Part shown: one piece after another, positions 1 through 64,000 of the stretch | How the letters are laid out: each line of letters starts with the position of its first letter | How positions within the stretch are numbered: the stretch's first letter is position 1 | Assembly (NCBI GenBank): GCA_002010305.1 | Contig: MTND01000018.1 | Coordinates: 69,795-133,794, forward strand | Reading direction: 5' to 3' | Origin: Archaeoglobi archaeon JdFR-42 | GTDB taxonomy: Archaea > Halobacteriota > Archaeoglobi > Archaeoglobales > JdFR-42 | DNA length: 64,000 nt | Program-made: the position numbers and the translations under genes | The notes under the pieces: generated by a model | What the model was told of the DNA's origin: nothing | The model's input: only the letters and a program-made list of their open reading frames with translations | Database searches by the model: none

Positions 1-122
1 CTACCATCGATAAAATGCCTCCCCATGTCAATGGGTAACCCACCCCCCACAAGCACGGCAACATTGTTAGGGATATATGCCGGAAGCATGAGCCATATTG
101 CAGATAGAACCAAAGTAAGCAT
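1..122 (-). CDS. carS: CDP-archaeol synthase, N-terminal fragment (gene runs off the window edge)
   Basis: Not in the ORF track because it is truncated. Minus-strand ATG at 122. My translation [40 protein letters not shown] resembles the conserved PAY.PN...GGG.P.D.G N-terminus of CarS/UPF0290. Confidence 0.6.
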
Positions 123-227
123 CCTACTATGATTCGAAACATATATATAAATCCTTAACCATTTCACTCAAGAAATGAACGACATTTTAATATATTATAA
201 TAAGGTGATAACTTATAGGAGGGTACT

Positions 228-1787
228 ATGGCTCTAAAAACCAATGAAATCATACTCCCATCCAAAACTCGATCTTTGTGCCCGGAGTGCAAAAGCATCA
301 TAGAAGCCAACATATACGAAGAAAATGGAAGGGTAATGATCGATAAAGAATGCAAGGTTCATGGATATTTTAAAGACGTTTACTGGGGTGACGTGGGACT
401 TTTCAAGAAGGCTAGCCGTTTTCAGGCAAAAGGTAAGAAGTTATTGAACCCAAACATAGAGAAAGAGAATCCTGTCTGTCCCACTGATTGCGGGTTGTGC
501 AGAACTCATCTCAACCATTCAGCATTAACAAACATAGTGTTGACCAACAGATGCGATTTGTCATGCTGGTACTGCTTTTTTTACGCAAAAAAAGCTGGTT
601 ATATTTACGAGCCAACCATAGAGCAAATTAGACAGATGGTTAGACTCATTAAAAGCGAAAAGCCTGTCCCTGGAAATGCCGTACAGCTAACTGGAGGGGA
701 GCCAACACTCAGAGAAGATCTTATAGACATCATAAAAATGATAAAGGAGGAGGGAATTGACCATATTCAGCTCAATACAAATGGAATTAGGATTTCTCAA
801 GATCTCGAATTTACAAAAAAAGTTAGAGAGGCTGGGGTTAACACTCTATATCTGAGTTTTGATGGCACCACTTCCGAGACCAATAAGAAAAACCACTGGG
901 AGATACCGGGAGTGCTGGAAAACTGCAGAAAAGCCAATCTGGGAATTGTCCTTGTTCCCACGATTCTCAATACCGTTAATGATCATGAAGCGGGTAACAT
1001 TATCCGTTTTGGATTTGAAAACATCGATATAATTCGATCAGTAAATTTCCAGCCGGTCTCTCTGGTTGGGAGAATGACCAAGAAAGAGAGGGAGAAATTC
1101 AGGATCACCATCCCTGATCTGATAAAAAGAATCGAGGACCAGATGGATGGGGAAATAGGAAGGGAGGATTTTTACCCGGTACCGTGTGTAAGCCCCATAA
1201 CCCAGTTTGTAGAGGCGGTGACTGGTAGACCGCAGTATGAACTCTCTATACACTTCGCATGTGGCATGGCCACCTATGTATTCAAAGAAGGAGACAGACT
1301 GATACCCATAACTCGGTTCGTTGATGTTGAAGGACTTTTTGAATTTCTTAGAGAAGCTTCAGAGGAGATTAAAAAGGGACGAAGCAGGTTCATTGTAGGG
1401 GCAAAACTTTTACTGAATCTAAGAAAATTCATAGACAAAGACAAACAACCGGGAGAATTCAACTTCGCGAAAATAATCTACGATGTGCTTATCAAACATG
1501 ACTACCACTCTCTCGGACAGTTCCATCTCAAAAGCTTATTCATCGGAATGATGCATTTCCAGGATCTCTACAACTATGACATTAACAGGGTGATGAGATG
1601 CGATATACACTATGCCACCCCTGACGGAAGAATCATACCTTTCTGTGCTTTTAATGTGATACCCGAATGGTACCGTGATAAAATCCAGACAGAATATGGA
1701 ATCCCAATTGAAGAATGGGAAAAACAGACTGGTAGGAGTTTGAAAGATGACTTTTACATCAGGAAGAAGGTAACTGCCCGTATGTAG
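228..1787 (+). CDS. Radical SAM enzyme with N-terminal Zn-ribbon, MJ0619-like family (as I recall, the family containing archaeal tetraether lipid synthase Tes/GDGT-MAS)
   Basis: CPEC...C..H Zn-ribbon at the N-terminus. CDLSCWYC is a CxxxCxxC radical SAM triad. GGEPTL motif present. 519 aa. GGAGGG at 218-223 lies just upstream of the ATG. Confidence 0.7.
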   Translation: MALKTNEIILPSKTRSLCPECKSIIEANIYEENGRVMIDKECKVHGYFKDVYWGDVGLFKKASRFQAKGKKLLNPNIEKENPVCPTDCGLCRTHLNHSALTNIVLTNRCDLSCWYCFFYAKKAGYIYEPTIEQIRQMVRLIKSEKPVPGNAVQLTGGEPTLREDLIDIIKMIKEEGIDHIQLNTNGIRISQDLEFTKKVREAGVNTLYLSFDGTTSETNKKNHWEIPGVLENCRKANLGIVLVPTILNTVNDHEAGNIIRFGFENIDIIRSVNFQPVSLVGRMTKKEREKFRITIPDLIKRIEDQMDGEIGREDFYPVPCVSPITQFVEAVTGRPQYELSIHFACGMATYVFKEGDRLIPITRFVDVEGLFEFLREASEEIKKGRSRFIVGAKLLLNLRKFIDKDKQPGEFNFAKIIYDVLIKHDYHSLGQFHLKSLFIGMMHFQDLYNYDINRVMRCDIHYATPDGRIIPFCAFNVIPEWYRDKIQTEYGIPIEEWEKQTGRSLKDDFYIRKKVTARM

Positions 1788-1908
1788 ATTCTCCAATCTC
1801 CATTTTTTCTAATGTACCTGTTTCAATTCTTCGAGTGTATTTTCGGATTGAAATCAAAATATGGTAAATATTAAATAAACCCTCTCCATTCCGAATCTGG
1901 GTGACAGG

Positions 1909-2430
1909 TTGAAGATCAGGCCTACAATAATCATATACACTGGAAGTGGGAAGGGTAAGACGACAGCATCTCTCGGACTCGCTTTCCGATCTTTCGGTCA
2001 TGATATGAAGGTAGTAGTAATACAGTTTCTTAAAGGCATGAAAGAGGTGGGAGAATTTAAAGCAGCCAGACTGCTCCCAGAAAATTTTAAGATATACCAA
2101 TTTGGAAGTGGAAAGTTTTTTAAACCTGGAGATCGCCCTCGTAAAGATGTTAGATTTTCAAAAAAAGGTTTAGAATTCGCTAAAAAGTTGATTACAGAGG
2201 ATAGAGTTGATGTTCTGGTGTTGGATGAAATAAACGTGGCTATCTCCTTGGGTTTGCTTGATGAGGAGGATGTACTTAATTTCCTCAACTCTATAGATCG
2301 CGATATCATCGTTGTATTGACTGGTCGAAATGCCCCAAGAAGAATAATCGACATTGCAGATATCGCCACAGAAATGGTTGAACTCAAATACATGATGGAT
2401 AAAAAACCAAGAAAAGGTGTCGAAATCTAA
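1909..2430 (+). CDS. cobO: Cob(I)yrinic acid a,c-diamide adenosyltransferase (CobO/BtuR family)
   Basis: IIIYTGSGKGKTTASLGLAFRSFGH...VVVIQFLKG P-loop signature typical of the CobA/CobO/BtuR family. TTG start with GGGTGA 4 nt upstream. Confidence 0.75.
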   Translation: MKIRPTIIIYTGSGKGKTTASLGLAFRSFGHDMKVVVIQFLKGMKEVGEFKAARLLPENFKIYQFGSGKFFKPGDRPRKDVRFSKKGLEFAKKLITEDRVDVLVLDEINVAISLGLLDEEDVLNFLNSIDRDIIVVLTGRNAPRRIIDIADIATEMVELKYMMDKKPRKGVEI

Positions 2431-2548
2431 CCTGTAACTCAATTTCTTGAAATAAGCAAAGATTTGTGATGTCAAGCATATCTGCCTATCTTCTTGAAGA
2501 TATATATCTAGAGATACAGTTTTATCTTTTCGCAGCATGGAATAAAGT

Positions 2549-3928
2549 ATGAAATTCAGAAAAGAAGAGGATTTTCTTGGAGAAGTTAAAATACCTTCCC
2601 ATGCTTATTATGGGGTCCAGACAGCAAGAGCTATGGAGAGCTTTTCGATTTCCGGATTGTGGTTCCCAAGAGAATTCATTCGCAGCCAAGGAATAGTAAA
2701 AAAGGCTGCCGCTATAGCCAATATGAAGTTAGGGAAACTAGAAAAGACTATAGGAAATGCAATTATACAGGCTTGTGACGATGTTATTGAAGGGAAACTG
2801 GATGATCAGTTTCCTCTCGATGTATTTCAGGCTGGTGCCGGAACTTCTCAGAATATGAATGTAAATGAGGTGATAGCTAATCGGGCTATTGAAATCCTTG
2901 GAGGCGATAAAGGAGATTATAGCCTTATCCACCCTAATGACCATGTTAATATGAGCCAGAGCACCAATGATACCTTTCATGTAGCCATGAATATTACGAT
3001 TTTTGAAAGCCTCTATAACAAGCTGTTTCCTGCATGTGAAAGACTCATCCATGTCTTTTCATCAAAAGCAAAGGAATTCTCAAAGGATATAAAAACCGGG
3101 CGAACTCATCTGATGGATGCTGTACCGATTACCCTCGGACAGGAATTCTCTGGATACGCTGCCACATTGCAAGAAAACTACAGAAATCTACGAATTTCGT
3201 CTAATTCACTTTTAGAGCTTAATTTCGGAGGTACTGCCGTAGGGACAGGATTAAATGCTCCAAAGGAATTTTCAGAAATAGCCATTCGTGAGATCAACCA
3301 TATGACTGGACTGGACTTTAAAAAGGCAGATAACTTCTTCAAAGTAACACAGAATACTCTTGGAGCTATGCGGGTTAGTTCTGGCCTGAGAGAGATCGCA
3401 CTGAGTCTGATAAAAATCTCCAACGATATAAGACTCCTTGCATCAGGTCCAAGAACGGGTATAGGGGAGATAACTCTTCCAGAAGTCCAGCCTGGCTCGT
3501 CTATAATGCCAGGAAAGATAAATCCAGTAATAGCGGAGATGGTTAACATGGTGTGTTTTCAAGTATGCGGAAATGATACTGCTGTATCTATGGCATATCA
3601 GTCAGCTCAGCTGGAATTGAACGTTTTTATGCCTGTTATTGCCCATGACATCCTCTTTTCTATTCACATCCTATCCAAAGCCATAGACACTCTCAATGAG
3701 AAATGTATATCTGGAATACAGGCCAATTCTGAAAGATGTCGTGAACTCGCTGAGAAGAGTCTATCTCTCGTGACAATCCTTTCTCCTTATATAGGATACC
3801 ATAAAGCTGCAGAAATAGCAAGAAGGGCATATATAACTGGCAAAACCATTAAAGAGGTTCTCGTAGAAGATGGAGTTATGAATTCTGAAAAGGCAGAAAA
3901 ACTCCTCGACCCATATAGTATGGTATAG
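2549..3928 (+). CDS. aspA: Aspartate ammonia-lyase (class II fumarase/aspartase family)
   Basis: GSSIMPGKINP lyase-1 signature. The N-terminus EEDFLGEVKIPSHAYYGVQTARAMESFSISG resembles AspA more than FumC. Confidence 0.8.
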   Translation: MKFRKEEDFLGEVKIPSHAYYGVQTARAMESFSISGLWFPREFIRSQGIVKKAAAIANMKLGKLEKTIGNAIIQACDDVIEGKLDDQFPLDVFQAGAGTSQNMNVNEVIANRAIEILGGDKGDYSLIHPNDHVNMSQSTNDTFHVAMNITIFESLYNKLFPACERLIHVFSSKAKEFSKDIKTGRTHLMDAVPITLGQEFSGYAATLQENYRNLRISSNSLLELNFGGTAVGTGLNAPKEFSEIAIREINHMTGLDFKKADNFFKVTQNTLGAMRVSSGLREIALSLIKISNDIRLLASGPRTGIGEITLPEVQPGSSIMPGKINPVIAEMVNMVCFQVCGNDTAVSMAYQSAQLELNVFMPVIAHDILFSIHILSKAIDTLNEKCISGIQANSERCRELAEKSLSLVTILSPYIGYHKAAEIARRAYITGKTIKEVLVEDGVMNSEKAEKLLDPYSMV

Positions 3929-3930
3929 GG

Positions 3931-4113
3931 CTACTCCATCTCATTCTGGATTTGGGTCTTCGGAGGGATCTGCCATGCTTGACCTTCCGGTGAAACGATG
4001 ATGCCGCATCCACAATCTTCACATCGATAATACTTGTTGTCCCCCTTATCCGTCCCCAGTAATGTCAACCTTCTATGAGGGCATTCAACCTTCATTACAA
4101 GTAATGATGGCAT
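3931..4113 (-). CDS. Small Zn-ribbon protein (hypothetical)
   Basis: 60 aa with CPH...CEDCGC cysteine/histidine pairs. Fits the gap between flanking genes. Confidence 0.4.
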   Translation of the reverse strand: MPSLLVMKVECPHRRLTLLGTDKGDNKYYRCEDCGCGIIVSPEGQAWQIPPKTQIQNEME

Positions 4114-4150
4114 TAACCTATAAATAACTGCATGGTCATTTATCAGTGAT

Positions 4151-4993
4151 ATGGATATTGAAAATCAGCTCATTTCAGAGATTAAAAGATGGAAACAACG
4201 ACTAGAAATACGGATGAGCAATGTACTTGAAAAAGAGATACATGGAATGGATTTCATAAAGAATATCCAGGCCTATCTCGCAGACACAGATTATTTTATG
4301 AATAAGAAGGACCTTATAAGGGCTTTCGAATGCGTGATCTGGGCATGGGCATGGTATGAAATTGGTGAAGAGCATAGTCTTCTGAAACACAATGGCAAAG
4401 TCCAAAAACGGTGGAGATCATTCAAACGAGAGGCATATGATAAATACCGCAATGCAGTCAATTCTGGAAAGGTTGATAAAGGGATAATCCCGATTCTGGA
4501 TGGATTTAATAGGTATCCTGAATTCGTAACTCTTTCAAGTTGCGAGGGTAGAATAACAGTACTGGACGTTGAAAAATTTGGAGATAAACACGGATCGATC
4601 CTTCTAGGAAAATGGCACTTCCCTGTGTCGTGGGAAGAGGTATATCGCACTCTCCAGCAATGTACCAGAGAAGGATGGTTGCGGGTAGAGGGGCCCATAT
4701 TCCACATCGCTGCAAATTCATTGAGTAAAGCCAAGTTGCTTGTCGAAATGGGGCTTAATGCTGGATTTAAAAGAACATCCATAATAGGTATATCCTCATG
4801 GAAGGCTGTTGTAGAGATCAGCACCACTGAAATTATGGAAGTGCCTCTCGTAAAAAATGGTAGTCTTATTGTCCCTGAATCCTATATTTCTATTGTAGTA
4901 GAACAGGCCAACTTAAAACTGGAAAGGTCGAAAGAAAAATTAAGTCGTTTGGTCAAAGAACTCCATCATTATTGTAATCATGAGAAAGATTAA
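4151..4993 (+). CDS. taw3: tRNA wyosine-derivative methyltransferase Taw3/TYW3 with an N-terminal DUF357-like extension
   Basis: LSSCEGRI (TYW3 S.CSGR-type motif), LGKWHFPV and WLRVEGPIFHIAA in the C-terminal 190 aa. The first ~80 aa (DLIRAFECVIWAWAWYEIGE) resemble the DUF357 helical domain. Confidence 0.65.
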   Translation: MDIENQLISEIKRWKQRLEIRMSNVLEKEIHGMDFIKNIQAYLADTDYFMNKKDLIRAFECVIWAWAWYEIGEEHSLLKHNGKVQKRWRSFKREAYDKYRNAVNSGKVDKGIIPILDGFNRYPEFVTLSSCEGRITVLDVEKFGDKHGSILLGKWHFPVSWEEVYRTLQQCTREGWLRVEGPIFHIAANSLSKAKLLVEMGLNAGFKRTSIIGISSWKAVVEISTTEIMEVPLVKNGSLIVPESYISIVVEQANLKLERSKEKLSRLVKELHHYCNHEKD

Positions 4994-5024
4994 AATACTT
5001 TGGTAACTGAATACATAAAGTACG

Positions 5025-5897
5025 ATGAATACAAAAGGAGAACTCAGTTTAGATGTAGTAATTGGACTCTCAATATTCATGATCGCCTTCATCTTTGTGG
5101 CCCAGTACATCCCATCTATTTTTGTAGTGGAGAATGAGGAACTGAGTTTGTATCCTCTTGCCTACCGGACCTCAGCTATTCTTGCCGAAGATAGTGGGTT
5201 TTGGAACAATGGGAGTGCCAATGGCACAGATTGGGAAAATCACCTCAATGTGGATTTAAGGATAGGATTATCTGGAGGAGGAGCGAACGTTTTGAGTGTA
5301 GAAAAGATAGCAGCCTTTAATGATTTCTACAACAATTATGGATATGAGTCTGTAAGAAGAGCCCTAGGTCTTGAAACACCTACTAGACAGTACGACTATA
5401 ATATCTCACTCCAGCTATTTGCCAGCAATAGCGGGCAGGTGAATTACGCCAGAAACCAATCCGGACCTTTGCTTCTCGTAGGAAATCCAGTCCCAGATAT
5501 AGGAAAAGTAGCAAGATATGAGAGAATAGTGGCCTACGATAACCTGACTGCAATAGCTTCCATTTCCAGCAATATTGGAACCCCAAGCACCACTGTTAAC
5601 ACTTTTAATGTGACTCCCCCCATTGGTGCTTTTATTATTGTGGTGGAAGATAGAAACACTAACCAGACAGCTAGTGAACCCTGGATGAATGTCAAGGTAA
5701 ACGGAAATCTGGTAATAAACGTCTCAGGAAACGCTACCATCACCACTTTCGATATTACGGATTATGTAAACGGATATTCTGAAACAGTGTATGTGTGGAT
5801 ACAGAGCCATAACATCCAAGGATATGTTGTTGTTACGGACGGAGGGGAGTATGTGGGAGGGAGACTTGGTGCCAAGCTCGTCGTTATCCTGTGGTAA
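5025..5897 (+). CDS. Surface protein with archaeal type IV pilin-like (class III) signal peptide
   Basis: The N-terminus MNTKG/ELSLDVVIGLSIFMIAFIFVAQ has a short charged leader, a Gly, then a hydrophobic helix. Many N-x-S/T sequons. First gene of an overlapping six-gene operon. Confidence 0.6.
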   Translation: MNTKGELSLDVVIGLSIFMIAFIFVAQYIPSIFVVENEELSLYPLAYRTSAILAEDSGFWNNGSANGTDWENHLNVDLRIGLSGGGANVLSVEKIAAFNDFYNNYGYESVRRALGLETPTRQYDYNISLQLFASNSGQVNYARNQSGPLLLVGNPVPDIGKVARYERIVAYDNLTAIASISSNIGTPSTTVNTFNVTPPIGAFIIVVEDRNTNQTASEPWMNVKVNGNLVINVSGNATITTFDITDYVNGYSETVYVWIQSHNIQGYVVVTDGGEYVGGRLGAKLVVILW

Positions 5898-6432
5898 CAG
5901 CAGATCAAAGGATAGAGGCCAAGCTTTCACTCTTGAAGGTGTGATAGCAGGAGTTCTTATACTGGTCGTAGCATATTTCCTGTTTCAAAGCACACTGATT
6001 GTATCACCCCTTTCAGGGGATATAGTGGATGTCCAGATCAGGCAATATGGACTGGATGCCCTCAACATCTTGAGTAACCCTCAGTCAGATGCCAATGATA
6101 CTCTTGAAAACTCTATTGCCAAACTCAACAGTTCAGTATATCCCACAGAACTACTTAACAGCTTGGATACCATTCTCCCAGATAACCTGGAATACAATCT
6201 AGAAATAGCCTATTTCAATATTACCACTAATCAGACTGGTATCTATCCAATCACAAATAAAAGCAATCCTCCAGACACAGTTACGGCTACTAAAATTATT
6301 GTTTTGAGAAATGGTCAGCTTGTCTCAGATTCTCCATTTAAAGTACCTGTTAATTACACCGATATTGAGAGTGTCAGCAATAGTGAGTTTCCAGTGGTTC
6401 TGGAGGTGAGACTGATACTATGGCGCATATGA
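5851..6432 (+). CDS. Pilin-like protein with class III signal peptide
   Basis: SKDRG/QAFTLEGVIAGVLILVVAYFLF motif. The track ORF starts at 5791 inside the previous gene. ATG 5851, TTG 5866 and GTG 5869 are all candidate starts, so the start is uncertain. Confidence 0.5.
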   Translation: MWEGDLVPSSSLSCGNSRSKDRGQAFTLEGVIAGVLILVVAYFLFQSTLIVSPLSGDIVDVQIRQYGLDALNILSNPQSDANDTLENSIAKLNSSVYPTELLNSLDTILPDNLEYNLEIAYFNITTNQTGIYPITNKSNPPDTVTATKIIVLRNGQLVSDSPFKVPVNYTDIESVSNSEFPVVLEVRLILWRI

Positions 6433-6854
6433 AATCTATGAGTACCAAGAAATTCACAGATGATGAAAATGGGCAAATCCTGATAATTATGGCTCTGCTA
6501 ATATCAGTCCTACTTGCTGGTCTATCCCTGTTATATACCCAGAATTTGCTGGCAGGGACCGAATCTGCATTAACTCAGCTTAATTTTCCAAAGAACGAGA
6601 TACGAGATTTAAACAGGATTGTGGAGGAGCAACTGGTATACTATGCAATTAATAACCCTGAGAATTTTCTGACATATGTCAGAGAACTGGATAAGCAGAT
6701 AACAATGATGTATGCCCTCCATGGCGCTTATGCAGATATAGATGTTTACGATGTTAAAACAAACATCAACGGAGATATCACCTCTTTTTCGGTGAAAATC
6801 ATTTTCAGTAACGCGGTGGTAGATTATGAACACACCAGACAGATTGTCATCTGA
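6420..6854 (+). CDS. Pilin-like protein with class III signal peptide
   Basis: DDENG/QILIIMALLISVLLAGLSLLY N-terminus. Overlaps the upstream gene by 13 nt and the downstream gene by 29 nt. Confidence 0.55.
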   Translation: MAHMKSMSTKKFTDDENGQILIIMALLISVLLAGLSLLYTQNLLAGTESALTQLNFPKNEIRDLNRIVEEQLVYYAINNPENFLTYVRELDKQITMMYALHGAYADIDVYDVKTNINGDITSFSVKIIFSNAVVDYEHTRQIVI

Positions 6855-9204
6855 TGAGAGGGGTGTCTCAATAATTCTTGAATACATCCTGATAATCGGA
6901 ATACTGGCAGTTTTCATGGGGGTGATAGTACTTCAGTTAAACGATATTTTTATAGAAACTCCCACAAGGGTAGCAATGAAAAACCAGTTTCAGGACATAG
7001 GTAATCAGATTGCGACCAAGCTGACCGATATATCCTTGATCGCACCCGATAACGGGTACATCAGAGCCAAGGTGTACATGCCATACGCCATAGGAGACTA
7101 CGATTATCGGGCTGAATTCACTTACATTGGGGGGGACTACGTCCTGAAAATTGAATCAGATAAGCTCAATAAGATTGAATACGTCCCTCTGAATAACTTG
7201 GCTCTTCAGATTATCCCTATGGGTTATACAATCAGCCTGAAAAAAGATCACGAACTCATATACACCAGTTCAACCCATCTCAAACCCACGGCTGTAGCTT
7301 TGGCTTATCCCACCAAGGTAGAAGTTGGCACCAACGTTACGTTCGACATGACTTATTCCACTGGAGAAGGAGACATTTGGTATCAGTGGGATTTTGGAGA
7401 TGGAAACTCAGCAAATGGACAGTATGACTCTGACAATCCTTCCAACTCTCTGGAAGATCATTCATATAATGTGGCAGGAAACTACACTGCAACACTGACA
7501 GTCTGGGATGCTCTTGGATATTCCGATACAGACTCGATCAATATAACAGTCCTACCATCTACTCCTGATCCCTTCCTTCATGCGGATAAATTTGTAACCC
7601 CTGATACAACTGAGCCGAACAACCCTGTTAGAATAACCCTGTATATCAGAGGTGGAGGGATAGTCTCAACAGCCCGAAATATCAGCGTGATACATGTCAC
7701 AGATGTTTCCGGTAGCATGGATCCAGATTATTATGGAGATAACGGGTATACACTATACACATCCAACAGTGGAACCGCAATTCCATCCAAATGGGAATCT
7801 AACATAACAGTAGACGGCAGTTTTTCAAGTCTTACAGTTATGGCATACTCAAACAATGGCAAAGATGTCGATCTATGGGTTAAATCTCCAGACGGCGATT
7901 TTGCAAGGGCCCAGTATCTTATAACCAACGGAGAGTTGTATTATGTGCAGAATCCTGTCGAGGGGGAATGGACGATCGCTGTGGTAGCGGATTATCCAAC
8001 AGACAGCGATACAGTCAATGTGGATGTAGAGAAGAACGGCTATTTCTGGGGATGGTGGTATATCTCAGGAACCCTTGTATCATCTTCAAGCTTCGTTCTT
8101 AATGGAAATGCCACCACGTTCAATCTCCAAATTCCATCTGTAGAGAATCTGAAAATTGAGGCCACTCCGGTGAACGGTAGCAAGGTACTTCACCTGTGGG
8201 TAGAGAAAGGCGCAACTCGTTATGGGCCTTACTCAGGCGCTTACGAAGAATCCAATGGTGGAGGGAATTATACAGCTTACGTTGTGGCTGATTTCCCCTA
8301 TGGAACTCAGGACTTTTACCTCTACACATCTATAGCCAAAATCGACGCTGCAAAGATCACAGCTAAAACCTTTAACGGATTTTTGAGGGGGAGCGATCAG
8401 GTTGGTGTAGTCTCGTTTGGTGGAACGGGAGGTAGTGGCAGGACGCCTAGAATAACTTTAGACCAGCCTCTGACCAATGATACCAATCAGGCAAATTCAA
8501 GTATAGATGGCCTGTGGGCTTATGGTGGAACCCCACTTGGAGGAGGTATAAAAACTGCCAGGGAAGAACTTGTTGCCAACACAACAGCAGGAAACATTCC
8601 CGTGATGATTATTCTGTCAGATGGAAACCCCACTATTACCTCCAGTGGGCAACCTTCTGAAACTTTGGCCATTCAGGAAGCTCTTGACGAAGCAAATGTC
8701 ACCAAACAGACAACTATCAACAATGAATCCATACTCATATACACCATTGGATTTGGACCAGATGCTAACGCAACATTATTGAAAGAGATAGCAAGTTCAC
8801 CCAATAATTACTATTTTGCTGCTACTTCTGAAGAGTTACAAAGCATATATGAACAGATTGCTAGAGAGTTAAGAGAGAAGGCTGCTCAGAATGTTACTGT
8901 AACAGATGTGCTTCCACCCGATGTAATACTTTCTGAGACACCTTCTGGAGCAAATGTCACCTACAGCAACGGGACGACTATAATTAGATGGGAAATACCA
9001 TCTATCCGGATTAACGAAACATGGACTGTGAGTTTTCTTGTCACTCCAACTTCAGCATCAGTAACAGAAACAAATGTCCCAAATGCGTCCAATGTAACTT
9101 TTCTACCTTTTCCTTTTGTAGGAGTGAACTTCACCACAATATACTTACCCCCTGGAGAGATTAACGTGACAAGCCTAGGAGCCAAAAAGGTTGAGCTACA
9201 ATGA
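6826..9204 (+). CDS. Large pilin-like adhesin candidate: class III signal peptide, PKD domain, and a vWA domain carrying an inserted beta-sandwich pair
   Basis: DERG/VSIILEYILIIGILAVFMGVIVL N-terminus. PKD signature WDFGDGNSANG...HSYNVAGNYTATLTVWD. vWA MIDAS DVSGSM at 7702-7719. The rest of the vWA fold follows later (KIDAAKITAKTF...VGVVSFGG...GGTPLGGGI...ILSDGNPT...IYTIGFG). The C-terminus is dense in N-x-S/T sequons. Confidence 0.7.
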   Translation: MNTPDRLSSDERGVSIILEYILIIGILAVFMGVIVLQLNDIFIETPTRVAMKNQFQDIGNQIATKLTDISLIAPDNGYIRAKVYMPYAIGDYDYRAEFTYIGGDYVLKIESDKLNKIEYVPLNNLALQIIPMGYTISLKKDHELIYTSSTHLKPTAVALAYPTKVEVGTNVTFDMTYSTGEGDIWYQWDFGDGNSANGQYDSDNPSNSLEDHSYNVAGNYTATLTVWDALGYSDTDSINITVLPSTPDPFLHADKFVTPDTTEPNNPVRITLYIRGGGIVSTARNISVIHVTDVSGSMDPDYYGDNGYTLYTSNSGTAIPSKWESNITVDGSFSSLTVMAYSNNGKDVDLWVKSPDGDFARAQYLITNGELYYVQNPVEGEWTIAVVADYPTDSDTVNVDVEKNGYFWGWWYISGTLVSSSSFVLNGNATTFNLQIPSVENLKIEATPVNGSKVLHLWVEKGATRYGPYSGAYEESNGGGNYTAYVVADFPYGTQDFYLYTSIAKIDAAKITAKTFNGFLRGSDQVGVVSFGGTGGSGRTPRITLDQPLTNDTNQANSSIDGLWAYGGTPLGGGIKTAREELVANTTAGNIPVMIILSDGNPTITSSGQPSETLAIQEALDEANVTKQTTINNESILIYTIGFGPDANATLLKEIASSPNNYYFAATSEELQSIYEQIARELREKAAQNVTVTDVLPPDVILSETPSGANVTYSNGTTIIRWEIPSIRINETWTVSFLVTPTSASVTETNVPNASNVTFLPFPFVGVNFTTIYLPPGEINVTSLGAKKVELQ

Positions 9205-9920
9205 GATCTAATGAAATGAGAGTTGGAAAAAGAGGGAATCTGGGTGTTTCTGAAGTAGTGGGAAATATTTTCGTGATAGCGATCCTCATAGCCGGTACTT
9301 CCATCCTGCTGGTTTATGGTTTTCCAACCATAGACGAGAATAAAAATAAGATACGGATGAGAAATATCGTATCTCAGATGTCTATTGTTAATGAGCAGAT
9401 TGCCAAAGTTTACATGGACGTTGCCCCAACAACCACTATCAGGATAGCTCTTTCTGATGGCTCCATTGTCATCTCTAATGGAAATAATTTTCTTGTTAGA
9501 GTGTATGATCCCGGAGGAGGGTTGATACATGAGATTAATGACTCAATGGGCAAAATAGAGTACACATACCGCTCCAATAGGGGTGTCTTTGAAAATGGAG
9601 GTGTGTGGGTGGATGACTTACTTGTCACTCCTCCAAGAATCACAGTGGATAATGGATCGATTACCATGGCCCTTATTAAGATACAGGGAAGCGGTTCAGC
9701 AGGAGGTAAAGGATTTGCGGACCTTACTGTGAGATATAACTCTTCCCAGATAAACAGATTTGAGACCTCTGGATATGTCGAGATAACATTTACATCAGAT
9801 TATGCCGATAAATGGAGTGAGTTTTTCCAGAGCATCAATGCCACTGTAAACGGAAATACGGCACGTTTAAACTTTACCAGGCTGATCATAGCAGAATATA
9901 CGGTAAACATAGAGGTATAA
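9201..9920 (+). CDS. Archaeal type IV pilin N-terminal domain protein (paralog A)
   Basis: GNLG/VSEVVGNIFVIAILIAGTSILLVYG matches the archaeal Pilin_N pattern (AVSxVIG + hydrophobic helix). ATGA overlap with the upstream gene. Shares FENGGVW...KIQG...GF.DL.V..NSS...FE..GYV....TSDYA..W..(F/Y)F blocks with the next gene. Confidence 0.65.
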   Translation: MRSNEMRVGKRGNLGVSEVVGNIFVIAILIAGTSILLVYGFPTIDENKNKIRMRNIVSQMSIVNEQIAKVYMDVAPTTTIRIALSDGSIVISNGNNFLVRVYDPGGGLIHEINDSMGKIEYTYRSNRGVFENGGVWVDDLLVTPPRITVDNGSITMALIKIQGSGSAGGKGFADLTVRYNSSQINRFETSGYVEITFTSDYADKWSEFFQSINATVNGNTARLNFTRLIIAEYTVNIEV

Positions 9921-9921
9921 C

Positions 9922-10725
9922 ATGGAAGAGGATGAAAAATCGTCGGAACTGAAGAAATTCATTTATTCTGAACTGGCTGTATCAGAAATACTAGGCTATA
10001 TAATGGTTCTAGGACTCATTATAGCTGCAATTTCTCTCGTATTTGTTCAAACTTCTTCTATGGCTTCTGATGCCCAAGATGTTGTCAAGTACAGGAGTAT
10101 GGTACAAGGATTCAGAAAGATCCAGAATGTGGTTGATTACACTGCCTATATGAACAACCCTGAGAAAAGTATCCGAATTCTAATGAACGAAGGGAGGATT
10201 TACATCGACCACGACAATAATATTAGCCTTGAGATCAGGAGCAACAACACTACACAATACCTTTATGAAAGCGACATGGGAGTTATCGAATATGCTTACC
10301 AGAACTATGTGATTGGTTTCGAGAACGGAGGGGTCTGGATGAGGGAACTGAACCAAACTTCTATGATTTTCGAACCGAGGATATTCATATACAAAAAGAG
10401 TATTAACAATGAGACTGTTGTGTTCGTAGCCCTTGTAAAAATCCAAGGAGACGATTTCATAGCTGGAAACGGATTTGTCGACCTTTCAGTATTATTCAAC
10501 TCCTCTGAAACCAGGATATTTGAGGGTGGTGGGTACGTTAATATGGATATTACTTCTGACTACGCTTCCGCCTGGGAAGATTATTTCGAGACCATGAGGG
10601 GATACACTAACAACACAGTATTACAGACTGGACTTAACGGCAGCACCGTTACGGCCCAGATATATTTCGACAGACTGATTTTAACTATCTATTCACTGGA
10701 TGTGCAAATCAGTCTTCAAACATGA
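9922..10725 (+). CDS. Archaeal type IV pilin N-terminal domain protein (paralog B)
   Basis: SELA/VSEILGYIMVLGLIIAAISLVF N-terminus. Collinear similarity to 9201..9920. Confidence 0.65.
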   Translation: MEEDEKSSELKKFIYSELAVSEILGYIMVLGLIIAAISLVFVQTSSMASDAQDVVKYRSMVQGFRKIQNVVDYTAYMNNPEKSIRILMNEGRIYIDHDNNISLEIRSNNTTQYLYESDMGVIEYAYQNYVIGFENGGVWMRELNQTSMIFEPRIFIYKKSINNETVVFVALVKIQGDDFIAGNGFVDLSVLFNSSETRIFEGGGYVNMDITSDYASAWEDYFETMRGYTNNTVLQTGLNGSTVTAQIYFDRLILTIYSLDVQISLQT

Positions 10726-10745
10726 GATTGGAAAAGGTATCTACT

Positions 10746-12449
10746 TCACGACTCAGACTTAATATCTGATACCTTCTCAACGATCTTCCCTACAAAATCG
10801 AAATTCAGATTCAGGGCTAAAAGAGCTACTCGGGTAACAAGTCTTGAATCTACACCAGTATTTAGCTGGGAACGTATAAGGATCGGCAACAGCTCTTCTT
10901 TTGGTTCTTTGTTTTGAACGGTTCCATAGGCTTTTATTACTGTGATGACCCCATCTACTAGTTCATTGGTTATTTCGACATCAAACTTATCGAAGTTTTT
11001 AAGCAAGCTCATAGCTAGATCTGCATCAAGGATGTCGTCAAAAATCAGCTTGTGCAGTGCAAATTCGTACTTCAACAATTCCTTTGCTTTTTTTATGTGA
11101 TCCCTTCCAAACTTGGGAAAATCCAAAATAATACAGTTTCTGATATCTATATACAAGGAATTGTTAGTAACCTCGTAAGCGCTGTCTGCGATCAGATTAA
11201 TGGCATTGAGAGGGGTATCATCATCCACCTTATTCAGTTCTTGTTCTCTAGCATACTTCACCATAAGGAAGAGCGGGAGCTTGAGAAGATCATCCTTATC
11301 GTATTCATCAATTATCTCCATCCATTCCTCAAAATCTTCCTCTGTCAATCGTTCTTTCAGTGCCTTCTCATATTCCCTTAATCTATCTTCATACTCTCTC
11401 TCCCTAGATTTCTTTCGGAACATAATATTGTGAATAGCTTTCAATAATGTAGTTATTATCAGATCTTTCTCAGGAACCCCTGTTTCAGAAATCAGGGACA
11501 TGGCAGAGATAAGATGATTGACTACGAACATATCTCCCGCGAGGATCTGATACACAACTCGTGTCACGGATATTATAAACTCCATAATAAAATCTACAGT
11601 CATGGAAAATTTTTGGGTATATAAAATTTCGAGATCTCTAAAGCGTTTTGCTACTTCTTTGAGATTAACTTCATAGCATTCTTCAATATGTTCCATTATT
11701 TTTTTCGCTTTAGGATGATCGAGATCCACAATGGGCAACCATGCGCTCATGATCTGAATCTCAAATTTAATTTTCTCCACCAGATTCTCAACATCATCGT
11801 TTCCAAAATCTGGGGCAGGGCAGAATTTTTTCACACCTATCAGATTATATAGATGCTCAAGATAACTATCTGTGAAAGAGCGCGCCATGATCCTGCGATC
11901 TGCAAATATGTCTTTAAGAGTTAAGATGGTTTTTTTAAGCACATCTTTCATTATATCTTGGGAGTCTTTCACCGGAAGTTCCTCTGCCAGAGCTTTAACC
12001 ACATTGTATACCTTCTCTACTCCGATTTCTATATCTCTGTCAATCCCTGCTTTTCTGTGGATTGCATGCATAATCTCATGGGCAAAGAGACCTTCAAGAG
12101 CTTTTTTGTTAGCTTTGAGATAAGATCCATCTCCAGATACAAAAATAAAGACGAAATCCACATCATCTACATCGAAAGAGAAGGGTACACCACTCTTTGC
12201 ATACTCTGAGAGTTCATCAAGCATATTCCCAGATAAACCTGTTTCTCTCAATTTTTTCAAGGCATAATCTGTAGTTTCACAGATAAAAACCCTGAGGTCC
12301 ATCTGTTCAAGTTCTTCAAATTTTTCTGTTACAGAGTCAAGTATCTGATGATAATACAGTTCCTCCGCCTCATAAAGCTCAAGAATTTCTTCGAGTTTTT
12401 CTGTAGACTCTTTTGGTCTCTCAGAAGTCTCAATGATCAACCGATACAT
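10746..12449 (-). CDS. Hypothetical acidic, largely helical protein with an HExxH motif (possible zincin-like domain)
   Basis: 567-aa ORF with no hydrophobic segments seen. AHEIMHAIH follows a beta-rich segment DVDFVFIFVSGDGSYL. I do not recognise the family. Confidence 0.5.
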   Translation of the reverse strand: MYRLIIETSERPKESTEKLEEILELYEAEELYYHQILDSVTEKFEELEQMDLRVFICETTDYALKKLRETGLSGNMLDELSEYAKSGVPFSFDVDDVDFVFIFVSGDGSYLKANKKALEGLFAHEIMHAIHRKAGIDRDIEIGVEKVYNVVKALAEELPVKDSQDIMKDVLKKTILTLKDIFADRRIMARSFTDSYLEHLYNLIGVKKFCPAPDFGNDDVENLVEKIKFEIQIMSAWLPIVDLDHPKAKKIMEHIEECYEVNLKEVAKRFRDLEILYTQKFSMTVDFIMEFIISVTRVVYQILAGDMFVVNHLISAMSLISETGVPEKDLIITTLLKAIHNIMFRKKSREREYEDRLREYEKALKERLTEEDFEEWMEIIDEYDKDDLLKLPLFLMVKYAREQELNKVDDDTPLNAINLIADSAYEVTNNSLYIDIRNCIILDFPKFGRDHIKKAKELLKYEFALHKLIFDDILDADLAMSLLKNFDKFDVEITNELVDGVITVIKAYGTVQNKEPKEELLPILIRSQLNTGVDSRLVTRVALLALNLNFDFVGKIVEKVSDIKSES

Positions 12450-12815
12450 TACATTTTTTACTCTTTTGCAACCATATAAATAATTATTTCATGAATAATA
12501 ATAGGGCCATTTATCTCTAACTCGAGTTTATAGTAGTTTCACAGAACTTTACAACTGTTAAACATAGTGGATTTACTGCCCACACCACCTCCACAAGTTT
12601 CAATAGTAAATGAGAGAATCTACACAACACATACTTGAATACACACCCAATCAGAAATTGTCTTCACGTGCCATGACCGGCATATAGTGGTAGTAAAGTT
12701 TTTAGAATACTGCGAGAATTGTAACAAGAGATTGTAGCCCTATCAAAAAATTATCCATAGCTTTTTCCAGCCATTCACTCACCACAGAGAACGACCGCAA
12801 TATTTATGTACCGTT

Positions 12816-13040
12816 ATGTATCTAATTATGATACGTTGTAAAATGAAAACTCTGTGGAAGATTATAGCGTGGGTTTCTATAATATGTGGATTAGTCTCAT
12901 ACTTTATAGCGTGGGGTGTCATGTTTACAGGATCTGTTTTATGGGACGTTCCAACCGAATTCTGGTTTTATGACGCCATAGCTGCCAGTATATTCGGAGT
13001 TTTCTTTCTGGTGTATGCTATATATACAGATCGAAAATAA
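12816..13040 (+). CDS. Small two-TM membrane protein (hypothetical)
   Basis: Two hydrophobic helices (IIAWVSIICGLVSYFIAWGVMF and AIAASIFGVFFLVYAIY). The start is more likely MKTLWK at 12843. Lies in an otherwise non-coding AT-rich stretch. Confidence 0.35.
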   Translation: MYLIMIRCKMKTLWKIIAWVSIICGLVSYFIAWGVMFTGSVLWDVPTEFWFYDAIAASIFGVFFLVYAIYTDRK

Positions 13041-13284
13041 AGAAGGTAAATGAATTGCATTGCAAGTCTATTATAATATAACTCCCGTTTTTCCTAGCAG
13101 TTAATCGTTCCATAGTCTTTTCACATAAACTATAAAGGACTAGGATAACATAGATAAATATGATCAAAATTACGTTTATCTTCATTTTTGAATATATTGT
13201 ATACAGTATTAGATAAAAAGATTATCGAAATATGTGGTTTTCTGTCAAAGATAGGACATTATAATATTATAATCAGTAAAAAAG

Positions 13285-13356
13285 CGGGCTCGCCGAGATT
13301 CGAACTCGGGTCGGCGGGTCCGAAGCCCGCAAGGATATCCTCTACCCCACGAGCCC
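13285..13356 (-). tRNA. tRNA-Arg (anticodon TCG)
   Basis: Hand-folded from the reverse complement GGGCTCG-TG-...-GCGGG-CTTCGGA-CCCGC-...-CCGAG-TTCGAAT-CTCGG-CGAGCCC-G. Gives a cloverleaf with a 7-bp acceptor stem. No encoded CCA. Confidence 0.85.
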
Positions 13357-13587
13357 ACACCTCTTGCTAGATCAGACATAAATCCAGAGGTTAAGGGTTA
13401 TAAGTATTATGGTAAAAAAAGAGAAAAAAGGAAAAAGGGACGACTGGAGGGGAGGTCTCTTAAACTGTTAATACTTACAAGAGTTATAAAAATACTTTTG
13501 GTGTGGAGCGAAACTAATAATTTTTTGAGTAGTAATGAAAGATGGAAACCACAAACCTTTATTACATCATTTCCACATTTTTCTCTT

Positions 13588-14175
13588 GTGAAATTTGAGG
13601 CCGTACTTTTCGACCTAGATGGAACATTGGTGGAGTTAAATCTTAACTTTGATGCAATTCGTGAGGCTCTTGGTATCAAAGAGAGATTTATCCTAGAGGC
13701 CATTCAGAATATGAATGAACCAGATCGCTCATATGCTATTGAAAAACTTAAGAACATGGAAATTTCATCAGCTTTTTCAGCAAAGTTGAATCCAGGGGTA
13801 AAAGAACTCCTAGAGTATCTTAAAAACAGAAAAATTAAAACTGGCATAGTTACAAGAAACTGCAGAGAGTCTGTTGAAATAATACTGAAGCGCTTTAAAA
13901 TCCATGTAGACTGCATAATTTCAAGGGAAGATGCTCCTCCAAAGCCGTCACCAGAGCCTATTAAATTGGCCCTCAACTACTTGAAAATCTCCCCCAATAA
14001 CGCTCTATATATAGGAGACTTTTTTTTTGACATAGAAGCGGGTCATAAAGCTGGGACAAAAACTGTTTTACTACTGCATGAACGGAACAGAGCGTATTCA
14101 AGCCAAGCAGATTACGTCGTCAATTCTTTATTAGAGCTGATTGATATCCTTGAAAAAGAGAATCTCTCAGGTTAA
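13588..14175 (+). CDS. HAD-superfamily phosphatase (phosphoglycolate phosphatase-like)
   Basis: AVLFDLDGTLVE (DxDGT motif I), GIVTRN (motif II) and YIGDFFFDIEAGHKAG (motif IV). The track ORF begins at 13498. I prefer GTG 13588 (VKFEAVLFDLDG) because the first 30 codons look non-coding. Confidence 0.7.
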   Translation: MKFEAVLFDLDGTLVELNLNFDAIREALGIKERFILEAIQNMNEPDRSYAIEKLKNMEISSAFSAKLNPGVKELLEYLKNRKIKTGIVTRNCRESVEIILKRFKIHVDCIISREDAPPKPSPEPIKLALNYLKISPNNALYIGDFFFDIEAGHKAGTKTVLLLHERNRAYSSQADYVVNSLLELIDILEKENLSG

Positions 14176-14283
14176 ATCTACAAGAGAGGTATTTACTGAC
14201 GTTTTTCACACTCTATATCGGAACAACGAAGATCATAAAAAAGTCAAAAGAATTAAAAACATCAAATCTAGAAAGCTTTGAAA

Positions 14284-15645
14284 TCACTGGAGAAATTCTT
14301 TTTCCCACTCTTTCAAATACTTGCTACTCTGAGATACATCTACGAAAAGGCCTTCTACTCTCTCAATTTCTGCTTTAGTTACCTTGGGATTACCATTCAA
14401 CCCTGCAATTTCTGCGGCTGGAGCCAACAGCTGGGTAGCATACCGGAGGCTAGTTTTTCCTCCGATATCAGTGAGATAATCGAGGGCATCCTCTTCAATT
14501 TCGATGTCACTTTCCATAGCCCGTATTTTCAAGATCTCTTTTATCTCGTCTCTGCTGTAAAGTTCTGTGGTTATGATCAGAAGCCTATCCAGCAAATCAA
14601 GCGGGATTCCATGAGGACTTGTAATATCCGTCCCTCTTATTCTCGCATAACCCCTGTTACTGGCAAGAATAATTATTGGGGACAATTCTGATTCCATAGC
14701 TCTATTCATGAACGAGAATAGCTCAATGTCCATGAGATGAGTTTCATCGATAAATAGGACTCCCGGAAGAAGCTCGGCTCGACCTTCCTCTACCCATGAT
14801 TTGACTTGCTCATCCACCGCTTGTCGTACCTCATTATCGATTTCTCTGCTGGTATCTGCGAAAATAGAAAGCAATCCAGGTCTTCGTGCGTTAGCTTCAT
14901 CGAGGTCATGAAGAGTCACAGTATAAACGAATTCCTTCTCCTTCTCAACCTTCCCATCTGGAACCGGAACTATATCTCTGCTATCAAGATCATAGCTCTT
15001 TTCACCTCTTCCAGATCTTCCCAGTCTCGCTACTCTTGCTGATTCTCTGTCAATCATGATGACATCTCCAACAGAGATACCATCCTGCATGAATTGCATG
15101 GCTACTCTTCCACTCACTGTAAAGCTCTTTTTCTCTTCGGTTGTTGCTAAAGTAAGAGTTGCAGAATCTGGCACTTTCATAGAGGGATTATAGGGATGAG
15201 GTACCATGTTGTAATCCAGGCCCACCACTTCTCCTTCCAGTACTTTTCGCACGCTTTTTAATCTCACTCCTATGGCTTTCCTCATTGCTTGGATGAGAAC
15301 TTCAGTCTTTTTCATTTCAGCACTATAACATTCTGACGCACTCAACTGCACAAAAGGTAAATCCTTACCAAGTTCTTTGCTTATGGCAACCGCAATGGCG
15401 GTTTTTCCAGTTCCTGGAGGACCCGCTATCAGAATGCCTCTTCCACCCATCTTACCTCCTTTTATCAGACGAACAATTGCTCCCGCTGCCTCTCTCGCTC
15501 GTTTCTGGCCAACCAGTCCATCCGCCACATCTATGGCTCTGAGATCCTCATCAAGACCGAGTCCCCTGATATGGGAATGGGCTCCAACTCTTTCGAATTT
15601 CCTGGTAACCTCCTGTATCTCGGAAATATCTTCAATCATATCCAT
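14284..15645 (-). CDS. RuvB-like AAA+ ATPase (TIP49/Pontin-Reptin family)
   Basis: N-terminal RVGAHSHIRGLGLD, Walker A GPPGTGKTAIA, Walker B LFIDETH, and an inserted OB-like domain between them. 453 aa. Confidence 0.85.
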   Translation of the reverse strand: MDMIEDISEIQEVTRKFERVGAHSHIRGLGLDEDLRAIDVADGLVGQKRAREAAGAIVRLIKGGKMGGRGILIAGPPGTGKTAIAVAISKELGKDLPFVQLSASECYSAEMKKTEVLIQAMRKAIGVRLKSVRKVLEGEVVGLDYNMVPHPYNPSMKVPDSATLTLATTEEKKSFTVSGRVAMQFMQDGISVGDVIMIDRESARVARLGRSGRGEKSYDLDSRDIVPVPDGKVEKEKEFVYTVTLHDLDEANARRPGLLSIFADTSREIDNEVRQAVDEQVKSWVEEGRAELLPGVLFIDETHLMDIELFSFMNRAMESELSPIIILASNRGYARIRGTDITSPHGIPLDLLDRLLIITTELYSRDEIKEILKIRAMESDIEIEEDALDYLTDIGGKTSLRYATQLLAPAAEIAGLNGNPKVTKAEIERVEGLFVDVSQSSKYLKEWEKEFLQ

Positions 15646-15660
15646 CCCCCCTGATATACT

Positions 15661-17457
15661 CTAAAAGACTATGTATAGTTTCCTGCCTTTTTCCATATTT
15701 TCGGCCAAAATTTTTCCAAGCTCTTTATCCTTGCGCACCCGTATATATCCTTTACTGCTGACAGTAGGACTGAACAAATAGGTCCCATCTACATATAAAT
15801 CCACCGTTTTCTTTTCCAGACCAAGAGCCTGAATTATATAGTATCTGGCAGTCTCATCCACCATGGCTTCAATCTTATTCTCACGTTTTAGCTCTCTAAC
15901 ATCTATTTTTATCCCAAACTCCTTCTCAATGGCTGTGATATTACTACCCTTTCTCCCAAGAATACGAGGGATTTCGTTTTCTGGAACCATAACAATAGCC
16001 TTCCTATCCGATATCAACTCTACTTTCGCCTCAGAAACATATTTCCTGACTACCTGTTCAAGGGATTTTTCAATAACGCCATAGGACTTTTTCCTTTCTT
16101 TTTTCTTCACGGGCATCACGATGATTTCCTCGCCATAAGTGTAAATCTCAAACTTCACCTCTTTGTCCTCAAAGGTCCTGACTTCTATAACTGGCCTCGA
16201 AAGGTCTTCTTCATACATTCCATAAGGGACTTTAACGGTAAACTCAAGTTCGTAAACTTCAGCCACTTTTCCAGCTTCGATAAACACTATGGTATCCACC
16301 ACCTGTGGTATGACTCCCAGTTCAACCCTACCGAGCATCCGCTGGATGGCATCGATGGGACGAGTAGCATGCATTACACCTATCATCCCTACTCCTGCTA
16401 GCCTCATATCCGCAAAAATTTGGAAGTCCGATGTCTTTCTTACTTCATCATAGATGGTATAATCAGGCCTCACCAACAACAAAATATCAGCCGTAAGGGC
16501 CATATTTCCTTCAAGAGGAGAATACTGAGTTATTTCATCTTTCACTATCAGATCCCTCGGAGACTCCATAGTTTTTACAATATATCCTTGACCCAGAAGA
16601 TACTCTGCAAGACTTGCAGCGAAAGTAGACTTTCCGGCTCCCGGGGGCCCAGCAATCAGGATACCTCTCTGAGTTTCAATGAATCGTTTCTTCAACTCCT
16701 CGCTGAGGTTGTATTCATCCAGTGACACTTTTGCCACTGGTCTCACGGCAGTAATTTCAAGACCGTCTGAAAATGGAGGTCTGGCTATAGCTATCCTCAG
16801 CTCCTTAAGTTGCACCACCGTCACTCCAAGACGTTCAATTTCTATAAAACAGTCAGGATTCTGTCTCGCTGCTTCAAGGATTTCCTGGGCCATCTCCCTT
16901 AACTCTCTTTCTCTGCATGGAGATTCCCTGACCTTCACCAACTTTAAAGCACCGAGTTTCCCTTTTTTAGCAAGAGGTGGAACGCTCTCTTTCAGGTGAA
17001 CTGACATGGTCTCAGGATCAAAGAAGTCCCAGATTTTTATCCTATAAGGATCAAGCCTTTCCTGTTTAACAAACAAGACTTCTATTCCCTTCGAAGAAGC
17101 GACATCAGCCTGAACTCGATCACTCGTAACCAGTATAGCCCCTTCATCAATTGCCACCTTTCGGATTTTGTCATCAATAGCACCTGCTTTTGAAAGCTGG
17201 ATCTCTTCCATCGTTGGTCGCTCTCCTACAAATTTAAGCTCTATAAACCCATCTTTTGCATATTCCTGGAGTTGCTTTACTTCGTTAATCCCCACCATGC
17301 CTGTTTCTCTACCATAGTTAGCCTGGCTTTCTAGCTCAGCAATTACAGATTCTGGAACGATTACAGTTCCCCGGATGGTACCCTCCTCAACCAGAGGAGT
17401 TGCTCTGCCATCCACCAGAACACTTGTATCAATTACATATCTCAATTTATTATTCAC
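15661..17457 (-). CDS. PIN domain / PilT-like ATPase / KH domain protein (PINA-type)
   Basis: N-terminal PIN-like [11 protein letters not shown], Walker [12 protein letters not shown], and C-terminal [22 protein letters not shown]. Confidence 0.8.
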
Positions 17458-17475
17458 ATTTCATCACCATGAATT

Positions 17476-17823
17476 TTATTTATGTTCATACATTTCACCA
17501 ATTATTTCACCTTCAATATTTCTGAAAAAACAGGAGTAATGCCCTGTATGACAAGCTGCATTTATCTGTTCAACCAGCAAAAGTAACGCATCTCTGTCAC
17601 AGTCCACCCGTATTTCCTTCACCTTCTGAACATTCCCGGATGTTTCACCTTTTTTCCATAACTTCTCTCTACTCCTACTCCAGTAGTGGGCATATCCGGT
17701 TTTCAGTGTCATCTCAAAGGCCTCTTCATTCATGTAGGCCATCATAAGTACCTCTTTGGATTTGGAATCCTGCACCACAACTGGTATCAATCCATTTACC
17801 TTTTCCCAGTTCAATCTGAGCAT
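17476..17823 (-). CDS. hisI: Phosphoribosyl-AMP cyclohydrolase
   Basis: LIPVVVQD...[11 protein letters not shown]...[18 protein letters not shown]...[10 protein letters not shown]...[10 protein letters not shown]. Confidence 0.9.
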
Positions 17824-17913
17824 TGATGAAGTAATATTTTACAAACATTTATAAATTATCCCCGAAAAGATAATACCTGTATTGGTGCATGCATCAATTG
17901 GATACATCGAGAG

Positions 17914-18645
17914 GTGTGGAAATTGGCAGAGTATATCTCCACTGGGATTCAAACCCTGGACACTCTCCTAGGGGGTGGATATCAGACAGGGAACATATTT
18001 CTTCTTCTAGAAGAACCTGGAGCGGGAGGTGCAGTTTTCGGATATCATTTCATAGCTTCAAATACACTTCCTTCAGATAAAAGACCTTTGTTCATTTCTA
18101 CCAACTCCACTGCCGAAGAAATATGGGAAAAACTCCATGAGATTAACAGAAATCTCACGAAAGAGTCTGTTCAGGTGGTTGATCTATTCGCTCAGCGGTT
18201 CCCTACTCTTCTCTCAAAATCAGGTACCTCTCTATCTGCAGCAGAGTACCTTAGGAGCGGGTATGACCCGCTTAATCACACCAAATCAGTTATCAACAGA
18301 GGGTCCTTTACGAAATGTGTTATTGACTCCCTGTCTTATTTTATCCTGAACTACAAATTCGATGAAATCATAGAATTCATAGAATTCTGTTCAATGGTTG
18401 TTCGTAAAAATGATAGCGTCATTTTGATGACTATGGGAAAAGGTATGCATGACCCGAGAACTGAAACTGCCATTATGTACGAAGTTGACGGAGTTTTTGA
18501 GATGGCGGTTCATGAAAAAGAGACCGGACTTGAACGAACGGTCAAATTCAGAAAAATGCCGGGCCTTAAAATACCTAAAGAAATAATCAGATATGACCTG
18601 AGCGAAAAAGGAATTAAAATGGATATGCTACGAAGGGTGCTTTGA
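17914..18645 (+). CDS. RecA/KaiC-superfamily domain protein with a degenerate Walker A
   Basis: ISTGIQTLDTLLGGGYQTGNIFLLLEEPGAGGAVF follows the RadA/KaiC N-terminal pattern. The GxxGxGK(T/S) P-loop is replaced by GAGGAVF, with no Lys-Thr. GTG start. Confidence 0.6.
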   Translation: MWKLAEYISTGIQTLDTLLGGGYQTGNIFLLLEEPGAGGAVFGYHFIASNTLPSDKRPLFISTNSTAEEIWEKLHEINRNLTKESVQVVDLFAQRFPTLLSKSGTSLSAAEYLRSGYDPLNHTKSVINRGSFTKCVIDSLSYFILNYKFDEIIEFIEFCSMVVRKNDSVILMTMGKGMHDPRTETAIMYEVDGVFEMAVHEKETGLERTVKFRKMPGLKIPKEIIRYDLSEKGIKMDMLRRVL

Positions 18646-18646
18646 G

Positions 18647-19150
18647 GTGCCCTACTATTCAATCCTCGAAGGTATCATCCGCATAGACCACATAGAAGAG
18701 CTTCTCGCTCAAATAAGATCTCTCGAGAAGGAATTTGGCGTCACTATCCAGTTTGTAAATGCAGATCTGATTGCGGGGCATAAACATCTAGAAGTCGCTG
18801 TAGAAAAGGCCATCAAAAATTTCTCCAAAAATCCAATTTCATCCACTCTTGGAATGGAGATTCTTCTGTATGTATCAGCCCAAAGGCAGATACAAAAGGC
18901 CCTGAACTTTGGCCTACATACTGGACTAAATCGGGTGGGAATTGTCGTCATTCCTCCTTCAAAACACATCGAAGATTCGATAAGGAATATGTTATCCGAA
19001 GAACAGGTCCTAGACTTCATACCAGAAAAGGAGGAAGATATTATCAACGCCTTTAACCTAACTGAAAGCGAGGTGTCCATTGCTGGGAAAGAGAGAATAC
19101 CCGATCTGGTAGTGGAACGAGTGATCCTCTTCAGCCTTTCCAAGAAGTGA
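18647..19150 (+). CDS. cgi121: KEOPS complex subunit Cgi121
   Basis: 167 aa. IQFVNADLIAGHKHLEVAVEKAIKNF...GMEILLYVSAQRQIQKAL is typical of archaeal Cgi121. GTG start directly after the upstream stop. Confidence 0.7.
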   Translation: MPYYSILEGIIRIDHIEELLAQIRSLEKEFGVTIQFVNADLIAGHKHLEVAVEKAIKNFSKNPISSTLGMEILLYVSAQRQIQKALNFGLHTGLNRVGIVVIPPSKHIEDSIRNMLSEEQVLDFIPEKEEDIINAFNLTESEVSIAGKERIPDLVVERVILFSLSKK

Positions 19151-19170
19151 AACATTACATATATCTGTTC

Positions 19171-20529
19171 TTATGCCTTTTTCTTTTTCAAAAACTTCTC
19201 ACCAGTCCATCCACTTTCGGGACCTCTGGCGAAAGAGTATTTTAGAAGCATTGGGGTTATCATGGTGGTAACAAATGACATCACAACTGCAATTACATAT
19301 ATCTCCTGAGTAACAACTCCATATGAAAGTCCATAGTATGCTACAATCAATCCAACCTCACCTCTCGGGATCATGCCAAATCCTACTCTGGAAGAGCCTG
19401 TTTTATTGAATCCACCCACATATGCTGCTATAGCACACCCTACATACTTACCAAGGATCGCAAATATTACAATCAGCAATCCAAGCTCAGCTATGGTTGG
19501 TATCTTTCTGACATCAACAAGCATCCCCATTACAACAAAGAAAATCGGAACCAGAAATTCATAAATTGGCCTTAACCTCTGGGCAAGAAATTCTTTATGA
19601 GCAGAGGATGACAGAGCTAGGCCAGCTGCATATGCTCCAATTATCATAGCCAGTCCTAACAAGTAGGCCACATATGAAATAAAAAGTCCAAAAGAGATAG
19701 CGACTGCCAGCTGACTACCAGGACCTTTAAACAGATGAAGGAATTGAGAGATTTTATCAGAAAATTTCAAACCGAAGAACAATAGCACTACCCAGAATAC
19801 TATAGCTTTGATCACAACTACCGAGATCTCCCATGTACTCATCGGTGCGCCATTAACGCCTGCGATGGCAATAACAATAGCAAGGACGATTATGCCCAGT
19901 ACATCATCGATCACTGCAGCACTCAAAATGGTGGTGCCTTCCTCTGTGTTCAACTTCCCCATGTCCTGCAAAACTCTTGCAGTAATTCCAACGCTGGTTG
20001 CAGTCATCATAGCTCCAGTAAACAAAGCAGTTCCATAGGCATAGGGTCCTTTATAGAAAAACTCTATTGTGTAAAAACCGAGAAAAAAGGGCAGAACTAT
20101 TCCAGCAAATCCAACCAATCCTCCAACCTTGCCGAATTTTATGAACTTCTCGAAATCGGTTTCTATACCTACCAGAAACAGTAGCAAGATAACTCCAATA
20201 TTGGCAATCATATCTATCTCCGGCGAGACCGGAATTGGACCGGTTGTTACTGGATAAAACCCAAACAGAGGGCCAAAAGCAAAAGGACTTAAAATTATAC
20301 CAGCAATTAGCTCACCGAGAACCTCTGGCTGTTTAAAATATCTCTCAACTATATCTCCAAATATTTTAGCCGCAAACAACATTACGGCAAGATTTAATAT
20401 TATCTGAGGAATTATCTCTGTAGATGGTGCAGACATCGCATGGTTGTACCTGAATAATTTATAAATTCTTTTTGGTTTATCTTTTATCCTTCCTTGGAGA
20501 TGGATGACATTGTCAACTAATGTTGACAA
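19171..20529 (-). CDS. Cation:proton antiporter (CPA2, Kef/NapA type)
   Basis: About 12 hydrophobic segments. N-terminal LAVMLFAAKIFGDIVERYFKQPEVLGELIAGIILSP. The start is possibly the internal ATG at 20436 (MSAPSTEI). Confidence 0.75.
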   Translation of the reverse strand: MSTLVDNVIHLQGRIKDKPKRIYKLFRYNHAMSAPSTEIIPQIILNLAVMLFAAKIFGDIVERYFKQPEVLGELIAGIILSPFAFGPLFGFYPVTTGPIPVSPEIDMIANIGVILLLFLVGIETDFEKFIKFGKVGGLVGFAGIVLPFFLGFYTIEFFYKGPYAYGTALFTGAMMTATSVGITARVLQDMGKLNTEEGTTILSAAVIDDVLGIIVLAIVIAIAGVNGAPMSTWEISVVVIKAIVFWVVLLFFGLKFSDKISQFLHLFKGPGSQLAVAISFGLFISYVAYLLGLAMIIGAYAAGLALSSSAHKEFLAQRLRPIYEFLVPIFFVVMGMLVDVRKIPTIAELGLLIVIFAILGKYVGCAIAAYVGGFNKTGSSRVGFGMIPRGEVGLIVAYYGLSYGVVTQEIYVIAVVMSFVTTMITPMLLKYSFARGPESGWTGEKFLKKKKA

Positions 20530-20578
20530 ATTGTAAAACTATATTTTACAACCAACACAAATGTAGAGGGGCCTAAAC

Positions 20579-21976
20579 TCATTGAATCTTTTCAAGTTCG
20601 AATTCCGAATGGAGAACTTTTACAGCTTTTTCTGCATCCCTCGTACTTACCACGAATGAAATGTTGTATTCAGAGCAGCCCTGACTTATCATGATTACAT
20701 TGATCTTATTTCTGCCCATGGCAGAGAAAACTTTTCCCGCCACCCCAGGAGTGCCAGCCATTCCTGCACCCACAATGGCGATGACAGCGATGTCTTCGAT
20801 GGTGTTTACTTCCAGATAATCATTATTTATCGATTTTAGAACTCTGTATCCCCTGGCTAGATCCTCTCGAGCAACTACGATGGAACAGTTAAGCTCAGAA
20901 GACCCCTGGCTAACCATTACAATGCCTACTCCATTATCCGCAAGCAACTTAAAGGTCTCAGCCAAGATACTTGCAAAGTCCACACCAGCTCCACCGATAT
21001 TGATGAGACCTACTTTATCAATAAGAGTTATGGCCTTAACTACATCCTCCTTTGCCCTGATCTCCCGTACAATTCTTGTTCCTTCACCATCTGGATTAAA
21101 AGTATTTTTAACTCTTACAGGAATATTTTTCCGAATTGCAGGCTCAAGAGCCCTGGGATGGAGAATTTTAGCTCCGAAATAAGATAGTTCCATTGCTTCT
21201 CTGTAAGATAACTCTCTGATGACCCTAGCTTCTTTAACGATTTTTGGATCAGAAGTCATAATCCCATCTACTTCCTTCCAGAGCCAGATTTCGTCAGCAT
21301 CCACTCCTGCCCCAATTAACGTAGCAGTGTAATCACTACCACCTCGTCCCAAAGTGGTTATGGCACCACTTTCTGTTTCTCCTATAAATCCACATATAAC
21401 GGGAACCATTTTTTTGATCTGCATCAGAGGCTGAATGCGAGTCCTTATCTTCTCTTCCACACCTATTAATGGTCTGGCTCTACCAAAATTCTCATCCGTA
21501 ATAATCCCGGCATTTCCTCCTGTAATCGCTAAAGAATCTATCCCCAGAGAGCATATGGCTCCTGATACTATTGGAGCTGCGAGTCTTTCTCCAAAGGAGA
21601 GAATATAATCCTTTGATCTTGATGAAAGCTCACCCAAATAGGCGATTCCAAGAAGTACTTTTTCAAGTTCATCATGTCTTTGATCTATTTCTACAAGGGT
21701 TCTCTCAAGTATATCCTCATCACCGATAGCTTTTCTACATGCTTCATGATGACGTTCTGTCATAGAGGCTATGAACTCTTTAACCAGAGTGGTTTTTCCA
21801 CTCTCAACTAATCTCATAGATACATCAATTAAACTGTCAGTTACACCGGCCATTGCCGATGTTACAACTGCTATCTCATATCCCCTCTCGTAAAAATGCT
21901 TCACTAGACTGGCCACGTGCCCGATGGCGTCTCCATCTTTTACTGAAGTTCCTCCAAACTTCATTACTACTCGCAT
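20579..21976 (-). CDS. lysC: Aspartate kinase with C-terminal ACT domains
   Basis: MRVVMKFGGTSV start chosen at 21976 (the track ORF extends to 22045). GRGGSDYTA motif. Tandem ACT-like C-terminus. Confidence 0.9.
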   Translation of the reverse strand: MRVVMKFGGTSVKDGDAIGHVASLVKHFYERGYEIAVVTSAMAGVTDSLIDVSMRLVESGKTTLVKEFIASMTERHHEACRKAIGDEDILERTLVEIDQRHDELEKVLLGIAYLGELSSRSKDYILSFGERLAAPIVSGAICSLGIDSLAITGGNAGIITDENFGRARPLIGVEEKIRTRIQPLMQIKKMVPVICGFIGETESGAITTLGRGGSDYTATLIGAGVDADEIWLWKEVDGIMTSDPKIVKEARVIRELSYREAMELSYFGAKILHPRALEPAIRKNIPVRVKNTFNPDGEGTRIVREIRAKEDVVKAITLIDKVGLINIGGAGVDFASILAETFKLLADNGVGIVMVSQGSSELNCSIVVAREDLARGYRVLKSINNDYLEVNTIEDIAVIAIVGAGMAGTPGVAGKVFSAMGRNKINVIMISQGCSEYNISFVVSTRDAEKAVKVLHSEFELEKIQ

Positions 21977-22052
21977 TTTAAAGGCCACACGTAATACCAT
22001 TATAAAAATTTTTTCTAACAAGCATGAAGAGGGTGGTTTTTTCACCGGACTT

Positions 22053-23039
22053 TCAGTCTATTCTCACATCCTCTACTGAAATGCCCTCTTCCACCACTTC
22101 TCCAACCACTCTTCCATCTATAATCTTTTTAATATCCCTAACTTCGTTCTCAGATAAAATTATGGCAAAACCCATTCCCATGTTAAAGGTACGGTACATC
22201 TCTTTTATGTCCACATTTCCCTCATCCATCAGGAAATTAAAGATTTCATGGGGCTTCAAAGGATCATAAATGTTATAACCAACATTTTTCAGACGCTTAA
22301 GTTTGAGCAATCCACTTCCCGTGATATGAGCCAATCCATGTACCTCGACTTTTTTTATTACCTCAAGGATCTCCAGGTAGATTCTTGTTGGTTTCAACAG
22401 CTCATCTCCAAGAGTGTGATTCCCAAACGGCTCAGAATAATCAAGTCCTGCCTTATCAACAATCTTTCGTGCTAATGTCAGACCATTGCTGTGTATCCCA
22501 CTACTCGGCACTCCATAAATCACATCCCCTATCTCTATCTTCTCTCCAGTGATAATCTTTTCTTTATTCACAACTCCTACAGCGGTCCCTGCTAGATCAA
22601 AACCTCGGATAATCTCTGGCAAAGTAGCAGTTTCTCCACCCACTAAGGTGACATTTGCCAGTCTACACCCCTCTTCCAGTCCCACCGCTATCTGAGCAAG
22701 AATTTCTTTATCCGGATCTTCAATAGCAATATAATCTACAAAAGCCACAGGTTCTGCCCCGATGGCAAATAAGTCATTAACATTCATCGCTACACAATCT
22801 ATCCCTACTGTGGTCCAGTTTCTCATAGCAGATGCAACAAGAACTTTCGAGCCGACACCATCTGTAGTTAACGCTAAAGCAAAAGAGCCCATATCGATTA
22901 CTCCTGCATAATGTCCTGTAAGAATTGGTTTTCCGATCCCTGTGCGTGAAAATCTAATTTTATCTTTCAAAGCCCGTATAGCCTGTTCTTCTTTCCTAAT
23001 ATCGACTCCAGCTTTTGCATAATCCATTTTTTCTGTCAT
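22053..23039 (-). CDS. purM: Phosphoribosylformylglycinamidine cyclo-ligase (AIR synthetase)
   Basis: [10 protein letters not shown]-terminus, TTDGVGSK, and GGETATLPE motifs. Confidence 0.9.
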
Positions 23040-23319
23040 CGATTGAAATGGGAATCATAGATAGAAATAACTTGCGATACCTGTCCTACGAGATGGATTT
23101 AATATATCAATCTTTTTTATTCATCCCCTCAATCTCTTCTATGCGTTTTTAGTTCTGGTTTCCACTCTATAGTTGAAAAGATCTCTGGAGATCGTACTGT
23201 TCTAGAGAGTCTTCTGGATGAGAGGGCAACAAGGAGATACAAAGAGATAGTCAGATCATTGCTAATAACACTAATGTGTTAGAGGTTAAACGAGAATTTT
23301 ACTTTCAATATTTAGGGTT

Positions 23320-23340
23320 TTGTAAGTCGTAGACTTACAA
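23320..23340. promoter_or_regulatory. Perfect 9-bp inverted repeat TTGTAAGTC-GTA-GACTTACAA
   Basis: Read directly. The arms at 23320-23328 and 23332-23340 are exact reverse complements. Lies ~100 nt upstream of the 23438 ORF. Confidence 0.4.
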
Positions 23341-23349
23341 TTTGTCAGC

Positions 23350-23375
23350 TGTAGTTAACAATTGTAGTTGACAAT
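23350..23375. repeat. Tandem 13-mer TGTAGTTAACAAT / TGTAGTTGACAAT
   Basis: Two directly adjacent 13-mers differing at one base. Immediately downstream of the palindrome, in the same 398-nt spacer. Confidence 0.4.
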
Positions 23376-23437
23376 TCTAATCAGCCCTTATTTTAACTTG
23401 CGTTAAGTTATACAGATATAAAAGGATTAAATTTTTA

Positions 23438-24169
23438 TTGCATCCTGATTTTCAACTTGATGTGACAAAGAATCAAACTCTCAGACAAAGGACCCTAAAA
23501 CACATTCAAACAGCTATAGATAAGGGCCTTACCGGAATGTCAGTAACCTGTCAATATTATCCATGCCATCATGAAGGACAGGATTGTACCTGGTGTTTCT
23601 GTCCATTTTATCCCTGTCTGAACTTTGAACTTGGTGGAAACTACACGGAATCGCGCAAAAATGGCAGACTTATCTGGAACTGTTCTGAGTGTACATGGGT
23701 TCATGATCCAGCTATTGCCGAAAGAATTCTAAAACTTCTGAAAAAAGTGACTGACATCCATCTAAAGGACTGGATTTTTTTCTCTGAACTCCATTTTAAC
23801 CTGTTCTATGGCCATCCACCTTCAACAGGAGAACTCAAAATAGAAAAAAAGATTGAGTCTGACTCCTTAATGAGGATCTACAATCTCGGAAAAAGAGTCA
23901 TTGAAACTGGACAATTTGTAAAAATATATCATAAGATACAGTTCAAAACCCCTCCATTGATACTGCTCAACAACTGGAATATCAGTGGAGAATATCTCAC
24001 AAGTAATAGAAGGCCCAAATCTTCGTGGTACAGACTGAACAGTAATATTTACCAATACTGTAGAGGGAGGGCCTTAGTGATCTTTACCCCTTTTAAGGTT
24101 GTGGGAGCTGATGACTCATTTGCGACATCCCTTGACCCTATATCATATATCATGAAAAAATCAGGTTAA
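23438..24169 (+). CDS. Cysteine-rich small domain protein with an uncharacterised C-terminal half
   Basis: CQYYPCHHEGQDCTWCFCPFYPC...WNCSECTWVH matches the archaeal cysteine-rich small domain pattern (YYPCH..GQ.C.FC.CP.YPC). TTG start at 23438 per the track. ATG at 23537 (MSVTCQYYPCH) is an equally plausible start. Confidence 0.6.
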   Translation: MHPDFQLDVTKNQTLRQRTLKHIQTAIDKGLTGMSVTCQYYPCHHEGQDCTWCFCPFYPCLNFELGGNYTESRKNGRLIWNCSECTWVHDPAIAERILKLLKKVTDIHLKDWIFFSELHFNLFYGHPPSTGELKIEKKIESDSLMRIYNLGKRVIETGQFVKIYHKIQFKTPPLILLNNWNISGEYLTSNRRPKSSWYRLNSNIYQYCRGRALVIFTPFKVVGADDSFATSLDPISYIMKKSG

Positions 24170-24302
24170 TATCAAAAGTGTTTTTAATAAAACAGCGCCA
24201 TAAGTCTTGTTCTTCTCATTTCGGCCAGATTCGCTACATATAGTAATACTTAAATAATTAGAAAATCAACTCAAATTCACGCCTTATATCGGAGGGAGTG
24301 AT

Positions 24303-24611
24303 TTGACAGAAGCGTTAAAAGAGATTAACGAAAAAATTAAAGAACTGGCAGACAGTGAGCTATTTCAACTGATGTCAAGGTTTCAGCAATGGTACAGTAG
24401 CAATCCGGCCTTAGGAGGTTACTCCCCTCTGGACCTGAAATTACTCCAGGAACAATTTCCTAAGCTTCTATCGGAAGAAAATCTCAAGAAGCTTGTTGAA
24501 CAGGGATTGTTTATCGTGGAATTCGAGGAGTCCTCCCGTCCAAAACTGAGAATAACAGACAAGGGATGGCAGCTGAAGACGAAAATTGAGGCGCTATCAG
24601 CTGAAATTTAA
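24303..24611 (+). CDS. Hypothetical small protein, possibly winged-helix at the C-terminus
   Basis: TTG start with GGAGGG 6 nt upstream. The C-terminus KLVEQGLFIVEFEESSRPKLRITDKGWQL looks wHTH-like. First gene of the cassette. Confidence 0.5.
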   Translation: MTEALKEINEKIKELADSELFQLMSRFQQWYSSNPALGGYSPLDLKLLQEQFPKLLSEENLKKLVEQGLFIVEFEESSRPKLRITDKGWQLKTKIEALSAEI

Positions 24612-24626
24612 GCTGGAGGTGTTGAT

Positions 24627-25280
24627 TTGAAGACAGAAAAGATAGTTATAAGATATAAAAACGTACTGGATCCACTCGGTGAGACCACTGCAGAACCCAT
24701 TGAACTCAACGACGGCATTGAGACATTGGATGGCAAGGTCATCGGTCTCCTGGACAACGCCAAGCCCAATGCAGATGAGACAGTGAATGCCTTTAAGGAG
24801 TTCCTCTCTCAGCGATACGATGTCAAAGAGTGGATCTACAGGAAGAAGCCACTTGCAGGCAATGTCGCTCCGGAAGAAGTCCTCAGTGAGCTTGCAGAAA
24901 AATGTGACGCTGTGATAACAGCCCATTGTGATTGAGGATCATGCACGGCCTGGACTATCCGAGATGCGCTAATTCTCGAGAGCAAGGGTGTTCCTGTGGC
25001 GACCTTCTGTTCGACCGCGTTTGCTCCCCTCGGGGCTATAGTTGCTGAGGCTCTCGGGCAACCAGATTTGCCCATAAGTGCCCTCAAACATCCCCTTGCG
25101 GGTCTAACCCCCGAGGATATCAGAGAGAGAGTAAGACCGGTTATCGATGACGCCATCGGGATGCTTACCCTTTCAAAAGAAGAGAGAATTAAGCGCTACT
25201 CGGGTAGGCGCTGGGTAGAAGCGCTCCAGGCCGTGTCTATTGAGGCAAAAGTCGGAGAGGAAGAAGAGGAAGAGAAATAA
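24627..25280 (+). CDS. Candidate UGSC-family selenoprotein (single 217-codon frame containing in-frame TGA at 24933-24935)
   Basis: Track ORFs 24627..24935 and 24996..25280 share one frame. No other stop lies between them. Read-through gives ...AVITAHCD-U-GSCTAWTIRDALILESKGVPVATFCSTAF... TTG start with GGAGG 7 nt upstream. Confidence 0.55.
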
Positions 25281-25293
25281 ATGGAGGCATATC

Positions 25294-26517
25294 ATGGCAG
25301 ATGTAAAGTTAACATCAAGGGAATGGAAAGTGGTCGAATCCAAAGTGGCTGAACTTCCTGTAGACGAAGAAGGAAGGCCGATTCTCGAGCTAGAGCCGCC
25401 AATTGACGACATATACAAATTTTTCTACACTAACAGAAGGACTGATGGACTACCTGTTGTCCCACCTACAAAAGAGAGAGTTCTCAAGATGATGAAGTAC
25501 ATAGACAGAGAACCCGACGAAATTCTGGGGTACTTCCCACCGAGGAACTCTGTTGTAACTCCAGAAAAGATTGCCATTAATGCAGTAATGGCTGGCTGCA
25601 TCCCAGGACATTTTCCTGTAGTAATGCATGCAGTGATGGGATTGATACACAAAGCTTACAATCAGCTTGCCACCACTCTGAATATAGAGGGTATCATCAC
25701 TACAACTCACCCTGTGCACCCTCTAACCATCGTTAACGGACCAGTAATTCAAGAATTGACTTTCAACGGTGGTGTCAACTGTTTTGGGCCTGGATGGAGA
25801 ACCAACGCCACAGTCGGCAGGGCCATCTCTCTGTGTATGCTTAACTTGGGAGGAGGGATGGCTGGAATTGTAGATCACGCTACCCATGGGTCTCCCACTA
25901 AATACTCTTTTGTGGTTGCCGAGAATGAAGAAGAGAGCCCGTGGGACCCATTGCACGTGAGACGTGGATACGATAGAGAAGACTCCACCGTAACACTGAT
26001 GGGATTAGAAGGACCCCATAACGTCCAGGACCACCGAAGTGAGACTGGAGAAGACCTATTGCTTTCATATGCAAAAACTGTGTGTGTGGCGGGAATGAAC
26101 CCATCTACTCTTGCATCAGAGCGCTGGGGTAATATACTCATTGTCGTTAGTCCTGAGTATGCAAAAATTATTCACAGGGATGGGTATGACATAGATGACA
26201 TCAGAATGTTCATCTGGGAATATGGTCGACAGGACCAGCAGTTCTTCGAGCAGATAGGATACGAGCTACCTAGAGGGGGGCTGATGCCAGAATGGCCCAA
26301 ATGGGTATGGAACAGGTTTGATGGTGAAGTCCCACCCACAGCGAAGCCTGAGTACATAGAAGTAATTGTTGCTGGAGGGCCAGGTAGACATGGTCTTGTT
26401 ATGCCCAGTTTTGGATGGACTCATGACCTGACTGTTCCATTAACACTGGCAGATGGAACACCAATACGTTCGGTGATGGATTTCAGAAAAGCAAGAAAAG
26501 CCAGAAACCTTGAGTGA
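25294..26517 (+). CDS. Hypothetical conserved-looking protein (408 aa), function unknown
   Basis: ATG 25294 with GGAGG 6 nt upstream (the track ORF starts at 25240 inside the preceding gene). Motifs TDGLPVVPPT and INAVMAGC. I cannot assign a family. Confidence 0.6.
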   Translation: MADVKLTSREWKVVESKVAELPVDEEGRPILELEPPIDDIYKFFYTNRRTDGLPVVPPTKERVLKMMKYIDREPDEILGYFPPRNSVVTPEKIAINAVMAGCIPGHFPVVMHAVMGLIHKAYNQLATTLNIEGIITTTHPVHPLTIVNGPVIQELTFNGGVNCFGPGWRTNATVGRAISLCMLNLGGGMAGIVDHATHGSPTKYSFVVAENEEESPWDPLHVRRGYDREDSTVTLMGLEGPHNVQDHRSETGEDLLLSYAKTVCVAGMNPSTLASERWGNILIVVSPEYAKIIHRDGYDIDDIRMFIWEYGRQDQQFFEQIGYELPRGGLMPEWPKWVWNRFDGEVPPTAKPEYIEVIVAGGPGRHGLVMPSFGWTHDLTVPLTLADGTPIRSVMDFRKARKARNLE

Positions 26518-26530
26518 GAGGTGCTGAAAA

Positions 26531-26695
26531 ATGGCCGATTTACATGAACTGGTAGCGAATGTGAAGGACGAGGATACACGGAAAGCTCTGGAAGAGCTCG
26601 TTAAACAGTTTGAAGAGTTCAAAGAAGAAGTTAGCGTGAGATTCTTCGGTCTTGCCAAGTGGGAGAAGCTCCGCCCTGGAGCACCCAAAATGTAA
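26531..26695 (+). CDS. Unannotated 54-codon ORF (MADLHELVANVKDEDTRKALEELVKQFEEFKEEVSVRFFGLAKWEKLRPGAPKM)
   Basis: Below the ORF-track size cutoff. ATG at 26531 with GAGGTG 7 nt upstream. Follows the 25294 gene by 13 nt and shares its composition. An AT-rich spacer begins right after its TAA. Confidence 0.45.
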   Translation: MADLHELVANVKDEDTRKALEELVKQFEEFKEEVSVRFFGLAKWEKLRPGAPKM

Positions 26696-27078
26696 TTTCT
26701 TTTTTCTTCTTTTTTATAACTAAAAAACTTAAACTCATATTGACCATCAAAAAAGATTTCATATACTCCACATACACCCATAAATTTACCTCAATGAGAT
26801 TTTGTTAGCTGTTCTTAATTTTATATGAGCTCATTATAAATTGTATTGTTAGCTCTACAAGAAACGTGATTTAAAAAACTCTAGCTGACTGATTCTAATG
26901 TCAGATGGCTTTGTTTTCACCTGATGACATTTACAACGCTTTATTGGAGAAAGAATTCTATGAATATCTCACTGTAATCAGGGCAAATAGGTGAGAGAAT
27001 TCCAAATATTCTGTAAGAATTACAATGCAAATTTTAATATCGATATGGCTTTTAATCATAATAACAAATAAACATTGT

Positions 27079-27891
27079 ATGAGAATCCTTGGAGTTGATG
27101 TAGGAGGGACCAAAATCGAGATTACAGGATACGATGAGAAGTTTTACCATATAAAACGAATTCCTTCAAATGAAGACAATCTGAAAAAACTGAACAGCAT
27201 TCTTATCAATGAAGCAGAAGGATTTGGAGCAGAAGCAATAGGAATCGGTATCGCTGGATGGCTGGAGGACAGAAGAGTAGTCAAAGCACCCAACCTGCGG
27301 TACAAGGACTTTCAATTTAACCTTCCTGTTCCTTTCATTCTGGAAAATGATGCCAACTGCTTTGCCTACGGGGTTCAAAAATTAAGATTTCCAGAAATAC
27401 TGTATATGGCTGGCATTACTGTGGGTACAGGCATTGGCATGGGTTTGATTCTGAATGGAAAACTCTTTAGAGGGAGAGGAAAAGCGGGAGAGATTGGACA
27501 TAGTGTTATTCACTCAATCGCAAGAATACCTGATATGTTATGTGTATGCGGTGGTAGAAATCATCTCGAATGTTATTTTTCAGGATGGTCTCTTGAAAAA
27601 AAGTACGACGATTTCAAAAGGGTGATCAAAGAAAACTCAGAACAGATATTCAGAGAAAAAGGATATGAATTGTTTATTCAAGAGGTAACCCATCTAGTGA
27701 CAATTCTTGACCTTGAACTCGTTGCAATAGGAGGTGGCATTGGAAACAAGTTATCGCAAGAGATTGTAAAAAGAGATGTCAATACCATGCTACCTCCTCC
27801 ATTCACATGTCGGGTAGAAATCATTAAGGAAGACGGAATGGTTGCCAAGGGGGCAGCATTGCTTGCCGAAGACATGCTAAATAAGGAGTAA
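27079..27891 (+). CDS. ROK-family sugar kinase (glucokinase-like)
   Basis: MRILGVDVGGTKIE ATP-binding N-terminus (start chosen at 27079). GEIGH motif. CVCGGRNHLEC zinc motif. Confidence 0.8.
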   Translation: MRILGVDVGGTKIEITGYDEKFYHIKRIPSNEDNLKKLNSILINEAEGFGAEAIGIGIAGWLEDRRVVKAPNLRYKDFQFNLPVPFILENDANCFAYGVQKLRFPEILYMAGITVGTGIGMGLILNGKLFRGRGKAGEIGHSVIHSIARIPDMLCVCGGRNHLECYFSGWSLEKKYDDFKRVIKENSEQIFREKGYELFIQEVTHLVTILDLELVAIGGGIGNKLSQEIVKRDVNTMLPPPFTCRVEIIKEDGMVAKGAALLAEDMLNKE

Positions 27892-28208
27892 AGGATGAAG
27901 GGGGTAAAGAATAACTTTGTAGAAAGCACTTTCGACCTCAATACCCTAAGAAGACACCCATGGACAGGTTATCAGTGGTCTAAAACAAAAGTAAAAGGTA
28001 TGGAATGATCTTGAAGTGCATATGTTTTTTATTTCCATGTAAGGTTGACGATACCTTCATGTATTTTTTCAACTTCATCTTTCATAAACGTCTTCATTAA
28101 ATCGATAGATCGGTGCATACTCGAAAGAACTTTTCTAAATAAGGCAAAAGATTCGAATTTGATCTTTTAATCTAAAAACAGTCAAAATAATAGAAGAAAG
28201 AATGGAGT

Positions 28209-28520
28209 CTAACTCTCCAGAACTATTTCTATGTTTACATCCCTCGGTACCTGGATCCTCATCAACTGTCTAAGAGCTCTCTCGTCTGCATCGATATCTA
28301 TCAGCCTCTTGTGGATCCTCATTTCCCAGTGATCAAAGGTCTCACTTCCCTCTCCATCGGGACTTTTTCTGCAAGGCACTACCAGACGCCTTGTTGGAAG
28401 AGGTATCGGCCCCGATATGGAAACCCCTGTTCTCTCAGCTATCTGCTTAATCTGTTGACATATTCCATCCAATTCCCTAGGGGAAACACCTGAGAGCTTG
28501 ATCCTCGCCTTTTGTTTCAT
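28209..28520 (-). CDS. rps10: 30S ribosomal protein S10 (uS10)
   Basis: [11 protein letters not shown]...[13 protein letters not shown]. Start taken at 28520, directly after the EF-1alpha stop. Confidence 0.9.
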
Positions 28521-28521
28521 T

Positions 28522-29793
28522 TTAGTCCCTTGGTACAAGATCTATACACATTCCAGCAGCTATAGTTGTACCCATATCCCTGATGGCGAATCTACCGAGA
28601 TGTGGGATGTCTTTAACCTTTTCAAGCACCATTGGCCTAGTAGGAACCACCTTAACTACTGCAGCATCACCGGTTTTGAGGAACTGGGGGTTCTCTTCTT
28701 TGACCTGTCCGGTCTTGGGGTCCAGTTTCTTCAAAAGTTCCATGAAGGTACACGCCACCTGAGCTGTATGTGCATGAAACACCGGAGTATATCCAACAGT
28801 AATGGCCGTTGGATGCTGAAGGACCACAATCTGAGCGGTAAATTCTTTCACGACAGTTGGTGGTTTTTCTGGATGACCACAAACATCGCCTCTCCGAATG
28901 TCTTTTTTCCCAACGCCTCTCACATTGAAGCCTATATTATCTCCCGGCTCTGCAACCTGAATGGGCTCATGGTGCATCTCAATAGACTTTACTTCTCCGG
29001 ACACTTTTGGTGGTTCAAAGATCACTTTGTCTCCGACTTTCATTCTCCCGGTCTCTACTCTCCCAACTGGTACAGTTCCAATACCCGAAATGGAGTAGAC
29101 ATCTTGGATAGGCACTCTTAACGGTAGGTCTACAGGTTTTTCAGGCTCTTTAAGCTGGTTCAGAGCTTCGAAGAACGTAAAGCCATCATACCAGGGAGTT
29201 CTTTCACTCTTACTCGTTATATTATCTCCATTGTAAGCTGAGGTGGGAATCATTGGTATATCATTAGGCTTGTAACCCACCATCTTAAGAAGGTCAGACA
29301 CCTGTTTCTTCACTTCTTCAAAGCGCTTCTGATCGTAATCCACGGCATCCATTTTGTTAATAGCAACAATCAATTGTCCGATGCCCAGAGTTCTGGATAA
29401 AAATACGTGCTCTTTCGTCTGTGCCATTACCCCATCTGGAGCAGCTACCACAAGAACAGCTGCATCTGCCTGGCTTGCTCCGGTAATCATGTTCTTAACG
29501 AAATCTCTGTGGCCTGGGCAATCCACTATGGTAAAGTAAAACTTGTCTGTTTCGAATTTTCTGTGAGCGACATCGATGGTGATACCCCTTTCTCTCTCTT
29601 CTTTCAGGTGATCCATGACCCATGCAAACTCGAATGTTGCTTTTCCTTTGGCCTCAGCTTCTTTTCTGTACTGTTCGATAATATGTTCTGGAACTTCACC
29701 GGCTTCATACAGAAGCCTGCCTACCAGTGTCGATTTTCCGTGGTCGATGTGACCTATTATTGCCAGGTTGATATGTGGTTTCTGGTCCGACAT
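28522..29793 (-). CDS. tuf: Translation elongation factor aEF-1alpha
   Basis: [24 protein letters not shown] and NKMD GTPase motifs. AGGAGG upstream of ATG 29793. Confidence 0.95.
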
Positions 29794-29837
29794 ACTTATC
29801 ATCCTCCTTACGAGATTTTTTTCCTCATATATATTAT

Positions 29838-32024
29838 TTAGCCAACGTAATCAGTTGGTTTGGGTATTTCAAGTTTTAAACCTTTACGCTTTCTAACATC
29901 CATAACGATATCATTCAGCATTGCTTGAGGTATGGGCTCAAATCCAGCATGCTCTGTAGCCCATAAAGCTCTACCTTCTGTGGCTGAGCGGATATCTCCT
30001 GCGAATCCAAACATCTCTGCAACTGGCGCCTTGGCTTTCAATGTTACCATATCACCTTCAACATTCATGTCCAGAACCTGACCCCGTCTACCCTGAATTT
30101 CTCTGGTTACATTACCCATTAACTCTTGTGGAACAGAAATGAATATGAACTGCATTGGTTCGAGAATTGCTGGTTTGGCGGTTAGAATAGCTGCATGAAT
30201 AGCCTGTCTTACAGCAGGAATCACTTGAGCCGGGCCTCTGTGCACAGCATCCTCATGCAACTTCACATCTACCAGCTTCACTTTGACAGCCTGACATGGT
30301 TCTCTTGCCAGGGGACCATTTTTCATGGCCTCTTTGAAGCCTTCCAGAATCAACTCCATGGTTTCCCTGAGGTATTGTACACCTTTAGTTGCATCTATAA
30401 AGAGATTGCCCTGGAATATTTCTGTAACACCTTTGGCCTCTTCTTTATTTAGACCTGCTTCTTCAAATTTCCTTCGCCTTTCTACTTTATCCATCCTCAT
30501 GGATACTTCGCCGGATTTTATAAGCTCTACAACAGATTCTGGCAGTGGTTCTACCTGAATGTAAAACCTGTTGTGTTTGTTAGGCGATTTGCCTTCTATA
30601 ACTTCTGAAATACCCTGAACGGTTTCTCGATATACCACAATCGGAGGTGAAGTTCTAAGCCTGAGACCTTTATCCCTTTCAATCTTTGCAATCACTACTT
30701 CCAGATGGAGCTCTCCCATCCCAGATATTAGATGCTCACCCGTTTCTTCATTGATCTGCACGTTGAGAGTAGGATCTTCTTTAGAGACCTGCCTGAGAAC
30801 CTCTATAAGCTTTGGTAAATCTTTCATATCATCAGCTTCAACTGCTACAGTAACAACAGGTTCGCTGACATGCCGGATTTCCTCAAAAGGCATCATTTTT
30901 TCGAGGGTGGTGGCAGTACATCCCACATAAGCATCCTTCAGTCCAACTACGGCAGCTATATTGCCTGCTGGAATCTCTTCTACTTCAATCCTGTCTGGAC
31001 CCATGAACACTCCTACTTGCTGGACTCTATTCTTTGCATAAGTGCCACTGATGTATAGCTCTGTCCCTCTCTTTAACATACCTGAGAACAATCTCCCGGT
31101 GGCAACTTCACCCGCGTGGGGATCTATACTAATATCCGTTATCATAAAAGCCACTGGCCCGTTTGGATTGCAGTTAAGCATTGCCATTCCAATTTCAGAT
31201 TCTTTATCTCCCTTCCATATTACTCCAATTCTCTCCTTCTGTGCTTCAGTAGGGCTTGGTAAGTGCCTAACAACCATATCCAAAACGACTTTAAACAGAG
31301 GGGTTTTCCTTGCCAATTCTTCCATATTCCCTGCCTTACAGAGGTCAAACACTTCGTTAAATCCAACACCGGTTTTTTTCATGGCCGGAACTGATATAGC
31401 CCATTTGTAAAGGGCAGAACCAAATGCAACAGTTCCGTTAGATGCATCAAGTTTCCATTCCTGGTACTTTTCCGGCCTCATGGATTTTATGTATTTGTTA
31501 ACCTGATTGATTACCTTGGCCAACCTCATTTGCATTTCCTGTTTATCAACTTCGAGTTCATTGATCAGCCTATCAACTTTGTTAACGAAAAGCACTGGTT
31601 TCACATTCTCTCTTAAAGCCTGCCTCAGAACAGTTTCAGTCTGAGGCATAACACCTTCAACTGCATCAACAACTACCACTGCACCATCTACAGCCCTCAT
31701 GGCTCTTGTCACATCTCCTCCGAAATCAACATGGCCGGGGGTATCAATCAAGTTTATAAGATAATCCTCTCCATCAAACTCATGAACCATGGAAACGTTA
31801 GCTGCATTGATGGTTATGCCCCTAGCCTGTTCCATCTCATCAAAATCCAAGAACAGTTGCCTTCCAGCTAACTCCTCTGATATCATCCCTGCTCCGGCAA
31901 GAAGATTATCGGAGAGGGTGGTTTTTCCGTGATCTATGTGGGCTACTATTCCAATGTTACGTATCTTGTCCGGATAGTTCATCAAATGTTTTACCCGTTC
32001 AACCATTTTCTTGCGTCTTCCCAT
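29838..32024 (-). CDS. fusA: Translation elongation factor aEF-2
   Basis: [27 protein letters not shown] and NKVDR. 728 aa. Confidence 0.95.
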
Positions 32025-32073
32025 ACTCCATTACCTCTGTATTATTTCTTCACCTGGTTTATCTGGCTATCAT

Positions 32074-32688
32074 TTATCGGGCAGCCTTGGCAACCCTTTC
32101 TTTCTCTTCTTTTCTCGATATGGCAAAACTCTTATTATCGTTATTTGCTGCAGCAATGATTTCTTCAGCCAGACATGCTTCAATAGACTTCTTTGACTTA
32201 AAGGCCGCTCTTCTTGCACCCTCAGCAATGTTCATGAGGGCCTGATCCACTCTTCGCTGGGTAGATGTGTCTACCGCTTTTGGAACGGCAATACCACCGT
32301 ATTTGAGCCTTACAATTTCTTCCCTCTGGCCTGCATTCTCAATAGCTTTTATCAAAACTTGAAGGGGATTTTTCTTTGTCTTCTTATGAATGATTTCAAA
32401 AGCTTCCCTTACTATGCTATAGGCTTTCTGCTTTTTTCCGGTATTATGCTCCTTCCGCATCACTTTATTGATCAATCTCTCCACAATAAAAACTTCTTTT
32501 TTGGCAAAAGGAACATTAGCATGTCTCCCACAATTATGGTAAACATATCTTGGAGTAAGATTTATATAATCTGCCATTGCAGCATCTTCAACTACTACTT
32601 CTGTAGGGTCCCATTTTCCGAAAACGAGAACATCTTCTTTCGTAAGACTGTATTTACCCATTTCTTCAGTACTTTCCACAACTTTCAC
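32074..32688 (-). CDS. rps7: 30S ribosomal protein S7 (uS7)
   Basis: Position in the str operon. [16 protein letters not shown]...[10 protein letters not shown]...RRVDQAL. Confidence 0.9.
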
Positions 32689-33113
32689 CTCACTGGTTTG
32701 TCCTTACGTCCTCTGACCAACTCTTCAAGGGATACATTGTTTACCTTGATAACTTGGAACCTCACTCCAGGAATATCTCCCTTAGATTTACCCATAGCAC
32801 CCCCAATCCTTTCGATTACAACCTCGTCATGCTCATCAATGAAATTTATGGCTCCATCTCCAGGACAGAAAGCAGATACCTGCCTTCCATTCTTTATTAG
32901 TTGAACTCTGACACATTTTCGGATAGCAGAATTGGGTTGTTTCGCTTCTACCCCAACTTTTTCTAGAACTATACCCCTTGCCTGAGGTGCACCTTCGAGG
33001 GGGTCAGCCTTTATATTGAGTCTCAATACTCTTCTCGCATATTTCTTGTCCTTCCATCTGAATTTCTTTCTGTCATTTTCCAGTTTTCTTGCCGCAAATA
33101 ATCCTCTTGCCAT
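32685..33113 (-). CDS. rps12: 30S ribosomal protein S12 (uS12)
   Basis: [36 protein letters not shown]. Confidence 0.95.
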
Positions 33114-33119
33114 GAATCA

Positions 33120-33545
33120 TCACCTGATAACTACATCATCAACATCGTGATGTCTGCTCACAAGCACTTTTGCCTTATTTATATTTTTTCCATCTTTTCC
33201 TATAGCGAGTCCCTTATCCTTGAAATCCACGTTAACAATCGCCACTTTTTTACCATTTCTCTCGGTCATGGATACCTTTACCTTGATCGGTTTAAATATA
33301 TTCTCCAGGAACTCAACCACATCATCAGAATGCTCTACTATTTCAATCTTTTTGCCCAGCAATTTCTTAACCCTGTTTATATTCGAGCCACCCCGTCCTA
33401 TTGCGAGTCCCATTTCACCTTTTTTAACCACAAAAATAATCTTGTCATTATCTTCATCAACCACACAATCTTTCACTGAAGCGCCGGTTATAGACTCAAA
33501 TATTGTAAGATATCTGATACCTTCTGTAGACAGCCTGATACCCAT
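33120..33545 (-). CDS. nusA: Archaeal NusA-like transcription termination factor (two KH domains)
   Basis: Two GxxG KH motifs (IGRGGSNINR and IGKDGKNINK). Conserved position between rpl30e and rps12. Confidence 0.85.
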   Translation of the reverse strand: MGIRLSTEGIRYLTIFESITGASVKDCVVDEDNDKIIFVVKKGEMGLAIGRGGSNINRVKKLLGKKIEIVEHSDDVVEFLENIFKPIKVKVSMTERNGKKVAIVNVDFKDKGLAIGKDGKNINKAKVLVSRHHDVDDVVIR

Positions 33546-33554
33546 TAAACCCCC

Positions 33555-33842
33555 TCACTGGATTTGGAGAATTTCTGAATCTCCTGGATCTACTACTGCG
33601 AGGGTTAATACAGAAAAAGGTTTTCCACATGCAGCACCTAGATCAATGTTGGTTCCTTCATACCGATACACCGGAACATCAGAGTTCTCTATCTGTTCTA
33701 GAATATTTCTAGGACAGTTTGAGGCAACAATCACCATTTTGGCCTCTTTACCCCTTAAAGCTTTTAAAGTTTTTTTCGACCCAAGGTATACTTTTCCGTT
33801 CTTAATGGCTTTTCTAATCGCTCTATCTATATCCACACTCAT
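33555..33842 (-). CDS. rpl30e: 50S ribosomal protein L30e (eL30)
   Basis: [33 protein letters not shown]. Confidence 0.9.
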
Positions 33843-34984
33843 TTACTTCTACCTCCCAGTTTCGAGATAAGTTCTACATCACCAGTTCCCAGCTTAATAG
33901 CCTGACCTACAATCACGTTTTCAGTAACTCCAGAAAGGTTATCTGTATCACCCCTGATTGCAGCTTCAAGGAGATGGTTCACCGTAACTTCAAAGGCAGC
34001 CCTCGATAACACGCTAACCTTTTCTCCTGCCACTCCATGTCGCCCTACTTGCTTCACTTCACCATCGTTAGTCATCATATCGGCTACAAGCATAATGTGT
34101 CTGACGTCTACATTTAAACCTTGCTCCTCTAGAGTGTCCAGAGCCTCCTTTATTATTGCATTTCTGGCAGCCTCTATGCCAAGAACTTCGGCTATTTCCA
34201 GAATGTTGTTTGTCGTCGTTCGTCTGTAATCCACACCTTTTACACGCATAACTTTTTTCAGATTTGATCCTTCAGTATAGAGAACATATTCCCCTTCCTC
34301 TTTCCGTATTATGACCCGACGGATCTCTTTTATCCCCTTTATCACAATATCCTTCATCTTTTCCACAGTCTGAAGGAGTTTCCTGTAAGATGGTTCTTTG
34401 GGCGAGAGGTATAACTTGCCATCTTTTTCTTCCACATCAACTTTCAGACTTTTACTCAGTTTTTTCACCAGCTCATCTTTATCCACCTGTTTTCGTTCCA
34501 TCACTTTCTCATCGAGGAAGAGAATGATTTTCATTCCGGTAATATCCACAGATATGTCAGCCAGATCTGTGATGTATGTGGCCTCTATTCTGTTGGCCAC
34601 TTCTCTTGCAAGTTTTCTGTCATTTGAGTAATCGTCCTGAAGGCGTATGGTCATTATCGGAGTGCTCGGGGTTTTCCTCACATCCATGATCTCAATAAGT
34701 CTCGGTAAACCAAGAGTGACGTTGATCTCTGCCACACCTGCATAATGAAAGGTCCTCATGGTCATTTGAGTTCCTGGCTCACCTATTGACTGAGCAGCAA
34801 TAATCCCGGCAGCTTCTCCAGGTTCCATCAGATTGCTAAGATACTCCTCATAGCATCTATCAATTATTTTTTTAAGGGACTTTTTATTGAGATCGAGTTT
34901 TGCCAGTTCTTCTCGTATATCTCTTCTGACGCTTTCAGGGAAAGGGTATTTTTTTAATTCTTTTTCAATTTCTTTGATATCCAT
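33839..34984 (-). CDS. rpoA2: DNA-directed RNA polymerase subunit A''
   Basis: [32 protein letters not shown] 34984 lies 4 nt after the rpoA1 stop. An alternative GTG at 34999 would overlap rpoA1. Confidence 0.9.
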
Positions 34985-34988
34985 ACCA

Positions 34989-37601
34989 CTAACCCCCACT
35001 TAACACTTCCTCTACAATCCGCTTCACATCAATGGCCTTGCCTCGATAACTTTTACTTGGGTCTACACCATCATCTCCGTATCTGAACTGGACCACTGCT
35101 CCTTTGGTGTCCCTAACCGTTCCGTCATACTCTATCTTAAGGTCTTGGAGAGCGTTGATCAATCGCCTTTGCAAATACCCTGACTGAGATGTCCTAACAG
35201 CAGTATCAACCAGACCTTCTCTCCCTCCGACTGCATGGAAAAAGAACTCCAGGGGATTAAGTCCCTTCTTATAGCTAGACCTGACAAAACCACGAGCCTC
35301 TGCTCCAAGCTCTCCTCGCTTGAAATGTGTCAGACTCCTGCCTGAATAACCTCTCTTGATCCTTTCACCTCGAACAGACTGCTGACCCACACACCCCGCC
35401 ATTTGAGTGAGGTTCAGCATGGAGCCTCTCGCTCCAGATATGGCCATTATTACTGCTGAATTATTCAACCCAAGATAATTTCCGGCGATCTTTCCGGCTC
35501 GATCCCTTGCCCTGCCAAGACTTTGCATTATTCTCAGTTCAAGGGTCTCTTCAATAGTTCTTCCAGGCAGTGGATCGAGTTCACCCTTCTTGAAGGCCAT
35601 CACAAGATTTGCTACTTCATTCTTAGCTTCTTCCATCACTTCATCTATCTGCCTGACTGCTTCCGGCGGAATGTCTTCATCATCTATACCAAAACTGAAT
35701 CCCATGTGCATTATAGCCCTGATAGCCAGCCGGGTTGTGTTGTCCAGAAATTCTTTAGCTGCTGCTGTTCCATATTGCCTGACGATCTGATCTATCACCA
35801 AACCTTTGAAGGCTCCAATTGCCTTCTCATCCACAGTTCCATGCTCCAGAACTCCATTTTTAATGACCACATAGGCGTCTATATCACACTCAGTTTCTTT
35901 GCACACATCACAATTACGGCATATCTCCGCCTTAAATGTCATATTCAGGCCTTCTGGTAAAATCAGACTAAAAATCTGTTTTCCAGTCCAGTATTTCACA
36001 CCATCTATTTCATAAGCAGGTTTTGGAAGCTTCTTGACATCAAGTGGTTTTATTATCTCCATAACCTCTTCTTTTGTAAACCTGTTATCTCCTTTGGTCA
36101 GAAGATACAAGCCTGAGATATGATCATGGATACCCCCAATAATTGGACCACCAAATCGTGGTGACAGAATATGTTCCTGAACACTCATTAGAATTTTAGC
36201 CTCTGCCTGGGCTTCAAGAGACTGTGGTACGTGTAGATTCATTTCATCTCCATCAAAATCAGCGTTGTAGGGAGGGCACACCGCAGGATTGAGCCTGAAA
36301 GTTTTATAAGGTAAAACTCTGACTTCATGGGCCATGATACTCATCCTGTGAAGAGATGGCTGTCTGTTAAAGAGTACGACATCCCCGTCCATGAGCTGTC
36401 TTTCCACTACCCATCCTGGTTCAAGTTTCTCTGTAACTTCCTCAGCATTATTTTCTGTTACTTTCACTCTCCGTCCATCCGGCCGGATAACGTAGTTGGC
36501 CTTTGGATGTTCTGTCCTGAGAATGAATTTTCGCGCCTCTTCAAGATTGTACCTGCTTACATACATGGGTACTGTAAGCTCTTCTGCAATGGCTTTGGGC
36601 ACACCTACTTCTCCAATACTCAAATTCGGATCTGGGGATATAACCGTTCTTGCAGAAAAATTAACCCTTTTACCTGACAGGCTTCCCCTGAACCTTCCTT
36701 CTTTACCTTTGAGTCTTTGTGAGAGTGTTTTTAAAGGTCTGCCACTTCTGTGTCTGGCTGGTGGAACTCCTGAGACCTCATTATCCAAATAGGTAGTCAC
36801 ATGATACTGCAACAACTCCCACAGATCCTCAATAATCAACTGAGGGGCTCCCGCTTCTTTGTTCTCCTGGAATCTCTGATTAATCCTTATTATATCCACT
36901 AGCTTATGGGTTAAATCATCTTCACTTCTCTGACCGCTTTCGAGAGTTATTGAAGGACGAGTGTTGACAGGAGGGACTGGCAATACAGTAAGGACCATCC
37001 ATTCCGGACGGGCACTCGCTGGATCCATACCAAAAGCTTTTAGATCCTCATCTGGGATCTTCTCAAGCCTTTCTCTTATATCTATTGGAGTGAGGCGATG
37101 CTCATTCTCATAGTAAAAAGTGGGTTTTTCAAATTTGATGTCTACACGTTGCTCCCCACAGTGAGGGCACTCTTTTGTCTTGGAGCTAATAGCAAATACC
37201 TCTTTTACAAGGTCTTCAATATCTCCTCCAGTCTCTCTTCTCCGCTCTATCTCTTCAACAATCTCGTCCCGTTTTTTATCAGGAAGCAGAATTCTGCCAC
37301 AATTTCTACAGGTAGCATTCAGCAACTTCCCGATTAACTTGGCGTAACCTACATGGATTACAGGAGCGACTAGCTCCACATGACCAAAATGTCCTGGACA
37401 TTCACCAATTTTCCCACCACAGGTTTTACATCTCAGACCAGGATCAATAACCCCCAGCCTCTGATCCATCAACCCCATGTCTATAGGATACCCGTCATCA
37501 TCATAGGTATCAGGAGTAATGATCTTGGCTACACTCATCTTCCTGATTTCTCTGGGGCTTAACAGTTCAAACTTAATACTTCTGATTCGTTTTGGTGCCA
37601 T
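34989..37601 (-). CDS. rpoA1: DNA-directed RNA polymerase subunit A'
   Basis: Zn-binding CKTCGG...CPGHFGH and catalytic [13 protein letters not shown] 37601 is preceded by GGGTGG and follows the rpoB1 stop (the track ORF extends to 37634). Confidence 0.95.
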
Positions 37602-37611
37602 TTTAACCACC

Positions 37612-39474
37612 CTATACCCTGTCCTCGAGTACAAGTCTCGGAGCTATACCCATAGATTTCATCTCGTCAAGAAGGAGCTTAAAAGCATAGCTCATTTCCA
37701 CTGGATAAATGTCTGAATCGTCGTCACATGTCGTGCAGTATGCTGTTTTCCTTTTATTGTCATAGAGTGCCACCATTCCACATCGACTACAGACATAAAC
37801 CTCTACCTTATCCGACTCATCCAGCAACCGGTCTTTTAATGCCAGTGCTGCACCATGACCTATAAGTACATCTCTCTCCATTTCTCCAAACCTGAGACCG
37901 CCTTCTCTCGCCCTACCCTCAGTGGGCTGTCTTGTTAGAACCTGTATGGGACCTCTTGATCGTGCATGAATCTTTGAAGCCACCATGTGGTAAAGTTTCT
38001 GATAATAAATAACTCCAACAAAGATGTCCACCTTGAACTTCCGACCAGTAATACCATCGTACATTACCTCTTTACCTGTGTGGGAGAAACCGTACTTCAA
38101 AAGAGCCTGCCTGAGGTCCTCTTCAACTTCTCCCTGAAAAGCAGTTCCATCTATTCTCCTACCCTCCAAGGAGCCAACCTTGCCACCGATCATTTCAAGA
38201 ACATGACCTACAGTCATTCTGGAGGGTATGGCATGTGGATTGACGATCATATCAGGAACGATACCACTTTCTGTAAAGGGCATATCCTCATGGGGGATTA
38301 TAATCCCTATCACCCCTTTCTGACCATGTCTCGAGGCAAATTTATCTCCAAGCTCTGGTATTCTGAGGTCCCTCACCCGAATTTTAGCTAATTTTGACCC
38401 TCCTTCCGATTCCGTCAGAACCACCATGTCTACAATCCCCTTCTCATTGGAACGCATGTTAACTGAAGTTTCTCTCCTTTTCTGAGGAGTAAGCCCAAAT
38501 TCAGTGGGTTCTTCAAGGAATCTAGGTGGACTGGTTTTTCCTATCAGCACATCGTTGGGGCCAACGTTTGTTTCAGGATGTACCAGCCCATCCTCATCTA
38601 GTCTCGCATAGGCTTCTGCCCCCCTAGCCCCCATGATCTCCCCCCCGGGTATCTCGAATTTGTCTTCCTGTCCTCCTGGATACTTCCTTTCTTCCCCTTC
38701 ATAGGTCCGGAAGAAATGACTTCTTCCCAGGCCCCTATCAATGCTCCCTTTATTTATGATTAGGGCGTCCTCGATGTTGTATCCTTCAAAGGAGAGCACA
38801 GCCACCACGAAGTTCTGACCTGCAGGTCTTTTATCAAATAGAATGGCATCCATGGTGGATGTCTTAACAAGGGGGATTTGGGGATAATGAAGAACATGAC
38901 TTCTTGTGTCCAGTCTGTATCTGAGATTGGAACACGGAAATCCAATAGATTGTTTTATCATCCCTGCGCCCATGGTGTTCCTCGGGCTTGCATTGTGCTC
39001 TGGATACGGGATTGAACCGGTACATATCCCCACAATGAGAGAGGGGTCTATTTCCAGATGGGTATGTTCCTGGGTTAAACTCTCCTCATCTATGGCGATG
39101 AGAGTATTCTCTTCTTCCTCAGCATCTATATACTCGATCACCCCTTCATTGACAAGATCATCGAAAGTTATTTCTCCATTTTTAAGCATTTCCACATGGT
39201 TTTCAGTCAGGAGGGGGGTACCATCTTCCACAACTATTAGAGGGCGCCTCACTCTTCCACGATCTGTATTTATCCTGACTTCATTGGTATCTTCGTAGAA
39301 AACCACATTTATCTGATGAGAGATCTTTCCTCGTCTCCTTAACTCTCGAATATTCTTTGTCAGCTCCTCCCCATTTCTATGGAATCCTACCAAAGCCCCA
39401 TTAACGTACACTTTACAGCTTACGGGTAAAGCTTCAAGGGTTAACTCTTCACCGGCCAATGAATTACTTTTCAT
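37612..39474 (-). CDS. rpoB1: DNA-directed RNA polymerase subunit B' (C-terminal part of split RpoB)
   Basis: [39 protein letters not shown] and C-terminal Zn CSRCG...CTTC. Confidence 0.95.
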
Positions 39475-40952
39475 CAGAACTCCCTCCTTATCGGCTCAAC
39501 TCCCAGATCGAATAGTATATGTCTTACAATATCCTCATCCACTCCTGTCGATACTTCTGCCATTTGAGCAAAATTCTTAACCAGACCACAGTTAGGACCT
39601 TCCGGGGTTTCAGACGGGCAAATTCTTCCCCATTGTGTAGGATGTAGATCTCTTGCTTCAAAATGTGGCTGAGACCTAGACAGAGGGGAGATTACTCTTC
39701 TGAGATGAGATAACACAGAGACATAATTCGTTCTATCTAGGAGCTGGGAAACACCAGTTCTGCCACCCACCCAGTTCCCTGTCGCCATGGGATGCATTAT
39801 TCTTTCAGTCAGTACATCAGCTCTGACGGCCGTTGCAAGAGTTAAATCACGATTCCTTACCTTAGCCCTTTCAAGCTGGTACTTGATATCTTTAGCCAGT
39901 CTGATGAAAGAGACTCTGAAAAGGTCTTCCATCAGATCTCCTGCCAGTTTTAGTCTTTTATTGGCATAATGATCTTTGTCATCTTCTCCTCTTCTACCAA
40001 GGGCCAGTTCAAACACTGCTTCAGCCATTCTTCCTAGGAAAAAAGCTTTAGCACGTCTGTCTTCTTCTTCTGTCCCCAGATGTGGGAGCAAATAATTGTC
40101 AATTACGTAATTGGCCCTTGTTATACGATACTCTCTTGCCTGTCCCGGAGCCACTTTCTTTCCGATCAGCTCAATGGCCTCTTCCTGAGTTTCAACCTCT
40201 GCCATCTCCAAGTTTTCAAGCATGTATTTCAGTATTTCAGGATCGTTGGAAACCATTCCTACTATTTCCTGGTCGCTTTCCACCCCAAGAGCTCTCATCA
40301 ATGTTACAAAGCTTAACCTCTTGGGTATATATGGGAACGATACTTCAAGAAGAGAATCTTTCCCTCTTTCAACAATAACCAGAGCCCGATACCCAAATTT
40401 CTGAGAGAAGACTTTGGCCACTTCGATCCTATCACCATATCGCTCTTCAAACTCAAGGAAAATCTTGTTTGGTGCCAGATCCTCAAGGCTCATCAAAACC
40501 CGCTCACTGCCATTAACTATGAAATATCCTCCCGGATCAAGGGGGTCTTCTCCATATTTGCTCACATCATCAACAGTGTTAAGATTACATCTGGATGACC
40601 GCACCATTATAGGAAGCATACCAATACGTACGGTCTCTTCTTCTTTTTCTTCTCCCTGATCCACCACTGTCCCTGTGAGATACAGAGGGGCAGCATATGT
40701 CAGATTTCTGATTCTGGCCACATGAGGGAAAAGAGTTATCTCAGATCCATCAGCTTCTTTAACTATTGGAGTTCCAACTGATATCTTGCCCAGTTTAACA
40801 TATGTATCAGGTATATCTGTCTCAATTTTTTCCTGCTCATCAATCACACTCTGAAGACCTTTCTCAATGAAGTAGTTGAAGGAATCGAGCTGATGTTTTA
40901 CCAATCGTTCGTGAGTAAAATACGATTTTGCAAGAGCTGCCCTATCCAGCAT
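39474..40952 (-). CDS. rpoB2: DNA-directed RNA polymerase subunit B'' (N-terminal part of split RpoB)
   Basis: [13 protein letters not shown] and [14 protein letters not shown] 40952 with GGTGGTG upstream, after the rpoH stop. 1-nt overlap with rpoB1. Confidence 0.95.
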
Positions 40953-40962
40953 ACGACACCAC

Positions 40963-41196
40963 CTACTCCACAACCACCCTATACACCACAGCCTCTTTCG
41001 CAGTGAGACTGTTTCGCGTTATTTTAATCACATCACCAACTTTTGCACCAATCTCTTTAGCAATTGGGTCCTCTTTACGTATTTTTGGAAGCTGGTGCTT
41101 TTTAATGTTCAGAACGGTTAACACTTTCTCAGCTTCTTCCTTCGAGAGAATCTCATGTTTCGGAACAAGTATATGCTCCTGTAATTTAATCTTCAT
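40963..41196 (-). CDS. rpoH: DNA-directed RNA polymerase subunit H (Rpb5 homolog)
   Basis: HILVPKHEILSKEEAEKVL...LPKIRKEDPIAK. 77 aa. AGGAGG 8 nt upstream of the ATG. Confidence 0.9.
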   Translation of the reverse strand: MKIKLQEHILVPKHEILSKEEAEKVLTVLNIKKHQLPKIRKEDPIAKEIGAKVGDVIKITRNSLTAKEAVVYRVVVE

Positions 41197-41285
41197 TTTT
41201 TTACCTCCTGGCCGAGCTTTCCGGCCTCCTTATATACCCATCCACCATATAATCCATCTATAGCCTCTGTAAAAGGGAAAAATAG

Positions 41286-41359
41286 CGGGCTCGAAGGGAT
41301 TTGAACCCTTGACCACCTGGTTAAAAGCCAGGTGCTCTGCCTGACTGAGCTACGAGCCC
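41286..41359 (-). tRNA. tRNA-Lys (anticodon TTT)
   Basis: Hand-folded from the reverse complement GGGCTCG-TA-GCTC-AGTCAGGC-AGAGC-A-CCTGG-CTTTTAA-CCAGG-TGGTC-AAGGG-TTCAAAT-CCCTT-CGAGCCC-G. Confidence 0.9.
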
Positions 41360-41545
41360 ATAAACCAGTCTGTTTTGCAAACGCCAATTCTTCAAACATA
41401 ATGTGCCTCAAATCTTCTATCTCCAACCCCATTTCATCCGATGGAACGTAAGGATGAGTACCTTCACTAATGAAATTTAAATTTTTCCATCACTCCTACC
41501 CAGTCCATGGCAATAGTTCTTAAACTTTTTGGCCATCCCATCTAC

Positions 41546-42988
41546 TTATCCCTTAGCAACACCCAAAGGAAGTAATCTCGCCACCTTGCTGGAGATTCCA
41601 GCCCTATCCACCACATCCACTACATCATCGCTCAGTTTATAAGCACCTGGTGCCTCTTCAGCCAGCAGCGCATCATGAGTTGCCCTCACGTAGATCCCCC
41701 TCTCAGCAAGAGATCTTTTAACTTCCCTGCCTCGTATCTTCCTTTTCGCTGCCGCTCTGCTCATCACTCTTCCAGATCCATGACAGGTAGAGCCAAAACT
41801 CTGTTCCATAGCCTTTTCAGTTCCCCTTAAAATATATGATGGGGTTCCCATACTACCGGGAATGATAACAGGCTGTCCCGTATCCCTGTAATCTGAAGGA
41901 ACTTCAGTCATTCCAGGTCCAAAGGCTCTTGTTGCACCTTTTCTATGTACACAAACCTTTACTTTTTTACCATCCACTACATACTCCTCAAATTTCGCAA
42001 TATTATGAGCTACATCGTACACAAGATCCATCCCCAGATCATCTTCTGATGCTCTGAATACCTTTTCAAAGGTTTCTCTAACCCAGTGAGATATTATCTG
42101 CCGGTTTGCCCACGCATAATTGGCAGCAGCTGCCATCCCCCCAAAATAATTCTGACCTTCCTCAGATTGAATGGGCGCACATGCCAGTTGTTTGTCAGGC
42201 AATTTGAACCCATACTTTCTCGAAGCCCTTTCCAGTATCATAAGGAAATCTGTACAAATTTGATGCCCTGCTCCCCTACTACCACAGTGAACCATCACCA
42301 CCACATTTCCTTCCTCTAAACCATAAACTCTGGCCGCCTGTTCGTCATAAATTTTATCTACATACTGAACCTCCAAGAAATGGTTACCACTACCAAGGGT
42401 TCCAAGTTGAGGTTTCCCTCTCCCTCTAGCTTTTCTACTCACCACTTCAGGTTTCGCTCCTGAGAGGGCTCCTCCTTCTTCACAATGTTCCAGATCATCA
42501 CTCTTTCCAAAACCAGTCTCAACAGCCCATTTAGCTCCTGATACAAAAATCTCATCAAGCTGGCTGTCAGTTACCCTCAATTTACTCTGGGATCCGACAC
42601 CAGAGGGTACATTGATGAAAAGCTGGTCTATGAGCTCTTTTATTTTATTTCGAACCTCATCAACTTTAAGATTTGTCTTCAAAACTCTCACACCACAATT
42701 GATATCAAAACCCACACCTCCGGGACTTATAATTCCCTCACTTACCTCAAAAGCACCAACTCCACCAATTGGAAAACCATATCCCACATGAACATCAGGC
42801 ATAACCAGCGAGGCCTTTTGAATTCCTAGCATCATGGCAACATTAGCTGCCTGCTCTACAGCCCCTTTTTCCAGGGCGTTCATCATCTTTCTAGAAACGA
42901 AAAACCAGGCTGGAACCCTCATTCCATACTTATGGTTTCTTGGCAACTCCCATAGATAATCATCTATTTTCTTGAAAATGTTCTCCAT
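41546..42988 (-). CDS. rtcB: tRNA-splicing ligase RtcB
   Basis: PDVHVGYGFPIGGV, GFDINCGVR, GSGNHFLE and HCGSRGAGHQ. ATG 42988 is preceded by AGGAGGGTGA. Confidence 0.95.
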   Translation of the reverse strand: MENIFKKIDDYLWELPRNHKYGMRVPAWFFVSRKMMNALEKGAVEQAANVAMMLGIQKASLVMPDVHVGYGFPIGGVGAFEVSEGIISPGGVGFDINCGVRVLKTNLKVDEVRNKIKELIDQLFINVPSGVGSQSKLRVTDSQLDEIFVSGAKWAVETGFGKSDDLEHCEEGGALSGAKPEVVSRKARGRGKPQLGTLGSGNHFLEVQYVDKIYDEQAARVYGLEEGNVVVMVHCGSRGAGHQICTDFLMILERASRKYGFKLPDKQLACAPIQSEEGQNYFGGMAAAANYAWANRQIISHWVRETFEKVFRASEDDLGMDLVYDVAHNIAKFEEYVVDGKKVKVCVHRKGATRAFGPGMTEVPSDYRDTGQPVIIPGSMGTPSYILRGTEKAMEQSFGSTCHGSGRVMSRAAAKRKIRGREVKRSLAERGIYVRATHDALLAEEAPGAYKLSDDVVDVVDRAGISSKVARLLPLGVAKG

Positions 42989-42998
42989 ACTCACCCTC

Positions 42999-43436
42999 CT
43001 AAATATCAATTAGCACATGTGCTCGGAACCTATCATCTACCTGCTCTACTTTAAAATCATGCAGGGTTATGGCCTTAGGAGCCACATCTACCACATCTGG
43101 TGTGATCCTCCCACCTACGACATTGGATTTCAGACGTAGTATGGTTTTACCATCTGATTGTTCGATTTTCTCTATATTAATTTTTTCTACCTCCAGAGGG
43201 ACAAAAAATTCTGCATCAAAATAATACACCAGTTCATTTAACCAAGCGTACAGCAAATCTTCGAGATTCTCTCCTGTTACTTGAATCTCTCTTTTAGTAT
43301 CTTTATTAATTTTATCTACAGATACAAAAGCATATGCAAAGGCTTCAGTTGCGTTTTTAAAAAGCTCTTCTGGAAATCTGCCAAATACTTCAAAGGCAAC
43401 GTCAGCTGTATGGTCTATAAACCTATACTTCTCCAT
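42999..43436 (-). CDS. Archease (RtcB activator)
   Basis: YRFIDHTADVAFEVFG N-terminus. 145 aa. Adjacent to rtcB. Confidence 0.85.
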   Translation of the reverse strand: MEKYRFIDHTADVAFEVFGRFPEELFKNATEAFAYAFVSVDKINKDTKREIQVTGENLEDLLYAWLNELVYYFDAEFFVPLEVEKINIEKIEQSDGKTILRLKSNVVGGRITPDVVDVAPKAITLHDFKVEQVDDRFRAHVLIDI

Positions 43437-43683
43437 CGTACACCATGTCTCTGGTGAACTTCCTTATATACTTTGCCTGAACAGCAGACACAAACAAGGT
43501 ATTTTCACCAATCTTAATCCTGAAATCCGTCTCTTTTGGTTTTTTATACTCCACTGGCAATATCACGGGTCCAGCACATGAAGTACACACCCTGTAATCT
43601 CTGCCTTTATTCTTTATATACTCCACTAGGTCAGGGTCGAGATCGAAAACAAGCTGTTGCATGAATGTGGGTATTACCCCCAC
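43423..43683 (-). CDS. Small hypothetical protein with a CTSCAGP motif
   Basis: 86 aa. Overlaps the archease start by 14 nt, which suggests co-translation. Family not recognised. Confidence 0.5.
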   Translation of the reverse strand: MGVIPTFMQQLVFDLDPDLVEYIKNKGRDYRVCTSCAGPVILPVEYKKPKETDFRIKIGENTLFVSAVQAKYIRKFTRDMVYDGEV

Positions 43684-43721
43684 TAAATAAATCTTGTGGT
43701 TAATTTTATAATATTAATTCA

Positions 43722-44240
43722 TTAAGTATTTGTAACAGGGAATATCCTGCAGGATACCATAGATCTCATCATAACATATAATCCGACAATCATTCCGACT
43801 ATCCCTATCACGAATATGATCCCAGAATATTGTTGAACGAGTAAGATGGAAAAAAACAATCCTCCGGTAAGTAATCCCAGAGAAGATAGAAGTATTAGTA
43901 AGCCAAATAAACATGGTGGGCATCCAACGAAACTGAAGATTCCCGCAAATATTGCGCCCATAAATCCTGCTGCTCCATTTTTTCTGGATTTTCGCAACCT
44001 GAAAGATGGTGCTACAAAAACCACATATAAAGCCAAAAGCAGAGAAAAAGGAAGGTAGATGAAGAAACGGGAAAGAGCTATGAGAACTGAAACTTCCGCA
44101 GAATACCCGAACACAAGACTATATAGATATGCATCAAAAAAAGTCAAAAACGAGTAAACGATAATGAAGGAGGTTAAAAACAGAGTTTTGCTGTTGTATA
44201 CTGTAATTTTTATCAGCTCGGTATATTGACCCATTCTCAT
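43722..44240 (-). CDS. Polytopic membrane protein with an intramembrane GCPPC motif
   Basis: 4-5 hydrophobic helices. FSFVGCPPCLFGLLILL places a CxxC pair inside a helix. Last gene of the copper/Fe-S operon. Confidence 0.55.
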   Translation of the reverse strand: MRMGQYTELIKITVYNSKTLFLTSFIIVYSFLTFFDAYLYSLVFGYSAEVSVLIALSRFFIYLPFSLLLALYVVFVAPSFRLRKSRKNGAAGFMGAIFAGIFSFVGCPPCLFGLLILLSSLGLLTGGLFFSILLVQQYSGIIFVIGIVGMIVGLYVMMRSMVSCRIFPVTNT

Positions 44241-44291
44241 CCATCCAAAATCAAATAAATAAAAAATAATAAAAATTTAAGGAAACACGTC

Positions 44292-44747
44292 TCACTCCAC
44301 TACTATTGTACCGATCATCCCTGAATTCTCATGGAACTTGCATACCAGTTTGTATTCGCCATCCTCATTAAATTTAACCAGCAATGAATCTCCTTTTGAC
44401 AGTGTTTCATCTACCATCTCCCCATGTTCACCCTCTATAATCGTCACTGTATGAGTTCCTTCTTCATCCTTAAACTCAACTACATCTCCTTTATCAACTC
44501 TTAGCTCTGATGGAGAGAACTCAAAGTTCTTCAGATTCACAGTCAGAGACGGTGTCCCTTCCTTTACAACCACCACTTCATCATGGCCTTCTTCCACGTT
44601 TACCTGCACTTCTTCAGTTTTTTTGGAGTTGTCCACACATCCAGAAACCAGCAGTGCTGCCACCAACACTACCAAGATTCCTAATTTGAACACCTTTTTC
44701 ATGTTCCTCATATATTTCACCTCCTGATTCACTTTTTGTATTTTCAC
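44292..44747 (-). CDS. Type 1 (blue) copper cupredoxin, lipoprotein-like
   Basis: Ligand pattern H(THTV)...C-x2-H-x4-M (CKFHENSGM), as in plastocyanin and halocyanin. Signal peptide ends in the lipobox-like LVSGC. The true start is probably MKKVFKLG, a few codons in. Confidence 0.75.
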   Translation of the reverse strand: MKIQKVNQEVKYMRNMKKVFKLGILVVLVAALLVSGCVDNSKKTEEVQVNVEEGHDEVVVVKEGTPSLTVNLKNFEFSPSELRVDKGDVVEFKDEEGTHTVTIIEGEHGEMVDETLSKGDSLLVKFNEDGEYKLVCKFHENSGMIGTIVVE

Positions 44748-44764
44748 ACCTCTTTTCTATCTCC

Positions 44765-45607
44765 TCAAACCCCAAAGGTGAGTCTAACAGCATCTCTTAC
44801 TCCTGGTGCAAGACCAATTGTGATCAAAGCGAATTTGATGAAGTTATTCAGCTCTCCTTCAGACCTGAGCTCCTTGTCAAGATAGTACAATATGGGTATG
44901 AAAATCATAAATTTGAGAAGAAACATAACAAGGCCAGATCCTGTGAGATTAATGGCTAATCTCGGCAAAACATGTTTCTCCCAGTAACCAAAGAAATCTA
45001 TGGCTATGAAAGTAGCAGTTGCATCTGTCATCTGAGCAAAAATCACCATTGAATTGATGGTCGTGGCTAAAGGCGAGTAGATGGCTCGAAACCCATAATA
45101 AAAAGTAAGCGTGAGGACTGATGCAATTCCAAAAACAGCCAGAAGAACTGCTCCATTTATAACATTAAGCCCGGATACCAGTATGAAGATTATAGCAAGA
45201 ACACACACTACACCGATACTTGCATACACCCTTTCATATCTATATCCGCGTCGATTCTTTAGAAAGACTGCGATGGATAAAGCTGTGATAGCCACAAAAA
45301 AGATGAGAAAATAGATGAGGGGTGTAATCAGTAAGTATTTGAAAGGAGGAGCAACTAGCTCTCCATCTTCCACTACCCTCAGAAGAGCTCCTGAGAGGAT
45401 GTAAGGGATGTTCGCCACCACAAAGGTTCTGTCTACTGTTACTTCCATCTTCCTCAGGAGTTTGAAAAGAAAGAGGACGAAGAGAACTAACAGCAATGCC
45501 CACGTAAGGGTATTCACTGGATTGTATCCAGTATCGTAGAGAATTGGATCAATGTAATATTTCTGAAAAAAAGAGGGGAGGGGGAGGAGAAACATAAAAA
45601 GATACAT
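44765..45607 (-). CDS. DUF63-like polytopic membrane protein
   Basis: 280 aa with ~7 hydrophobic helices. The N-terminus QKYYIDPILYDTGYNPVNTLTWAL resembles archaeal DUF63. Its start shares 1 nt with the upstream stop (TGATG). Confidence 0.55.
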   Translation of the reverse strand: MYLFMFLLPLPSFFQKYYIDPILYDTGYNPVNTLTWALLLVLFVLFLFKLLRKMEVTVDRTFVVANIPYILSGALLRVVEDGELVAPPFKYLLITPLIYFLIFFVAITALSIAVFLKNRRGYRYERVYASIGVVCVLAIIFILVSGLNVINGAVLLAVFGIASVLTLTFYYGFRAIYSPLATTINSMVIFAQMTDATATFIAIDFFGYWEKHVLPRLAINLTGSGLVMFLLKFMIFIPILYYLDKELRSEGELNNFIKFALITIGLAPGVRDAVRLTFGV

Positions 45608-46257
45608 CAGGTCACCTCAAGGAAAGCTGCGTCTCCTATCACGAGGAGGCTTTCATCTTTTCCAAGGAGGGGTAAAACACTGTATCTTCCTAGAGGGGTG
45701 TTTTCATCAATCAAAAAGGTGAAGCTTACCATGCCTTCTTCATCTGTGGTTCCTACTTTCTCTGTATAGATTCCACCTTGTGGGGAATAAACGACTATTT
45801 TTGCATACAAACCACCGAAATCTACTTCCTCTTCGTGATCTTCAGCATCCGAATGATCTTCACTATCCTTATGATCCTCCTCATCTAAATGCTCATCCAC
45901 ATTCTGACCTGTGATATGTCCTCTTTCATCTGCTTGGTCTTTATGATCTGCATCTTCATCTACACTCTTTACTTCATCATGCCCTTCATTTGAACTCTCT
46001 TCTTCATCAGCTCTATGATCGTGACCACCATCTCCATGACCTGCGAGAACTTTCAAAGTCACCGTAATTTCTGCTGGTTTTTTAACCACTTTATCCTCCA
46101 GTTCTACCACCGGTGTCACATGAGGTGGCTCTTCCTCAGCCTGCTCTCCTACGACAGATGCATAACCGAAAACCACCACCGCTCCTATGAGTATTAATGA
46201 GAAGAATATTACAGGAGGAAAAGATAGAAAGTCCCTAATTTTACCCATCTCACTCAC
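45607..46257 (-). CDS. Membrane-anchored His/Asp/Glu-rich protein with a beta-sandwich-like C-terminus (putative metal-binding)
   Basis: N-terminal TM helix. A 74-residue stretch (GHGDGGHDH...EDHEEEVD) holds 10 His by my count and is dominated by D/E. The C-terminus YAKIVVYSPQGGIYTEKVGTTDEEGMVSFTF is Ig/CarboxypepD_reg-like. Confidence 0.55.
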   Translation of the reverse strand: MSEMGKIRDFLSFPPVIFFSLILIGAVVVFGYASVVGEQAEEEPPHVTPVVELEDKVVKKPAEITVTLKVLAGHGDGGHDHRADEEESSNEGHDEVKSVDEDADHKDQADERGHITGQNVDEHLDEEDHKDSEDHSDAEDHEEEVDFGGLYAKIVVYSPQGGIYTEKVGTTDEEGMVSFTFLIDENTPLGRYSVLPLLGKDESLLVIGDAAFLEVT

Positions 46258-46660
46258 CTTCCACTATAATTATGCCCCTCATATAATGGTGTATGGGGCT
46301 GCATACCACGGTACATTCAAACATATACACTCCTTCTTCCTTAGGAGTGAACTCGACCACCTTTTTTTCCCCTGGTTCTATCGGCCCAAGATCTATCCCA
46401 AGAGCTTCGCTTTTAAATCCATGAACCACATCCATCCCCTCTACCACCAGTTTCACTGTTTCTCCTTTCTTCACCCGTATCACTCCTGGATCAAAACCAC
46501 CCGATTCCTGTATGTAAGCCCTTATCAGGATTGTATTGGGCTCTCTTTTTTCTGGCATGACATAGTTATCCAGCAACGGAAGGGATACTGTTCCAATTAC
46601 TGCAATAGTAAGCACCAATGCTACAATTTCCCAGAAGATTCCTCTATTCATATATATCAC
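46250..46660 (-). CDS. Membrane-anchored cupredoxin with a CuA-type ligand motif
   Basis: TM anchor followed by VVHGF...x35...C-TVV-C-SPI-H-HY-M. This is H...C-x3-C-x3-H-x2-M, the spacing of the binuclear CuA site in CoxII/NosZ. Confidence 0.65.
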   Translation of the reverse strand: MIYMNRGIFWEIVALVLTIAVIGTVSLPLLDNYVMPEKREPNTILIRAYIQESGGFDPGVIRVKKGETVKLVVEGMDVVHGFKSEALGIDLGPIEPGEKKVVEFTPKEEGVYMFECTVVCSPIHHYMRGIIIVEGE

Positions 46661-48663
46661 CCCGCTACCACCCAGACAAATGCAATGGCTACCAAGATAT
46701 GTAGCAATGCCATGACCGATGTAGCCCTAAAGGCTTTGTCATGTCCTCCAAGCATCTTGCGAGCTATGTTATAAGTAGAATTAATGGCAAGAGCCATCCC
46801 TATTATGGACAGAGATGCTAGCACATATGGCAAAGACTGAGGAATAAACGGATCCCATTTGAACTTAAATCCAAGAAGATTCCAGCCCCATCCGAAAGGA
46901 TCTGAAAAGGCTGTTATCGGATATGCCCAGAATACCAAGAGGATTGCAACGGCGAATGCCGCCCATATGAATACTATGTAAGGGATCAGTGCATAGCTGA
47001 AAGCCAGAAATATATGTTTCGTTGGTTGATCCGTTTTTGCAACTTTTTTTGAGAACCACGAGAAGGTGTAAAATACGGCTGGATAAGCTACAAGTGCTAC
47101 TCCAGCCACCATAATAGCCCACTTAAACCAATTTACTACCCCTTCTACTCCAGGAGTGAGCAACCCAATGCTGGCAAGATTAGCTCCGAAATTAACGCCC
47201 ATATTCCCCCAGTCTCTGATCCAGGAATAAGGACCAAAGAATACCAGAATATAGAAAACTCCCAGAGTAAATCTTATAAAGCCCATCCACGCCTCATCAA
47301 ACTTATTTTTCGCCTTTGCAGCCATGTGTGCTAAATCTTTTCCAATCATCCGTATTTTAACAGTCATGTTATCAAGGGGACAGGATTTCAAACATTCATA
47401 GCACTGCCCACAGTAAGTATTCTCATCGTGGCCTCCTGGATAAAGCTTCCATGGACAACCATATCCTTCTGGACTACCCCGAATGCACTCTTTTGCCTTA
47501 TGTTTATCACAGATACTTTTATCTCTTGCTCGGACACTGTATATGGAAGCATTCGAATCATGTCCTATGTAAGCTCCCGCCGGACATACACTCCTGCAGA
47601 AATTCCGTGGAGGATGCGTTATATACAATATGGTGCCTACAGCAATCAGAACTACAAACAGTAATCCTGATACCACCGGCCGGGTAACCAGCCACGGAAT
47701 TATGAGAGACATGGTGAGAAACAGAAGAGCACCAAGCCACATATTATTCAGACGCTTGGGCCATTTAAGTTTGAGGGCAAACCATTTTCTCACATTATGT
47801 ACTCCACACAGCCTTCTTCTGGCAATCCATTCACCTATTGCAGGAAGGGGGCACACTGTGCACCATGTCCTTCCTGCCAGTAGGATCATAAACTCAACCA
47901 GAGCAAACCATAAAATCCACACCACAGCAATAGAGAAATTCTTGTTCCCAACTGGATTACCAACAAACCCTGCCACGATAACCACTGCAAAAATCAGCAG
48001 GCTAGGCCAGAGTACTGCAAAATGAAATCCTCTCCACTGGAGAATCCGTTTTAAAATCGGACCTATACCTCTCACTCTGAGAAGATCAATTTCTTTTTCA
48101 AGGGAAATCCCAAGCATTTTGTTCTCTGGTCCTCTCCTAACATAAACTAGTGTGAGCATGCCAACGAAGAGAGTTCCAACCAAGTAGGAATAGTATGTAA
48201 AATTGGGGTTTACCTTTATATCACCCACCATAAAAGGATGGAGTGGGCCACAGGTCACAGAACACCTGATTTTAAATTTACCAGGCTTATCGAAAGTTAT
48301 TGGTCCTATCTCAATGATTTTACCCGGTTCGATGACGATCTTCTGATCTACTGGAGATGGAGTATATCCATCAATAAAAAAGCCGTGAGTTACATCTTCA
48401 GAGATTATCCTGAAAATCACCCTATCTCCTTTGTTTACCTCTATTATTTCAGGATCGAATCCAAATTGATATGCTTTAATATATATTACTCTAATATCGT
48501 CAGGATGATTATGGGGGTCATTGAGCCATTCATCCTCAATCGAGCTTTCATCAGCATTTATGACCGGAAGGAAAAATACACTCAAACTCAACATCAATAA
48601 CACAAAGAGGCATATTTTTTTAATTCCACTCATTTGTTTTCTGATTATATTTACTCTGCTCAT
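46657..48663 (-). CDS. Fusion protein: signal peptide + CuA-motif cupredoxin domain + NapH/NosR/CcoG-like polyferredoxin membrane domain
   Basis: Cupredoxin THGF...C-SVT-C-GPL-H-PF-M. Membrane part has RTWCTVCP and RNFCRSVCP (CxxCP pairs typical of NapH/NosR/CcoG), CGQCYECLKSCP ferredoxin motif and CDKHKAKEC...GCPW. More than 10 hydrophobic helices. Start taken at ATG 48663, which forms an ATGA overlap with the upstream stop. Alternative start is MSGIKK at 48633. Confidence 0.7.
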   Translation of the reverse strand: MSRVNIIRKQMSGIKKICLFVLLMLSLSVFFLPVINADESSIEDEWLNDPHNHPDDIRVIYIKAYQFGFDPEIIEVNKGDRVIFRIISEDVTHGFFIDGYTPSPVDQKIVIEPGKIIEIGPITFDKPGKFKIRCSVTCGPLHPFMVGDIKVNPNFTYYSYLVGTLFVGMLTLVYVRRGPENKMLGISLEKEIDLLRVRGIGPILKRILQWRGFHFAVLWPSLLIFAVVIVAGFVGNPVGNKNFSIAVVWILWFALVEFMILLAGRTWCTVCPLPAIGEWIARRRLCGVHNVRKWFALKLKWPKRLNNMWLGALLFLTMSLIIPWLVTRPVVSGLLFVVLIAVGTILYITHPPRNFCRSVCPAGAYIGHDSNASIYSVRARDKSICDKHKAKECIRGSPEGYGCPWKLYPGGHDENTYCGQCYECLKSCPLDNMTVKIRMIGKDLAHMAAKAKNKFDEAWMGFIRFTLGVFYILVFFGPYSWIRDWGNMGVNFGANLASIGLLTPGVEGVVNWFKWAIMVAGVALVAYPAVFYTFSWFSKKVAKTDQPTKHIFLAFSYALIPYIVFIWAAFAVAILLVFWAYPITAFSDPFGWGWNLLGFKFKWDPFIPQSLPYVLASLSIIGMALAINSTYNIARKMLGGHDKAFRATSVMALLHILVAIAFVWVVAG

Positions 48664-49121
48664 TTTTCTTCCTCCATCCGCCTGAATTTGACGCTTTTGA
48701 ATTCCTCCCACAAATACTCTGAAAATTGATACCATATCTCCGCCAGAGTTCCATCACCATTTCTGACATCCTTTCCAGAGGACGATTTTTCGAGCTTTTC
48801 CCAGACAAAAGAGGCCAGTTCTTTTCCAACCTCATGCAATTCATTGGCTTCTGTTACATCTGAAGTAAACCGCCTTCCAGTTCCTTTAAGAACAGAATAG
48901 AGAAACACTGAGCCACTGTAAGCTGTTTCACTCCGTTTATCGAGATCTGATTCCCATGCGGAATACACATATTCAAACACATCGTGAACAGGTCTTGATA
49001 CCTTATCTTTCGAAAGAGTATTTCTTGCACCAAATACGAGCTTGTTCCAATATCTATCCCTAAGCACATCCCGAACTTTTTGAAAGAGTTCCTTCTTTTC
49101 AGCCTCATGTCCGTTTTTCAT
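48660..49121 (-). CDS. Hypothetical soluble protein (153 aa), first gene of the copper/Fe-S operon
   Basis: No TM helix or signal peptide. Its stop overlaps the next gene's start (ATGA). Family not recognised. Confidence 0.5.
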   Translation of the reverse strand: MKNGHEAEKKELFQKVRDVLRDRYWNKLVFGARNTLSKDKVSRPVHDVFEYVYSAWESDLDKRSETAYSGSVFLYSVLKGTGRRFTSDVTEANELHEVGKELASFVWEKLEKSSSGKDVRNGDGTLAEIWYQFSEYLWEEFKSVKFRRMEEEK

Positions 49122-49207
49122 TTTATGCCCCCATTTACCGCAAAACGGGTATTAACCAAGACTGTGCCATGAGTTAATTTTAAAAAAACTACTTAAACAG
49201 GGATACT

Positions 49208-49227
49208 CATTCTCATGAAATGAGAAT
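49208..49227. promoter_or_regulatory. Operator-like palindrome ATTCTCAT-GAA-ATGAGAAT (site 1)
   Basis: Read directly. Perfect 8-bp arms at 49209-49216 and 49220-49227. Lies 87-105 nt upstream of the 49121 start, just distal to the A/T-rich TATA-like stretch at ~49164-49185. Confidence 0.55.
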
Positions 49228-49430
49228 AAACACGTTTATTAGTTAAAGATTAGAAGAAATAAGAGAACTAGATTTACAAGAAGGAGATTACCGTCCTTAT
49301 CCTCTAGAGTAAAACTGATTTATCAAATCCTCCGGGAAAATACTAAACTTTCCTTCTTTTCAGGAATGTTTTGAAGGAAGAGGATTTTCCTTATCTAGCC
49401 TTTTACTTAAAGTAGCAGATACAATAACAA

Positions 49431-49449
49431 CTCTCATTTCATGAGAATG
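49431..49449. promoter_or_regulatory. Operator-like palindrome TCTCAT-TTC-ATGAGA (site 2, inverted copy of site 1)
   Basis: Forward 49432-49449 is the exact reverse complement of 49208-49225 (CATTCTCATGAAATGAGA, 18/18). Lies ~40-58 nt upstream of the regulator gene start. Confidence 0.55.
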
Positions 49450-49489
49450 TCTGATAACACTTTAATACAATGATGTCTCTAACCAGAGA

Positions 49490-49843
49490 TTGTTCATGGA
49501 TGAGACGGAGAAAAGAATTCTTCAGCATCTCTGCAATGTTCATTCGTATAAAATTCTGGTGGCCCTCATGAAACATGAAATGTCTGCCAGTGAATTGAGT
49601 GAACACTGTAATATCCCTCTCCAGACTGTATACAGATTGCTTAAACAGCTTGAGGACGATAAACTCGTCAAAATTATTAGAATGAAACTAGACGATCGTG
49701 GCCACCATTACAGAATATTTAAAGCCAACATCAGCAAAATCCTCGTCATGCTGGATGGAAATGGTCTTGAAGTTAAACTAATTGAAGAGGACAAGGCAGA
49801 TCGTCTTGCCTCTATGTGGAAAAGCCTTAAAGAGGTGAGATAA
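49490..49843 (+). CDS. ArsR/TrmB-like winged helix-turn-helix transcriptional regulator
   Basis: KILVALMKHEMSASELSEHCNIPLQTVYRLLKQLEDDKLVKII is an HTH plus wing pattern. TTG 49490 per the track. ATG at 49496 is more likely the start. Confidence 0.7.
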   Translation: MFMDETEKRILQHLCNVHSYKILVALMKHEMSASELSEHCNIPLQTVYRLLKQLEDDKLVKIIRMKLDDRGHHYRIFKANISKILVMLDGNGLEVKLIEEDKADRLASMWKSLKEVR

Positions 49844-50125
49844 GTGACCCATTCTCCTATGCACATAATACTGATGATATTCAAAATCGTAAGTTTCCTC
49901 ATTGGAGTCTACATAGCCTTATTGAGCTATCGTTCCTACGTTAAAAAATCTGATCCATCTCTTCTATATTTAGGAGCAGGGTTTGCAGTCATTTCATTTG
50001 CTGTTATCATAGAGGGGATTATCTATGAAGTACTCCTTCAAAGCCTAGTCACAGCACATACCATTCAAAGTGTTATGTTTACTGCTGGAATGATCCTCAT
50101 TTATCTCTCTTTACGATCTAGATGA
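49844..50125 (+). CDS. Small three-TM membrane protein co-transcribed with the regulator
   Basis: GTG start immediately after the regulator's TAA. Three hydrophobic helices. 93 aa. Confidence 0.5.
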   Translation: MTHSPMHIILMIFKIVSFLIGVYIALLSYRSYVKKSDPSLLYLGAGFAVISFAVIIEGIIYEVLLQSLVTAHTIQSVMFTAGMILIYLSLRSR

Positions 50126-50127
50126 CA

Positions 50128-51132
50128 TCAAAAGTATCTTTCCAGTTTTTTTGCTACTTCTTCTGGAGTTGAGCTAGCATATCCCTCATCATGGAGCTTC
50201 GTTAGAAAGAAACAGTCATTCCAGTAATACTTATCAAGATTACTCCTCGCAACTATGTCGATTATGGTGGCAAACCCCTGTGGTTCCTTTAACGGTGGAA
50301 TTAGAATGGCAAAGTTAAAAGAATTATAACCAGACTCCTTATACGCTCTCAAAACCCGAGTAATACCTTCTGATAAATTTAAAAATTCTCCTTTACTGAA
50401 ATCTATAAAATTTTTTGGAGATATCCCTGTCACATGGTCGAAGCCTCTAGGAGCGAAGGCTGTAATCCAGGTAAAGATGTCTGTCCTACCAATAAGCCTT
50501 GGTCCATTTTGCTCTTGTTCCACCAGTATCTCCCAGTAACTCCTGCCATACTCCTGATAAAACTTCTTTCCTGCCTCAAAAACTCTTCTATGGTAATCAG
50601 TGGGAATCCCTGAGATCATAACCTGAATATGAGGGTGTACAATGCTGCTACCAGCAGATTTCAGGTAATTCATATTAATACTGGCATAGTTTGCTTTTTC
50701 ATCTACTCTTTTTGCCATGGAAATGTAATCCTGGATTACTTCAAAGGCATCAATGAAATGTTTTGGGGTGAATTCATCTAAAGAGAGATAGTGGGGATTC
50801 GTAATTCTTACAACAAGAGAGTGAGACGAATAGGGAGAAATGTTTGGGAATAGAATAGCCTCTCCTTTTTCAAGCCTTCCTTCTGAAAGGATTCTAGTAT
50901 CCTTCGTTGCTACTTTATAAATATTCTCTGGACAAAAAGGACAAAAACCCTTTTTCTCAACTTCTTCGAGAATATCCGGGTCTTGAGATATGGGGAGTGG
51001 TTTTTTCACTATGCGGGAAGTTTTTTTGGTGAGGGGATCAAACCGGATTTCTATTTCAAGTTCTTCTTCTCTGCCTTCGACTAGATTGAAGAATCTGCTT
51101 CTTTCCCTTTCTATTCTGAATTCGATTGACAT
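50128..51132 (-). CDS. GalT-like HIT-superfamily nucleotidyltransferase (galactose-1-phosphate uridylyltransferase family)
   Basis: CPFCPEN zinc motif and VHPHIQV (H-phi-H-phi-Q active-site motif). Confidence 0.7.
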   Translation of the reverse strand: MSIEFRIERERSRFFNLVEGREEELEIEIRFDPLTKKTSRIVKKPLPISQDPDILEEVEKKGFCPFCPENIYKVATKDTRILSEGRLEKGEAILFPNISPYSSHSLVVRITNPHYLSLDEFTPKHFIDAFEVIQDYISMAKRVDEKANYASINMNYLKSAGSSIVHPHIQVMISGIPTDYHRRVFEAGKKFYQEYGRSYWEILVEQEQNGPRLIGRTDIFTWITAFAPRGFDHVTGISPKNFIDFSKGEFLNLSEGITRVLRAYKESGYNSFNFAILIPPLKEPQGFATIIDIVARSNLDKYYWNDCFFLTKLHDEGYASSTPEEVAKKLERYF

Positions 51133-51281
51133 GGAAATAACCTCACGAACTTAAGGCAATTTCAGGACTGATGCATATGATCTGGGTATTTTATTTAATG
51201 TTATCTTCACTTGTAAATTAAAAAATAAATCTGGCAATATATCATTAACTGTTCAACTATTTCAGATCATATTTAAAATAG

Positions 51282-51353
51282 TGGACCGGTGGGGATTTGA
51301 ACCCCAGGCCTCCACCATGCCAAGGTGGCGATCTACCCCTGATCTACCGGCCC
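51282..51353 (-). tRNA. tRNA-Ala (anticodon GGC)
   Basis: Hand-folded from the reverse complement GGGCCGG-TA-GATC-AGGGGTA-GATC-G-CCACC-TTGGCAT-GGTGG-AGGCC-TGGGG-TTCAAAT-CCCCA-CCGGTCC-A. Has the G3:U70 pair typical of tRNA-Ala. A TTATAT box lies ~31 nt upstream (51379-51384). Confidence 0.9.
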
Positions 51354-51829
51354 GTCCTGTATCCACCACATCCAGAAGATATAATGGATTTCACATGTTA
51401 GATGAAACGAACGGCCTTCAAACCACTTGATAGGGGATTTCAGAGGCGACTACCTCATCTCTCCGAAATTCCGGCATTTAACTTGAAGGTTGTCCTATAT
51501 TTATTTTTTGGTATACTGTTGCTTCGTCCATTTCTCAATCTTCCTTTGGTTTTCAAAAGTTATTCAATGTAATGAACTACATGAGTGTTATATTCTACAC
51601 AGCTTGACAGAAGTACGTAAAATAGTATCAGTGAAATAATAAGAATACGGTATGAGATCGCTTTCTGATGAATTTCCAACATACCGACAACAAGAACCCT
51701 ATAGGGACGGGAGACTCCTCTTGCATTAGCTCATTATGAGCTTTTTTATTGTCAAGGATTACGTTAAGAGACCTTTATTCCCTTCATAGACATCCTAATC
51801 ACATATATTTATGACGTGCCGAACTGGCC

Positions 51830-52261
51830 CTAAACCCGATATTTTCCTCTAATCAAACTCCGATTCTGAGTCAATACTATAGTATTTCTATTCCATTTTT
51901 CCTGAAACAATCTCTCAAATTCTTCAAGCTCTTCCAGTACATCTCTATACTCCACACCATACCTCTCTGCATAATCGATTATATCATCTAGTGAGATTTT
52001 TAGCATCTCAACAATCAGCTCGTATTTATTCTCTAGTTCTATCCTATTCTCAGAAAGTGGATCCAATGGATTTAGAGCATAATAATAAGTAGGTATACCC
52101 TGGAGTTCACATATTTTCTTCAACTCATCTAGTTCAAACCTCATTAAAAGTTCAATCTTCATTTTTTCTAATTTTTTTGCATGCTTATATTTTTTAACTG
52201 CTAAATCTTTCAGGTTTTTTACTTTGCCTTCTACTTTTCTTAGAGAATCGAAAAGCACCAT
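51830..52261 (-). CDS. Hypothetical coiled-coil-rich protein
   Basis: 143-aa ORF isolated between two long AT-rich spacers. K/E-rich heptad-like sequence. No recognisable motif. Confidence 0.4.
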   Translation of the reverse strand: MVLFDSLRKVEGKVKNLKDLAVKKYKHAKKLEKMKIELLMRFELDELKKICELQGIPTYYYALNPLDPLSENRIELENKYELIVEMLKISLDDIIDYAERYGVEYRDVLEELEEFERLFQEKWNRNTIVLTQNRSLIRGKYRV

Positions 52262-52609
52262 AATACCCCCTTCCCCCTGATTCCACTCAATAAGTAAAAC
52301 TCAAGATGACTTTCCTTTATCTCATTAAAAAGTTCCGGCATTCTCTCCTGGGAGATATGGCTAAAATGCTATATAATTCTTCTCCTAATCTATTTTTCAT
52401 TCCTTCTATACTAGCATAACCAATTTTCAAGTTGGGACCAAGGGTATGAGTTAGATGACCATGTCGATGTAATTTGATGAATTGTAAAATATAGCTACAC
52501 TTTCAATGGTAAACGGCTTAACCAACAACCTATCAGGAATTACTCTATAACACATCATTCTACCACTCACAGAAAGACTTAAATTAAATTGATGAGAGTT
52601 GGAGAGAAA

Positions 52610-52993
52610 ATGAAATCAAAATATGATAATTTTTTAAAGCAGGATAGATTTAGAGAGTTGTTAGGTGTTGAGGTAATCGAGATTAGGGATTACTACGCAA
52701 AAGTTAAGGGAGTTGTCAAAAAAGAACATCTCAATTTTTACAACGTATGTCATGGCGCATTTATAACAGCACTAACAGATTTTGCCTTTGCAATTGCCGG
52801 AAATACAGATGGGAAGAAGAGAATGGCCATATATATTAAAACTGAATTCTACAAACCAGTCTTTGAAGGAGATGAACTAATCGCAGAGGCTAAAAGAATA
52901 ACAGGGAATAAAATCGCCTTTTTTGAAGTGAGAGTTCATAGAGAGGATGAGCTTGTTGCAAGGGGAGAGGGGATTGGGTACAGAATGGACTAA
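52610..52993 (+). CDS. Hotdog-fold thioesterase (PaaI/YbdB-like)
   Basis: NFYNVCHGAFITALTDFAFAIAG and ELIAEAKRITGNKIAFFEVRV fit the PaaI-type pattern. ATG 52610 is preceded by GGAG. Confidence 0.7.
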   Translation: MKSKYDNFLKQDRFRELLGVEVIEIRDYYAKVKGVVKKEHLNFYNVCHGAFITALTDFAFAIAGNTDGKKRMAIYIKTEFYKPVFEGDELIAEAKRITGNKIAFFEVRVHREDELVARGEGIGYRMD

Positions 52994-53061
52994 AAACGAA
53001 AAGAGATGACATACATCAAAAAAGGTTAAAAAATGTTAATCGGGGATTTGATAAAACTGAG

Positions 53062-53883
53062 TCAGTAAATTTTCCTTATCTTGCTCCTCATCTTTTCATA
53101 AAAACTCATACCCAGATTAACAAAAAGAGCGGGTGAGTCAGATTTCCCCACAATAACCTTCTGGTTCGGATATATTTTCCTGGAGACTTGACCATCCACA
53201 GCAATTATAGCCTCTCTACTCCTTTTCTCCATGGTAAACTCGATCTTCGAATTACCAGGGAGCACCCATGGTCTTGCACTTAGCTTGAAAGGTGCCATAG
53301 GCACCATTATTATAGAATCCATGGAAGGCTCAACAATAGGCCCTCCTGAACTCATAGCATAAGCAGTTGACCCGGTAGGTGTTGCAAAAATTATGCCATC
53401 TGCCCTGAAATGATCCAGCATCTCTCCATTAACACGAATATTAAAGCTGAGCATCTTTGCAGGTTTGGCGGTTACAATAACCACTTCATTCATAGAGGCT
53501 GGGAAGGTCACATCATCCACCATAACCTCAATTCTAGTGTGCTTTTCAATGGTGAAATCTCCTCTCAAAATTTTCCTCAAAGCTTTTTCCCAGTAGTTTC
53601 CACCAATTTCAGTCAGAAACCCTATGTCCCCGGTATTCACACCAAGTATCGGGACTGGTTCATCCAAGAGATGGAGTGTTCTTAGAATGGTTCCATCCCC
53701 ACCGACAACCACCAAGAGATCTGAATCAGCCAGCCTGAATTTGATCTTTTCTCCCACCAGATGGGATAACTCTCTTGAAACTGTAACCTTAACGCAATCT
53801 TTAAGATACCAGTATATCTGCTCACTTAATTTAAGAGATGCTCTATCTCTCCTCGATATTATCCCAATTCTTTTAACCTTCAT
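53062..53883 (-). CDS. nadK: NAD kinase
   Basis: DLLVVVGGDGTILR GGDGT motif and ADGIIFATPTGSTAYAMSSGGPIV. Confidence 0.9.
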   Translation of the reverse strand: MKVKRIGIISRRDRASLKLSEQIYWYLKDCVKVTVSRELSHLVGEKIKFRLADSDLLVVVGGDGTILRTLHLLDEPVPILGVNTGDIGFLTEIGGNYWEKALRKILRGDFTIEKHTRIEVMVDDVTFPASMNEVVIVTAKPAKMLSFNIRVNGEMLDHFRADGIIFATPTGSTAYAMSSGGPIVEPSMDSIIMVPMAPFKLSARPWVLPGNSKIEFTMEKRSREAIIAVDGQVSRKIYPNQKVIVGKSDSPALFVNLGMSFYEKMRSKIRKIY

Positions 53884-54655
53884 TCAAAGCCTCCACCAGA
53901 GAGTCATGAAGCAACTCATTAGAAGCCACAATATTAATCCTTTCACCTATGGATATGCCGTTATCCACTTCTTGCCCTTTTTCTTTAGATACTTTACCTC
54001 CTGCACTGGATACCATCAGGATTCCGGCTGCCACATCAAAGACTCTCAGAGAATTTCTACAATCTACAAAAGCATCCATCTTACCTTCAGCAACAAGACA
54101 CAACTCAAGAGATGCGCAACCCAGCAAACGAGTTCTTTTTATTCTGTCAACAATTTTCCAGTCATCTCCACCATAATAAATCACATTCGCTCTAGACAGT
54201 TCTCGCTCTCTAGAAACTTTCAGAGGTCTGCCGTTTTTGAAGGCCCCTTCTCTTGTTGCATAATATTCATTTTCCCCACTGAGGTCAAATATATATCCAA
54301 AAAAAATGTCCTTCATGCTATTTGATGTAGAAAAAGCCATTGAAATAGAATAAAACGGTATGTTTCGCAAGGAATTAAAGGTCCCATCGATTGGATCAAG
54401 AGCGAGAACATATTCATAATCATCAGAAATGGGCACTTCTCCTGCTTCTTCACTAATGACTTTAACCGGTAGATCTTTTTCATATAGAATGTCCAGAATG
54501 ACCTCCTCTGCTATCATATCAATCTTTCTTGTGGGAGTTCCATCTGCTCCCATCCTCACCACTGCTTCACCCTCATTTCTTTCCACAAGGTAATCCACCT
54601 CGTATTTCACAAAATGAGATATCTCCCGGGCGATCCTCAGCAGCTCTTTGATCAT
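53873..54655 (-). CDS. Inositol monophosphatase/FBPase-family phosphatase (archaeal NADP phosphatase-like)
   Basis: EEAGE...LALDPIDGTFN and the C-terminal motif VFDVAAG. Overlaps nadK by 11 nt. Confidence 0.8.
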   Translation of the reverse strand: MIKELLRIAREISHFVKYEVDYLVERNEGEAVVRMGADGTPTRKIDMIAEEVILDILYEKDLPVKVISEEAGEVPISDDYEYVLALDPIDGTFNSLRNIPFYSISMAFSTSNSMKDIFFGYIFDLSGENEYYATREGAFKNGRPLKVSRERELSRANVIYYGGDDWKIVDRIKRTRLLGCASLELCLVAEGKMDAFVDCRNSLRVFDVAAGILMVSSAGGKVSKEKGQEVDNGISIGERINIVASNELLHDSLVEALNEG

Positions 54656-54713
54656 CTTTACTGAATAGCATTCTCCCCTATTAAAATTTTATTACATTCC
54701 ATTAAACACGAGT

Positions 54714-56486
54714 TCATTCCTGAGAAACTTTCTCAAGGGGATAATAAAACTCTCCAGTCTCTTTCTGTACTCTATCCAGTCTGGAACCAAGTTTGTTAAC
54801 CCTAGGACGCTTGGTGTCTTCATCTCTCCTAAAAGTTATACCCATATTTCTGAGGAAAAGATTCATTCCCTCTCTCATCTCAAATGGCCCCATCACCCTG
54901 CCGTCTCTACCAGGAGTTCCTGAAAATACAAGCAATCGATCACTCAATAGGTCAATCAGATAAACATCGTGATCCACAACCATGACACTTTTCTCCTGGC
55001 TCAGAGCAAACCTCCGGATTACTTTGGTTGCCATTACTCTCTGCTCCACATCAAGGTGTGCTGATGGTTCATCCAAGAGGTAAAGGTCTGCTTCCCTCAT
55101 CAAACAGGCTGCTATAGCTACTCGTTGCAACTCCCCTCCACTCAAATCCTGAAGGCTGGAATCCATTAGATCTGACAACTGGAGGGGTTTTACAAGTTCT
55201 GTCTGATAATAACTGGACCGGATCATTGGATTGATAGACTCGAGGAAAAGACCTACATTCGTATCGAGATCTGCCTTGATATACTGGGGTTTATATGAGA
55301 CCTTCAATTTAAGGTTCACCTTTCCTGTATCAGGCTCAGTTACACCTGCCAGAACTTTTACGAAAGTGCTTTTCCCTATAGCGTTAGGGCCCACAATGCC
55401 GAGAATTTCTCCTATTCGTATTTCACCACTTGTTGCATGGAGAGTAAAATTGCCATATGATTTTGTGAACTCTCCAAACTTTACGAGAGTTTCCAGCTCT
55501 ACATTTGCTCTTGGAGCAAGAACATTAAACTCAATGGGTTCACTTCTGATTCGTATATTTTCTTCAGGAAGATACCCTTCTAAATATTGATTAATACCAA
55601 CTCGTTCTCCTTTAATTTTAGTAATAACCCCAAATACTCCAGGAGTTCCATAAGCAATATGGACAAAATCCGCCACCATATCTAGGATGGCCAGATCATG
55701 TTCCACAATCAGGATAGGGGCACGTTTTCCGTAATCTTTTATGAGTTTTCCCACTTCAACTCTCTGATAAATATCCAAGTAGGACGAGATTTCATCAAGG
55801 AAATAGAAGTCAGCATTTTTTAACAGAGTTGCAGCTATTGCCACTCTCTGAAGCTCCCCTCCACTGAGGGTTTCTACCGAGTTTTCCATAGCATTTTCCA
55901 ATCCCATTCTTGAGGTTAACTCGTCCATTTCTCCAGTCTCATTAACTTTAGCGAGCAGTTCTTTAACAGTGCCCTTGACAGCTTTTGGAATGGCTTCCAC
56001 ATACTGAGGCTTATGAGAGGCAATAATGTTTCCATCAAACAGTTCTTTCATGTAATTGAGGAGTTCACTTCCAGCAAAATACTCCAATATTTCTTCTTCA
56101 CTGACTTCTTCTTTCCCTAGATTTGGTCTCATAAGTCCACTTAAAATCCGAACTGCAGTGGATTTACCTGTTCCGTTTGGTCCTATTAACCCAACTACGC
56201 TATCTCTTCTTGGCACAGGAAGACCATACAGGACAAATCCATTTTGGCCATAACGATGTATCTCCTTTCCTTCGAGTTGATCTGGCAATCCCACCACAAA
56301 TATAGCACTGAATGGACATTTTTTTACACATATCCCGCATCCAGAACATAGTTCCTCGGAAATAACAGCCTTATCTTCTATTACAATTGTCTCATCTCCA
56401 GTTCTCACCATAGGACAGTATTTAAGACATTCATGAGAGCAACGTTTTGGCTGACATTTTTCTTTTTTAAGAACAGCTATCCTCAT
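54714..56486 (-). CDS. abce1: ABCE1 (RNase L inhibitor homolog), ribosome-recycling ATPase
   Basis: N-terminal Fe-S domain (CPMVRTG...CSGCGICVKKCP). Two ABC cassettes (GPNGTGKST and GPNAIGKST, each with LSGGELQRVAIA). Start MRIAVL at 56486. Confidence 0.95.
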   Translation of the reverse strand: MRIAVLKKEKCQPKRCSHECLKYCPMVRTGDETIVIEDKAVISEELCSGCGICVKKCPFSAIFVVGLPDQLEGKEIHRYGQNGFVLYGLPVPRRDSVVGLIGPNGTGKSTAVRILSGLMRPNLGKEEVSEEEILEYFAGSELLNYMKELFDGNIIASHKPQYVEAIPKAVKGTVKELLAKVNETGEMDELTSRMGLENAMENSVETLSGGELQRVAIAATLLKNADFYFLDEISSYLDIYQRVEVGKLIKDYGKRAPILIVEHDLAILDMVADFVHIAYGTPGVFGVITKIKGERVGINQYLEGYLPEENIRIRSEPIEFNVLAPRANVELETLVKFGEFTKSYGNFTLHATSGEIRIGEILGIVGPNAIGKSTFVKVLAGVTEPDTGKVNLKLKVSYKPQYIKADLDTNVGLFLESINPMIRSSYYQTELVKPLQLSDLMDSSLQDLSGGELQRVAIAACLMREADLYLLDEPSAHLDVEQRVMATKVIRRFALSQEKSVMVVDHDVYLIDLLSDRLLVFSGTPGRDGRVMGPFEMREGMNLFLRNMGITFRRDEDTKRPRVNKLGSRLDRVQKETGEFYYPLEKVSQE

Positions 56487-56500
56487 AGCATCTACCCTTA

Positions 56501-56824
56501 TCAGGGATTTAGTAAAATAACCCAAGAAACATACCAGAGATCAAAGGTTATGAAACCCACATAAAACCAGTCTTTTCCACCCATTTCATCTGTTTTTACT
56601 CCAAACTTGCCAAGGAAATATTTCTGGATATATATGAAAAAGAAAAGAATCAGAATGGCAAAAACGTCCCGTGATCGTTCCTGGCCAGTCAAAGCAAATG
56701 AGATGGCACCAGCAATTATACCAAATACTGATGCAACAAAAGTTTTTATTATTCCTTCTCTATAGCGGATCTTCTTATCGACCTGTTCCTCTGCTTTATT
56801 GTTCCGCTCTTTCTCCTTACTCAT
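56501..56824 (-). CDS. Small two/three-TM membrane protein (hypothetical)
   Basis: 107 aa. Charged N-terminus followed by hydrophobic helices. Overlaps the extended ABCE1 ORF but not the preferred ABCE1 start. Confidence 0.45.
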   Translation of the reverse strand: MSKEKERNNKAEEQVDKKIRYREGIIKTFVASVFGIIAGAISFALTGQERSRDVFAILILFFFIYIQKYFLGKFGVKTDEMGGKDWFYVGFITFDLWYVSWVILLNP

Positions 56825-56875
56825 CTTGAGGGGATGATTACCTTGATATATGTAAACTTTTTCATTCCCTATGCT

Positions 56876-58852
56876 ATGAAAGAATCCATGTCCAACATCG
56901 ACATAAAAGCCATAATGTTTGAGCTTGAATTCTTGTCAGGGGGAAAAATTGAGAAGATCTACCACTACCCTCCGGACGAAATACGGATCCGGATATACGC
57001 AGGAACAAAGGTAGATCTGGTCATTGAAGCAGGAAAACGAATACACCTTACAAAATATCCCCGAATAAGTCCCAGATTCCCCTCTTCCTTCGCCATGCTT
57101 TTGAGAAAGTATATCCAGAATGGGAGAATAGAGAACATAAAGCAGTATGATTTCGACAGAATCGTTGATATAGAAATTTCCCGAAAGGATGCGAAATTCC
57201 ATTTGATATGTGAGCTATTCACTAAGGGTAACCTCATTTTGACCGATGAAAGTGGTATGATAATAATGCCCCTCAAAACATTAACATCCACAACGAGAAG
57301 GGTAAAACAACGAGAAGTATACACCTATCCTCCATCTCAGCCAGATCCTTTCAGCATGGGACTAGATGAACTACGAGATCTACTGAACTCTGAAAAGAGT
57401 ATTGTAAAGATACTGGCCACCAGAACTAACCTTGGGGGGATATATGCAGAAGAAATTTGTTTTAGGGCTGGCGTAGAAAAAACCAGAAAGGGGATTGAAC
57501 TGGATGAGAATGATATCGAGTCCATCTTAAGAGCCATTAATGAAGTATTCACTCCAATTAAATCGGGTGAATTCGATCCTGTAATCATTCTGGACAATGG
57601 CACCATGATCGATGCGCTGCCATTCCCTCTTGAGATATATCGAGATAAGGAGAAGAAGAAATTTCAGGATTTTAATGAAGCATTAGACGAGTATTTCAGC
57701 CGTCATATTCTTGAATCACTGGAAAAACATAGAGAAACAGATGTCGATTCTAGAGTTTTGCGCCTTGAACGGCGACTCGAATCTCAGAAAGAGGCTATGA
57801 AAAAATTTGAAAGAGAAGAGTCCCTTTATCAAAAAAAAGGAGATGCCATATACATACATTATACCTTATTAGAGAGAATACACAACGCGCTGAATGCTGC
57901 CCTCAAACAGAAATCATGGGAGGAGATTGCCCGGATTATAAAAGAAGAAAAGAGCACAGGGAATGAGATACTATCCCTGATTAAAGATATCGATCCCAAA
58001 CAATCCAGTGTCACTGTGGTTATAGATGGTATGGAGTTCATATTGAATCTCAAAAAAACTCTTCACCAGATAGCAGATCAATATTACAAACTTTCCAAGC
58101 GAGCAAGGAAGAAGAAAGAGGGGGTCATTCAAGCTATAAAAAACACAGAAAAAGAGATTGAAAAAGCAAAAGAGAGGATCGTAGAGGAGGTTTCAGTTCC
58201 CACTATCAAGATAAGGAGAAAAGTCAGCTGGTATGAAAAATACAGGTGGTTCAAATCCTCTGAAGGATTTATCGTTATTGGAGGAAGAAACGCATCCATG
58301 AATGAGGAGATCGTCACCAAGAGAATGGAGAAACACGACCTGTTTTTCCATACTCAATATCCGGGAGGCCCTGTGGTGGTGGTGAAAACCGAAGGAAAAG
58401 AGGTAGGAGATAAAACCATATTTGAGGCAGCACAGTTTGCAGTAAGTTATTCTTCCTTATGGAAAGGGGGAGTTTATGAGGGAGAATGTTATTATGTCTC
58501 ACCCCAACAGGTTTCAAAATCCCCAAAATCAGGAGAATATCTCCCCAAGGGCAGTTTCTATATCACTGGAAAAAGGAACTATCTCAGCGTTCCGGTGGGA
58601 GTTGCTGTTGGCGTGAACCTTGAAGAACAAAGAGTTATAGGGGGACCTCCATCAGCTATAGAGAAACATGCAGATTACTTGGTTAAACTCACAATAGGTT
58701 CCACAGGTCACAATGAACTTTCCAGGGCTATATCCAGATATCTGTACTCCATAGCAAAAGACGAGGATAAAATCGCAGTGAACTCTATATGCAAGTTCGA
58801 TAGCATTGCAAAATTCCTTCCACCTGGAAAATCAGATATGGTGGTTAAATGA
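56876..58852 (+). CDS. NFACT-family protein (archaeal Rqc2/NEMF/FbpA homolog)
   Basis: N-terminal NFACT-N pattern (IDIKAIMFELEFLSGGKIEKIY), a long coiled coil, and a C-terminal DUF814-like WFKSSEGFIVIGGRNASMNEEI...HTQYPGGPVVVVK. The start at 56876 is uncertain; 56834 and 56888 are alternatives. Confidence 0.85.
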   Translation: MKESMSNIDIKAIMFELEFLSGGKIEKIYHYPPDEIRIRIYAGTKVDLVIEAGKRIHLTKYPRISPRFPSSFAMLLRKYIQNGRIENIKQYDFDRIVDIEISRKDAKFHLICELFTKGNLILTDESGMIIMPLKTLTSTTRRVKQREVYTYPPSQPDPFSMGLDELRDLLNSEKSIVKILATRTNLGGIYAEEICFRAGVEKTRKGIELDENDIESILRAINEVFTPIKSGEFDPVIILDNGTMIDALPFPLEIYRDKEKKKFQDFNEALDEYFSRHILESLEKHRETDVDSRVLRLERRLESQKEAMKKFEREESLYQKKGDAIYIHYTLLERIHNALNAALKQKSWEEIARIIKEEKSTGNEILSLIKDIDPKQSSVTVVIDGMEFILNLKKTLHQIADQYYKLSKRARKKKEGVIQAIKNTEKEIEKAKERIVEEVSVPTIKIRRKVSWYEKYRWFKSSEGFIVIGGRNASMNEEIVTKRMEKHDLFFHTQYPGGPVVVVKTEGKEVGDKTIFEAAQFAVSYSSLWKGGVYEGECYYVSPQQVSKSPKSGEYLPKGSFYITGKRNYLSVPVGVAVGVNLEEQRVIGGPPSAIEKHADYLVKLTIGSTGHNELSRAISRYLYSIAKDEDKIAVNSICKFDSIAKFLPPGKSDMVVK

Positions 58853-59886
58853 GAGTGTTATCCAGACGGTTAAAAGGCAACTCTGGCGAGATTACTCTCC
58901 TTCCAGAAAACCTCGATGACTTATGGCACCTGAAATACATAATCGAGAAGGGAGATCTGGTTTTCGCTTTAACAAAACGTACCCTTGAAGAGGCTTCTGA
59001 CAAAATACGACCGGATAAAGCTGAGAAAAAGCCTGTCAGACTGGGTGTAAGGGTAGAGAAAGTTGAGTATCACAGGTACGCCAATCGTCTCAGGATTCAT
59101 GGTATTATAGAACATGGAACGGGACAGGGAAATTACCACACTCTGAATATAGATACTGGCAAAGATCTATCCATAATCAAAGAAGAGTGGAAAAGGGAAC
59201 AATTAACCAGAATTGAAGATGCAGTAAAAGCTTCAACACAGCCAAAAATCATTATTGTCACCATAGAGGAGGGTGAGGCTTCCATTGGCATACTTCGTCA
59301 GTTCGGAGTGGAGCAATATTCCACTATTACAATGAGCTATGGGAAACGTGAGGGAAATTATCGGGAAGAATTTTTTGGAGAAGTACTATCACAGATGAAA
59401 AATTTACCTTTCGAATTTGCCATTGTGGCTGGTCCTGGGTTTACTAAAGAGGATTTTTTTCGCTTTCTCAAAGATAGAGATGCTGAAATGGCCTCCAAAG
59501 TTATTATAGAAGATTCCTCTTCCATCGGCACATCTGGATTTCTTGAAGTGCTAAAACGGGGTGCGGTGGAAAGACTTGCTAAAGATGTTAGAATTGCCAA
59601 TGAGGCCAGATATGTCGATAAATTAATGGAAGAAATAGGAAAAGAAGGAAAGGCTGTTTATGGCATTGATGCCGTTAAGAGAGCCCATACATATGGAGCT
59701 ATTGAAACGCTCCTCGTTGTTGATGAGTATCTCAGGAAGGAACGGGAAACATGGGATATTGATGCTATGCTCTTTGAAGTGGAGCGAGCCAGTGGAAGAG
59801 TGGTAATCATGAGTGGTGAATTTGAACCTGGAAAACGGGTTATGGCCCTTGGTGGTATCGCCGCCATTCTCAGATTCAGAATATGA
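58849..59886 (+). CDS. pelA: Pelota (Dom34 homolog), mRNA surveillance/ribosome rescue factor
   Basis: ITLLPENLDDLWHLKYII N-terminus, IVAGPGFTKEDF, and an eRF1-like C-terminus. ATGA overlap with the NFACT gene. Confidence 0.9.
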   Translation: MRVLSRRLKGNSGEITLLPENLDDLWHLKYIIEKGDLVFALTKRTLEEASDKIRPDKAEKKPVRLGVRVEKVEYHRYANRLRIHGIIEHGTGQGNYHTLNIDTGKDLSIIKEEWKREQLTRIEDAVKASTQPKIIIVTIEEGEASIGILRQFGVEQYSTITMSYGKREGNYREEFFGEVLSQMKNLPFEFAIVAGPGFTKEDFFRFLKDRDAEMASKVIIEDSSSIGTSGFLEVLKRGAVERLAKDVRIANEARYVDKLMEEIGKEGKAVYGIDAVKRAHTYGAIETLLVVDEYLRKERETWDIDAMLFEVERASGRVVIMSGEFEPGKRVMALGGIAAILRFRI

Positions 59887-59993
59887 TCATGCTTAATTCA
59901 TAGGTCTTGAATCCAAATCATTCCTGGTTTATAAGATCATGTGTATTCAAAACCCATATCTTTATTATGGTAGGGGTTAACCTGAATGTGGTG

Positions 59994-60692
59994 ATGTGCG
60001 TGAAGATTCAATGGTTGGGACATGCAGCCTTTATGCTGGAAAGTAGTAAAAAAGTGTTAATTGACCCTTTTATTACTGGAAACCCAGTGGCTCCTGTCAC
60101 ACCAGATGAGCTAAACCCGGATCTTATAGTAGTAACCCATGGCCACGGAGATCATCTTGGAGATGCTGTAGGCATATCAAAAAGAACAGGAAGTAAGATA
60201 GTTGGAATTCACGAAGTCTCACAATTTGTAAATGGAAAAGGTGCCCAAGGAATTGGAATGAATATCGGTGGAACAGCAGTGGTAGATGGTGTGCCAATAA
60301 CCATGACTCCAGCCACCCACTCAGCAGATATAGAAGATGAGGGAGAGATGATCTCTGCCGGGAGTCCGGCTGGAGTTATCATTGAAATGGATGGTATCAA
60401 GATCTATCATACCGGAGACACAGGGCTATTTTACGACATGAAACTGATTGGCGATTTGTATGAACCAGATGTTATGCTGTTGCCCATAGGTAGCTGGTAC
60501 ACCATGGGAATAAAAGAGGCGGTGAAGGCCCTTGAACTGGTATCTCCAAAAGTTGCAGTCCCAATGCATTACAACACCTTTGAAGTAATTCAGCAAGATC
60601 CTGAAAAATTCAAAGATCTGGCAGCAGAGCAGGTTCCTGACGTCAGGGTAGTCATTCTGAAACCTGGAGAAGAACTTGTATATCCAGAGTGA
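59994..60692 (+). CDS. UPF0173-type metallo-beta-lactamase fold hydrolase
   Basis: [12 protein letters not shown]...DPFITGNP...[11 protein letters not shown] (HxHxDH). Start is ATG 59994 or GTG 60000. The track ORF from 59907 is likely too long. Confidence 0.8.
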
Positions 60693-61080
60693 ATCGTTCT
60701 TCCCTCTTTCCCCGCTCACACAGGGGCTTCTGGACGGGTTTGCTCAACGAGCCTTACAGCCGCAAGAGATAAACTTTCCCTATTCAACTTTTTTCAATGC
60801 ACCCTCTATCACTTTCATAGCCAGGCACAATAGGTCCGTAGTAGCTCATCACAGGAGTTCAAAAGTCATCTAAGATGTAACAAACCTCTATTGACTTTTT
60901 ATCATAAATCTCCAGCCTTTTACTCCTTTTCCTTTGAGGGACGTAAACCGATAAAAACCAGAAAAGGAGACCAATCAGAGAGGCTCTTCACTTCCAGTGC
61001 TTAAGATCTCTTAAAAGAGAGGTCTGTGACACATCTCCGACAGAGTTAAATATCTTCGAGAAGACCTTTCGGCCAGAGAG

Positions 61081-61569
61081 GTGTGGGCGTTGGATGAGAT
61101 ACTTGAGATACTGGAAAATGACGCAAAAATCAGCCTTGAGAAGCTGGCAGAAATAACAGGATACAGTGAGAGAGAGATTGAAAACTACATAAAAAAGAAA
61201 GAGGATGAAAGGGTCATTCTGGGCTATAAAGCCATTATAGACTGGGAGAAACAGGGTAAAGAGGATGTATACGCCATAATAGATGTAAAAGTAGGCCTGA
61301 ATCGAGAGACCGGGTATAATAACATTGCCAAACGTATTGCAAGATTTTCTGAGGTGCATTCAGTGCGACTTGTTTCAGGAGATTATGACCTTCAGATCGT
61401 AGTCAAGGGAAAAAATATGAAGGAAGTTGCCTTTTTTGTAGCAGAAAAAATCTCCACTCTTCCAGAGGTGAGAGATACCAACACACATTTTGTGTTGAGG
61501 ACATACAAAGAAGAGGGTGTACTGCTTTTCGAGGATGAGGAGGATAGACGCCTTGCAGTAGCTCCGTGA
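61081..61569 (+). CDS. Lrp/AsnC-family transcriptional regulator
   Basis: ILEILENDAKISLEKLAEITGYSEREIENYI HTH plus a RAM-like C-terminal domain. GTG start per the track. Confidence 0.8.
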   Translation: MWALDEILEILENDAKISLEKLAEITGYSEREIENYIKKKEDERVILGYKAIIDWEKQGKEDVYAIIDVKVGLNRETGYNNIAKRIARFSEVHSVRLVSGDYDLQIVVKGKNMKEVAFFVAEKISTLPEVRDTNTHFVLRTYKEEGVLLFEDEEDRRLAVAP

Positions 61570-61585
61570 CACAGGAGGAAGTGAA

Positions 61586-62746
61586 GTGGGGATTCGAATT
61601 AACAAAAAACTTGAAGAGATCCCTCCCTCCGGGATCAGAAAATTTTTTGATCTCATCAGCACCAGAAAAGATATCATCTCTTTGGGGGTAGGTGAACCTG
61701 ATTTTTATACTCCTTGGCACATAAGAGAGTCAATAATATACTCTCTAGAAAAAGGATACACAGCTTATACCTCCAACTGGGGTATATATGAGCTCAGGGA
61801 GGCTATATCCTCTTACTACAAAAAATTCGGCGTGAGTTCGAGTCCCGACGACGTTCTGATAACCACCGGTGTGAGCGAGGGTCTTGATATAACCATTAGA
61901 GGGATTTTGAACCCTGGAGAGAGAGTTATCATCCCTGAACCTTGCTATGTTTCTTACATCCCTTTAGTAAAACTTGCCTATGGAAATCCTGTTCTGGTTC
62001 CAACATCAGAAGAGACTGGCTTTAAAATACATTATGAAGACATTGTTAACCACTCTGATCCACCATCCAAAGCCATAATCCTAGGTTACCCATCCAACCC
62101 CACTGGAGTTACATATTCAAAAAAAGAACTGGAAGAGGTAGCCGATGCGGTAATAGAAAAAGACATGATAGTAATTTCAGATGAAATTTATGCAGAACTC
62201 ACGTATGACAGACGACATGTATCCATAGCTTCCCTGAATGGAATGAGTGAGAGGGTTATCATTCTTAATGGATTCTCCAAGGCCCATGCCATGACTGGGC
62301 TTCGGATTGGCTATGCTATTGCGCCTTCTGATATCATGGAAGCTATGTTGAAGATTCACCAGTACTGTATGTTGTGTGCTCCGGTTTCAGCTCAGATGGG
62401 GGCTATAGAGGCTTTAAAAAATGGCTCAAAGGAAGTAGACAAAATGCGTAATGAATACAACAGGAGGAGGAAGTTCTTTGTTAATCGACTCAATGACTTC
62501 CTTTCATGCCAGATGCCAGAAGGAGCTTTCTATGCATTTCCATCCATCCGTGAAACTGGATTATCTTCTGAAAGCTTCTCAGAAAAACTCTTATCCTATG
62601 GAGTTGCCGTGGTTCCGGGAACAGCTTTTGGGAAAACCGGTGAAGGATATATACGCTGCTCGTATGCAGTCTCCATGGAAAAATTAAAAATCGCTGCAGA
62701 TCGAATGGAGGAATTCATTGGAAGTATTGCAAGGGAAAGAGTATGA
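61586..62746 (+). CDS. Class I/II PLP-dependent aminotransferase (aspartate aminotransferase-like)
   Basis: SNPTG, the FSKAHAMTGLRIGY PLP-lysine motif, and GAFYAFP. Confidence 0.85.
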   Translation: MGIRINKKLEEIPPSGIRKFFDLISTRKDIISLGVGEPDFYTPWHIRESIIYSLEKGYTAYTSNWGIYELREAISSYYKKFGVSSSPDDVLITTGVSEGLDITIRGILNPGERVIIPEPCYVSYIPLVKLAYGNPVLVPTSEETGFKIHYEDIVNHSDPPSKAIILGYPSNPTGVTYSKKELEEVADAVIEKDMIVISDEIYAELTYDRRHVSIASLNGMSERVIILNGFSKAHAMTGLRIGYAIAPSDIMEAMLKIHQYCMLCAPVSAQMGAIEALKNGSKEVDKMRNEYNRRRKFFVNRLNDFLSCQMPEGAFYAFPSIRETGLSSESFSEKLLSYGVAVVPGTAFGKTGEGYIRCSYAVSMEKLKIAADRMEEFIGSIARERV

Positions 62747-63297
62747 AGCCGGCTGTAATCGTTATAGATATGATAAAAGGTAATGAGCCCTACTTTAAAT
62801 CAGACCATAGAAAAATACTACCAAAGATTGAGAAACTACTTGAGTGGTGCCGTGAAAGGGGGATCCCAGTAATATATGCCAATGATAGCTATCTGGAGAA
62901 TGACTGGCTGTTTAATTTTATGGAAAAACATGCTGTTAGGGGTACAGATGAACTTACTGTTGTCGATAGAATATCTCCAAAAAAAGGGGACATAATCATT
63001 GAAAAAAGGCGGTTTTCAGCTTTTTTCCGAACAGATCTCGATATAACACTCAGAGAACTGGGAATCGATACGGTGGTTCTTGCTGGCATCAACACTCATG
63101 TGTGTGTATTATCCACCGCCTTTGATGCAATCAGCCTGGATTTCTACACAATTTTATTGAAAGACTGTTGTGCATCCAGTTGGAAAAGATTACATGAGTT
63201 CGTTGTGAATGATTTTAGAGGACTACCTGCTTTTCGTGTTATGGATAGCGGAGAGTTCATGTCTTTATTTGCCAACAAAGGTAAACCTTCCCTGTGA
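62743..63297 (+). CDS. Isochorismatase-family cysteine hydrolase
   Basis: PAVIVIDM N-terminus, KRRFSAFF, and the GINTHVCVLSTA catalytic Cys motif. ATGA overlap with the aminotransferase gene. Confidence 0.8.
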   Translation: MKPAVIVIDMIKGNEPYFKSDHRKILPKIEKLLEWCRERGIPVIYANDSYLENDWLFNFMEKHAVRGTDELTVVDRISPKKGDIIIEKRRFSAFFRTDLDITLRELGIDTVVLAGINTHVCVLSTAFDAISLDFYTILLKDCCASSWKRLHEFVVNDFRGLPAFRVMDSGEFMSLFANKGKPSL

Positions 63298-63305
63298 ATT
63301 AGCTC

Positions 63306-63962
63306 CTACATACTGGATAGGAGTAACGCAATTTTATCCTGGATCCCGCTCCAGATGAATTCTACTGCTATCGTGGCTAGAAGAATTGCCATAATCCTCG
63401 TTAACACCCTTGTACCACTCATCCCGAGAATTCGATAAATCTGATTGCTGTATTTCTGGGTTAGCCTTACAATAACATAGGTTAGAACGATGCTCACTAG
63501 AATAAGAGATTTTGCTAACCAACCCTCTGCAGAAGTCATCAGAACTATTACTGTGGTTATGGAGCCGGGACCAGTGTAAAGTGGAAGTGCCAGTGGAAAT
63601 ATAGCGAGATCTTCCCTAGTCTGAGCCTCACCTTCTTCTTCCCGTGAATACTTCGTTCTGGGGGGATTGCCAAAAAGCATATCGATGGATATTATCATGA
63701 GCAAGAAACCACCGGCTATTTTCAAACCGCTGAGAGTAACGTTAAACATCTCGAGAATCGCATTTCCACCTATCGCAAACAGTATCAGGATACCACCAGC
63801 ATAAAAACAGGATTTTTTTGAAATCTTTTCTCTAACACTTACTGGCATCCCTTCAGTAAGAGAAATAAATACAGGAACAGTTCCAATGGGATTAACGATA
63901 ACAAAAATAGAGGTAAATACGCCAAGGAAAAAAGGAAACAAATTCAAAATGTCACCCCACAT
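63306..63962 (-). CDS. MarC-family (UPF0056) integral membrane protein
   Basis: FVIVNPIGTVPVFISLTE signature and six hydrophobic segments. Confidence 0.75.
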   Translation of the reverse strand: MWGDILNLFPFFLGVFTSIFVIVNPIGTVPVFISLTEGMPVSVREKISKKSCFYAGGILILFAIGGNAILEMFNVTLSGLKIAGGFLLMIISIDMLFGNPPRTKYSREEEGEAQTREDLAIFPLALPLYTGPGSITTVIVLMTSAEGWLAKSLILVSIVLTYVIVRLTQKYSNQIYRILGMSGTRVLTRIMAILLATIAVEFIWSGIQDKIALLLSSM

Positions 63963-64000
63963 ACAGTCTGTATAAAGCGGTGAGTATACCTACAATCATG

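What the first reader, a model, noticed from the sequence alone, without database searches (positions are those of the whole stretch)
5025..10725. Six-gene operon of class III signal-peptide (type IV pilin-like) proteins without an adjacent assembly ATPase, platform or prepilin peptidase
All six consecutive plus-strand ORFs begin with a short charged leader, a Gly, then a ~20-residue hydrophobic helix:
- TKG/ELSLDVVIG
- DRG/QAFTLEGVIAG
- ENG/QILIIMALL
- ERG/VSIILEYIL
- NLG/VSEVVGNIF
- ELA/VSEILGYIM

The genes overlap or abut at 5851/5897, 6420/6432, 6826/6854, an ATGA at 9201-9204, and 9920/9922. The mature parts are rich in N-x-S/T sequons, as expected for glycosylated archaeal surface proteins. 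The last two genes are paralogs.

The composition is several small pilin-like subunits plus one very large PKD/vWA subunit. This recalls a minor-pilin/tip-adhesin priming complex rather than a major-filament locus. That analogy with bacterial minor pilins and the vWA-containing PilY1 is inference. No PilB/PilC-like genes lie within this window.
Basis: partly seen in the sequence, partly recalled or inferred. Interest (0 to 1): 0.6.

Follow-up and report, generated by a model that had tools for sequence, protein, structure and literature searches.

The report
Archaeal type IV pilin gene cassette
This is a real six-gene operon for pilus subunits, one carrying a large sticky adhesin domain, from an Archaeoglobus-like archaeon; the same cassette is already catalogued in related archaea, and its assembly motor lies elsewhere in the same genome, so it is ordinary.

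Summary
Six overlapping or abutting + strand genes (5025-10725) each encode one N-terminal hydrophobic helix behind a short leader ending in Gly or Ala. Sequons are enriched about 6-fold, genes 5 and 6 are paralogs, and gene 4 carries PKD and vWA domains. The window has no PilB or TadC gene.

It is not an orphan or a new system. The proteins fall in Pfam DUF7287, DUF7288, DUF7266 and DUF7289. The cassette is colinear with the pilin set of the euryarchaeal clade 2 "PilB4-type" pilus of Makarova et al. 2016.

The same cassette sits directly beside a T2SSE ATPase and T2SSF platform in A. veneficus, four metagenomic Archaeoglobi lineages and Haloferax mediterranei. It stands alone in A. fulgidus (published table) and two further lineages.

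The window's own assembly (GCA_003935005.1) encodes a PilB-TadC pair plus another pilin-like gene on contig RSFX01000002.1.

Gene 4 is a modular pilin: an N-terminal helix and small pilin domain, then PKD, a split vWA domain with an invariant MIDAS, and a C-terminal Ig-like domain. Its model most resembles pilus tip adhesins (SpaC, Mfa5, RrgA).

Most likely the cassette supplies accessory pilins and an adhesin to a pilus assembled in trans. The tip location is inferred. No prepilin peptidase was located. Verdict: a new member of a known kind, low interest.

The parts
4990..4997 (+). TATA-like box (TTAAAATA) 28-35 nt upstream of the ORF1 ATG; putative archaeal promoter of the cassette
   Evidence: An A/T box sits at the same distance upstream of ORF1 orthologs in L006, L007, L008, L057 and L059. 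The promoter role is inferred.
5025..5897 (+). ORF1, 290 aa pilin-like protein (N-terminus matches DUF7287); leader MNTKG|ELSLD
   Evidence: It matches the strict class III pattern. It has 9 sequons against 4.0 +/- 1.8 expected.
5851..6432 (+). ORF2, 193 aa, DUF7288 family pilin-like protein; ...KDRG|QAFTLEG
   Evidence: Pfam DUF7288, 80 bits, E 3e-22. A GGAGG precedes the ATG at 5851. The KGQAFTLEG motif is conserved in orthologs.
6420..6854 (+). ORF3, 144 aa small pilin-like protein; DDENG|QILII. It occupies the position of arCOG06552 / DUF7261.
   Evidence: No Pfam hit above threshold (DUF7261 E 0.22). Orthologs carry (K/R)G|QI(I/V)I. Its position is colinear with the DUF7261 gene of H. mediterranei and with arCOG06552 of A. 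fulgidus.
6826..9204 (+). ORF4, 792 aa modular pilin: leader ...DERG|VSIILEY, pilin module, PKD, split vWA, C-terminal Ig-like domain
   Evidence: Pfam DUF7266, PKD and VWA, plus a sub-threshold DUF11 hit. AF2 model mean pLDDT 84. 29 full-length sequences were aligned. Best PDB matches are pilus tip adhesins.
6865..7269 (+). ORF4 pilin module (aa 14-148): long alpha-helix plus small beta domain, DUF7266
   Evidence: Model: helix 12-72, strands 77-148. DUF7266 at 31.9 bits. 86 representative clusters share this module, always at the N-terminus.
7282..7554 (+). ORF4 PKD domain (aa 153-243)
   Evidence: PKD_4 E 6.5e-13. TMt 0.86-0.89 to the ColG PKD domains.
7681..8871 (+). ORF4 vWA domain (aa 286-682), interrupted by two beta-sandwich insertions (aa 308-504). 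MIDAS residues D293, S295, S297, T569, D599.
   Evidence: The Pfam VWA model covers only aa 521-677. The AF2 topology shows the split. The MIDAS residues are invariant in the 29 aligned sequences.
8878..9198 (+). ORF4 C-terminal beta-sandwich (aa 685-791), DUF11/CLIPPER-like
   Evidence: DUF11 E 1.8e-4, 22.2 bits, below the 24.6-bit cut-off. All-beta in the model.
9201..9920 (+). ORF5, 239 aa, DUF7289 family pilin-like protein; ...GNLG|VSEVVG
   Evidence: DUF7289, 71 bits. Orthologs have K(A/G)|VSEV(V/I)G.
9922..10725 (+). ORF6, 267 aa, DUF7289 paralog; ...SELA|VSEILG
   Evidence: DUF7289, 81.6 bits. 33% identical to ORF5. AF2 mean pLDDT 86: helix 2-76 followed by a beta-rich domain.

Best explanation
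The six genes are the pilin-subunit cassette of a euryarchaeal type IV pilus. This is the clade 2 'PilB4-type' of Makarova et al. 2016, called 'System 2' by Sivabalasarma and Albers 2026. Here the cassette is encoded apart from its motor.

Proposed mechanism:
1. Each product is inserted in the membrane by its N-terminal hydrophobic helix.
2. A class III (A24-type) prepilin peptidase removes the short leader after the conserved Gly/Ala.
3. A PilB-type ATPase and TadC-type platform, encoded in trans, extract the subunit into a filament. A pair of this kind lies on contig RSFX01000002.1 of the same assembly.
4. The exposed parts are N-glycosylated.

ORF4 is a modular pilin whose PKD-vWA(MIDAS)-Ig modules mediate metal-dependent adhesion. 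The five small proteins and ORF4 most likely form the accessory (minor-pilin) and adhesin part of the pilus, probably its tip. The bulk filament would be made by another pilin.

Shown: family membership, colinearity, linkage to ATPase/TadC in relatives, motor genes in the same assembly, domain architecture and an intact MIDAS.

Inferred: cleavage, glycosylation, which motor serves the cassette, and tip location.
For: - Pfam assigns ORF1, 2, 4, 5 and 6 to DUF7287, DUF7288, DUF7266 and DUF7289 (x2), all above the gathering scores.
- The same order, DUF7287-DUF7288-DUF7261-DUF7266-DUF7289, follows a T2SSE ATPase and a T2SSF gene on Haloferax mediterranei pHME505.
- The six-gene cassette lies directly beside T2SSE+T2SSF in A. 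veneficus (L006), L007, L008/9, L010 and L011.
- Makarova 2016 Table S4 lists the same cassette in A. fulgidus: arCOG06117, 04652, 06552, 03926 (959 aa), 02911 x2, all labelled clade_2 pilins.
- The same assembly, GCA_003935005.1, encodes a 518-aa T2SSE ATPase that is 58% identical to the cassette-linked A. veneficus ATPase. It is followed by a 640-aa T2SSF and a 539-aa protein with the N-terminus KNG|VSSILGF.
- Leader motifs are conserved across orthologs.
- AF2 models of ORF4 and ORF6 show a 60-75-residue N-terminal helix followed by beta domains.
- The MIDAS residues are invariant in the 29 aligned sequences.
- The top PDB fold matches are the pilus tip adhesins SpaC, Mfa5, RrgA, GBS104 and PitA.
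- Sequon enrichment indicates surface exposure.
- In S. sanguinis, a vWA modular pilin is modelled at the tip because it clashes sterically in the filament body (PMC8179133).
- The Haloferax locus has a separate Pilin_N gene just downstream.
Against: - No experimental data exist for any member of this cassette.
- The prepilin peptidase of this genome was not located.
- ORFs 3, 5 and 6 lack K/R at position -2.
- Pfam Pilin_N is not significant (E 0.13).
- The ORF6 model found no pilin in the PDB by Foldseek.
- The in-trans ATPase is only 58% identical to the cassette-linked ATPases and has its own pilin-like gene. It may serve a different pilin set.
- Makarova et al. predicted arCOG03926, the ORF4 family, to be the major pilin and not a tip subunit.
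- No PilA/Pilin_N major pilin was found in the window.
- The genome is a MAG, so absences are weak evidence.
Confidence: 0.55

Rival explanations
1. Same family, different role. The cassette is a self-sufficient filament set that includes its own major pilin, as in the Makarova 2016 model where arCOG03926 is the major subunit. Alternatively one of the small proteins, such as ORF3 or a DUF7289 paralog, is the major subunit. The trans ATPase/TadC would build a whole pilus from these six proteins alone.
For: - Makarova et al. state that the PilB4-type system has its own predicted major pilin and is unlikely to depend on PilA.
- The DUF7266 module is mostly found as a plain 130-195 aa pilin, about 60 of 86 clusters.
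- No Pilin_N gene lies near the cassette in the window or in the Archaeoglobi loci with Pfam tables on record.
Against: - In Archaeoglobi the DUF7266 protein carries about 640 extra residues. By analogy with S. sanguinis PilB, these should clash in a filament body.
- Six distinct single-copy subunits kept in fixed order from Halobacteria to Archaeoglobi look like an ordered minor-pilin complex.
- Archaeal major pilins are usually stand-alone genes.
Confidence: 0.3
2. The cassette is stranded. It lost its dedicated PilB/TadC by rearrangement and is no longer assembled, so it is silent or drifting.
For: - The cassette-linked ATPase clade (74-90% identical to the A. veneficus ATPase) was not found for this assembly. 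Its best ATPase is 58% identical.
- The downstream neighbour is a lineage-specific orphan gene in a lower-GC stretch next to a tRNA gene.
Against: - All six ORFs are intact and 40-64% identical to orthologs in the related loci, up to 77% for ORF4.
- The MIDAS and leader motifs are conserved.
- A TATA-like box is kept at the same distance upstream.
- The stand-alone arrangement recurs in A. fulgidus, L057/58 and L059.
- No ATPase or TadC relics flank it.
- Identical copies occur in several independent samples.
Confidence: 0.07
3. They are not filament subunits. They are Sec-inserted, signal-anchored surface proteins, or a short non-filament anchor comparable to ArlF/ArlG or the bindosome, that merely display an adhesin at the S-layer.
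For: - Three leaders are non-canonical.
- There is no significant Pilin_N match.
- Makarova et al. label arCOG03926 'FlaG/FlaF/PilA family'.
Against: - The cassette is tightly and repeatedly linked to T2SSE/T2SSF genes in five Archaeoglobi lineages and in Haloferax.
- A G/A is conserved exactly in front of the hydrophobic helix.
- The models show the long-helix lollipop architecture.
Confidence: 0.08

Closest known systems
Euryarchaeal clade 2 'PilB4-type' type IV pilus pilin set (Makarova, Koonin and Albers 2016, PMC4858521; arCOG06117, 04652, 06552, 03926, 02911). Called 'System 2' by Sivabalasarma and Albers 2026.
   Same: Same Pfam families. Same gene order as A. fulgidus NC_000917 678040-683939 and as the H. 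mediterranei pHME505 locus. A large arCOG03926 protein sits in fourth position and duplicated arCOG02911/DUF7289 genes at the end. In A. fulgidus the cassette also stands alone, away from the ATPase/TadC pairs.
   Different: Nothing essential. This copy has a lineage-specific context: TYW3 upstream and an orphan HExxH protein downstream. Three of its leaders lack K/R at -2. Haloarchaeal versions have a plain 147-aa DUF7266 pilin and one DUF7289 gene.
Modular type IV pilins, archetype PilB of Streptococcus sanguinis (Raynaud et al. 2021, PMC8179133)
   Same: An N-terminal pilin module carries a vWA module with a functional-looking MIDAS flanked by inserted beta 'arms'. The predicted role is a direct adhesin presented by the filament, probably at its tip.
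   Different: The resemblance is by analogy, not demonstrated homology. ORF4 has an archaeal class III leader and a DUF7266 pilin module instead of the bacterial IPR012902 N-methylation motif. It has extra PKD and C-terminal Ig-like domains and a much larger two-domain insertion in the vWA fold. That survey covered bacteria only.
Bacterial minor-pilin / PilY1 priming complex (FimU-PilVWX-PilE + PilY1; GspHIJK)
   Same: Several different low-abundance pilin-like subunits are encoded in one operon together with a vWA-bearing adhesin.
   Different: PilY1 is not a pilin and is defined by a C-terminal beta-propeller (IPR008707). ORF4 is itself a pilin, and no PilY1-type domain appeared in its Pfam scan. 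None of the six proteins matched a bacterial pilin family in the Pfam scans.
Sortase- and type V-pilus tip adhesins with vWA domains (SpaC, RrgA, GBS104, PitA, Mfa5)
   Same: These are the best structural matches of the ORF4 model (Foldseek E 1e-11 to 1e-7): a vWA domain with inserted arms flanked by Ig-like domains.
   Different: They are attached by entirely different assembly chemistry (sortase or strand exchange). Global TM-scores are low (0.17-0.30).
Methanococcus maripaludis Epd pilus minor pilins (EpdA-C and others)
   Same: An archaeal operon encoding multiple pilin-like proteins that are needed for piliation but are not the major subunit. The major pilin is encoded elsewhere.
   Different: It belongs to a different ATPase clade (System 1) and different pilin families, and it has a dedicated peptidase.

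Membership tests
Type IV filament pilins (class III signal peptide proteins) | Short charged leader, Gly/Ala at -1, then a hydrophobic helix of about 20 residues as the only membrane segment | tested here: met
   One N-terminal hydrophobic segment in each protein. ORFs 1, 2 and 4 pass the strict [KR][GA] pattern. ORFs 3, 5 and 6 have G/A at -1 but N/L at -2; their orthologs have K/R there.
Type IV filament pilins (class III signal peptide proteins) | Leader cleaved by an A24 prepilin peptidase (PibD/FlaK/EppA) | not testable with these tools
   This needs biochemistry or mass spectrometry. The peptidase gene of this genome was not located. A motif (regex) search found none in the window or in any locus fetched up to that point. 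A. fulgidus has a FlaK/PulO gene.
Type IV filament pilins (class III signal peptide proteins) | Lollipop fold: a long N-terminal alpha-helix followed by a beta-rich globular domain | tested here: met
Type IV filament pilins (class III signal peptide proteins) | Match to the archaeal pilin N-terminal models (Pfam PF07790 Pilin_N; NCBIfam scan, in which I expected TIGR02537) | tested here: not met
   Best result is ORF6 against Pilin_N, E 0.13, 13.5 bits against a cut-off of 25.2. NCBIfam gave nothing. Makarova et al. report HHpred probability 96.9 for arCOG02911 against TIGR02537.
Type IV filament system (locus level) | PilB/ArlI-type ATPase and TadC/ArlJ-type platform encoded with the pilins | tested here: not met
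   None in the 64 kb window. The feature is met in trans: T2SSE and T2SSF lie on RSFX01000002.1 of the same assembly. It is met in cis in five orthologous loci and in Haloferax.
Euryarchaeal clade 2 PilB4-type pilin set | Membership of DUF7287, DUF7288, DUF7266 and DUF7289 above Pfam gathering scores | tested here: met
   Scores against cut-offs: 36.5/27 (N-terminus only), 80.6/27, 28.7/27.6 (31.9 for the isolated module), 71.1/27 and 81.6/27.
Euryarchaeal clade 2 PilB4-type pilin set | Third gene belongs to DUF7261 / arCOG06552 | tested here: inconclusive
   ORF3 against DUF7261 gives E 0.22. Position and size agree with arCOG06552 of A. fulgidus and with the DUF7261 gene of H. mediterranei.
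Euryarchaeal clade 2 PilB4-type pilin set | Conserved gene order | tested here: met
   The order is identical in L006, L007, L008/9, L057/58 and L059, in A. fulgidus and in H. mediterranei.
Modular pilins (S. sanguinis PilB type) | Pilin module fused to a vWA module with a complete MIDAS (DxSxS...T...D) | tested here: met
   D293, S295, S297, T569 and D599 are invariant in the 29 aligned sequences. The vWA fold is present in the model and in the PDB matches.
Modular pilins (S. sanguinis PilB type) | Bacterial class III motif / IPR012902 N-terminal methylation domain | not tested
   No dedicated test was run. None of the six proteins matched a bacterial pilin or N-methylation family in the Pfam scans. 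The relation is treated as analogy only.
PilY1 / PilC tip adhesins | C-terminal PilY1 beta-propeller (IPR008707; Pfam Neisseria_PilC by my recollection) | tested here: not met
   No such family appears in the Pfam scan of ORF4 at E <= 0.1. The C-terminus is a beta-sandwich in the model.

The most novel reading that the evidence does not exclude
In Archaeoglobi, the pilin that Makarova et al. predicted to be the major subunit of the PilB4-type pilus has become a roughly 800-aa PKD-vWA modular pilin. The conserved six-gene set would then be the archaeal counterpart of the bacterial minor-pilin tip complex. It would act as a portable 'adhesin cartridge' with its own promoter that can plug into whichever PilB/TadC motor the genome holds. 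No archaeal tip complex or vWA modular pilin has been characterised experimentally.
Probability: 0.4. Interest if true: 0.45.

Novelty: new member of a known kind. Interest (0 to 1): 0.22.

Why it matters
The locus adds little on its own. The cassette, its families and even its stand-alone arrangement are already in the 2016 census of archaeal type IV pili and in Pfam.

Its modest value is as a clean example of modular evolution, with pilin sets and motors moving independently. It also points to an unstudied class of archaeal modular pilins. The DUF7266 module occurs as about 60 short and about 24 long (500-1623 aa) representative clusters. Seven of the ten long ones scanned carry vWA, and some carry PKD, PA14 or Ig-like modules.

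Because A. fulgidus, A. veneficus, Geoglobus and Haloferax are cultivable, these could be used to ask whether archaeal pili have tip complexes like bacterial ones.

Tried and rejected
- **Pilin family models.** The Pfam Pilin_N and NCBIfam archaeal pilin models gave no significant match.
- **Finding the motor by genome scan.** A genome-contig scan with the A. veneficus ATPase returned 41 loci, none from the window's assembly. The ATPase was found instead through the protein database and an exact contig look-up.
- **ATPase or TadC relics.** tblastn found no significant match around 10.7-12.5 kb.
- **Prepilin peptidase.** A motif search of the window and all loci fetched up to that point found none. 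No query sequence or remaining database search was available to look in the rest of the genome.
- **Downstream 567-aa ORF as part of the system.** Rejected. It is on the opposite strand, has no signal or membrane segment, no family match and no homolog in any related locus.
- **Geoglobus look-up.** The exact look-up for Geoglobus acetivorans GACE_0486 failed because the protein is not on record.
- **Organism name.** The Archaeoglobi assignment rests on best homologs only.

Full report
**1. Observation**

The six + strand ORFs are present exactly as described.

| ORF | Coordinates | Length |
|---|---|---|
| 1 | 5025-5897 | 290 aa |
| 2 | 5851-6432 | 193 aa |
| 3 | 6420-6854 | 144 aa |
| 4 | 6826-9204 | 792 aa |
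| 5 | 9201-9920 | 239 aa |
| 6 | 9922-10725 | 267 aa |

The ATG of ORF2 at 5851 follows a GGAGG.
- Each product has a single hydrophobic segment, and it is N-terminal.
- A strict FlaFind-like pattern, run over all frames and alternative starts of the 64 kb window, hits ORFs 1, 2 and 4. Its only other hits are an unrelated ORF at 46250-46651 and a 55-58 aa start internal to the 46657-48735 gene, which I discount.
- ORFs 3, 5 and 6 have Gly/Ala at -1 but N, L and L at -2.
- Aligning orthologs from four other lineages shows that the family motifs are conserved:
  - ORF1: xG|(Q/E/K)LS(L/I)D
  - ORF2: (K/R)G|QAFTLEG
  - ORF3: (K/R)G|QI(I/V)I
  - ORF4: (K/R)(G/A)|(V/A/T)S(I/V)L(I/V)EY
  - ORF5: K(A/G)|VSEV(V/I)G
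  - ORF6: x(A/G)|(V/I)S(N/E)(V/I)L
- The window's three odd leaders are therefore variants of a conserved site.
- Sequons run at 2.6 per 100 aa against 0.39 in 17 cytoplasmic ORFs of the window. They exceed the protein's own composition shuffle by more than 2 sd in ORFs 1, 2, 4 and 6.
- ORFs 5 and 6 are paralogs at 33% identity, E 1e-33.
- The window has no PilB or TadC gene and no relic of one. The only T2SSE-like signal is the PIN-ATPase-KH protein at 15661-17457.

**2. What it is**

Pfam places the proteins in dedicated families:

| ORF | Family | Score |
|---|---|---|
| 1 | DUF7287 (N-terminus only) | 36.5 bits |
| 2 | DUF7288 | 80 bits |
| 4 | N-terminus DUF7266, then PKD and VWA; DUF11 below its cut-off | 28.7 bits (31.9 for the isolated module) |
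| 5 | DUF7289 | 71 bits |
| 6 | DUF7289 | 82 bits |
| 3 | none above threshold | DUF7261 E 0.22 |

Pilin_N is not significant (ORF6 E 0.13).

*Source of the window.* It is part of NCBI assembly GCA_003935005.1, contig RSFX01000001.1. Identical copies occur in JGI and Logan assemblies. The closest named homologs are from Archaeoglobus veneficus and Geoglobus.

*Cassette next to a motor.* The same six-gene cassette, in the same order, lies directly beside a T2SSE ATPase and a T2SSF platform gene in these loci:
- A. veneficus (L006)
- L007 (motor upstream)
- L008/L009
- L010 (divergent orientation)
- L011

*Haloferax.* On H. mediterranei pHME505 the order is as follows:
1. ATPase (931 aa)
2. T2SSF
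3. DUF7287
4. DUF7288
5. DUF7261
6. DUF7266 (147 aa)
7. DUF7289
8. after a gap, a Pilin_N gene

*Published census.* Makarova, Koonin and Albers 2016 (PMC4858521) describe this as the second type of euryarchaeal clade 2 pilus, typified by the H. volcanii PilB4 locus, which has its own pilin set. They note that ATPase/TadC modules and pilin sets evolve and relocate independently.

Their Table S4 lists the six-gene cassette of A. fulgidus between TFIIE-alpha and rpl7Ae, with no motor adjacent:
- arCOG06117, arCOG04652 and arCOG06552
- arCOG03926 (959 aa)
- arCOG02911 x2

Two ATPase/TadC pairs and the FlaK/PulO peptidase lie elsewhere in that genome.

*Other stand-alone copies.* I found further stand-alone cassettes in L057/58 and in L059, a Geoglobus-like assembly. 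L057/58 shares the upstream CarS and HMPTM radical-SAM genes with the window. L060 is a reduced two-gene form.

The detached arrangement is therefore a common, already catalogued state.

**3. The motor in this genome**

Among homologs of the A. veneficus ATPase, P0050 (518 aa, 58% identity) is encoded on RSFX01000002.1 of the same assembly. It is followed by two genes:
- a 640-aa T2SSF protein
- a 539-aa Big_1 protein with the N-terminus KNG|VSSILGF, which resembles the DUF7289 leaders (hhalign E 7e-4 over the N-terminal 64 columns)

Whether this pair is the cognate motor is not established. I could not locate the prepilin peptidase.

**4. Anatomy of ORF4**

I aligned ORF4 with 28 homologs from the protein search (35-77% identical). 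The AF2 model has mean pLDDT 84 and this layout:

| Residues | Element |
|---|---|
| 12-72 | long alpha-helix |
| 77-148 | small beta domain (the DUF7266 pilin module) |
| 153-243 | PKD domain |
| 286-307 | first vWA strand, with DxSxS at 293-297 |
| 308-504 | two inserted beta-sandwiches |
| 505-682 | rest of the vWA fold |
| 685-791 | C-terminal beta-sandwich |

- The MIDAS residues D293, S295, S297, T569 and D599 are invariant.
- The best PDB matches are the vWA-bearing pilus tip adhesins SpaC, Mfa5, RrgA, GBS104 and PitA. E-values run from 1e-11 to 1e-7, with low global TM-scores.
- The pilin module alone finds 86 representative clusters, bimodal in length. About 60 are 130-195 aa. About 24 are 500-1623 aa, always with the module at the N-terminus.
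- Seven of ten long ones carry vWA. Others carry PKD, PA14, DUF7507 or Big_7.
- ORF4 is thus an archaeal modular pilin. It is functionally analogous to S. sanguinis PilB, a vWA modular pilin shown to be an adhesin and modelled at the tip (PMC8179133).
- ORF6 models as a 75-residue helix plus a beta-rich domain, pLDDT 86.

**5. Mechanism**

Shown:
- family membership
- colinearity of the cassette
- repeated linkage to PilB/TadC in relatives
- motor genes in the same assembly
- domain architecture and an intact MIDAS
- sequon enrichment

Inferred from established type IV filament biology:
- membrane insertion
- leader removal by an A24 peptidase after the conserved G/A
- ATPase-driven polymerisation through the N-terminal helices
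- N-glycosylation

A further inference is that the six proteins form the accessory and adhesin (tip) part of the pilus, not the shaft. Reasons for this:
- There are six different single-copy subunits in fixed order.
- ORF4 is very bulky.
- A separate Pilin_N gene lies next to the Haloferax locus.
- Archaeal major pilins are usually stand-alone genes.

Against it, Makarova et al. assigned arCOG03926 as the major pilin. I put about 0.9 on the family identity and about 0.55 on the full statement including the tip role.

A conserved TATA-like box lies 26-35 nt upstream of ORF1 in six lineages. This suggests the cassette has its own promoter and a nearly leaderless transcript. This too is inferred.

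**6. Comparison and novelty**

The locus is a member of the clade 2 / System 2 pilin set. It works like a modular-pilin adhesin system. It is not a PilY1 system, because ORF4 has no PilY1 domain and is itself a pilin.

Novelty: a new member of a known kind. Interest is low. The only forward-looking aspect is that archaeal modular pilins and tip complexes remain experimentally untouched.

**7. Limits**

- The organism name was not retrievable.
- The genome is a MAG.
- The peptidase and any additional motors or PilA genes were not surveyed.

Noticed in passing
window 10746-12449 (- strand), with 12816-13040 and tRNA-Arg 13284-13356: The convergent 567-aa ORF directly downstream of the cassette has an HEIMH (HExxH) motif. 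It has no Pfam, NCBIfam, PHROG, PDB or viral-contig match and no homolog in any related locus. The 10-14 kb stretch has lower GC (0.36-0.39 against about 0.41) and ends at a tRNA gene, so it may be a lineage-specific insertion.
   Followed up: partly
window 46250-46651 (- strand): A 133-aa ORF has a class III-like N-terminus (MNRG|IFWEIVALVLTIAVIG). Outside the cassette it is the one free-standing ORF in the window that passes the strict pattern. It sits in a cluster of cupredoxin, MG2-like, DUF63 and Fer4_5 membrane proteins (43.7-48.7 kb).
   Followed up: no
L052 (RSFX01000002.1) 7279-12365: This is the in-trans motor locus of the same assembly: T2SSE (518 aa), T2SSF (640 aa) and a 539-aa Big_1/Invasin_D3 protein with a pilin-like leader, KNG|VSSILGF. 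The third protein is probably another modular pilin of the arCOG02911 kind.
   Followed up: partly
proteins P0168-P0252 (homologs of ORF4 aa 1-156): The DUF7266 pilin module family is bimodal in length. About 60 clusters are plain 130-195 aa pilins. About 24 clusters are 500-1623 aa with vWA, PKD, PA14, DUF7507/DUF11 or Big_7 modules. This is a diverse set of archaeal modular pilins.
   Followed up: partly
window 4990-4997; L006, L007, L008, L057, L059 upstream of ORF1 orthologs: A conserved TATA-like box (TTTATAA / CTAAAAT / TTAAAATA) lies about 26-35 nt before the ORF1 start in six lineages, whatever the neighbouring genes. This suggests the cassette has its own promoter and a very short 5' leader.
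   Followed up: partly
L060 9092-12367: A reduced arrangement. Only a DUF7287-like 296-aa gene and the 788-aa PKD/vWA modular pilin are present, with no DUF7288 or DUF7289 hit among the called genes within 10 kb.
   Followed up: no
L054-L056 (ATPase P0027): A T2SSE ATPase 74% identical to the cassette-linked type stands alone next to a TBP gene, with neither TadC nor pilin genes adjacent.
   Followed up: no
window 15661-17457 (-) and 17914-18645 (+): A PIN-ATPase-KH protein gives the only, weak, T2SSE-like signal in the window. A KaiC-like ATPase (PF06745 plus DUF7125) lies 5-8 kb downstream of the cassette. Makarova et al. proposed KaiC-family ATPases as pilus regulators, but no link was examined here.
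   Followed up: no

What the first reader, a model, noticed from the sequence alone, without database searches (positions are those of the whole stretch)
24627..25280. In-frame TGA falling exactly in a U-G-S-C motif: candidate selenoprotein gene in an archaeal chromosome
**Direct observation.** ORF-track entries 24627..24935 and 24996..25280 are in the same frame. The only interruption is TGA at 24933-24935, and the 60 nt after it are open in that frame. My codon-by-codon read-through gives one 217-residue product: ...AEKCDAVITAHCD-U-GSCTAWTIRDALILESKGVPVATFCSTAF... The TGA therefore sits in a U-G-S-C tetrapeptide with a Cys two residues upstream, which looks like a redox motif.

**Recollection, to be verified.** I recall a RefSeq/NCBIfam product name 'UGSC family (seleno)protein', found mainly in anaerobic bacteria.

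**Context.**
- TGA is used as an ordinary stop elsewhere in the window (for example 6852-6854 and 48660-48662), so this is not a globally recoded genome.
- The surrounding genome is clearly archaeal.
- To my knowledge, selenocysteine use in archaea is established only for Methanococcales, Methanopyrus and some Asgard lineages.

**Limitation.** I could not identify a convincing SECIS by eye. There is only a weak 5-bp hairpin (CGAGA-N9-TCTCG, 24960-24978), and nothing GC-rich in the 3' spacer 26696-27024.
Basis: partly seen in the sequence, partly recalled or inferred. Interest (0 to 1): 0.85.

Follow-up and report, generated by a model that had tools for sequence, protein, structure and literature searches.

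The report
Selenocysteine gene in an Archaeoglobaceae-like archaeon
The in-frame TGA is almost certainly a selenocysteine codon in a UGSC-family redox protein of an Archaeoglobaceae-like archaeon, which puts a "bacterial" selenoprotein family into an archaeal lineage missing from the usual list of selenium users, although this genome's own selenocysteine machinery could not be checked.

Summary
TGA at 24933-24935 interrupts one 217-codon frame (24627-25280). The read-through product is a full-length UGSC-family (seleno)protein: NCBIfam NF041046 scores 135 bits (cutoff 125) and Pfam PF24696 scores 174.5 bits. Cys-form homologs place Cys exactly at the TGA.

The TGA is not an error or a pseudogene. 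It recurs in independent assemblies and in 8 distinct archaeal orthologs. Purifying selection is equally strong on both sides (omega about 0.01-0.03) and begins at the first codon after the TGA. TGA is the commonest ordinary stop in the window (29 of 58 ORFs), so this is site-specific recoding.

The gene sits in a conserved four-gene operon with an unnamed 407-aa partner protein that is fused to UGSC in other organisms. In the closest TACK/Bathyarchaeia relatives the same operon lies beside tRNA-Sec, SepSecS, a PSTK-aSelB fusion and a Sec-containing SelD.

The window is euryarchaeal, and its closest MAG is labelled Archaeoglobaceae. Mukai et al. 2022 reported this atypical Sec system in Bathyarchaeota and one Archaeoglobus species.

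Two points remain open. I found no Sec machinery in the 64 kb window, and I could not search the rest of the genome. No known SECIS type was found; the only cross-lineage RNA-level constraint is a hairpin directly 3' of the UGA.

The parts
24236..24257 (+). Promoter-like BRE/TATA element (ATATAGTAAT.CTTAAATAA) upstream of the operon
   Evidence: Conserved among Archaeoglobaceae-type loci (window, L003, L095). TACK-type loci carry a different TATA box (GTTATAAAAGG). No structured element is shared in the leader. Inferred from sequence only.
24303..24611 (+). First operon gene: a conserved 102-aa protein of unknown function, with a weak winged-helix hit
   Evidence: 51-58% identical to the equivalent ORF in L003, L095, L098, L099, L004 and L087, always directly upstream of UGSC. 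Pfam F-93_WHD scores only 16.8 bits, below its cutoff.
24627..25280 (+). UGSC-family selenoprotein gene (217 codons, TTG start preceded by a GGAGGTG ribosome-binding site), read through the TGA
   Evidence: NF041046 scores 135 bits against a cutoff of 125; PF24696 scores 174.5 bits over residues 13-181. Omega is about 0.009 upstream and 0.025 downstream of the TGA versus L003. The AF2 model of a Cys-form homolog is a single flavodoxin-like domain that the TGA would cut in half.
24933..24935 (+). In-frame TGA, inferred selenocysteine codon (residue 103, motif HCD-U-GSC)
   Evidence: TGA in all 8 distinct archaeal orthologs and in about 60 bacterial loci. It is TGT/TGC (Cys) in four Methanobacteriaceae loci and one Dehalococcoidia locus. 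Full-length Cys forms read GD-C-GSCT.
24932..24979 (+). Candidate recoding hairpin. The basal stem U-UGAGGAU (24932-24939) pairs with AUUCUCGA (24972-24979), so the UGA lies inside the 5' arm. The apical part is variable.
   Evidence: This region has the strongest synonymous-site suppression in the four-gene operon: 10 of 20 informative columns invariant against a 13% background. The structure pairs in 93.8% of cells across 8 sequences, against 35-46% when the partners are slid, but shows no double compensatory change. It is significantly stable in L003 (z -3.4) but not in the window (z +0.8) or L004 (z +0.9). It lies at codon positions homologous to the bacterial UGSC bSECIS. Its function is inferred, not shown.
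25294..26517 (+). Partner gene: a 407-aa protein of an unnamed family, the functional partner of UGSC
   Evidence: Adjacent to UGSC on the same strand in nearly all of 80 loci. Fused to UGSC in P0083, with 42% identity and E 1e-89. No Pfam, NCBIfam or PDB match for 21 diverse members. The AF2 model failed at pLDDT 40.6.
26531..26695 (+). Fourth operon gene: a conserved 54-aa protein (C-terminal motif AKWEKLRPGA)
   Evidence: Present directly after the partner gene in window, L003, L095, L097, L099, L004, L083 and L087.
26696..26715 (+). Oligo-T tract, likely the archaeal transcription terminator that ends the operon
   Evidence: It is the only feature conserved 3' of the 54-aa ORF in window, L003 and L004. 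No conserved 3'UTR structure follows.

Best explanation
The TGA at 24933-24935 encodes selenocysteine in a functional UGSC-family protein of a euryarchaeon affiliated with Archaeoglobaceae.

The protein is a single flavodoxin-like alpha/beta domain. The U-G-S-C motif sits at the end of strand 3 and the start of a helix, where a selenol/thiol (U-x-x-C) redox pair would form. It most likely acts as a small redox-active subunit or carrier for the 407-aa partner protein encoded 13 nt downstream. The two genes are adjacent across bacteria and archaea and are fused in some organisms. The substrate is unknown.

The four-gene operon (102-aa ORF, UGSC, partner, 54-aa ORF) was exchanged horizontally between TACK/Bathyarchaeia-type archaea and this Archaeoglobaceae-type lineage. 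In the TACK-type genomes it lies inside a gene cluster with tRNA-Sec, SepSecS, a PSTK-aSelB fusion and a Sec-containing SelD. Decoding is therefore expected to use that atypical archaeal Sec system.

Shown:
- gene integrity and family membership;
- conservation of the TGA and selection across it;
- linkage of the operon to Sec machinery in sister lineages.

Inferred:
- that this genome encodes the same machinery;
- that the inserted residue is Sec;
- the redox role;
- that the hairpin containing the UGA helps recoding.
For: - Family membership across the TGA.
- Most of 627 homologs are 93-103 aa and end exactly at the U position. The minority that are full length carry Cys there.
- Across 80 genomic loci the codon is TGA in bacteria and in the two closest archaeal relatives, and TGT/TGC in Methanobacteriaceae.
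- TGA is kept in 8 distinct archaeal sequences.
- Window versus L003, 100 codons downstream of the TGA: 42.5 synonymous against 5.5 nonsynonymous differences. Conservation starts at the first codon after the TGA.
- The sequence is identical in independent assemblies.
- L004 holds tRNA-Sec (ARAGORN; Rfam RF01852 at 67 bits), SepSecS at 472 bits, a PSTK-aSelB fusion, and SelD at 299 bits with its own in-frame TGA, all within 7 kb of its TGA-UGSC operon. L083, L087 and L088 have the same cluster.
- Partner linkage and fusion.
- Fold of the UGSC domain.
Against: - No tRNA-Sec, SepSecS, PSTK, aSelB or SelD lies in the 64 kb window or in about 100 kb of Archaeoglobaceae-type loci. The nearby AIRS-fold gene is PurM, not SelD.
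- I could not link any Sec gene to the window's metagenome, JGI 3300037583.
- No Rfam SECIS model hits. No conserved 3'UTR or 5'-leader structure exists.
- The candidate hairpin is not more stable than shuffled sequence in the window itself, z +0.84, and has no compensatory covariation.
- No direct evidence of selenium incorporation.
- The partner's function and the substrate are unknown.
Confidence: 0.8

Rival explanations
1. The UGA is translated, but not as selenocysteine. In a genome without Sec machinery it would be read as Cys, by a tRNA-Cys-like UGA suppressor or a mischarged tRNA, or as Trp by near-cognate read-through. This would give a functional CGSC- or WGSC-type protein.
For: No Sec machinery was found in the DNA of this lineage available to me. 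Cys forms of the family are functional in other archaea. The literature describes crosstalk between Cys and Sec at Sec codons (PMC8762117, section 3.4.2).
Against: One nucleotide change (TGA to TGY) would give Cys directly. It has not happened in any of 8 diverged sequences, even though synonymous sites are near saturation. Sister lineages keep the operon inside a Sec gene cluster. Sec machinery has been reported in an Archaeoglobus species (PMC8762117). TGA is the main ordinary stop in the window, so general suppression would be costly.
Confidence: 0.1
2. It is a split gene. The TGA is a true stop, and the C-terminal half is made separately from the GTG at 24996. The two polypeptides would then assemble.
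For: Gene callers in all public sources call two ORFs of 102 aa and 94 aa. An in-frame GTG exists at 24996.
Against: The 20 codons between the TGA and the GTG (GSCTAWTIRDALILESKGVP) are conserved as protein, with synonymous changes, in all orthologs. They carry the family's defining G-S-C motif. There is no start codon or ribosome-binding site directly after the TGA. The TGA falls in the middle of one alpha/beta domain, between strand 3 and helix 3. Cys forms are single chains.
Confidence: 0.04
3. It is a pseudogene, a recent nonsense mutation, or a sequencing or assembly error.
For: Nothing beyond the bare presence of a stop codon.
Against: The sequence is identical in separate assemblies from Logan SRR3723048, JGI 3300037583 and NCBI. 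TGA is conserved in 8 distinct sequences from two archaeal phyla. Omega downstream of the TGA is about 0.025.
Confidence: 0.01

Closest known systems
Bacterial UGSC-containing selenoproteins (NCBIfam NF041046, Pfam PF24696; first described from ocean metagenomes, Zhang and Gladyshev 2008, PMC2398784)
   Same: Same family by curated HMM cutoffs, with the same U-G-S-C motif at the same position. The same partner gene is adjacent or fused, which is probably the 'Unknown_1' fusion domain of the 2008 paper. A hairpin follows the UGA at homologous codon positions.
   Different: The host is an archaeon. The bacterial SECIS hallmark is not kept: a 7-bp stem UCGUGGA/UCCACGA with a G-first GUU triloop starting 13 nt after the UGA. 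Only the basal stem is shared, and the apical part has diverged. The archaeal genes form their own tight clade. The 2026 review lists UGSC among selenoprotein families with bacterial examples and not among the 11 archaeal families (PMC13188914).
Atypical archaeal Sec-encoding system with a PSTK-aSelB fusion in Bathyarchaeota and one Archaeoglobus species (Mukai et al. 2022, PMC8762117)
   Same: The closest TGA-bearing relatives of this operon (L004, L083, L087) sit beside exactly this system: tRNA-Sec, SepSecS, a 724-725-aa PSTK-aSelB fusion and SelD. The lineage labels match (Bathyarchaeia and Archaeoglobaceae).
   Different: In the text I could read, that paper describes the machinery, not the selenoproteins or a SECIS. 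In the window's lineage the operon is not next to the machinery, and whether this genome has the machinery is untested.
Classical archaeal selenoproteins of Methanococcales, Methanopyrus and Asgard archaea (SelD, HdrA, VhuD/MvhD, FrhA, FdhA and others)
   Same: Site-specific UGA recoding in an archaeon whose ordinary stop codons include UGA. In related TACK-type genomes the classical families SelD, HdrA and MvhD also carry in-frame TGA.
   Different: It is a different protein family, otherwise known from bacteria. No 3'UTR SECIS of the GAA_A type or the Asgard kink-turn type was found. The gene is followed after 13 nt by two more co-transcribed genes and then a terminator, with no conserved 3'UTR.
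Cys-form UGSC homologs in Methanobacteriaceae
   Same: Archaeal hosts, the same UGSC-plus-partner gene pair, and the same motif with C in place of U.
   Different: The codon is TGT/TGC instead of TGA. Partner identity to the window is 42-50%. They form a separate clade and show no significant local suppression of synonymous change after the Cys codon.

Membership tests
UGSC family (seleno)protein (NF041046 / PF24696) | Full-length match to the family model above the curated cutoff | tested here: met
   NF041046 scores 135 bits against a cutoff of 125 (profile 1-146 of 147). PF24696 scores 174.5 bits against 25 (profile 2-171 of 172). Both match in one stretch across the TGA.
UGSC family (seleno)protein (NF041046 / PF24696) | U/C-G-S-C motif at the conserved position, with Cys in non-Sec homologs | tested here: met
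   The window reads HCD-U-GSCTAW. Cys forms read GD-C-GSCT(A/S)W. The codon is TGA or TGY at this position in about 70 loci.
UGSC family (seleno)protein (NF041046 / PF24696) | Bacterial-type SECIS hairpin directly after the UGA, as in bacterial members | tested here: inconclusive
   A hairpin lies at the homologous position and shares the basal stem UUGAG/CUCGA. It lacks the G-first apical triloop and is not stable in the window itself.
Archaeal selenoprotein gene (UGA decoded by the archaeal Sec machinery) | tRNA-Sec, PSTK, SepSecS, aSelB and SelD in the same genome | not testable with these tools
   None lies in the 64 kb window or in other Archaeoglobaceae-type loci, and the rest of the genome could not be searched. 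All five are present next to the orthologous operon in L004, L083 and L087.
Archaeal selenoprotein gene (UGA decoded by the archaeal Sec machinery) | UGA conserved among orthologs, with purifying selection continuing past it | tested here: met
   8 of 8 distinct sequences keep TGA. Omega is about 0.025 downstream and 0.009 upstream.
Archaeal selenoprotein gene (UGA decoded by the archaeal Sec machinery) | SECIS element in the 3'UTR (methanogen GAA_A type or Asgard kink-turn type) | tested here: not met
   No Rfam SECIS hit at E up to 10 over 24000-27200, and none at E up to 1 in L004, L085 or L087. The 3' region conserves only an oligo-T tract.
Archaeal selenoprotein gene (UGA decoded by the archaeal Sec machinery) | Selenium actually incorporated at the UGA position | not testable with these tools
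   Needs 75Se labelling or mass spectrometry.
Thioredoxin-fold thiol oxidoreductases (the fold guessed for UGSC in 2008) | Thioredoxin fold with the redox motif at the N-terminus of helix 1 | tested here: not met
   The AF2 model of Cys-form P0008 (pLDDT 88.5, pTM 0.81) is a five-stranded beta-alpha-beta fold. Foldseek against the PDB finds only flavodoxin-like and CheY-like folds at TM 0.33-0.46. The motif does sit at a strand-to-helix junction.

The most novel reading that the evidence does not exclude
Archaea that use the PSTK-aSelB type of Sec system, including this lineage, may not use a 3'UTR SECIS. They may instead use a recoding element inside the coding sequence, directly 3' of the UGA, which is the bacterial arrangement. 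For UGSC, this element would be a diverged descendant of the bacterial SECIS that came with the gene by horizontal transfer. That would be a third architecture for archaeal Sec insertion.
Probability: 0.25. Interest if true: 0.8.

Novelty: new member of a known kind. Interest (0 to 1): 0.6.

Why it matters
Recent reviews limit archaeal selenocysteine use to Methanococcales, Methanopyrales and some Asgard clades, and count 11 archaeal selenoprotein families (PMC13188914). This locus matters for four reasons.

1. It adds UGSC, a family otherwise known from bacteria, as an archaeal selenoprotein.
2. It places a selenoprotein gene under strong selection in an Archaeoglobaceae-type euryarchaeon. 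That independently supports the little-cited report of Sec machinery in Archaeoglobi and Bathyarchaeota.
3. It shows the selenoprotein operon moving between archaeal phyla, in one case as part of a Sec "toolkit plus client" gene cluster.
4. It exposes an open mechanistic question: where the recoding signal lies. The operon has no conserved 3'UTR, and the only RNA-level constraint sits right after the UGA.

Public gene calls split the gene into two hypothetical proteins, so such genes are systematically missed.

Tried and rejected
- **SelD lead.** The AIRS-fold gene 1.6 kb upstream (22053-23039) looked like SelD. It is PurM: TIGR00878 scores 386 bits and selD only 37 bits.
- **Word-indexed protein search.** The full read-through product found nothing. 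I searched with the N-terminal half instead.
- **Linking the window's genome to Sec machinery.**
  - A PSTK-aSelB on a 292,081-bp contig (P0270) looked like the window's 292,100-bp contig, but it is another organism.
  - SepSecS candidates P0284, P0287 and P0285 come from other samples.
  - The window's JGI source is metagenome 3300037583.
- **Metagenome scan with the UGSC protein.** It returned only 5 distant loci.
- **SECIS searches.**
  - Rfam at permissive thresholds found nothing.
  - The 3' region, the UGSC-partner spacer, which exists only in TACK-type loci, and the 5' leader hold no shared structure.
- **Partner structure.** The permitted shallow alignment gave pLDDT 40.6, so I ran no fold search on it.
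- **PDB searches.** Profile and single-sequence searches of both families found nothing.
- **Neighbour-gene clustering across 83 loci.** It over-merged because of spurious overlapping ORFs and was abandoned.
- **Other TGA-terminated ORFs in the window.** Their downstream extensions look non-coding.

Full report
**1. The observation**

The two ORFs 24627..24935 and 24996..25280 share a frame, and the only stop between them is TGA at 24933-24935. The read-through gives 217 residues with the motif ...ITAHCD-U-GSCTAW.... The start is a TTG preceded by GGAGGTG. With U replaced by C, the product matches NCBIfam NF041046, "UGSC family (seleno)protein", at 135 bits against a curated cutoff of 125. It matches Pfam PF24696 at 174.5 bits (E 2.9e-51). 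Each match is a single stretch that runs across the TGA and covers essentially the whole model. TGA is the commonest ordinary stop in the window, ending 29 of 58 long ORFs. None of the other post-TGA extensions looks like protein. This is therefore a single site-specific event, not a reassigned codon.

**2. Is the TGA real, and is it translated?**

- *Independent assemblies.* A Logan assembly of SRR3723048 (L001) is 100% identical over the locus and includes the TGA. The same proteins also occur on a 255-kb contig of JGI metagenome 3300037583 and on a 292-kb NCBI contig.
- *Homolog lengths.* An exhaustive HMMER search with the N-terminal 102 residues found 627 homologs. The great majority are 93-103 aa long and end exactly where the query ends. 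That is the signature of Sec genes truncated by gene callers.
- *Cys forms.* The few full-length homologs (178-215 aa) read GD-C-GSCT(A/S)W, so a Cys aligns with the TGA.
- *Orthologs.* Using the downstream gene as bait, I fetched 80 genomic loci. Later look-ups added six more archaeal loci. All eight distinct archaeal orthologs keep TGA.
- *Selection.* Between the window and L003, synonymous sites are near saturation. Yet the 100 codons after the TGA show 42.5 synonymous against 5.5 nonsynonymous differences (omega about 0.025). The 90 codons before it give omega about 0.009.
- *No internal restart.* Protein-level conservation begins at the first codon after the TGA, 20 codons before the GTG that gene callers use.
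- *One domain.* A confident AF2 model of a Cys-form homolog (pLDDT 88.5, pTM 0.81) shows a single five-stranded alpha/beta domain. The U/C residue lies between strand 3 and helix 3, so a stop there would cut one domain in half.

Pseudogene, assembly error and split gene are all effectively excluded.

**3. Is it selenocysteine?**

The codon at this position follows the host's biology. It is TGA in about 60 bacterial loci, TGT/TGC in four Methanobacteriaceae MAGs (an order not known to use Sec), and TGA in the window's closest relatives.

The decisive context comes from L004, a MAG labelled Bathyarchaeia whose partner protein is 74% identical to the window's. Within 7 kb of its TGA-containing UGSC operon lie:
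- tRNA-Sec (ARAGORN, anticodon TCA; Rfam RF01852, 67 bits against a gathering score of 47);
- SepSecS (TIGR03531, 472 bits);
- a 725-aa fusion of PSTK (residues 7-245) and aSelB (residues 271-563, plus the aSelB_III domain);
- SelD (NF010705, 299 bits against a cutoff of 291), which has its own in-frame TGA in the active-site motif GVHG-U-SCKV.

The same cluster, with an added TusA gene, occurs in L083, L087 and L088 from other samples. CdvA and Vps4 nearby mark these as TACK archaea.

This is the atypical system that Mukai et al. [quoted passage not shown] The 2026 review of prokaryotic selenoproteomes omits these lineages. It lists UGSC only with a bacterial example and not among the 11 archaeal families (PMC13188914).

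**4. Whose genome is the window?**

The window's EF-2 is closest to the Methanoperedens protein (about 1120 bits), then to a Pyrococcus one (990), and far from a crenarchaeal one (770). Its str-operon gene order and its Tes, RLI and RqcH genes are archaeal. The best genomic match is a MAG labelled Archaeoglobaceae (L003), with 89% partner identity and shared synteny: PurM, a zf-like gene, then the operon. A further relative, L095, has multihaem cytochromes nearby.

The window is therefore a euryarchaeon of the Archaeoglobaceae neighbourhood. That is a different phylum from L004 and L087, yet the operon is 74% identical between them. In a rough NJ tree without support values, the TGA-bearing archaeal genes form one tight clade, apart from the Cys-form Methanobacteriaceae. 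I read this as horizontal transfer of the operon between archaeal phyla.

**5. What could not be shown**

The 64 kb window, and about 100 kb of Archaeoglobaceae-type loci in total, contain no tRNA-Sec, SepSecS, PSTK-aSelB or SelD. The AIRS-fold gene upstream is PurM.

That this genome encodes the machinery is therefore an inference. It rests on three things:
- TGA is retained in six diverged sequences of this lineage, although a single-base change would give Cys.
- The operon is linked to Sec machinery in sister lineages.
- The literature reports the machinery in one Archaeoglobus species.

**6. The recoding signal**

No Rfam SECIS model hits the locus or the related loci, even at permissive thresholds. 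UGSC is followed after 13 nt by the partner gene, then after another 13 nt by a 54-aa ORF, then by an oligo-T tract. Nothing beyond that tract is conserved. The 5' leaders share only promoter-like elements. The roughly 90-nt UGSC-partner spacer exists only in the TACK-type loci.

By contrast, among 443 informative codon columns of the four-gene operon, the strongest suppression of synonymous change starts at the codon after the U. There, 10 of 20 columns are invariant, against a 13% background. Within UGSC, the first 20 codons after the U differ from the rest of the gene with Fisher p of 0.005-0.017.

The eight sequences share a hairpin. Its basal stem, U-UGAGGAU pairing with AUYCUCGA (window 24932-24939 with 24972-24979), contains the UGA itself. 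The evidence for and against it is as follows:
- 93.8% of cells pair, against 35-46% when the partners are slid, but there are no double compensatory changes.
- The hairpin is significantly stable in L003 (-37 kcal/mol, z -3.4). It is not in the window (z +0.8) or in L004 (z +0.9).
- Bacterial UGSC genes carry a textbook bacterial SECIS at the homologous codons: UCGUGGA-GUU-UCCACGA starting 13 nt after the UGA, often stacked on the same UUGAG/CUCGA basal stem. The archaeal apical part has lost the G-first loop.
- In another PSTK-aSelB genome (L085), an HdrA-MvhD fusion has two in-frame TGAs at the classical sites, FPTLDCSI-U and FMCNW-U. A strong hairpin starts 6 nt after the first (z -3.2). 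A weaker, non-significant one follows the second.
- SelD shows no significant structure after its UGA.
- The Cys-form Methanobacteriaceae genes show no local synonymous suppression (p = 0.28), but that test has little power.

I conclude that an intragenic element directly after the UGA is the best candidate, and that it is unproven.

**7. Function**

UGSC is flavodoxin-like, not thioredoxin-like as guessed in 2008. Its U-x-x-C motif sits at a strand-to-helix junction, which suits a selenol/thiol redox pair.

The 407-aa partner is adjacent to UGSC on the same strand in nearly every locus and is fused to it in P0083 (42% identity, E 1e-89). This is probably the "UGSC/Unknown_1" fusion of Zhang and Gladyshev 2008 (PMC2398784). 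The partner has more than 570 relatives in GTDB genomes but no Pfam, NCBIfam or PDB relative. It has a nearly invariant Cys in AINAVMAGC. DUF6282 joins the pair in some bacteria and lies next to the operon in the TACK loci.

I propose that UGSC is the redox-active selenoprotein subunit or carrier for the partner enzyme. The substrate is unknown, and this step is inference only.

**8. Verdict**

It is a new archaeal member of a known selenoprotein family, in a lineage absent from the standard list of Sec users, and the machinery it presumably depends on has already been reported once. Public gene calls split it into two "hypothetical proteins". The most novel reading still open is that these archaea place their recoding signal inside the coding sequence, as bacteria do.

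Noticed in passing
window 25294-26517: The 407-aa partner belongs to a widespread family: more than 570 relatives in GTDB genomes, from Alphaproteobacteria, Burkholderiales, Chloroflexi, Methanobacteriaceae and others. It has no Pfam, NCBIfam or PDB match in any of 21 diverse members. It has strongly conserved motifs (TDGLPVVPPT, AINAVMAGC, GPGWRxNATxGRA, AENExxSPW).
   Followed up: partly
window 26531-26695 and 24303-24611: Two small ORFs of 54 aa and 102 aa flank the UGSC-partner pair. Both are conserved in the Archaeoglobaceae-type and the TACK-type loci; the 54-aa one ends in AKWEKLRPGA. Neither has a family assignment.
   Followed up: partly
L004 6932-6934; L083, L087, L088 equivalents: The SelD genes of the TACK-type Sec clusters have their own in-frame TGA in the active-site motif (GVHG-U-SCKV). 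Gene callers truncate them at the N-terminus. In L083 and L087 a TusA sulfur-carrier gene lies between SelD and PSTK-aSelB.
   Followed up: partly
L085 3458-5965: An HdrA-MvhD (FlpD) fusion with two in-frame TGAs at the classical Sec sites (FPTLDCSI-U-IEGPRM at 4089-4091; FMCNW-U-GYAGAD at 5498-5500). Gene callers record it as three separate genes. A 13-bp hairpin starts 6 nt after the first UGA (z -3.2). tRNA-Sec lies at 6234-6319.
   Followed up: partly
L008 9074-9910; L045 1389-2192; L004 7947-8789: A DUF6282 protein sits between UGSC and the partner gene in two bacterial loci, and next to the operon in the TACK-type archaeal loci. It may be a third member of the system.
   Followed up: no
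L025, L028, L030, L062: In several bacterial loci a SelB-like gene lies within a few kb of the UGSC-partner pair. The selenoprotein-next-to-machinery arrangement is therefore not confined to archaea.
   Followed up: no
window 228-1787: The tetraether lipid synthase Tes (NF045702, 748 bits) also scores 336 bits on the related radical SAM (seleno)protein TrsS model, below that model's cutoff of 490. It has no in-frame TGA here.
   Followed up: no
window 26823-26896: A weak C/D-box-sRNA-like Rfam hit (snoU43, 22.6 bits, E 2.7) lies in the AT-rich spacer after the operon terminator. It is not conserved in L003.
   Followed up: partly
window 56834-59886: The archaeal ribosome-rescue factor RqcH (729 bits) is directly followed, with overlapping stop and start, by a 345-aa eRF1-fold protein of Pelota-like size. 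This looks like a ribosome quality-control gene pair.
   Followed up: no
window 46657-48735 and 6826-9204: A 692-aa protein has 4Fe-4S motifs and weak cupredoxin/COX2-like hits. A 792-aa protein carries PKD, VWA and DUF11 domains. Neither has a clear functional assignment.
   Followed up: no

What the first reader, a model, noticed from the sequence alone, without database searches (positions are those of the whole stretch)
43722..49121. Seven-gene, translationally coupled copper/Fe-S membrane operon with no recognisable catalytic subunit
The minus-strand genes, in order, are:
1. A 153-aa soluble protein of unknown function.
2. A CuA-motif cupredoxin fused to a polyferredoxin membrane protein.
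3. A small anchored CuA-motif cupredoxin.
4. A His/Asp/Glu-rich anchored protein.
5. A DUF63 membrane protein.
6. A type-1 Cu lipoprotein (C-x2-H-x4-M).
7. A membrane protein with an intramembrane GCPPC motif.

**Coupling.** Start/stop overlaps occur at 48660-48663 (ATGA), 46657-46660, 46250-46257 and 45605-45609 (TGATG). This argues for a single stoichiometric unit.

**Interpretation (inference).** The module combines a membrane Fe-S electron entry point (NapH/NosR/CcoG-like CxxCP pairs plus a ferredoxin motif) with three extracytoplasmic copper sites. No Cox1-like, NosZ-like or multicopper-oxidase catalytic protein lies in or next to it. It could be any of:
- an extracytoplasmic electron conduit
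- a copper reduction/handling system; as I recall, CcoG, a relative of the membrane domain, is a cupric reductase
- an accessory module for an enzyme encoded elsewhere

I do not recognise this gene order as a described system.
Basis: partly seen in the sequence, partly recalled or inferred. Interest (0 to 1): 0.75.

Follow-up and report, generated by a model that had tools for sequence, protein, structure and literature searches.

The report
Copper and iron-sulfur membrane electron-export operon
This archaeal gene cluster most likely encodes an uncharacterised membrane wire that carries electrons out of the cell through iron-sulfur clusters and three copper proteins. Relatives of its core genes sit next to nitrous-oxide and oxyanion reductases, so it may be an unstudied way of powering those enzymes.

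Summary
The seven minus-strand genes, their copper and Fe-S motifs and the four start/stop overlaps are real. The cluster is not one fixed seven-part machine.

**Conserved core.** The core is g2 plus g3. g2 is an outside CuA cupredoxin fused to a NapH/NosR-type membrane poly-Fe-S module, with a novel 5-helix C-terminal domain. g3 is an anchored CuA cupredoxin. Archaea add g1, a small cytoplasmic protein. This g2 family was confirmed in 556 species genomes.

**Context elsewhere.** In 11 of 84 related loci g2-g3 lies beside exported terminal reductases, on the same strand in 10. Five carry NosZ and six carry type II molybdenum (DMSO-reductase-family) enzymes. CuA-maturation genes (Sco, TlpA-like, CcdA) are frequent neighbours.

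**Lineage-specific genes.**
- g4 (His-rich here, Met-rich in relatives) and g6 (lipobox type-1 Cu protein) occur only in the closest relatives.
- g5 is PF01889 (DUF63), now known as the archaeal lipoprotein-lipidation enzyme AliA/AliB, and is unique to this genome's operon.
- g7 is a rare orphan behind an AT-rich gap.

**Regulation.** A conserved palindromic operator and a divergent Cys/His-bearing regulator flank the operon.

**Best reading (confidence 0.55).** This is a copper variant of the NosR/NapH electron-export module. No reductase lies in this window.

The A. fulgidus orthologs (AF0141-0144) were noted in 2015 but never characterised.

The parts
48660..49121 (-). g1: 153-aa cytoplasmic, all-helical protein with no conserved Cys or His. 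ATGA-coupled to g2. Archaeal partner of g2.
   Evidence: ORF and overlap. Homologs lie directly upstream of g2 in about 12 archaeal loci (alignment). No Pfam or PDB relative.
46657..48663 (-). g2: 668-aa fusion. It has an N-terminal signal anchor, an outside CuA cupredoxin, a NapH/NosR-type membrane module with cytoplasmic Cys clusters, and a novel 5-helix C-terminal domain.
   Evidence: AlphaFold2 model with pLDDT 89 and pTM 0.89. 470 homologs and 556 confirmed genome loci.
48205..48516 (-). g2 cupredoxin domain (about residues 50-153). CuA ligands are H93 (DVTHGF, 48379-48396) and C134/C138/H142/M145 (48229-48264).
   Evidence: The family profile matches the Thermus ba3 oxidase CuA domain at E 4e-24. 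The model superposes on 2cua/6ptt at 1.9-2.0 A with 33-34% identity. Ligands are kept in 44-52 of 52 homologs.
47344..47928 (-). g2 NapH-like Fe-S region (residues 246-440): WCTVCP (47848-47865), FCRSVCP (47581-47601), C385/C393/C403, and CGQCYECLKSCP (47377-47412).
   Evidence: Fer4_5 at 4.1e-5 (23.9 bits, above the cut-off of 22). NapH NF007013 at 1.1e-7 (31 bits against a cut-off of 234). All these Cys are kept in at least 48 of 52 homologs. The loops are Lys/Arg-rich, so predicted cytoplasmic.
46660..47301 (-). g2 C-terminal 5-helix membrane domain (residues 455-668). It has invariant E457, P561, W567, F570 and D588-P589, and the outside loop SDPFGWGWN (46879-46905). There is no metal ligand and no known relative.
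   Evidence: No Pfam, NCBIfam or PDB match covers this region.
46250..46660 (-). g3: 136-aa (or 133-aa) N-terminally anchored CuA cupredoxin. It has DVVHGF (46415-46432) and C116-x3-C-x3-H-x2-M (46280-46315).
   Evidence: A cupredoxin gene directly follows g2 in 41 of 88 fetched loci, 37 of them with the full CuA motif. A cupredoxin of this family occurs in 76 of 88.
45607..46257 (-). g4: anchored, strongly acidic outside protein. It has a His/Asp/Glu-rich insert (residues 73-144, 45826-46041) and a conserved small C-terminal beta-sandwich. Putative copper-binding or chaperone accessory (inferred).
   Evidence: Relatives carry a Met-rich segment (MKEMRQMMVDML) in place of the His-rich insert. 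A weak MG2 (Ig-like) match occurs in 5 of 7 members. Not related to the YtkA-like protein.
44765..45607 (-). g5: PF01889 (DUF63 = AliA/AliB family) membrane enzyme for lipobox-protein lipidation. TGATG-coupled to g4. Found in this operon only in this genome.
   Evidence: PF01889 at 1.4e-90, full length. The family is named AliA_AliB. Function from PMC12462473. Absent from all other loci.
44292..44711 (-). g6: 139-aa lipobox (LVSGC, 44637-44651) type-1 copper protein. Ligands are H (GTHTV, 44445-44459) and C-x2-H-x4-M (44316-44342). Own Shine-Dalgarno sequence AGGAGGTGA.
   Evidence: The lipobox and copper ligands are conserved in the four aligned orthologs and can be read in a fifth, L090.
43722..44240 (-). 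g7: 172-aa, 5-helix membrane protein. GCPPC (43911-43925) lies at the predicted outer end of helices 3/4, with a conserved C-terminal Cys. Rare orphan family whose membership of the operon is uncertain.
   Evidence: Only 3 hits among 1.84 billion representative proteins. The homologs lie near the same cluster but after a Mo-domain or DoxX gene. The AlphaFold2 model is poor. Not CcdA-like.
49210..49226 (.). Operator-like palindrome TTCTCAT-gaa-ATGAGAA, 9 nt upstream of the TATA-like element CTGTTTAAGT of the g1 promoter.
   Evidence: 2 sites found against 0.04 expected. The same palindrome, spacing and TATA-like element occur upstream of g1 in L009, L010, L089 and L090.
49431..49447 (.). Second copy of the palindrome, upstream of the divergent regulator gene.
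49490..49843 (+). Divergent winged-helix regulator (TrmB/ArsR-like) with conserved C15, H18, C40, H71 and H72. Probable regulator of the operon (inferred).
   Evidence: The divergent pairing with the operon is conserved in L009, L010, L089 and L090.
49844..50125 (+). DUF7521 small membrane protein, co-transcribed with the regulator.

Best explanation
**Core module.** g2 and g3 form a copper version of the NapH/NosR/RdhC class of transmembrane electron-transfer modules. g1 is probably a cytoplasmic subunit or adaptor.

**Proposed electron path.**
1. Electrons enter at the cytoplasmic Cys/[4Fe-4S] region of g2, from the quinol pool or a cytoplasmic donor such as reduced ferredoxin.
2. They leave through the outside CuA centre that replaces NosR's flavin domain.
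3. They pass to the anchored CuA protein g3.
4. In this lineage they then pass to the lipid-anchored type-1 copper protein g6.
5. The chain supplies an extracytoplasmic high-potential acceptor. In other genomes that acceptor is encoded in the same operon, as NosZ or a TAT-exported type II DMSO-reductase-family enzyme with its haem-b subunit. In this genome it is not in the operon and remains unidentified.

**Accessory genes.**
- g4 is a metal-binding accessory, probably a copper chaperone or buffer for loading the five copper atoms.
- g5 (AliA-type) lipidates g6.
- g7 is a peripheral neighbour of unknown role.
- Expression is probably controlled by the divergent Cys/His-bearing regulator through the two palindromes.

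**Shown:** gene structure, motifs and their conservation, the fold of the CuA domain, synteny with reductases and with CuA-maturation genes, and the conserved operator.

**Inferred:** topology, direction of electron flow, the electron donor, protein-protein contacts, and the roles of g1, g4 and g7.
For: **Domains and ligands.**
- Searches give the domain assignments and ligand positions.
- The g2 cupredoxin profile matches solved CuA domains at E 4e-24.
- The confident model (pLDDT 89) superposes on those domains at about 2 A.
- CuA ligands are kept in 44-52 of 52 homologs, and Fe-S Cys in at least 48 of 52.
- g3-position orthologs carry the full CuA motif in 37 of 41 cases.

**Topology.** The positive-inside rule puts the cupredoxin outside and the Cys clusters inside. 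NosR and PceC have the same arrangement (PMC5928378).

**Context in 84 distinct related loci.**
- Six have alpha-beta-(delta)-gamma type II DMSO-reductase genes directly in line with g2-g3: L015, L016, L040, L052, L057 and L084.
- Five have NosZ. L034, L045, L048 and L060 have it on the same strand as g2-g3. L034, L045 and L060 show the order haem-b/EB_dh-like, g2, g3, Sco, cupredoxin, NosZ. L022 is divergent.
- These reductases carry TAT or Sec/lipobox export signals.
- L015 and L016 share the archaeal g1-g2-g3 core, at 53-59% identity to the window's g2.
- Hocking et al. also report adjacency to nosZ in Ferroglobus placidus (PMC4543118).
- A third, type-1-like cupredoxin recurs in 32 bacterial loci, and g6 orthologs occur in six relatives' clusters. 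In L063, g3 is fused to a cytochrome c.

**CuA-maturation genes nearby.** Sco in 6 loci, TlpA-like in 33 and CcdA in 16.

**Precedent.** The modular use of NapH-like modules with an outside redox domain to feed different reductases is documented for flavinylated versions (PMC8238504).

**Expression.** AF0141-0144 are induced in A. fulgidus growing on CO plus sulfate.

**Energetics (textbook values, not measured here).** CuA and type-1 Cu sit at roughly +200 to +300 mV, well above typical [4Fe-4S] clusters and quinols. Flow outward is therefore downhill.
Against: - No terminal reductase lies in the operon or anywhere in the 64-kb window. The rest of the genome could not be searched.
- Only 11 of 84 related loci show an adjacent reductase. 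Many of the loci are short contigs.
- g2 has no conserved haem, His or Cys ligand inside the membrane, so the path across the bilayer is unexplained.
- There is no biochemical evidence for any member of the family.
- g2 scores far below the NapH cut-off (31 bits against 234), so the analogy rests on motif architecture and not on family membership.
- His-rich and Met-rich partners (g4; AF0141) and a Cys/His regulator would also fit a system whose substrate is copper itself.
- NosR may act in enzyme maintenance as well as electron donation, so the same ambiguity applies here.
Confidence: 0.55

Rival explanations
1. Copper-handling system. The chain delivers electrons to copper itself, as an outside cupric reductase or copper detoxification/acquisition device. 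Cu(II) bound on g4 or g6 would be reduced and passed to chaperones. g2 would act like CcoG.
For: - There is no reductase in the operon.
- g4 is His-rich here and Met-rich in relatives.
- A. fulgidus AF0141 is a secreted Met/Gly-rich protein.
- g6 has extra conserved His-containing motifs.
- The regulator has conserved Cys and His, and weak ArsR/SmtB similarity.
- CopB (AF0152) lies 4 kb from the A. fulgidus genes.
- A heavy-metal ATPase and a YtkA-like protein flank the relatives' clusters.
- CcoG is a poly-Fe-S membrane cupric reductase (PMC7558416).
Against: - No CcoG/FixG model matches g2.
- The neighbouring ATPase scores as Zn/Cd-type (548 bits, against 377 for the Cu subfamily, which is below its cut-off) and is convergent.
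- g2-g3 is operonic with NosZ or molybdoenzymes elsewhere.
- CuA and type-1 centres are classical buried electron-transfer sites (established knowledge).
- Sco, TlpA and CcdA neighbours are explained by CuA maturation alone (PMC7558416).
- The window itself has no ATPase, Sco or YtkA-like gene.
Confidence: 0.2
2. Envelope redox-repair or oxidant-defence module. The copper chain feeds a small molybdoenzyme or thiol system that repairs oxidised envelope proteins (MsrPQ-like), with g7 as its membrane partner.
For: - In the closest relatives an about 200-aa SUOX-fold Mo protein lies between g6 and g7. Its best hit is MsrP at 65 bits. An HxlR regulator and a DoxX protein also lie there.
- g7 has CPPC plus a third Cys at the predicted outer face.
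- Some bacterial g2 homologs are fused to AhpC/TSA-Redoxin domains.
Against: - The Mo protein has no signal peptide, so it is probably cytoplasmic, and it is far below the MsrP cut-off of 207 bits.
- It is absent from this window.
- Redoxin and TlpA-like partners are equally explained by CuA-cysteine reduction.
- g7 is not related to CcdA and is restricted to a handful of genomes.
Confidence: 0.1
3. Orphaned remnant. The cluster is what is left of a respiratory operon whose reductase was lost, retained without a current function.
For: - The operon lacks the YtkA-like gene and the Mo-domain gene that its closest relatives carry.
- Its gene content differs from every relative.
- No partner enzyme is visible.
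Against: - All seven ORFs are intact and all metal ligands are preserved.
- Overlap coupling and ribosome-binding sites are intact.
- The operator and promoter architecture is conserved.
- The A. fulgidus orthologs, which also lack a reductase, are transcriptionally induced.
Confidence: 0.08

Closest known systems
NosR (membrane electron-donor and maintenance protein of nitrous-oxide reductase)
   Same: - Outside redox domain, then a membrane module with Cys-x(2-3)-Cys-Pro motifs, then a cytoplasmic 2x[4Fe-4S]-type Cys pattern.
- Genetic linkage to nosZ in some relatives (PMC5928378).
   Different: - The outside domain is a CuA cupredoxin, not a flavinylated FMN-binding domain.
- The first motif is C-x2-C-P.
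- An extra 5-helix C-terminal domain is present.
- No NosR model matches.
- There is no nosZ in this window.
NapH (quinol dehydrogenase subunit of NapGH) and the 'NapH-like' modules of Meheust et al. 2021 (PMC8238504)
   Same: - This is the best sequence match of the g2 membrane/Fe-S region: NF007013 at 1.1e-7, and PF12801 passes its cut-off.
- Modular pairing with different extracytoplasmic oxidoreductases.
   Different: - The score is far below the NapH equivalog cut-off (31 against 234 bits).
- There is no NapG or NapA.
- g2 has about 10-11 helices against NapH's four.
- A copper domain is used, not a NapG or FMN partner.
[quoted passage not shown] 2015, PMC4543118)
   Same: - True orthologs of g2 (43% identity; AF0142+AF0143 are one gene split in strain VC-16) and of g3 (AF0144).
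- Like this window, there is no reductase in the cluster.
   Different: - The A. fulgidus cluster has a Met-rich secreted protein (AF0141) and a UbiE-like methyltransferase.
- It has no g1, g4, g5, g6 or g7.
- It is known only from transcript data.
Cytochrome oxidase subunit II and the NosZ C-terminal CuA domains
   Same: Same fold and same H...C-x3-C-x3-H-x2-M ligand set. The closest solved structure is the Thermus ba3 CuA domain.
   Different: No subunit I or CuZ propeller is attached or adjacent. The CuA domain is fused to an Fe-S membrane module.
CcoG/FixG cupric reductase
   Same: A membrane protein with two [4Fe-4S]-type motifs, linked to copper biology (PMC7558416).
   Different: - No sequence match to CcoG/FixG models.
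- No C-terminal Ig-like domain in g2.
- No cco genes nearby.
Halocyanin / CopI-type anchored type-1 cupredoxins, with AliA/AliB lipidation
   Same: - g6 is a lipobox type-1 Cu protein like Natronomonas halocyanin, the classical archaeal lipoprotein.
- g5 belongs to the family of the enzymes that attach archaeol to such proteins.
   Different: - g6 is below the halocyanin model cut-off (41.9 against 93.8 bits).
- CopI similarity is negligible.
- Lipidation of g6 by g5 is inferred, not shown.

Membership tests
NapH (NF007013 / TIGR02163) | Score above the curated equivalog or subfamily cut-off | tested here: not met
   31.3 bits against 234, and 28.1 against 213.
NapH/NosR/RdhC membrane module | Membrane segments carrying two conserved Cys-x3-Cys-Pro motifs (PMC5928378) | tested here: inconclusive
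   g2 has WC-x2-CP (267-272) and FC-x3-CP (355-361), both near-invariant in 52 homologs. The first spacing differs from CX3CP. PF12801 Fer4_5 scores 23.9 bits, above its cut-off of 22.
NapH/NosR | C-terminal cytoplasmic two-[4Fe-4S] Cys pattern | tested here: met
   C385, C393, C403 and C418-x2-C-x2-C-x3-CP are conserved in at least 48 of 52 homologs. The loop is Lys/Arg-rich, so predicted cytoplasmic. Cluster binding itself was not tested.
NosR | Extracytoplasmic FMN-binding domain with a flavinylated Thr | tested here: not met
   No FMN_bind match. The outside domain is a cupredoxin.
NosR | Genetic linkage to nosZ | tested here: not met
   There is no NosZ propeller in the 64-kb window. Linkage exists in 5 of 84 related loci.
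CcoG/FixG cupric reductase | Match to CcoG/FixG models, a C-terminal Ig-like domain, and ccoNOQP/ccoHIS context | tested here: not met
   No such Pfam or NCBIfam hit at E<=0.1. The g2 C-terminus is five helices. No cco genes are nearby.
CuA cupredoxin (COX2 PF00116 type) | Ligand set H, C-x3-C-x3-H-x2-M in a cupredoxin fold | tested here: met
   Both g2 and g3 carry it. g3 scores 30.6 bits on PF00116, above the cut-off of 22. g2 alone scores 16.7 bits, below the cut-off, but its family profile matches ba3 CuA at 4e-24 and the model fits at 2.0 A.
Haem-copper oxidase or N2O reductase (as a complete enzyme) | Catalytic subunit I, or a CuZ beta-propeller | tested here: not met
   The Pfam table of the +-10 kb around g2 lists neither a haem-copper oxidase subunit I nor a NosZ propeller. 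A whole-window tblastn with NosZ and other queries found only the CuA domains. No subunit I query was used.
Type-1 copper protein (PF00127 plastocyanin/azurin family), for g6 | Pfam score above cut-off and H, C, H, M ligands | tested here: met
   44.2 bits against 21.2. Ligands are conserved in the aligned orthologs. The halocyanin subfamily model TIGR03102 is not met (41.9 against 93.8).
AliA/AliB (PF01889, formerly DUF63), for g5 | Full-length match to PF01889 | tested here: met
   304.7 bits, E 1.4e-90, profile positions 3-269 of 269. The family is named AliA_AliB.
AliA/AliB, for g5 | Catalyses archaeol attachment to lipobox Cys. AliA-type has conserved Arg pair and AliB-type has His (PMC12462473) | not tested
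   No reference AliA sequence was available for a residue-level check. Activity cannot be tested with these tools.
CcdA/DsbD_TM, for g7 | Profile similarity to PF02683-type proteins | tested here: not met
   hhalign probability 0.2% against the CcdA proteins that neighbour bacterial g2 genes. No Pfam, NCBIfam or PDB hit.

The most novel reading that the evidence does not exclude
g2-g3 (with g1) would define an unrecognised, haem-free and flavin-free class of quinol- or ferredoxin-dependent 'CuA reductases'. This would be a copper-only electron-export branch used by diverse strict anaerobes, archaeal and bacterial, to power periplasmic NosZ and type II molybdoenzymes. In lineages such as this one and Archaeoglobus, which show no linked reductase, the three-copper chain would itself be the terminal device. 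It would reduce an external high-potential acceptor, such as Cu(II) or another metal ion, at g6 or g4.
Probability: 0.3. Interest if true: 0.8.

Novelty: new variant of a known kind. Interest (0 to 1): 0.6.

Why it matters
**A long-standing oddity.** CuA 'cytochrome oxidase subunit II' genes have been annotated in strict anaerobes such as Archaeoglobus fulgidus since its genome was published, with no oxidase subunit I to go with them. This analysis offers a testable explanation: they are the output end of a NapH/NosR-type membrane module.

**Possible reach.** If that is correct, the family would be a previously uncharted route for supplying electrons to nitrous-oxide reductase and to periplasmic molybdenum oxyanion reductases. 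It was found in at least 556 species-level genomes across Archaea and Bacteria. That bears on N2O-sink physiology and on how NapH-like modules move electrons across membranes.

**A natural test case for archaeal lipoproteins.** The operon places the newly identified lipoprotein-lipidation enzyme family directly upstream of a lipobox cupredoxin.

Tried and rejected
**Structure work.**
- The AlphaFold2 model of g7 was too poor to use (pLDDT 59).

**g7.**
- A profile search of 1.84 billion proteins found 3 hits.
- Its distant relative P0143 sits on a 981-bp contig with no context.
- A PDB search found nothing.
- A link to CcdA was rejected.

**g1.** No Pfam or PDB relative. A. fulgidus AF0141 is not a g1 homolog.

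**g4.** A proposed relationship to the YtkA-like protein of relatives was rejected (hhalign probability 0.2%). PDB hits were spurious.

**Copper-supply argument from the neighbouring P1B ATPase.** Weakened, because it scores as Zn/Cd-type and is convergent.

**Small SUOX-fold Mo protein of relatives as the missing catalytic subunit.** Rejected for this window, because it is absent here and lacks a signal peptide.

**Organism identity.** It could not be obtained from cluster names or the literature.

**Literature searches.** Searches for a prior description of a cupredoxin-polyferredoxin fusion found only the A. fulgidus transcriptome paper.

**Other.** Rfam found only three tRNAs.

Full report

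The seven minus-strand ORFs are present as described. An identical contig in NCBI (GCA_003935005.1, RSFX01000001.1) and in JGI metagenome 3300037583 carries the same seven gene calls. Reading the junctions confirms four overlaps:
- ATGA between g1 and g2
- GTGA between g2 and g3
- an 8-nt overlap between g3 and g4
- TGATG between g4 and g5

Two details differ from the title 'seven-gene, translationally coupled'.
- g6 most likely starts at the ATG at 44711 (139 aa). It has its own AGGAGGTGA site, 53 nt after g5.
- g7 follows a 51-nt AT- and T-rich spacer that could hold an archaeal terminator and a TATA box.

All quoted motifs are present. Profile searches support the domain calls:
- g3: Cupredoxin_1 at 7.9e-9 and COX2 at 3.5e-7
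- g6: Copper-bind at 2.7e-11
- g5: PF01889 at 1.4e-90
- g2: Fer4_5 at 4.1e-5, plus weak cupredoxin, COX2, NosZ-C-terminal and NapH matches

The Pfam table of the surrounding 20 kb shows no oxidase subunit I, NosZ propeller or multicopper oxidase. A tblastn of the whole window with NosZ, type II molybdoenzyme subunits, Sco and a multihaem cytochrome found none of these either.

**2. Anatomy of g2.**

Hydropathy and the positive-inside rule give the following layout:
- a signal anchor
- an outside cupredoxin (residues about 50-153)
- about ten further helices, with the Cys-rich loops (264-307 and 349-457, 27 Lys+Arg between them) on the cytoplasmic side
- a C-terminal 5-helix domain (455-668)

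A 52-sequence alignment gave a confident AlphaFold2 model (pLDDT 89, pTM 0.89).
- The family profile matches the solved CuA domain of Thermus ba3 oxidase at E 4e-24.
- The model superposes on that domain at 1.9-2.0 A with 33-34% identity.
- No solved structure matches the membrane part.

Across 52 homologs:
- H93 and C138 are invariant.
- C134, H142 and M145 are kept in 44-45.
- Every Fe-S-type Cys is kept in at least 48.

A subgroup of 7-8 sequences replaces C134, H142 and M145 with Asp, Asn and Glu/Asp. The C-terminal domain has invariant acidic, aromatic and Pro residues (E457, W567, F570, D588-P589) but no metal ligands and no known relative.

**3. The other six genes.**

- **g1** is a helical cytoplasmic protein with no conserved Cys or His and no relatives in Pfam or PDB.
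- **g3** is an anchored CuA cupredoxin.
- **g4** has a conserved anchor (FPPxxFF) and a small C-terminal beta-sandwich. A weak MG2 match occurs in 5 of 7 members. Between them lies a variable metal-binding-type segment, His/Asp/Glu-rich here and in L011 but Met-rich (MKEMRQMMVDML) in the other relatives.
- **g5** is a full-length PF01889 protein. That family, formerly DUF63, is now AliA/AliB, the enzymes that attach archaeol to the lipobox Cys of archaeal lipoproteins. The classical example of such a lipoprotein is a halocyanin (PMC12462473).
- **g6** is a lipobox type-1 copper protein. Its lipobox and ligands are conserved in the aligned orthologs.
- **g7** has five predicted helices, with GCPPC at the outer end of helices 3/4 and a conserved C-terminal Cys. 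Only three hits to it were found among 1.84 billion representative proteins. One distant member carries CPSC instead.

**4. Distribution and neighbourhoods.**

g2 has 470 detectable homologs in the protein collection. In one-genome-per-species contigs, 556 loci were confirmed. They include:
- Archaea: Archaeoglobi, Hadarchaeota, Thermoplasmatota, Methanomassiliicoccales, Nitrososphaeria-type and Asgard MAGs
- Bacteria: Desulfobacterales, Anaerolineae, Fidelibacterota, Spirochaetes, Omnitrophica and others

I clustered ORFs around g2 in 88 fetched loci, 84 of them distinct.
- A cupredoxin of the g3 family occurs in 76 of 88. It directly follows g2 in 41, and 37 of those have the complete CuA motif.
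- g1 homologs lie directly upstream of g2 in about 12 archaeal loci.
- g4 and g6 occur only in the closest relatives: L007, L009, L010, L089 and L090, with g4 also in L011.
- g5 occurs only in this genome's version of the operon.
- g7 homologs always lie near this cluster, but after a small signal-less SUOX-fold molybdenum protein (L090) or a DoxX protein (L089), not after g6.
- The window lacks that molybdenum protein, the YtkA-like protein and the ATPase that its relatives carry.

**5. The decisive context.**

Six loci have type II DMSO-reductase-family genes directly in line with g2-g3: L015, L016, L040, L052, L057 and L084. The gene set is a molybdopterin alpha subunit, an Fe-S beta subunit, a NarJ-like delta subunit and an EB_dh haem-b gamma subunit.

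Five loci have NosZ.
- L034, L045, L048 and L060 have it on the same strand as g2-g3.
- L034, L045 and L060 show the order haem-b/EB_dh-like, g2, g3, Sco, cupredoxin, NosZ. A TlpA-like gene follows NosZ in L045 and L060.
- In L022 the clade I NosZ is divergent.

The alpha subunits and the L022 NosZ carry twin-arginine signals. The other NosZ proteins have Sec/lipobox signals, so these enzymes work outside the membrane.

L015 and L016 share the archaeal g1-g2-g3 core, at 53-59% identity to the window's g2.

Other frequent neighbours:
- Sco: 6 loci
- TlpA-like thioredoxins: 33 loci
- CcdA: 16 loci
- PCYCGC proteins: 14 loci
- a type-1-like cupredoxin: 32 loci
- a multihaem cytochrome: 20 loci

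TlpA, CcdA and Sco are the known CuA-maturation route in bacteria (PMC7558416). In L063, g3 is fused to a cytochrome c.

Split forms, with the cupredoxin as a separate gene before the Fe-S membrane protein, occur in L012, L027, L040, L057, L080 and L086.

**6. Literature.**

The A. fulgidus orthologs are AF0142+AF0143 and AF0144. AF0142 and AF0143 are one gene, split in strain VC-16 and intact at 623 aa in DSM 8774.

Hocking et al. 2015 found AF0141-AF0144 among the few transcripts induced during growth on CO with sulfate. [quoted passage not shown]

AF0141 is a secreted Met/Gly/Tyr-rich protein and is not a g1 homolog.

Meheust et al. 2021 showed that NapH-like Fe-S membrane proteins with an outside FMN-binding domain are used modularly with different extracytoplasmic oxidoreductases (PMC8238504). 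The topology of that class was verified for PceC and NosR (PMC5928378).

I found no paper describing the cupredoxin-fused form.

**7. Regulation.**

The 368-bp region between g1 and the divergent regulator holds two copies of the palindrome TTCTCAT-N3-ATGAGAA, at 49210-49226 and 49431-49447. Chance expectation is 0.04 sites.

The same palindrome occurs in L009, L010, L089 and L090, both in front of the regulator and in front of g1. Before g1 it keeps identical 9-nt spacing to a CTGTTTAA(A/G)T TATA-like element.

The 117-aa winged-helix regulator has conserved C15, H18, C40, H71 and H72. It resembles TrmB and, weakly, ArsR/SmtB regulators. It is co-transcribed with a DUF7521 membrane protein. 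The signal it senses is unknown.

**8. Mechanism.**

Best-supported reading (confidence 0.55): g2-g3, with g1, is a copper variant of the NosR/NapH electron-export module.
- Electrons enter at the cytoplasmic Fe-S region, from quinol or a cytoplasmic donor.
- They leave through the CuA centre of g2, pass to the CuA centre of g3, and here pass on to the lipid-anchored type-1 copper protein g6.
- They finally serve an outside high-potential acceptor. Elsewhere that acceptor is NosZ or a type II molybdoenzyme encoded in the same operon. Here it is unidentified.
- Outward flow is downhill, because CuA and type-1 copper potentials lie far above those of typical [4Fe-4S] clusters and quinols. This rests on textbook values and was not measured here.
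- g4 is most simply a copper-binding accessory, and g5 lipidates g6. Both roles are inferred.

Unexplained points:
- how electrons cross a membrane domain with no conserved cofactor ligand
- the role of the C-terminal domain, which could be a quinol site or a docking surface
- the roles of g1 and g7

**9. Rivals.**

*Copper-handling system, with cupric reduction as the end-point (0.2).* It fits the His- and Met-rich partners, the Cys/His regulator and the lack of a reductase. Against it:
- No CcoG/FixG model matches g2.
- The neighbouring ATPase scores as Zn/Cd-type and is convergent.
- g2-g3 is operonic with reductases elsewhere.

*Envelope-repair role through the MsrP-like molybdenum protein and g7 (0.1).* It is weakened because that protein has no signal peptide and is absent here.

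*Decayed remnant (0.08).* It is contradicted by intact ORFs, ligands, ribosome-binding sites and the conserved operator, and by induction of the A. fulgidus genes.

**10. Verdict.**

The system works like NosR/NapH, but it fails the membership tests for NapH (score), NosR (no flavin domain) and CcoG. It is best classed as a new variant of a known kind.

It is widespread, uncharacterised, and linked by synteny to N2O and oxyanion reductases. I score interest at 0.6.

Noticed in passing
window 49210-49226 and 49431-49447: There are two copies of the palindrome TTCTCAT-N3-ATGAGAA in the divergent promoter region (0.04 expected by chance). They are conserved in four related genomes, with fixed spacing to a TATA-like CTGTTTAA(A/G)T before g1. 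This is probably the operator of the adjacent regulator.
   Followed up: yes
window 49490-50125 (+): A winged-helix regulator with conserved C15/H18/C40/H71/H72 is co-transcribed with a DUF7521 membrane protein. The pair is conserved divergently from the operon in L009, L010, L089 and L090. The signal it senses is unknown.
   Followed up: partly
window 44765-45607 (g5) and 44637-44651 (g6 lipobox): A gene for the archaeal lipoprotein-lipidation enzyme family (PF01889, AliA/AliB) is overlap-coupled into the operon, immediately upstream of a lipobox cupredoxin. It occurs in this genome only. Relatives have the lipobox protein without an adjacent AliA gene.
   Followed up: partly
L003 8001-9872 (A. 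fulgidus DSM 8774), compared with strain VC-16 proteins P0129 and P0130: AF0142 ('cytochrome c oxidase subunit II, putative') and AF0143 ('4Fe-4S binding protein') of the type strain are two pieces of one gene. It is intact (623 aa) in strain DSM 8774 and in MAGs.
   Followed up: partly
alignment A4, g2 residues 134/142/145: Seven or eight of 52 g2 homologs replace the CuA ligands C134, H142 and M145 with Asp, Asn and Glu/Asp, while keeping H93 and C138. This suggests a different, perhaps mononuclear, copper site.
   Followed up: no
L012 566-7658: A Methanomassiliicoccales MAG carries two tandem g1-g2-g3 sets. One has the cupredoxin split from the Fe-S membrane protein. Split forms also occur in L027, L040, L057, L080 and L086.
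   Followed up: partly
L063 2557-3507: In a Promethearchaeota MAG the g3-position CuA cupredoxin is fused to a c-type cytochrome domain, like subunit II of caa3 oxidases.
   Followed up: no
L090 6315-7501; L089 5351-7519: In the closest relatives, g7 follows a signal-less SUOX-fold molybdenum protein of about 200 aa (best hit MsrP, 65 bits). An HxlR regulator and a DoxX protein are nearby. This possible redox-stress island is missing from the window.
   Followed up: partly
L003 7684-7983 (A. fulgidus AF0141): A 99-aa secreted protein made largely of Met/Gly/Tyr repeats (MGYGPMMGYTPMMGYGGGMMGG) lies directly upstream of the g2 ortholog. It belongs to the AF0141-AF0144 set reported as induced on CO plus sulfate.
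   Followed up: no
window 50128-51132 (-): A 334-aa ORF with CPFCP and HPHIQ motifs (HIT/GalT-like signature) has no Pfam or NCBIfam match.
   Followed up: no
window 228-1787 (+) and 6826-9204 (+): One ORF is a radical-SAM protein with an HMPTM zinc ribbon (methanopterin-methylase-like), suggesting an H4MPT-using euryarchaeon. The other is a large PKD/VWA/DUF7266 surface protein.
   Followed up: no
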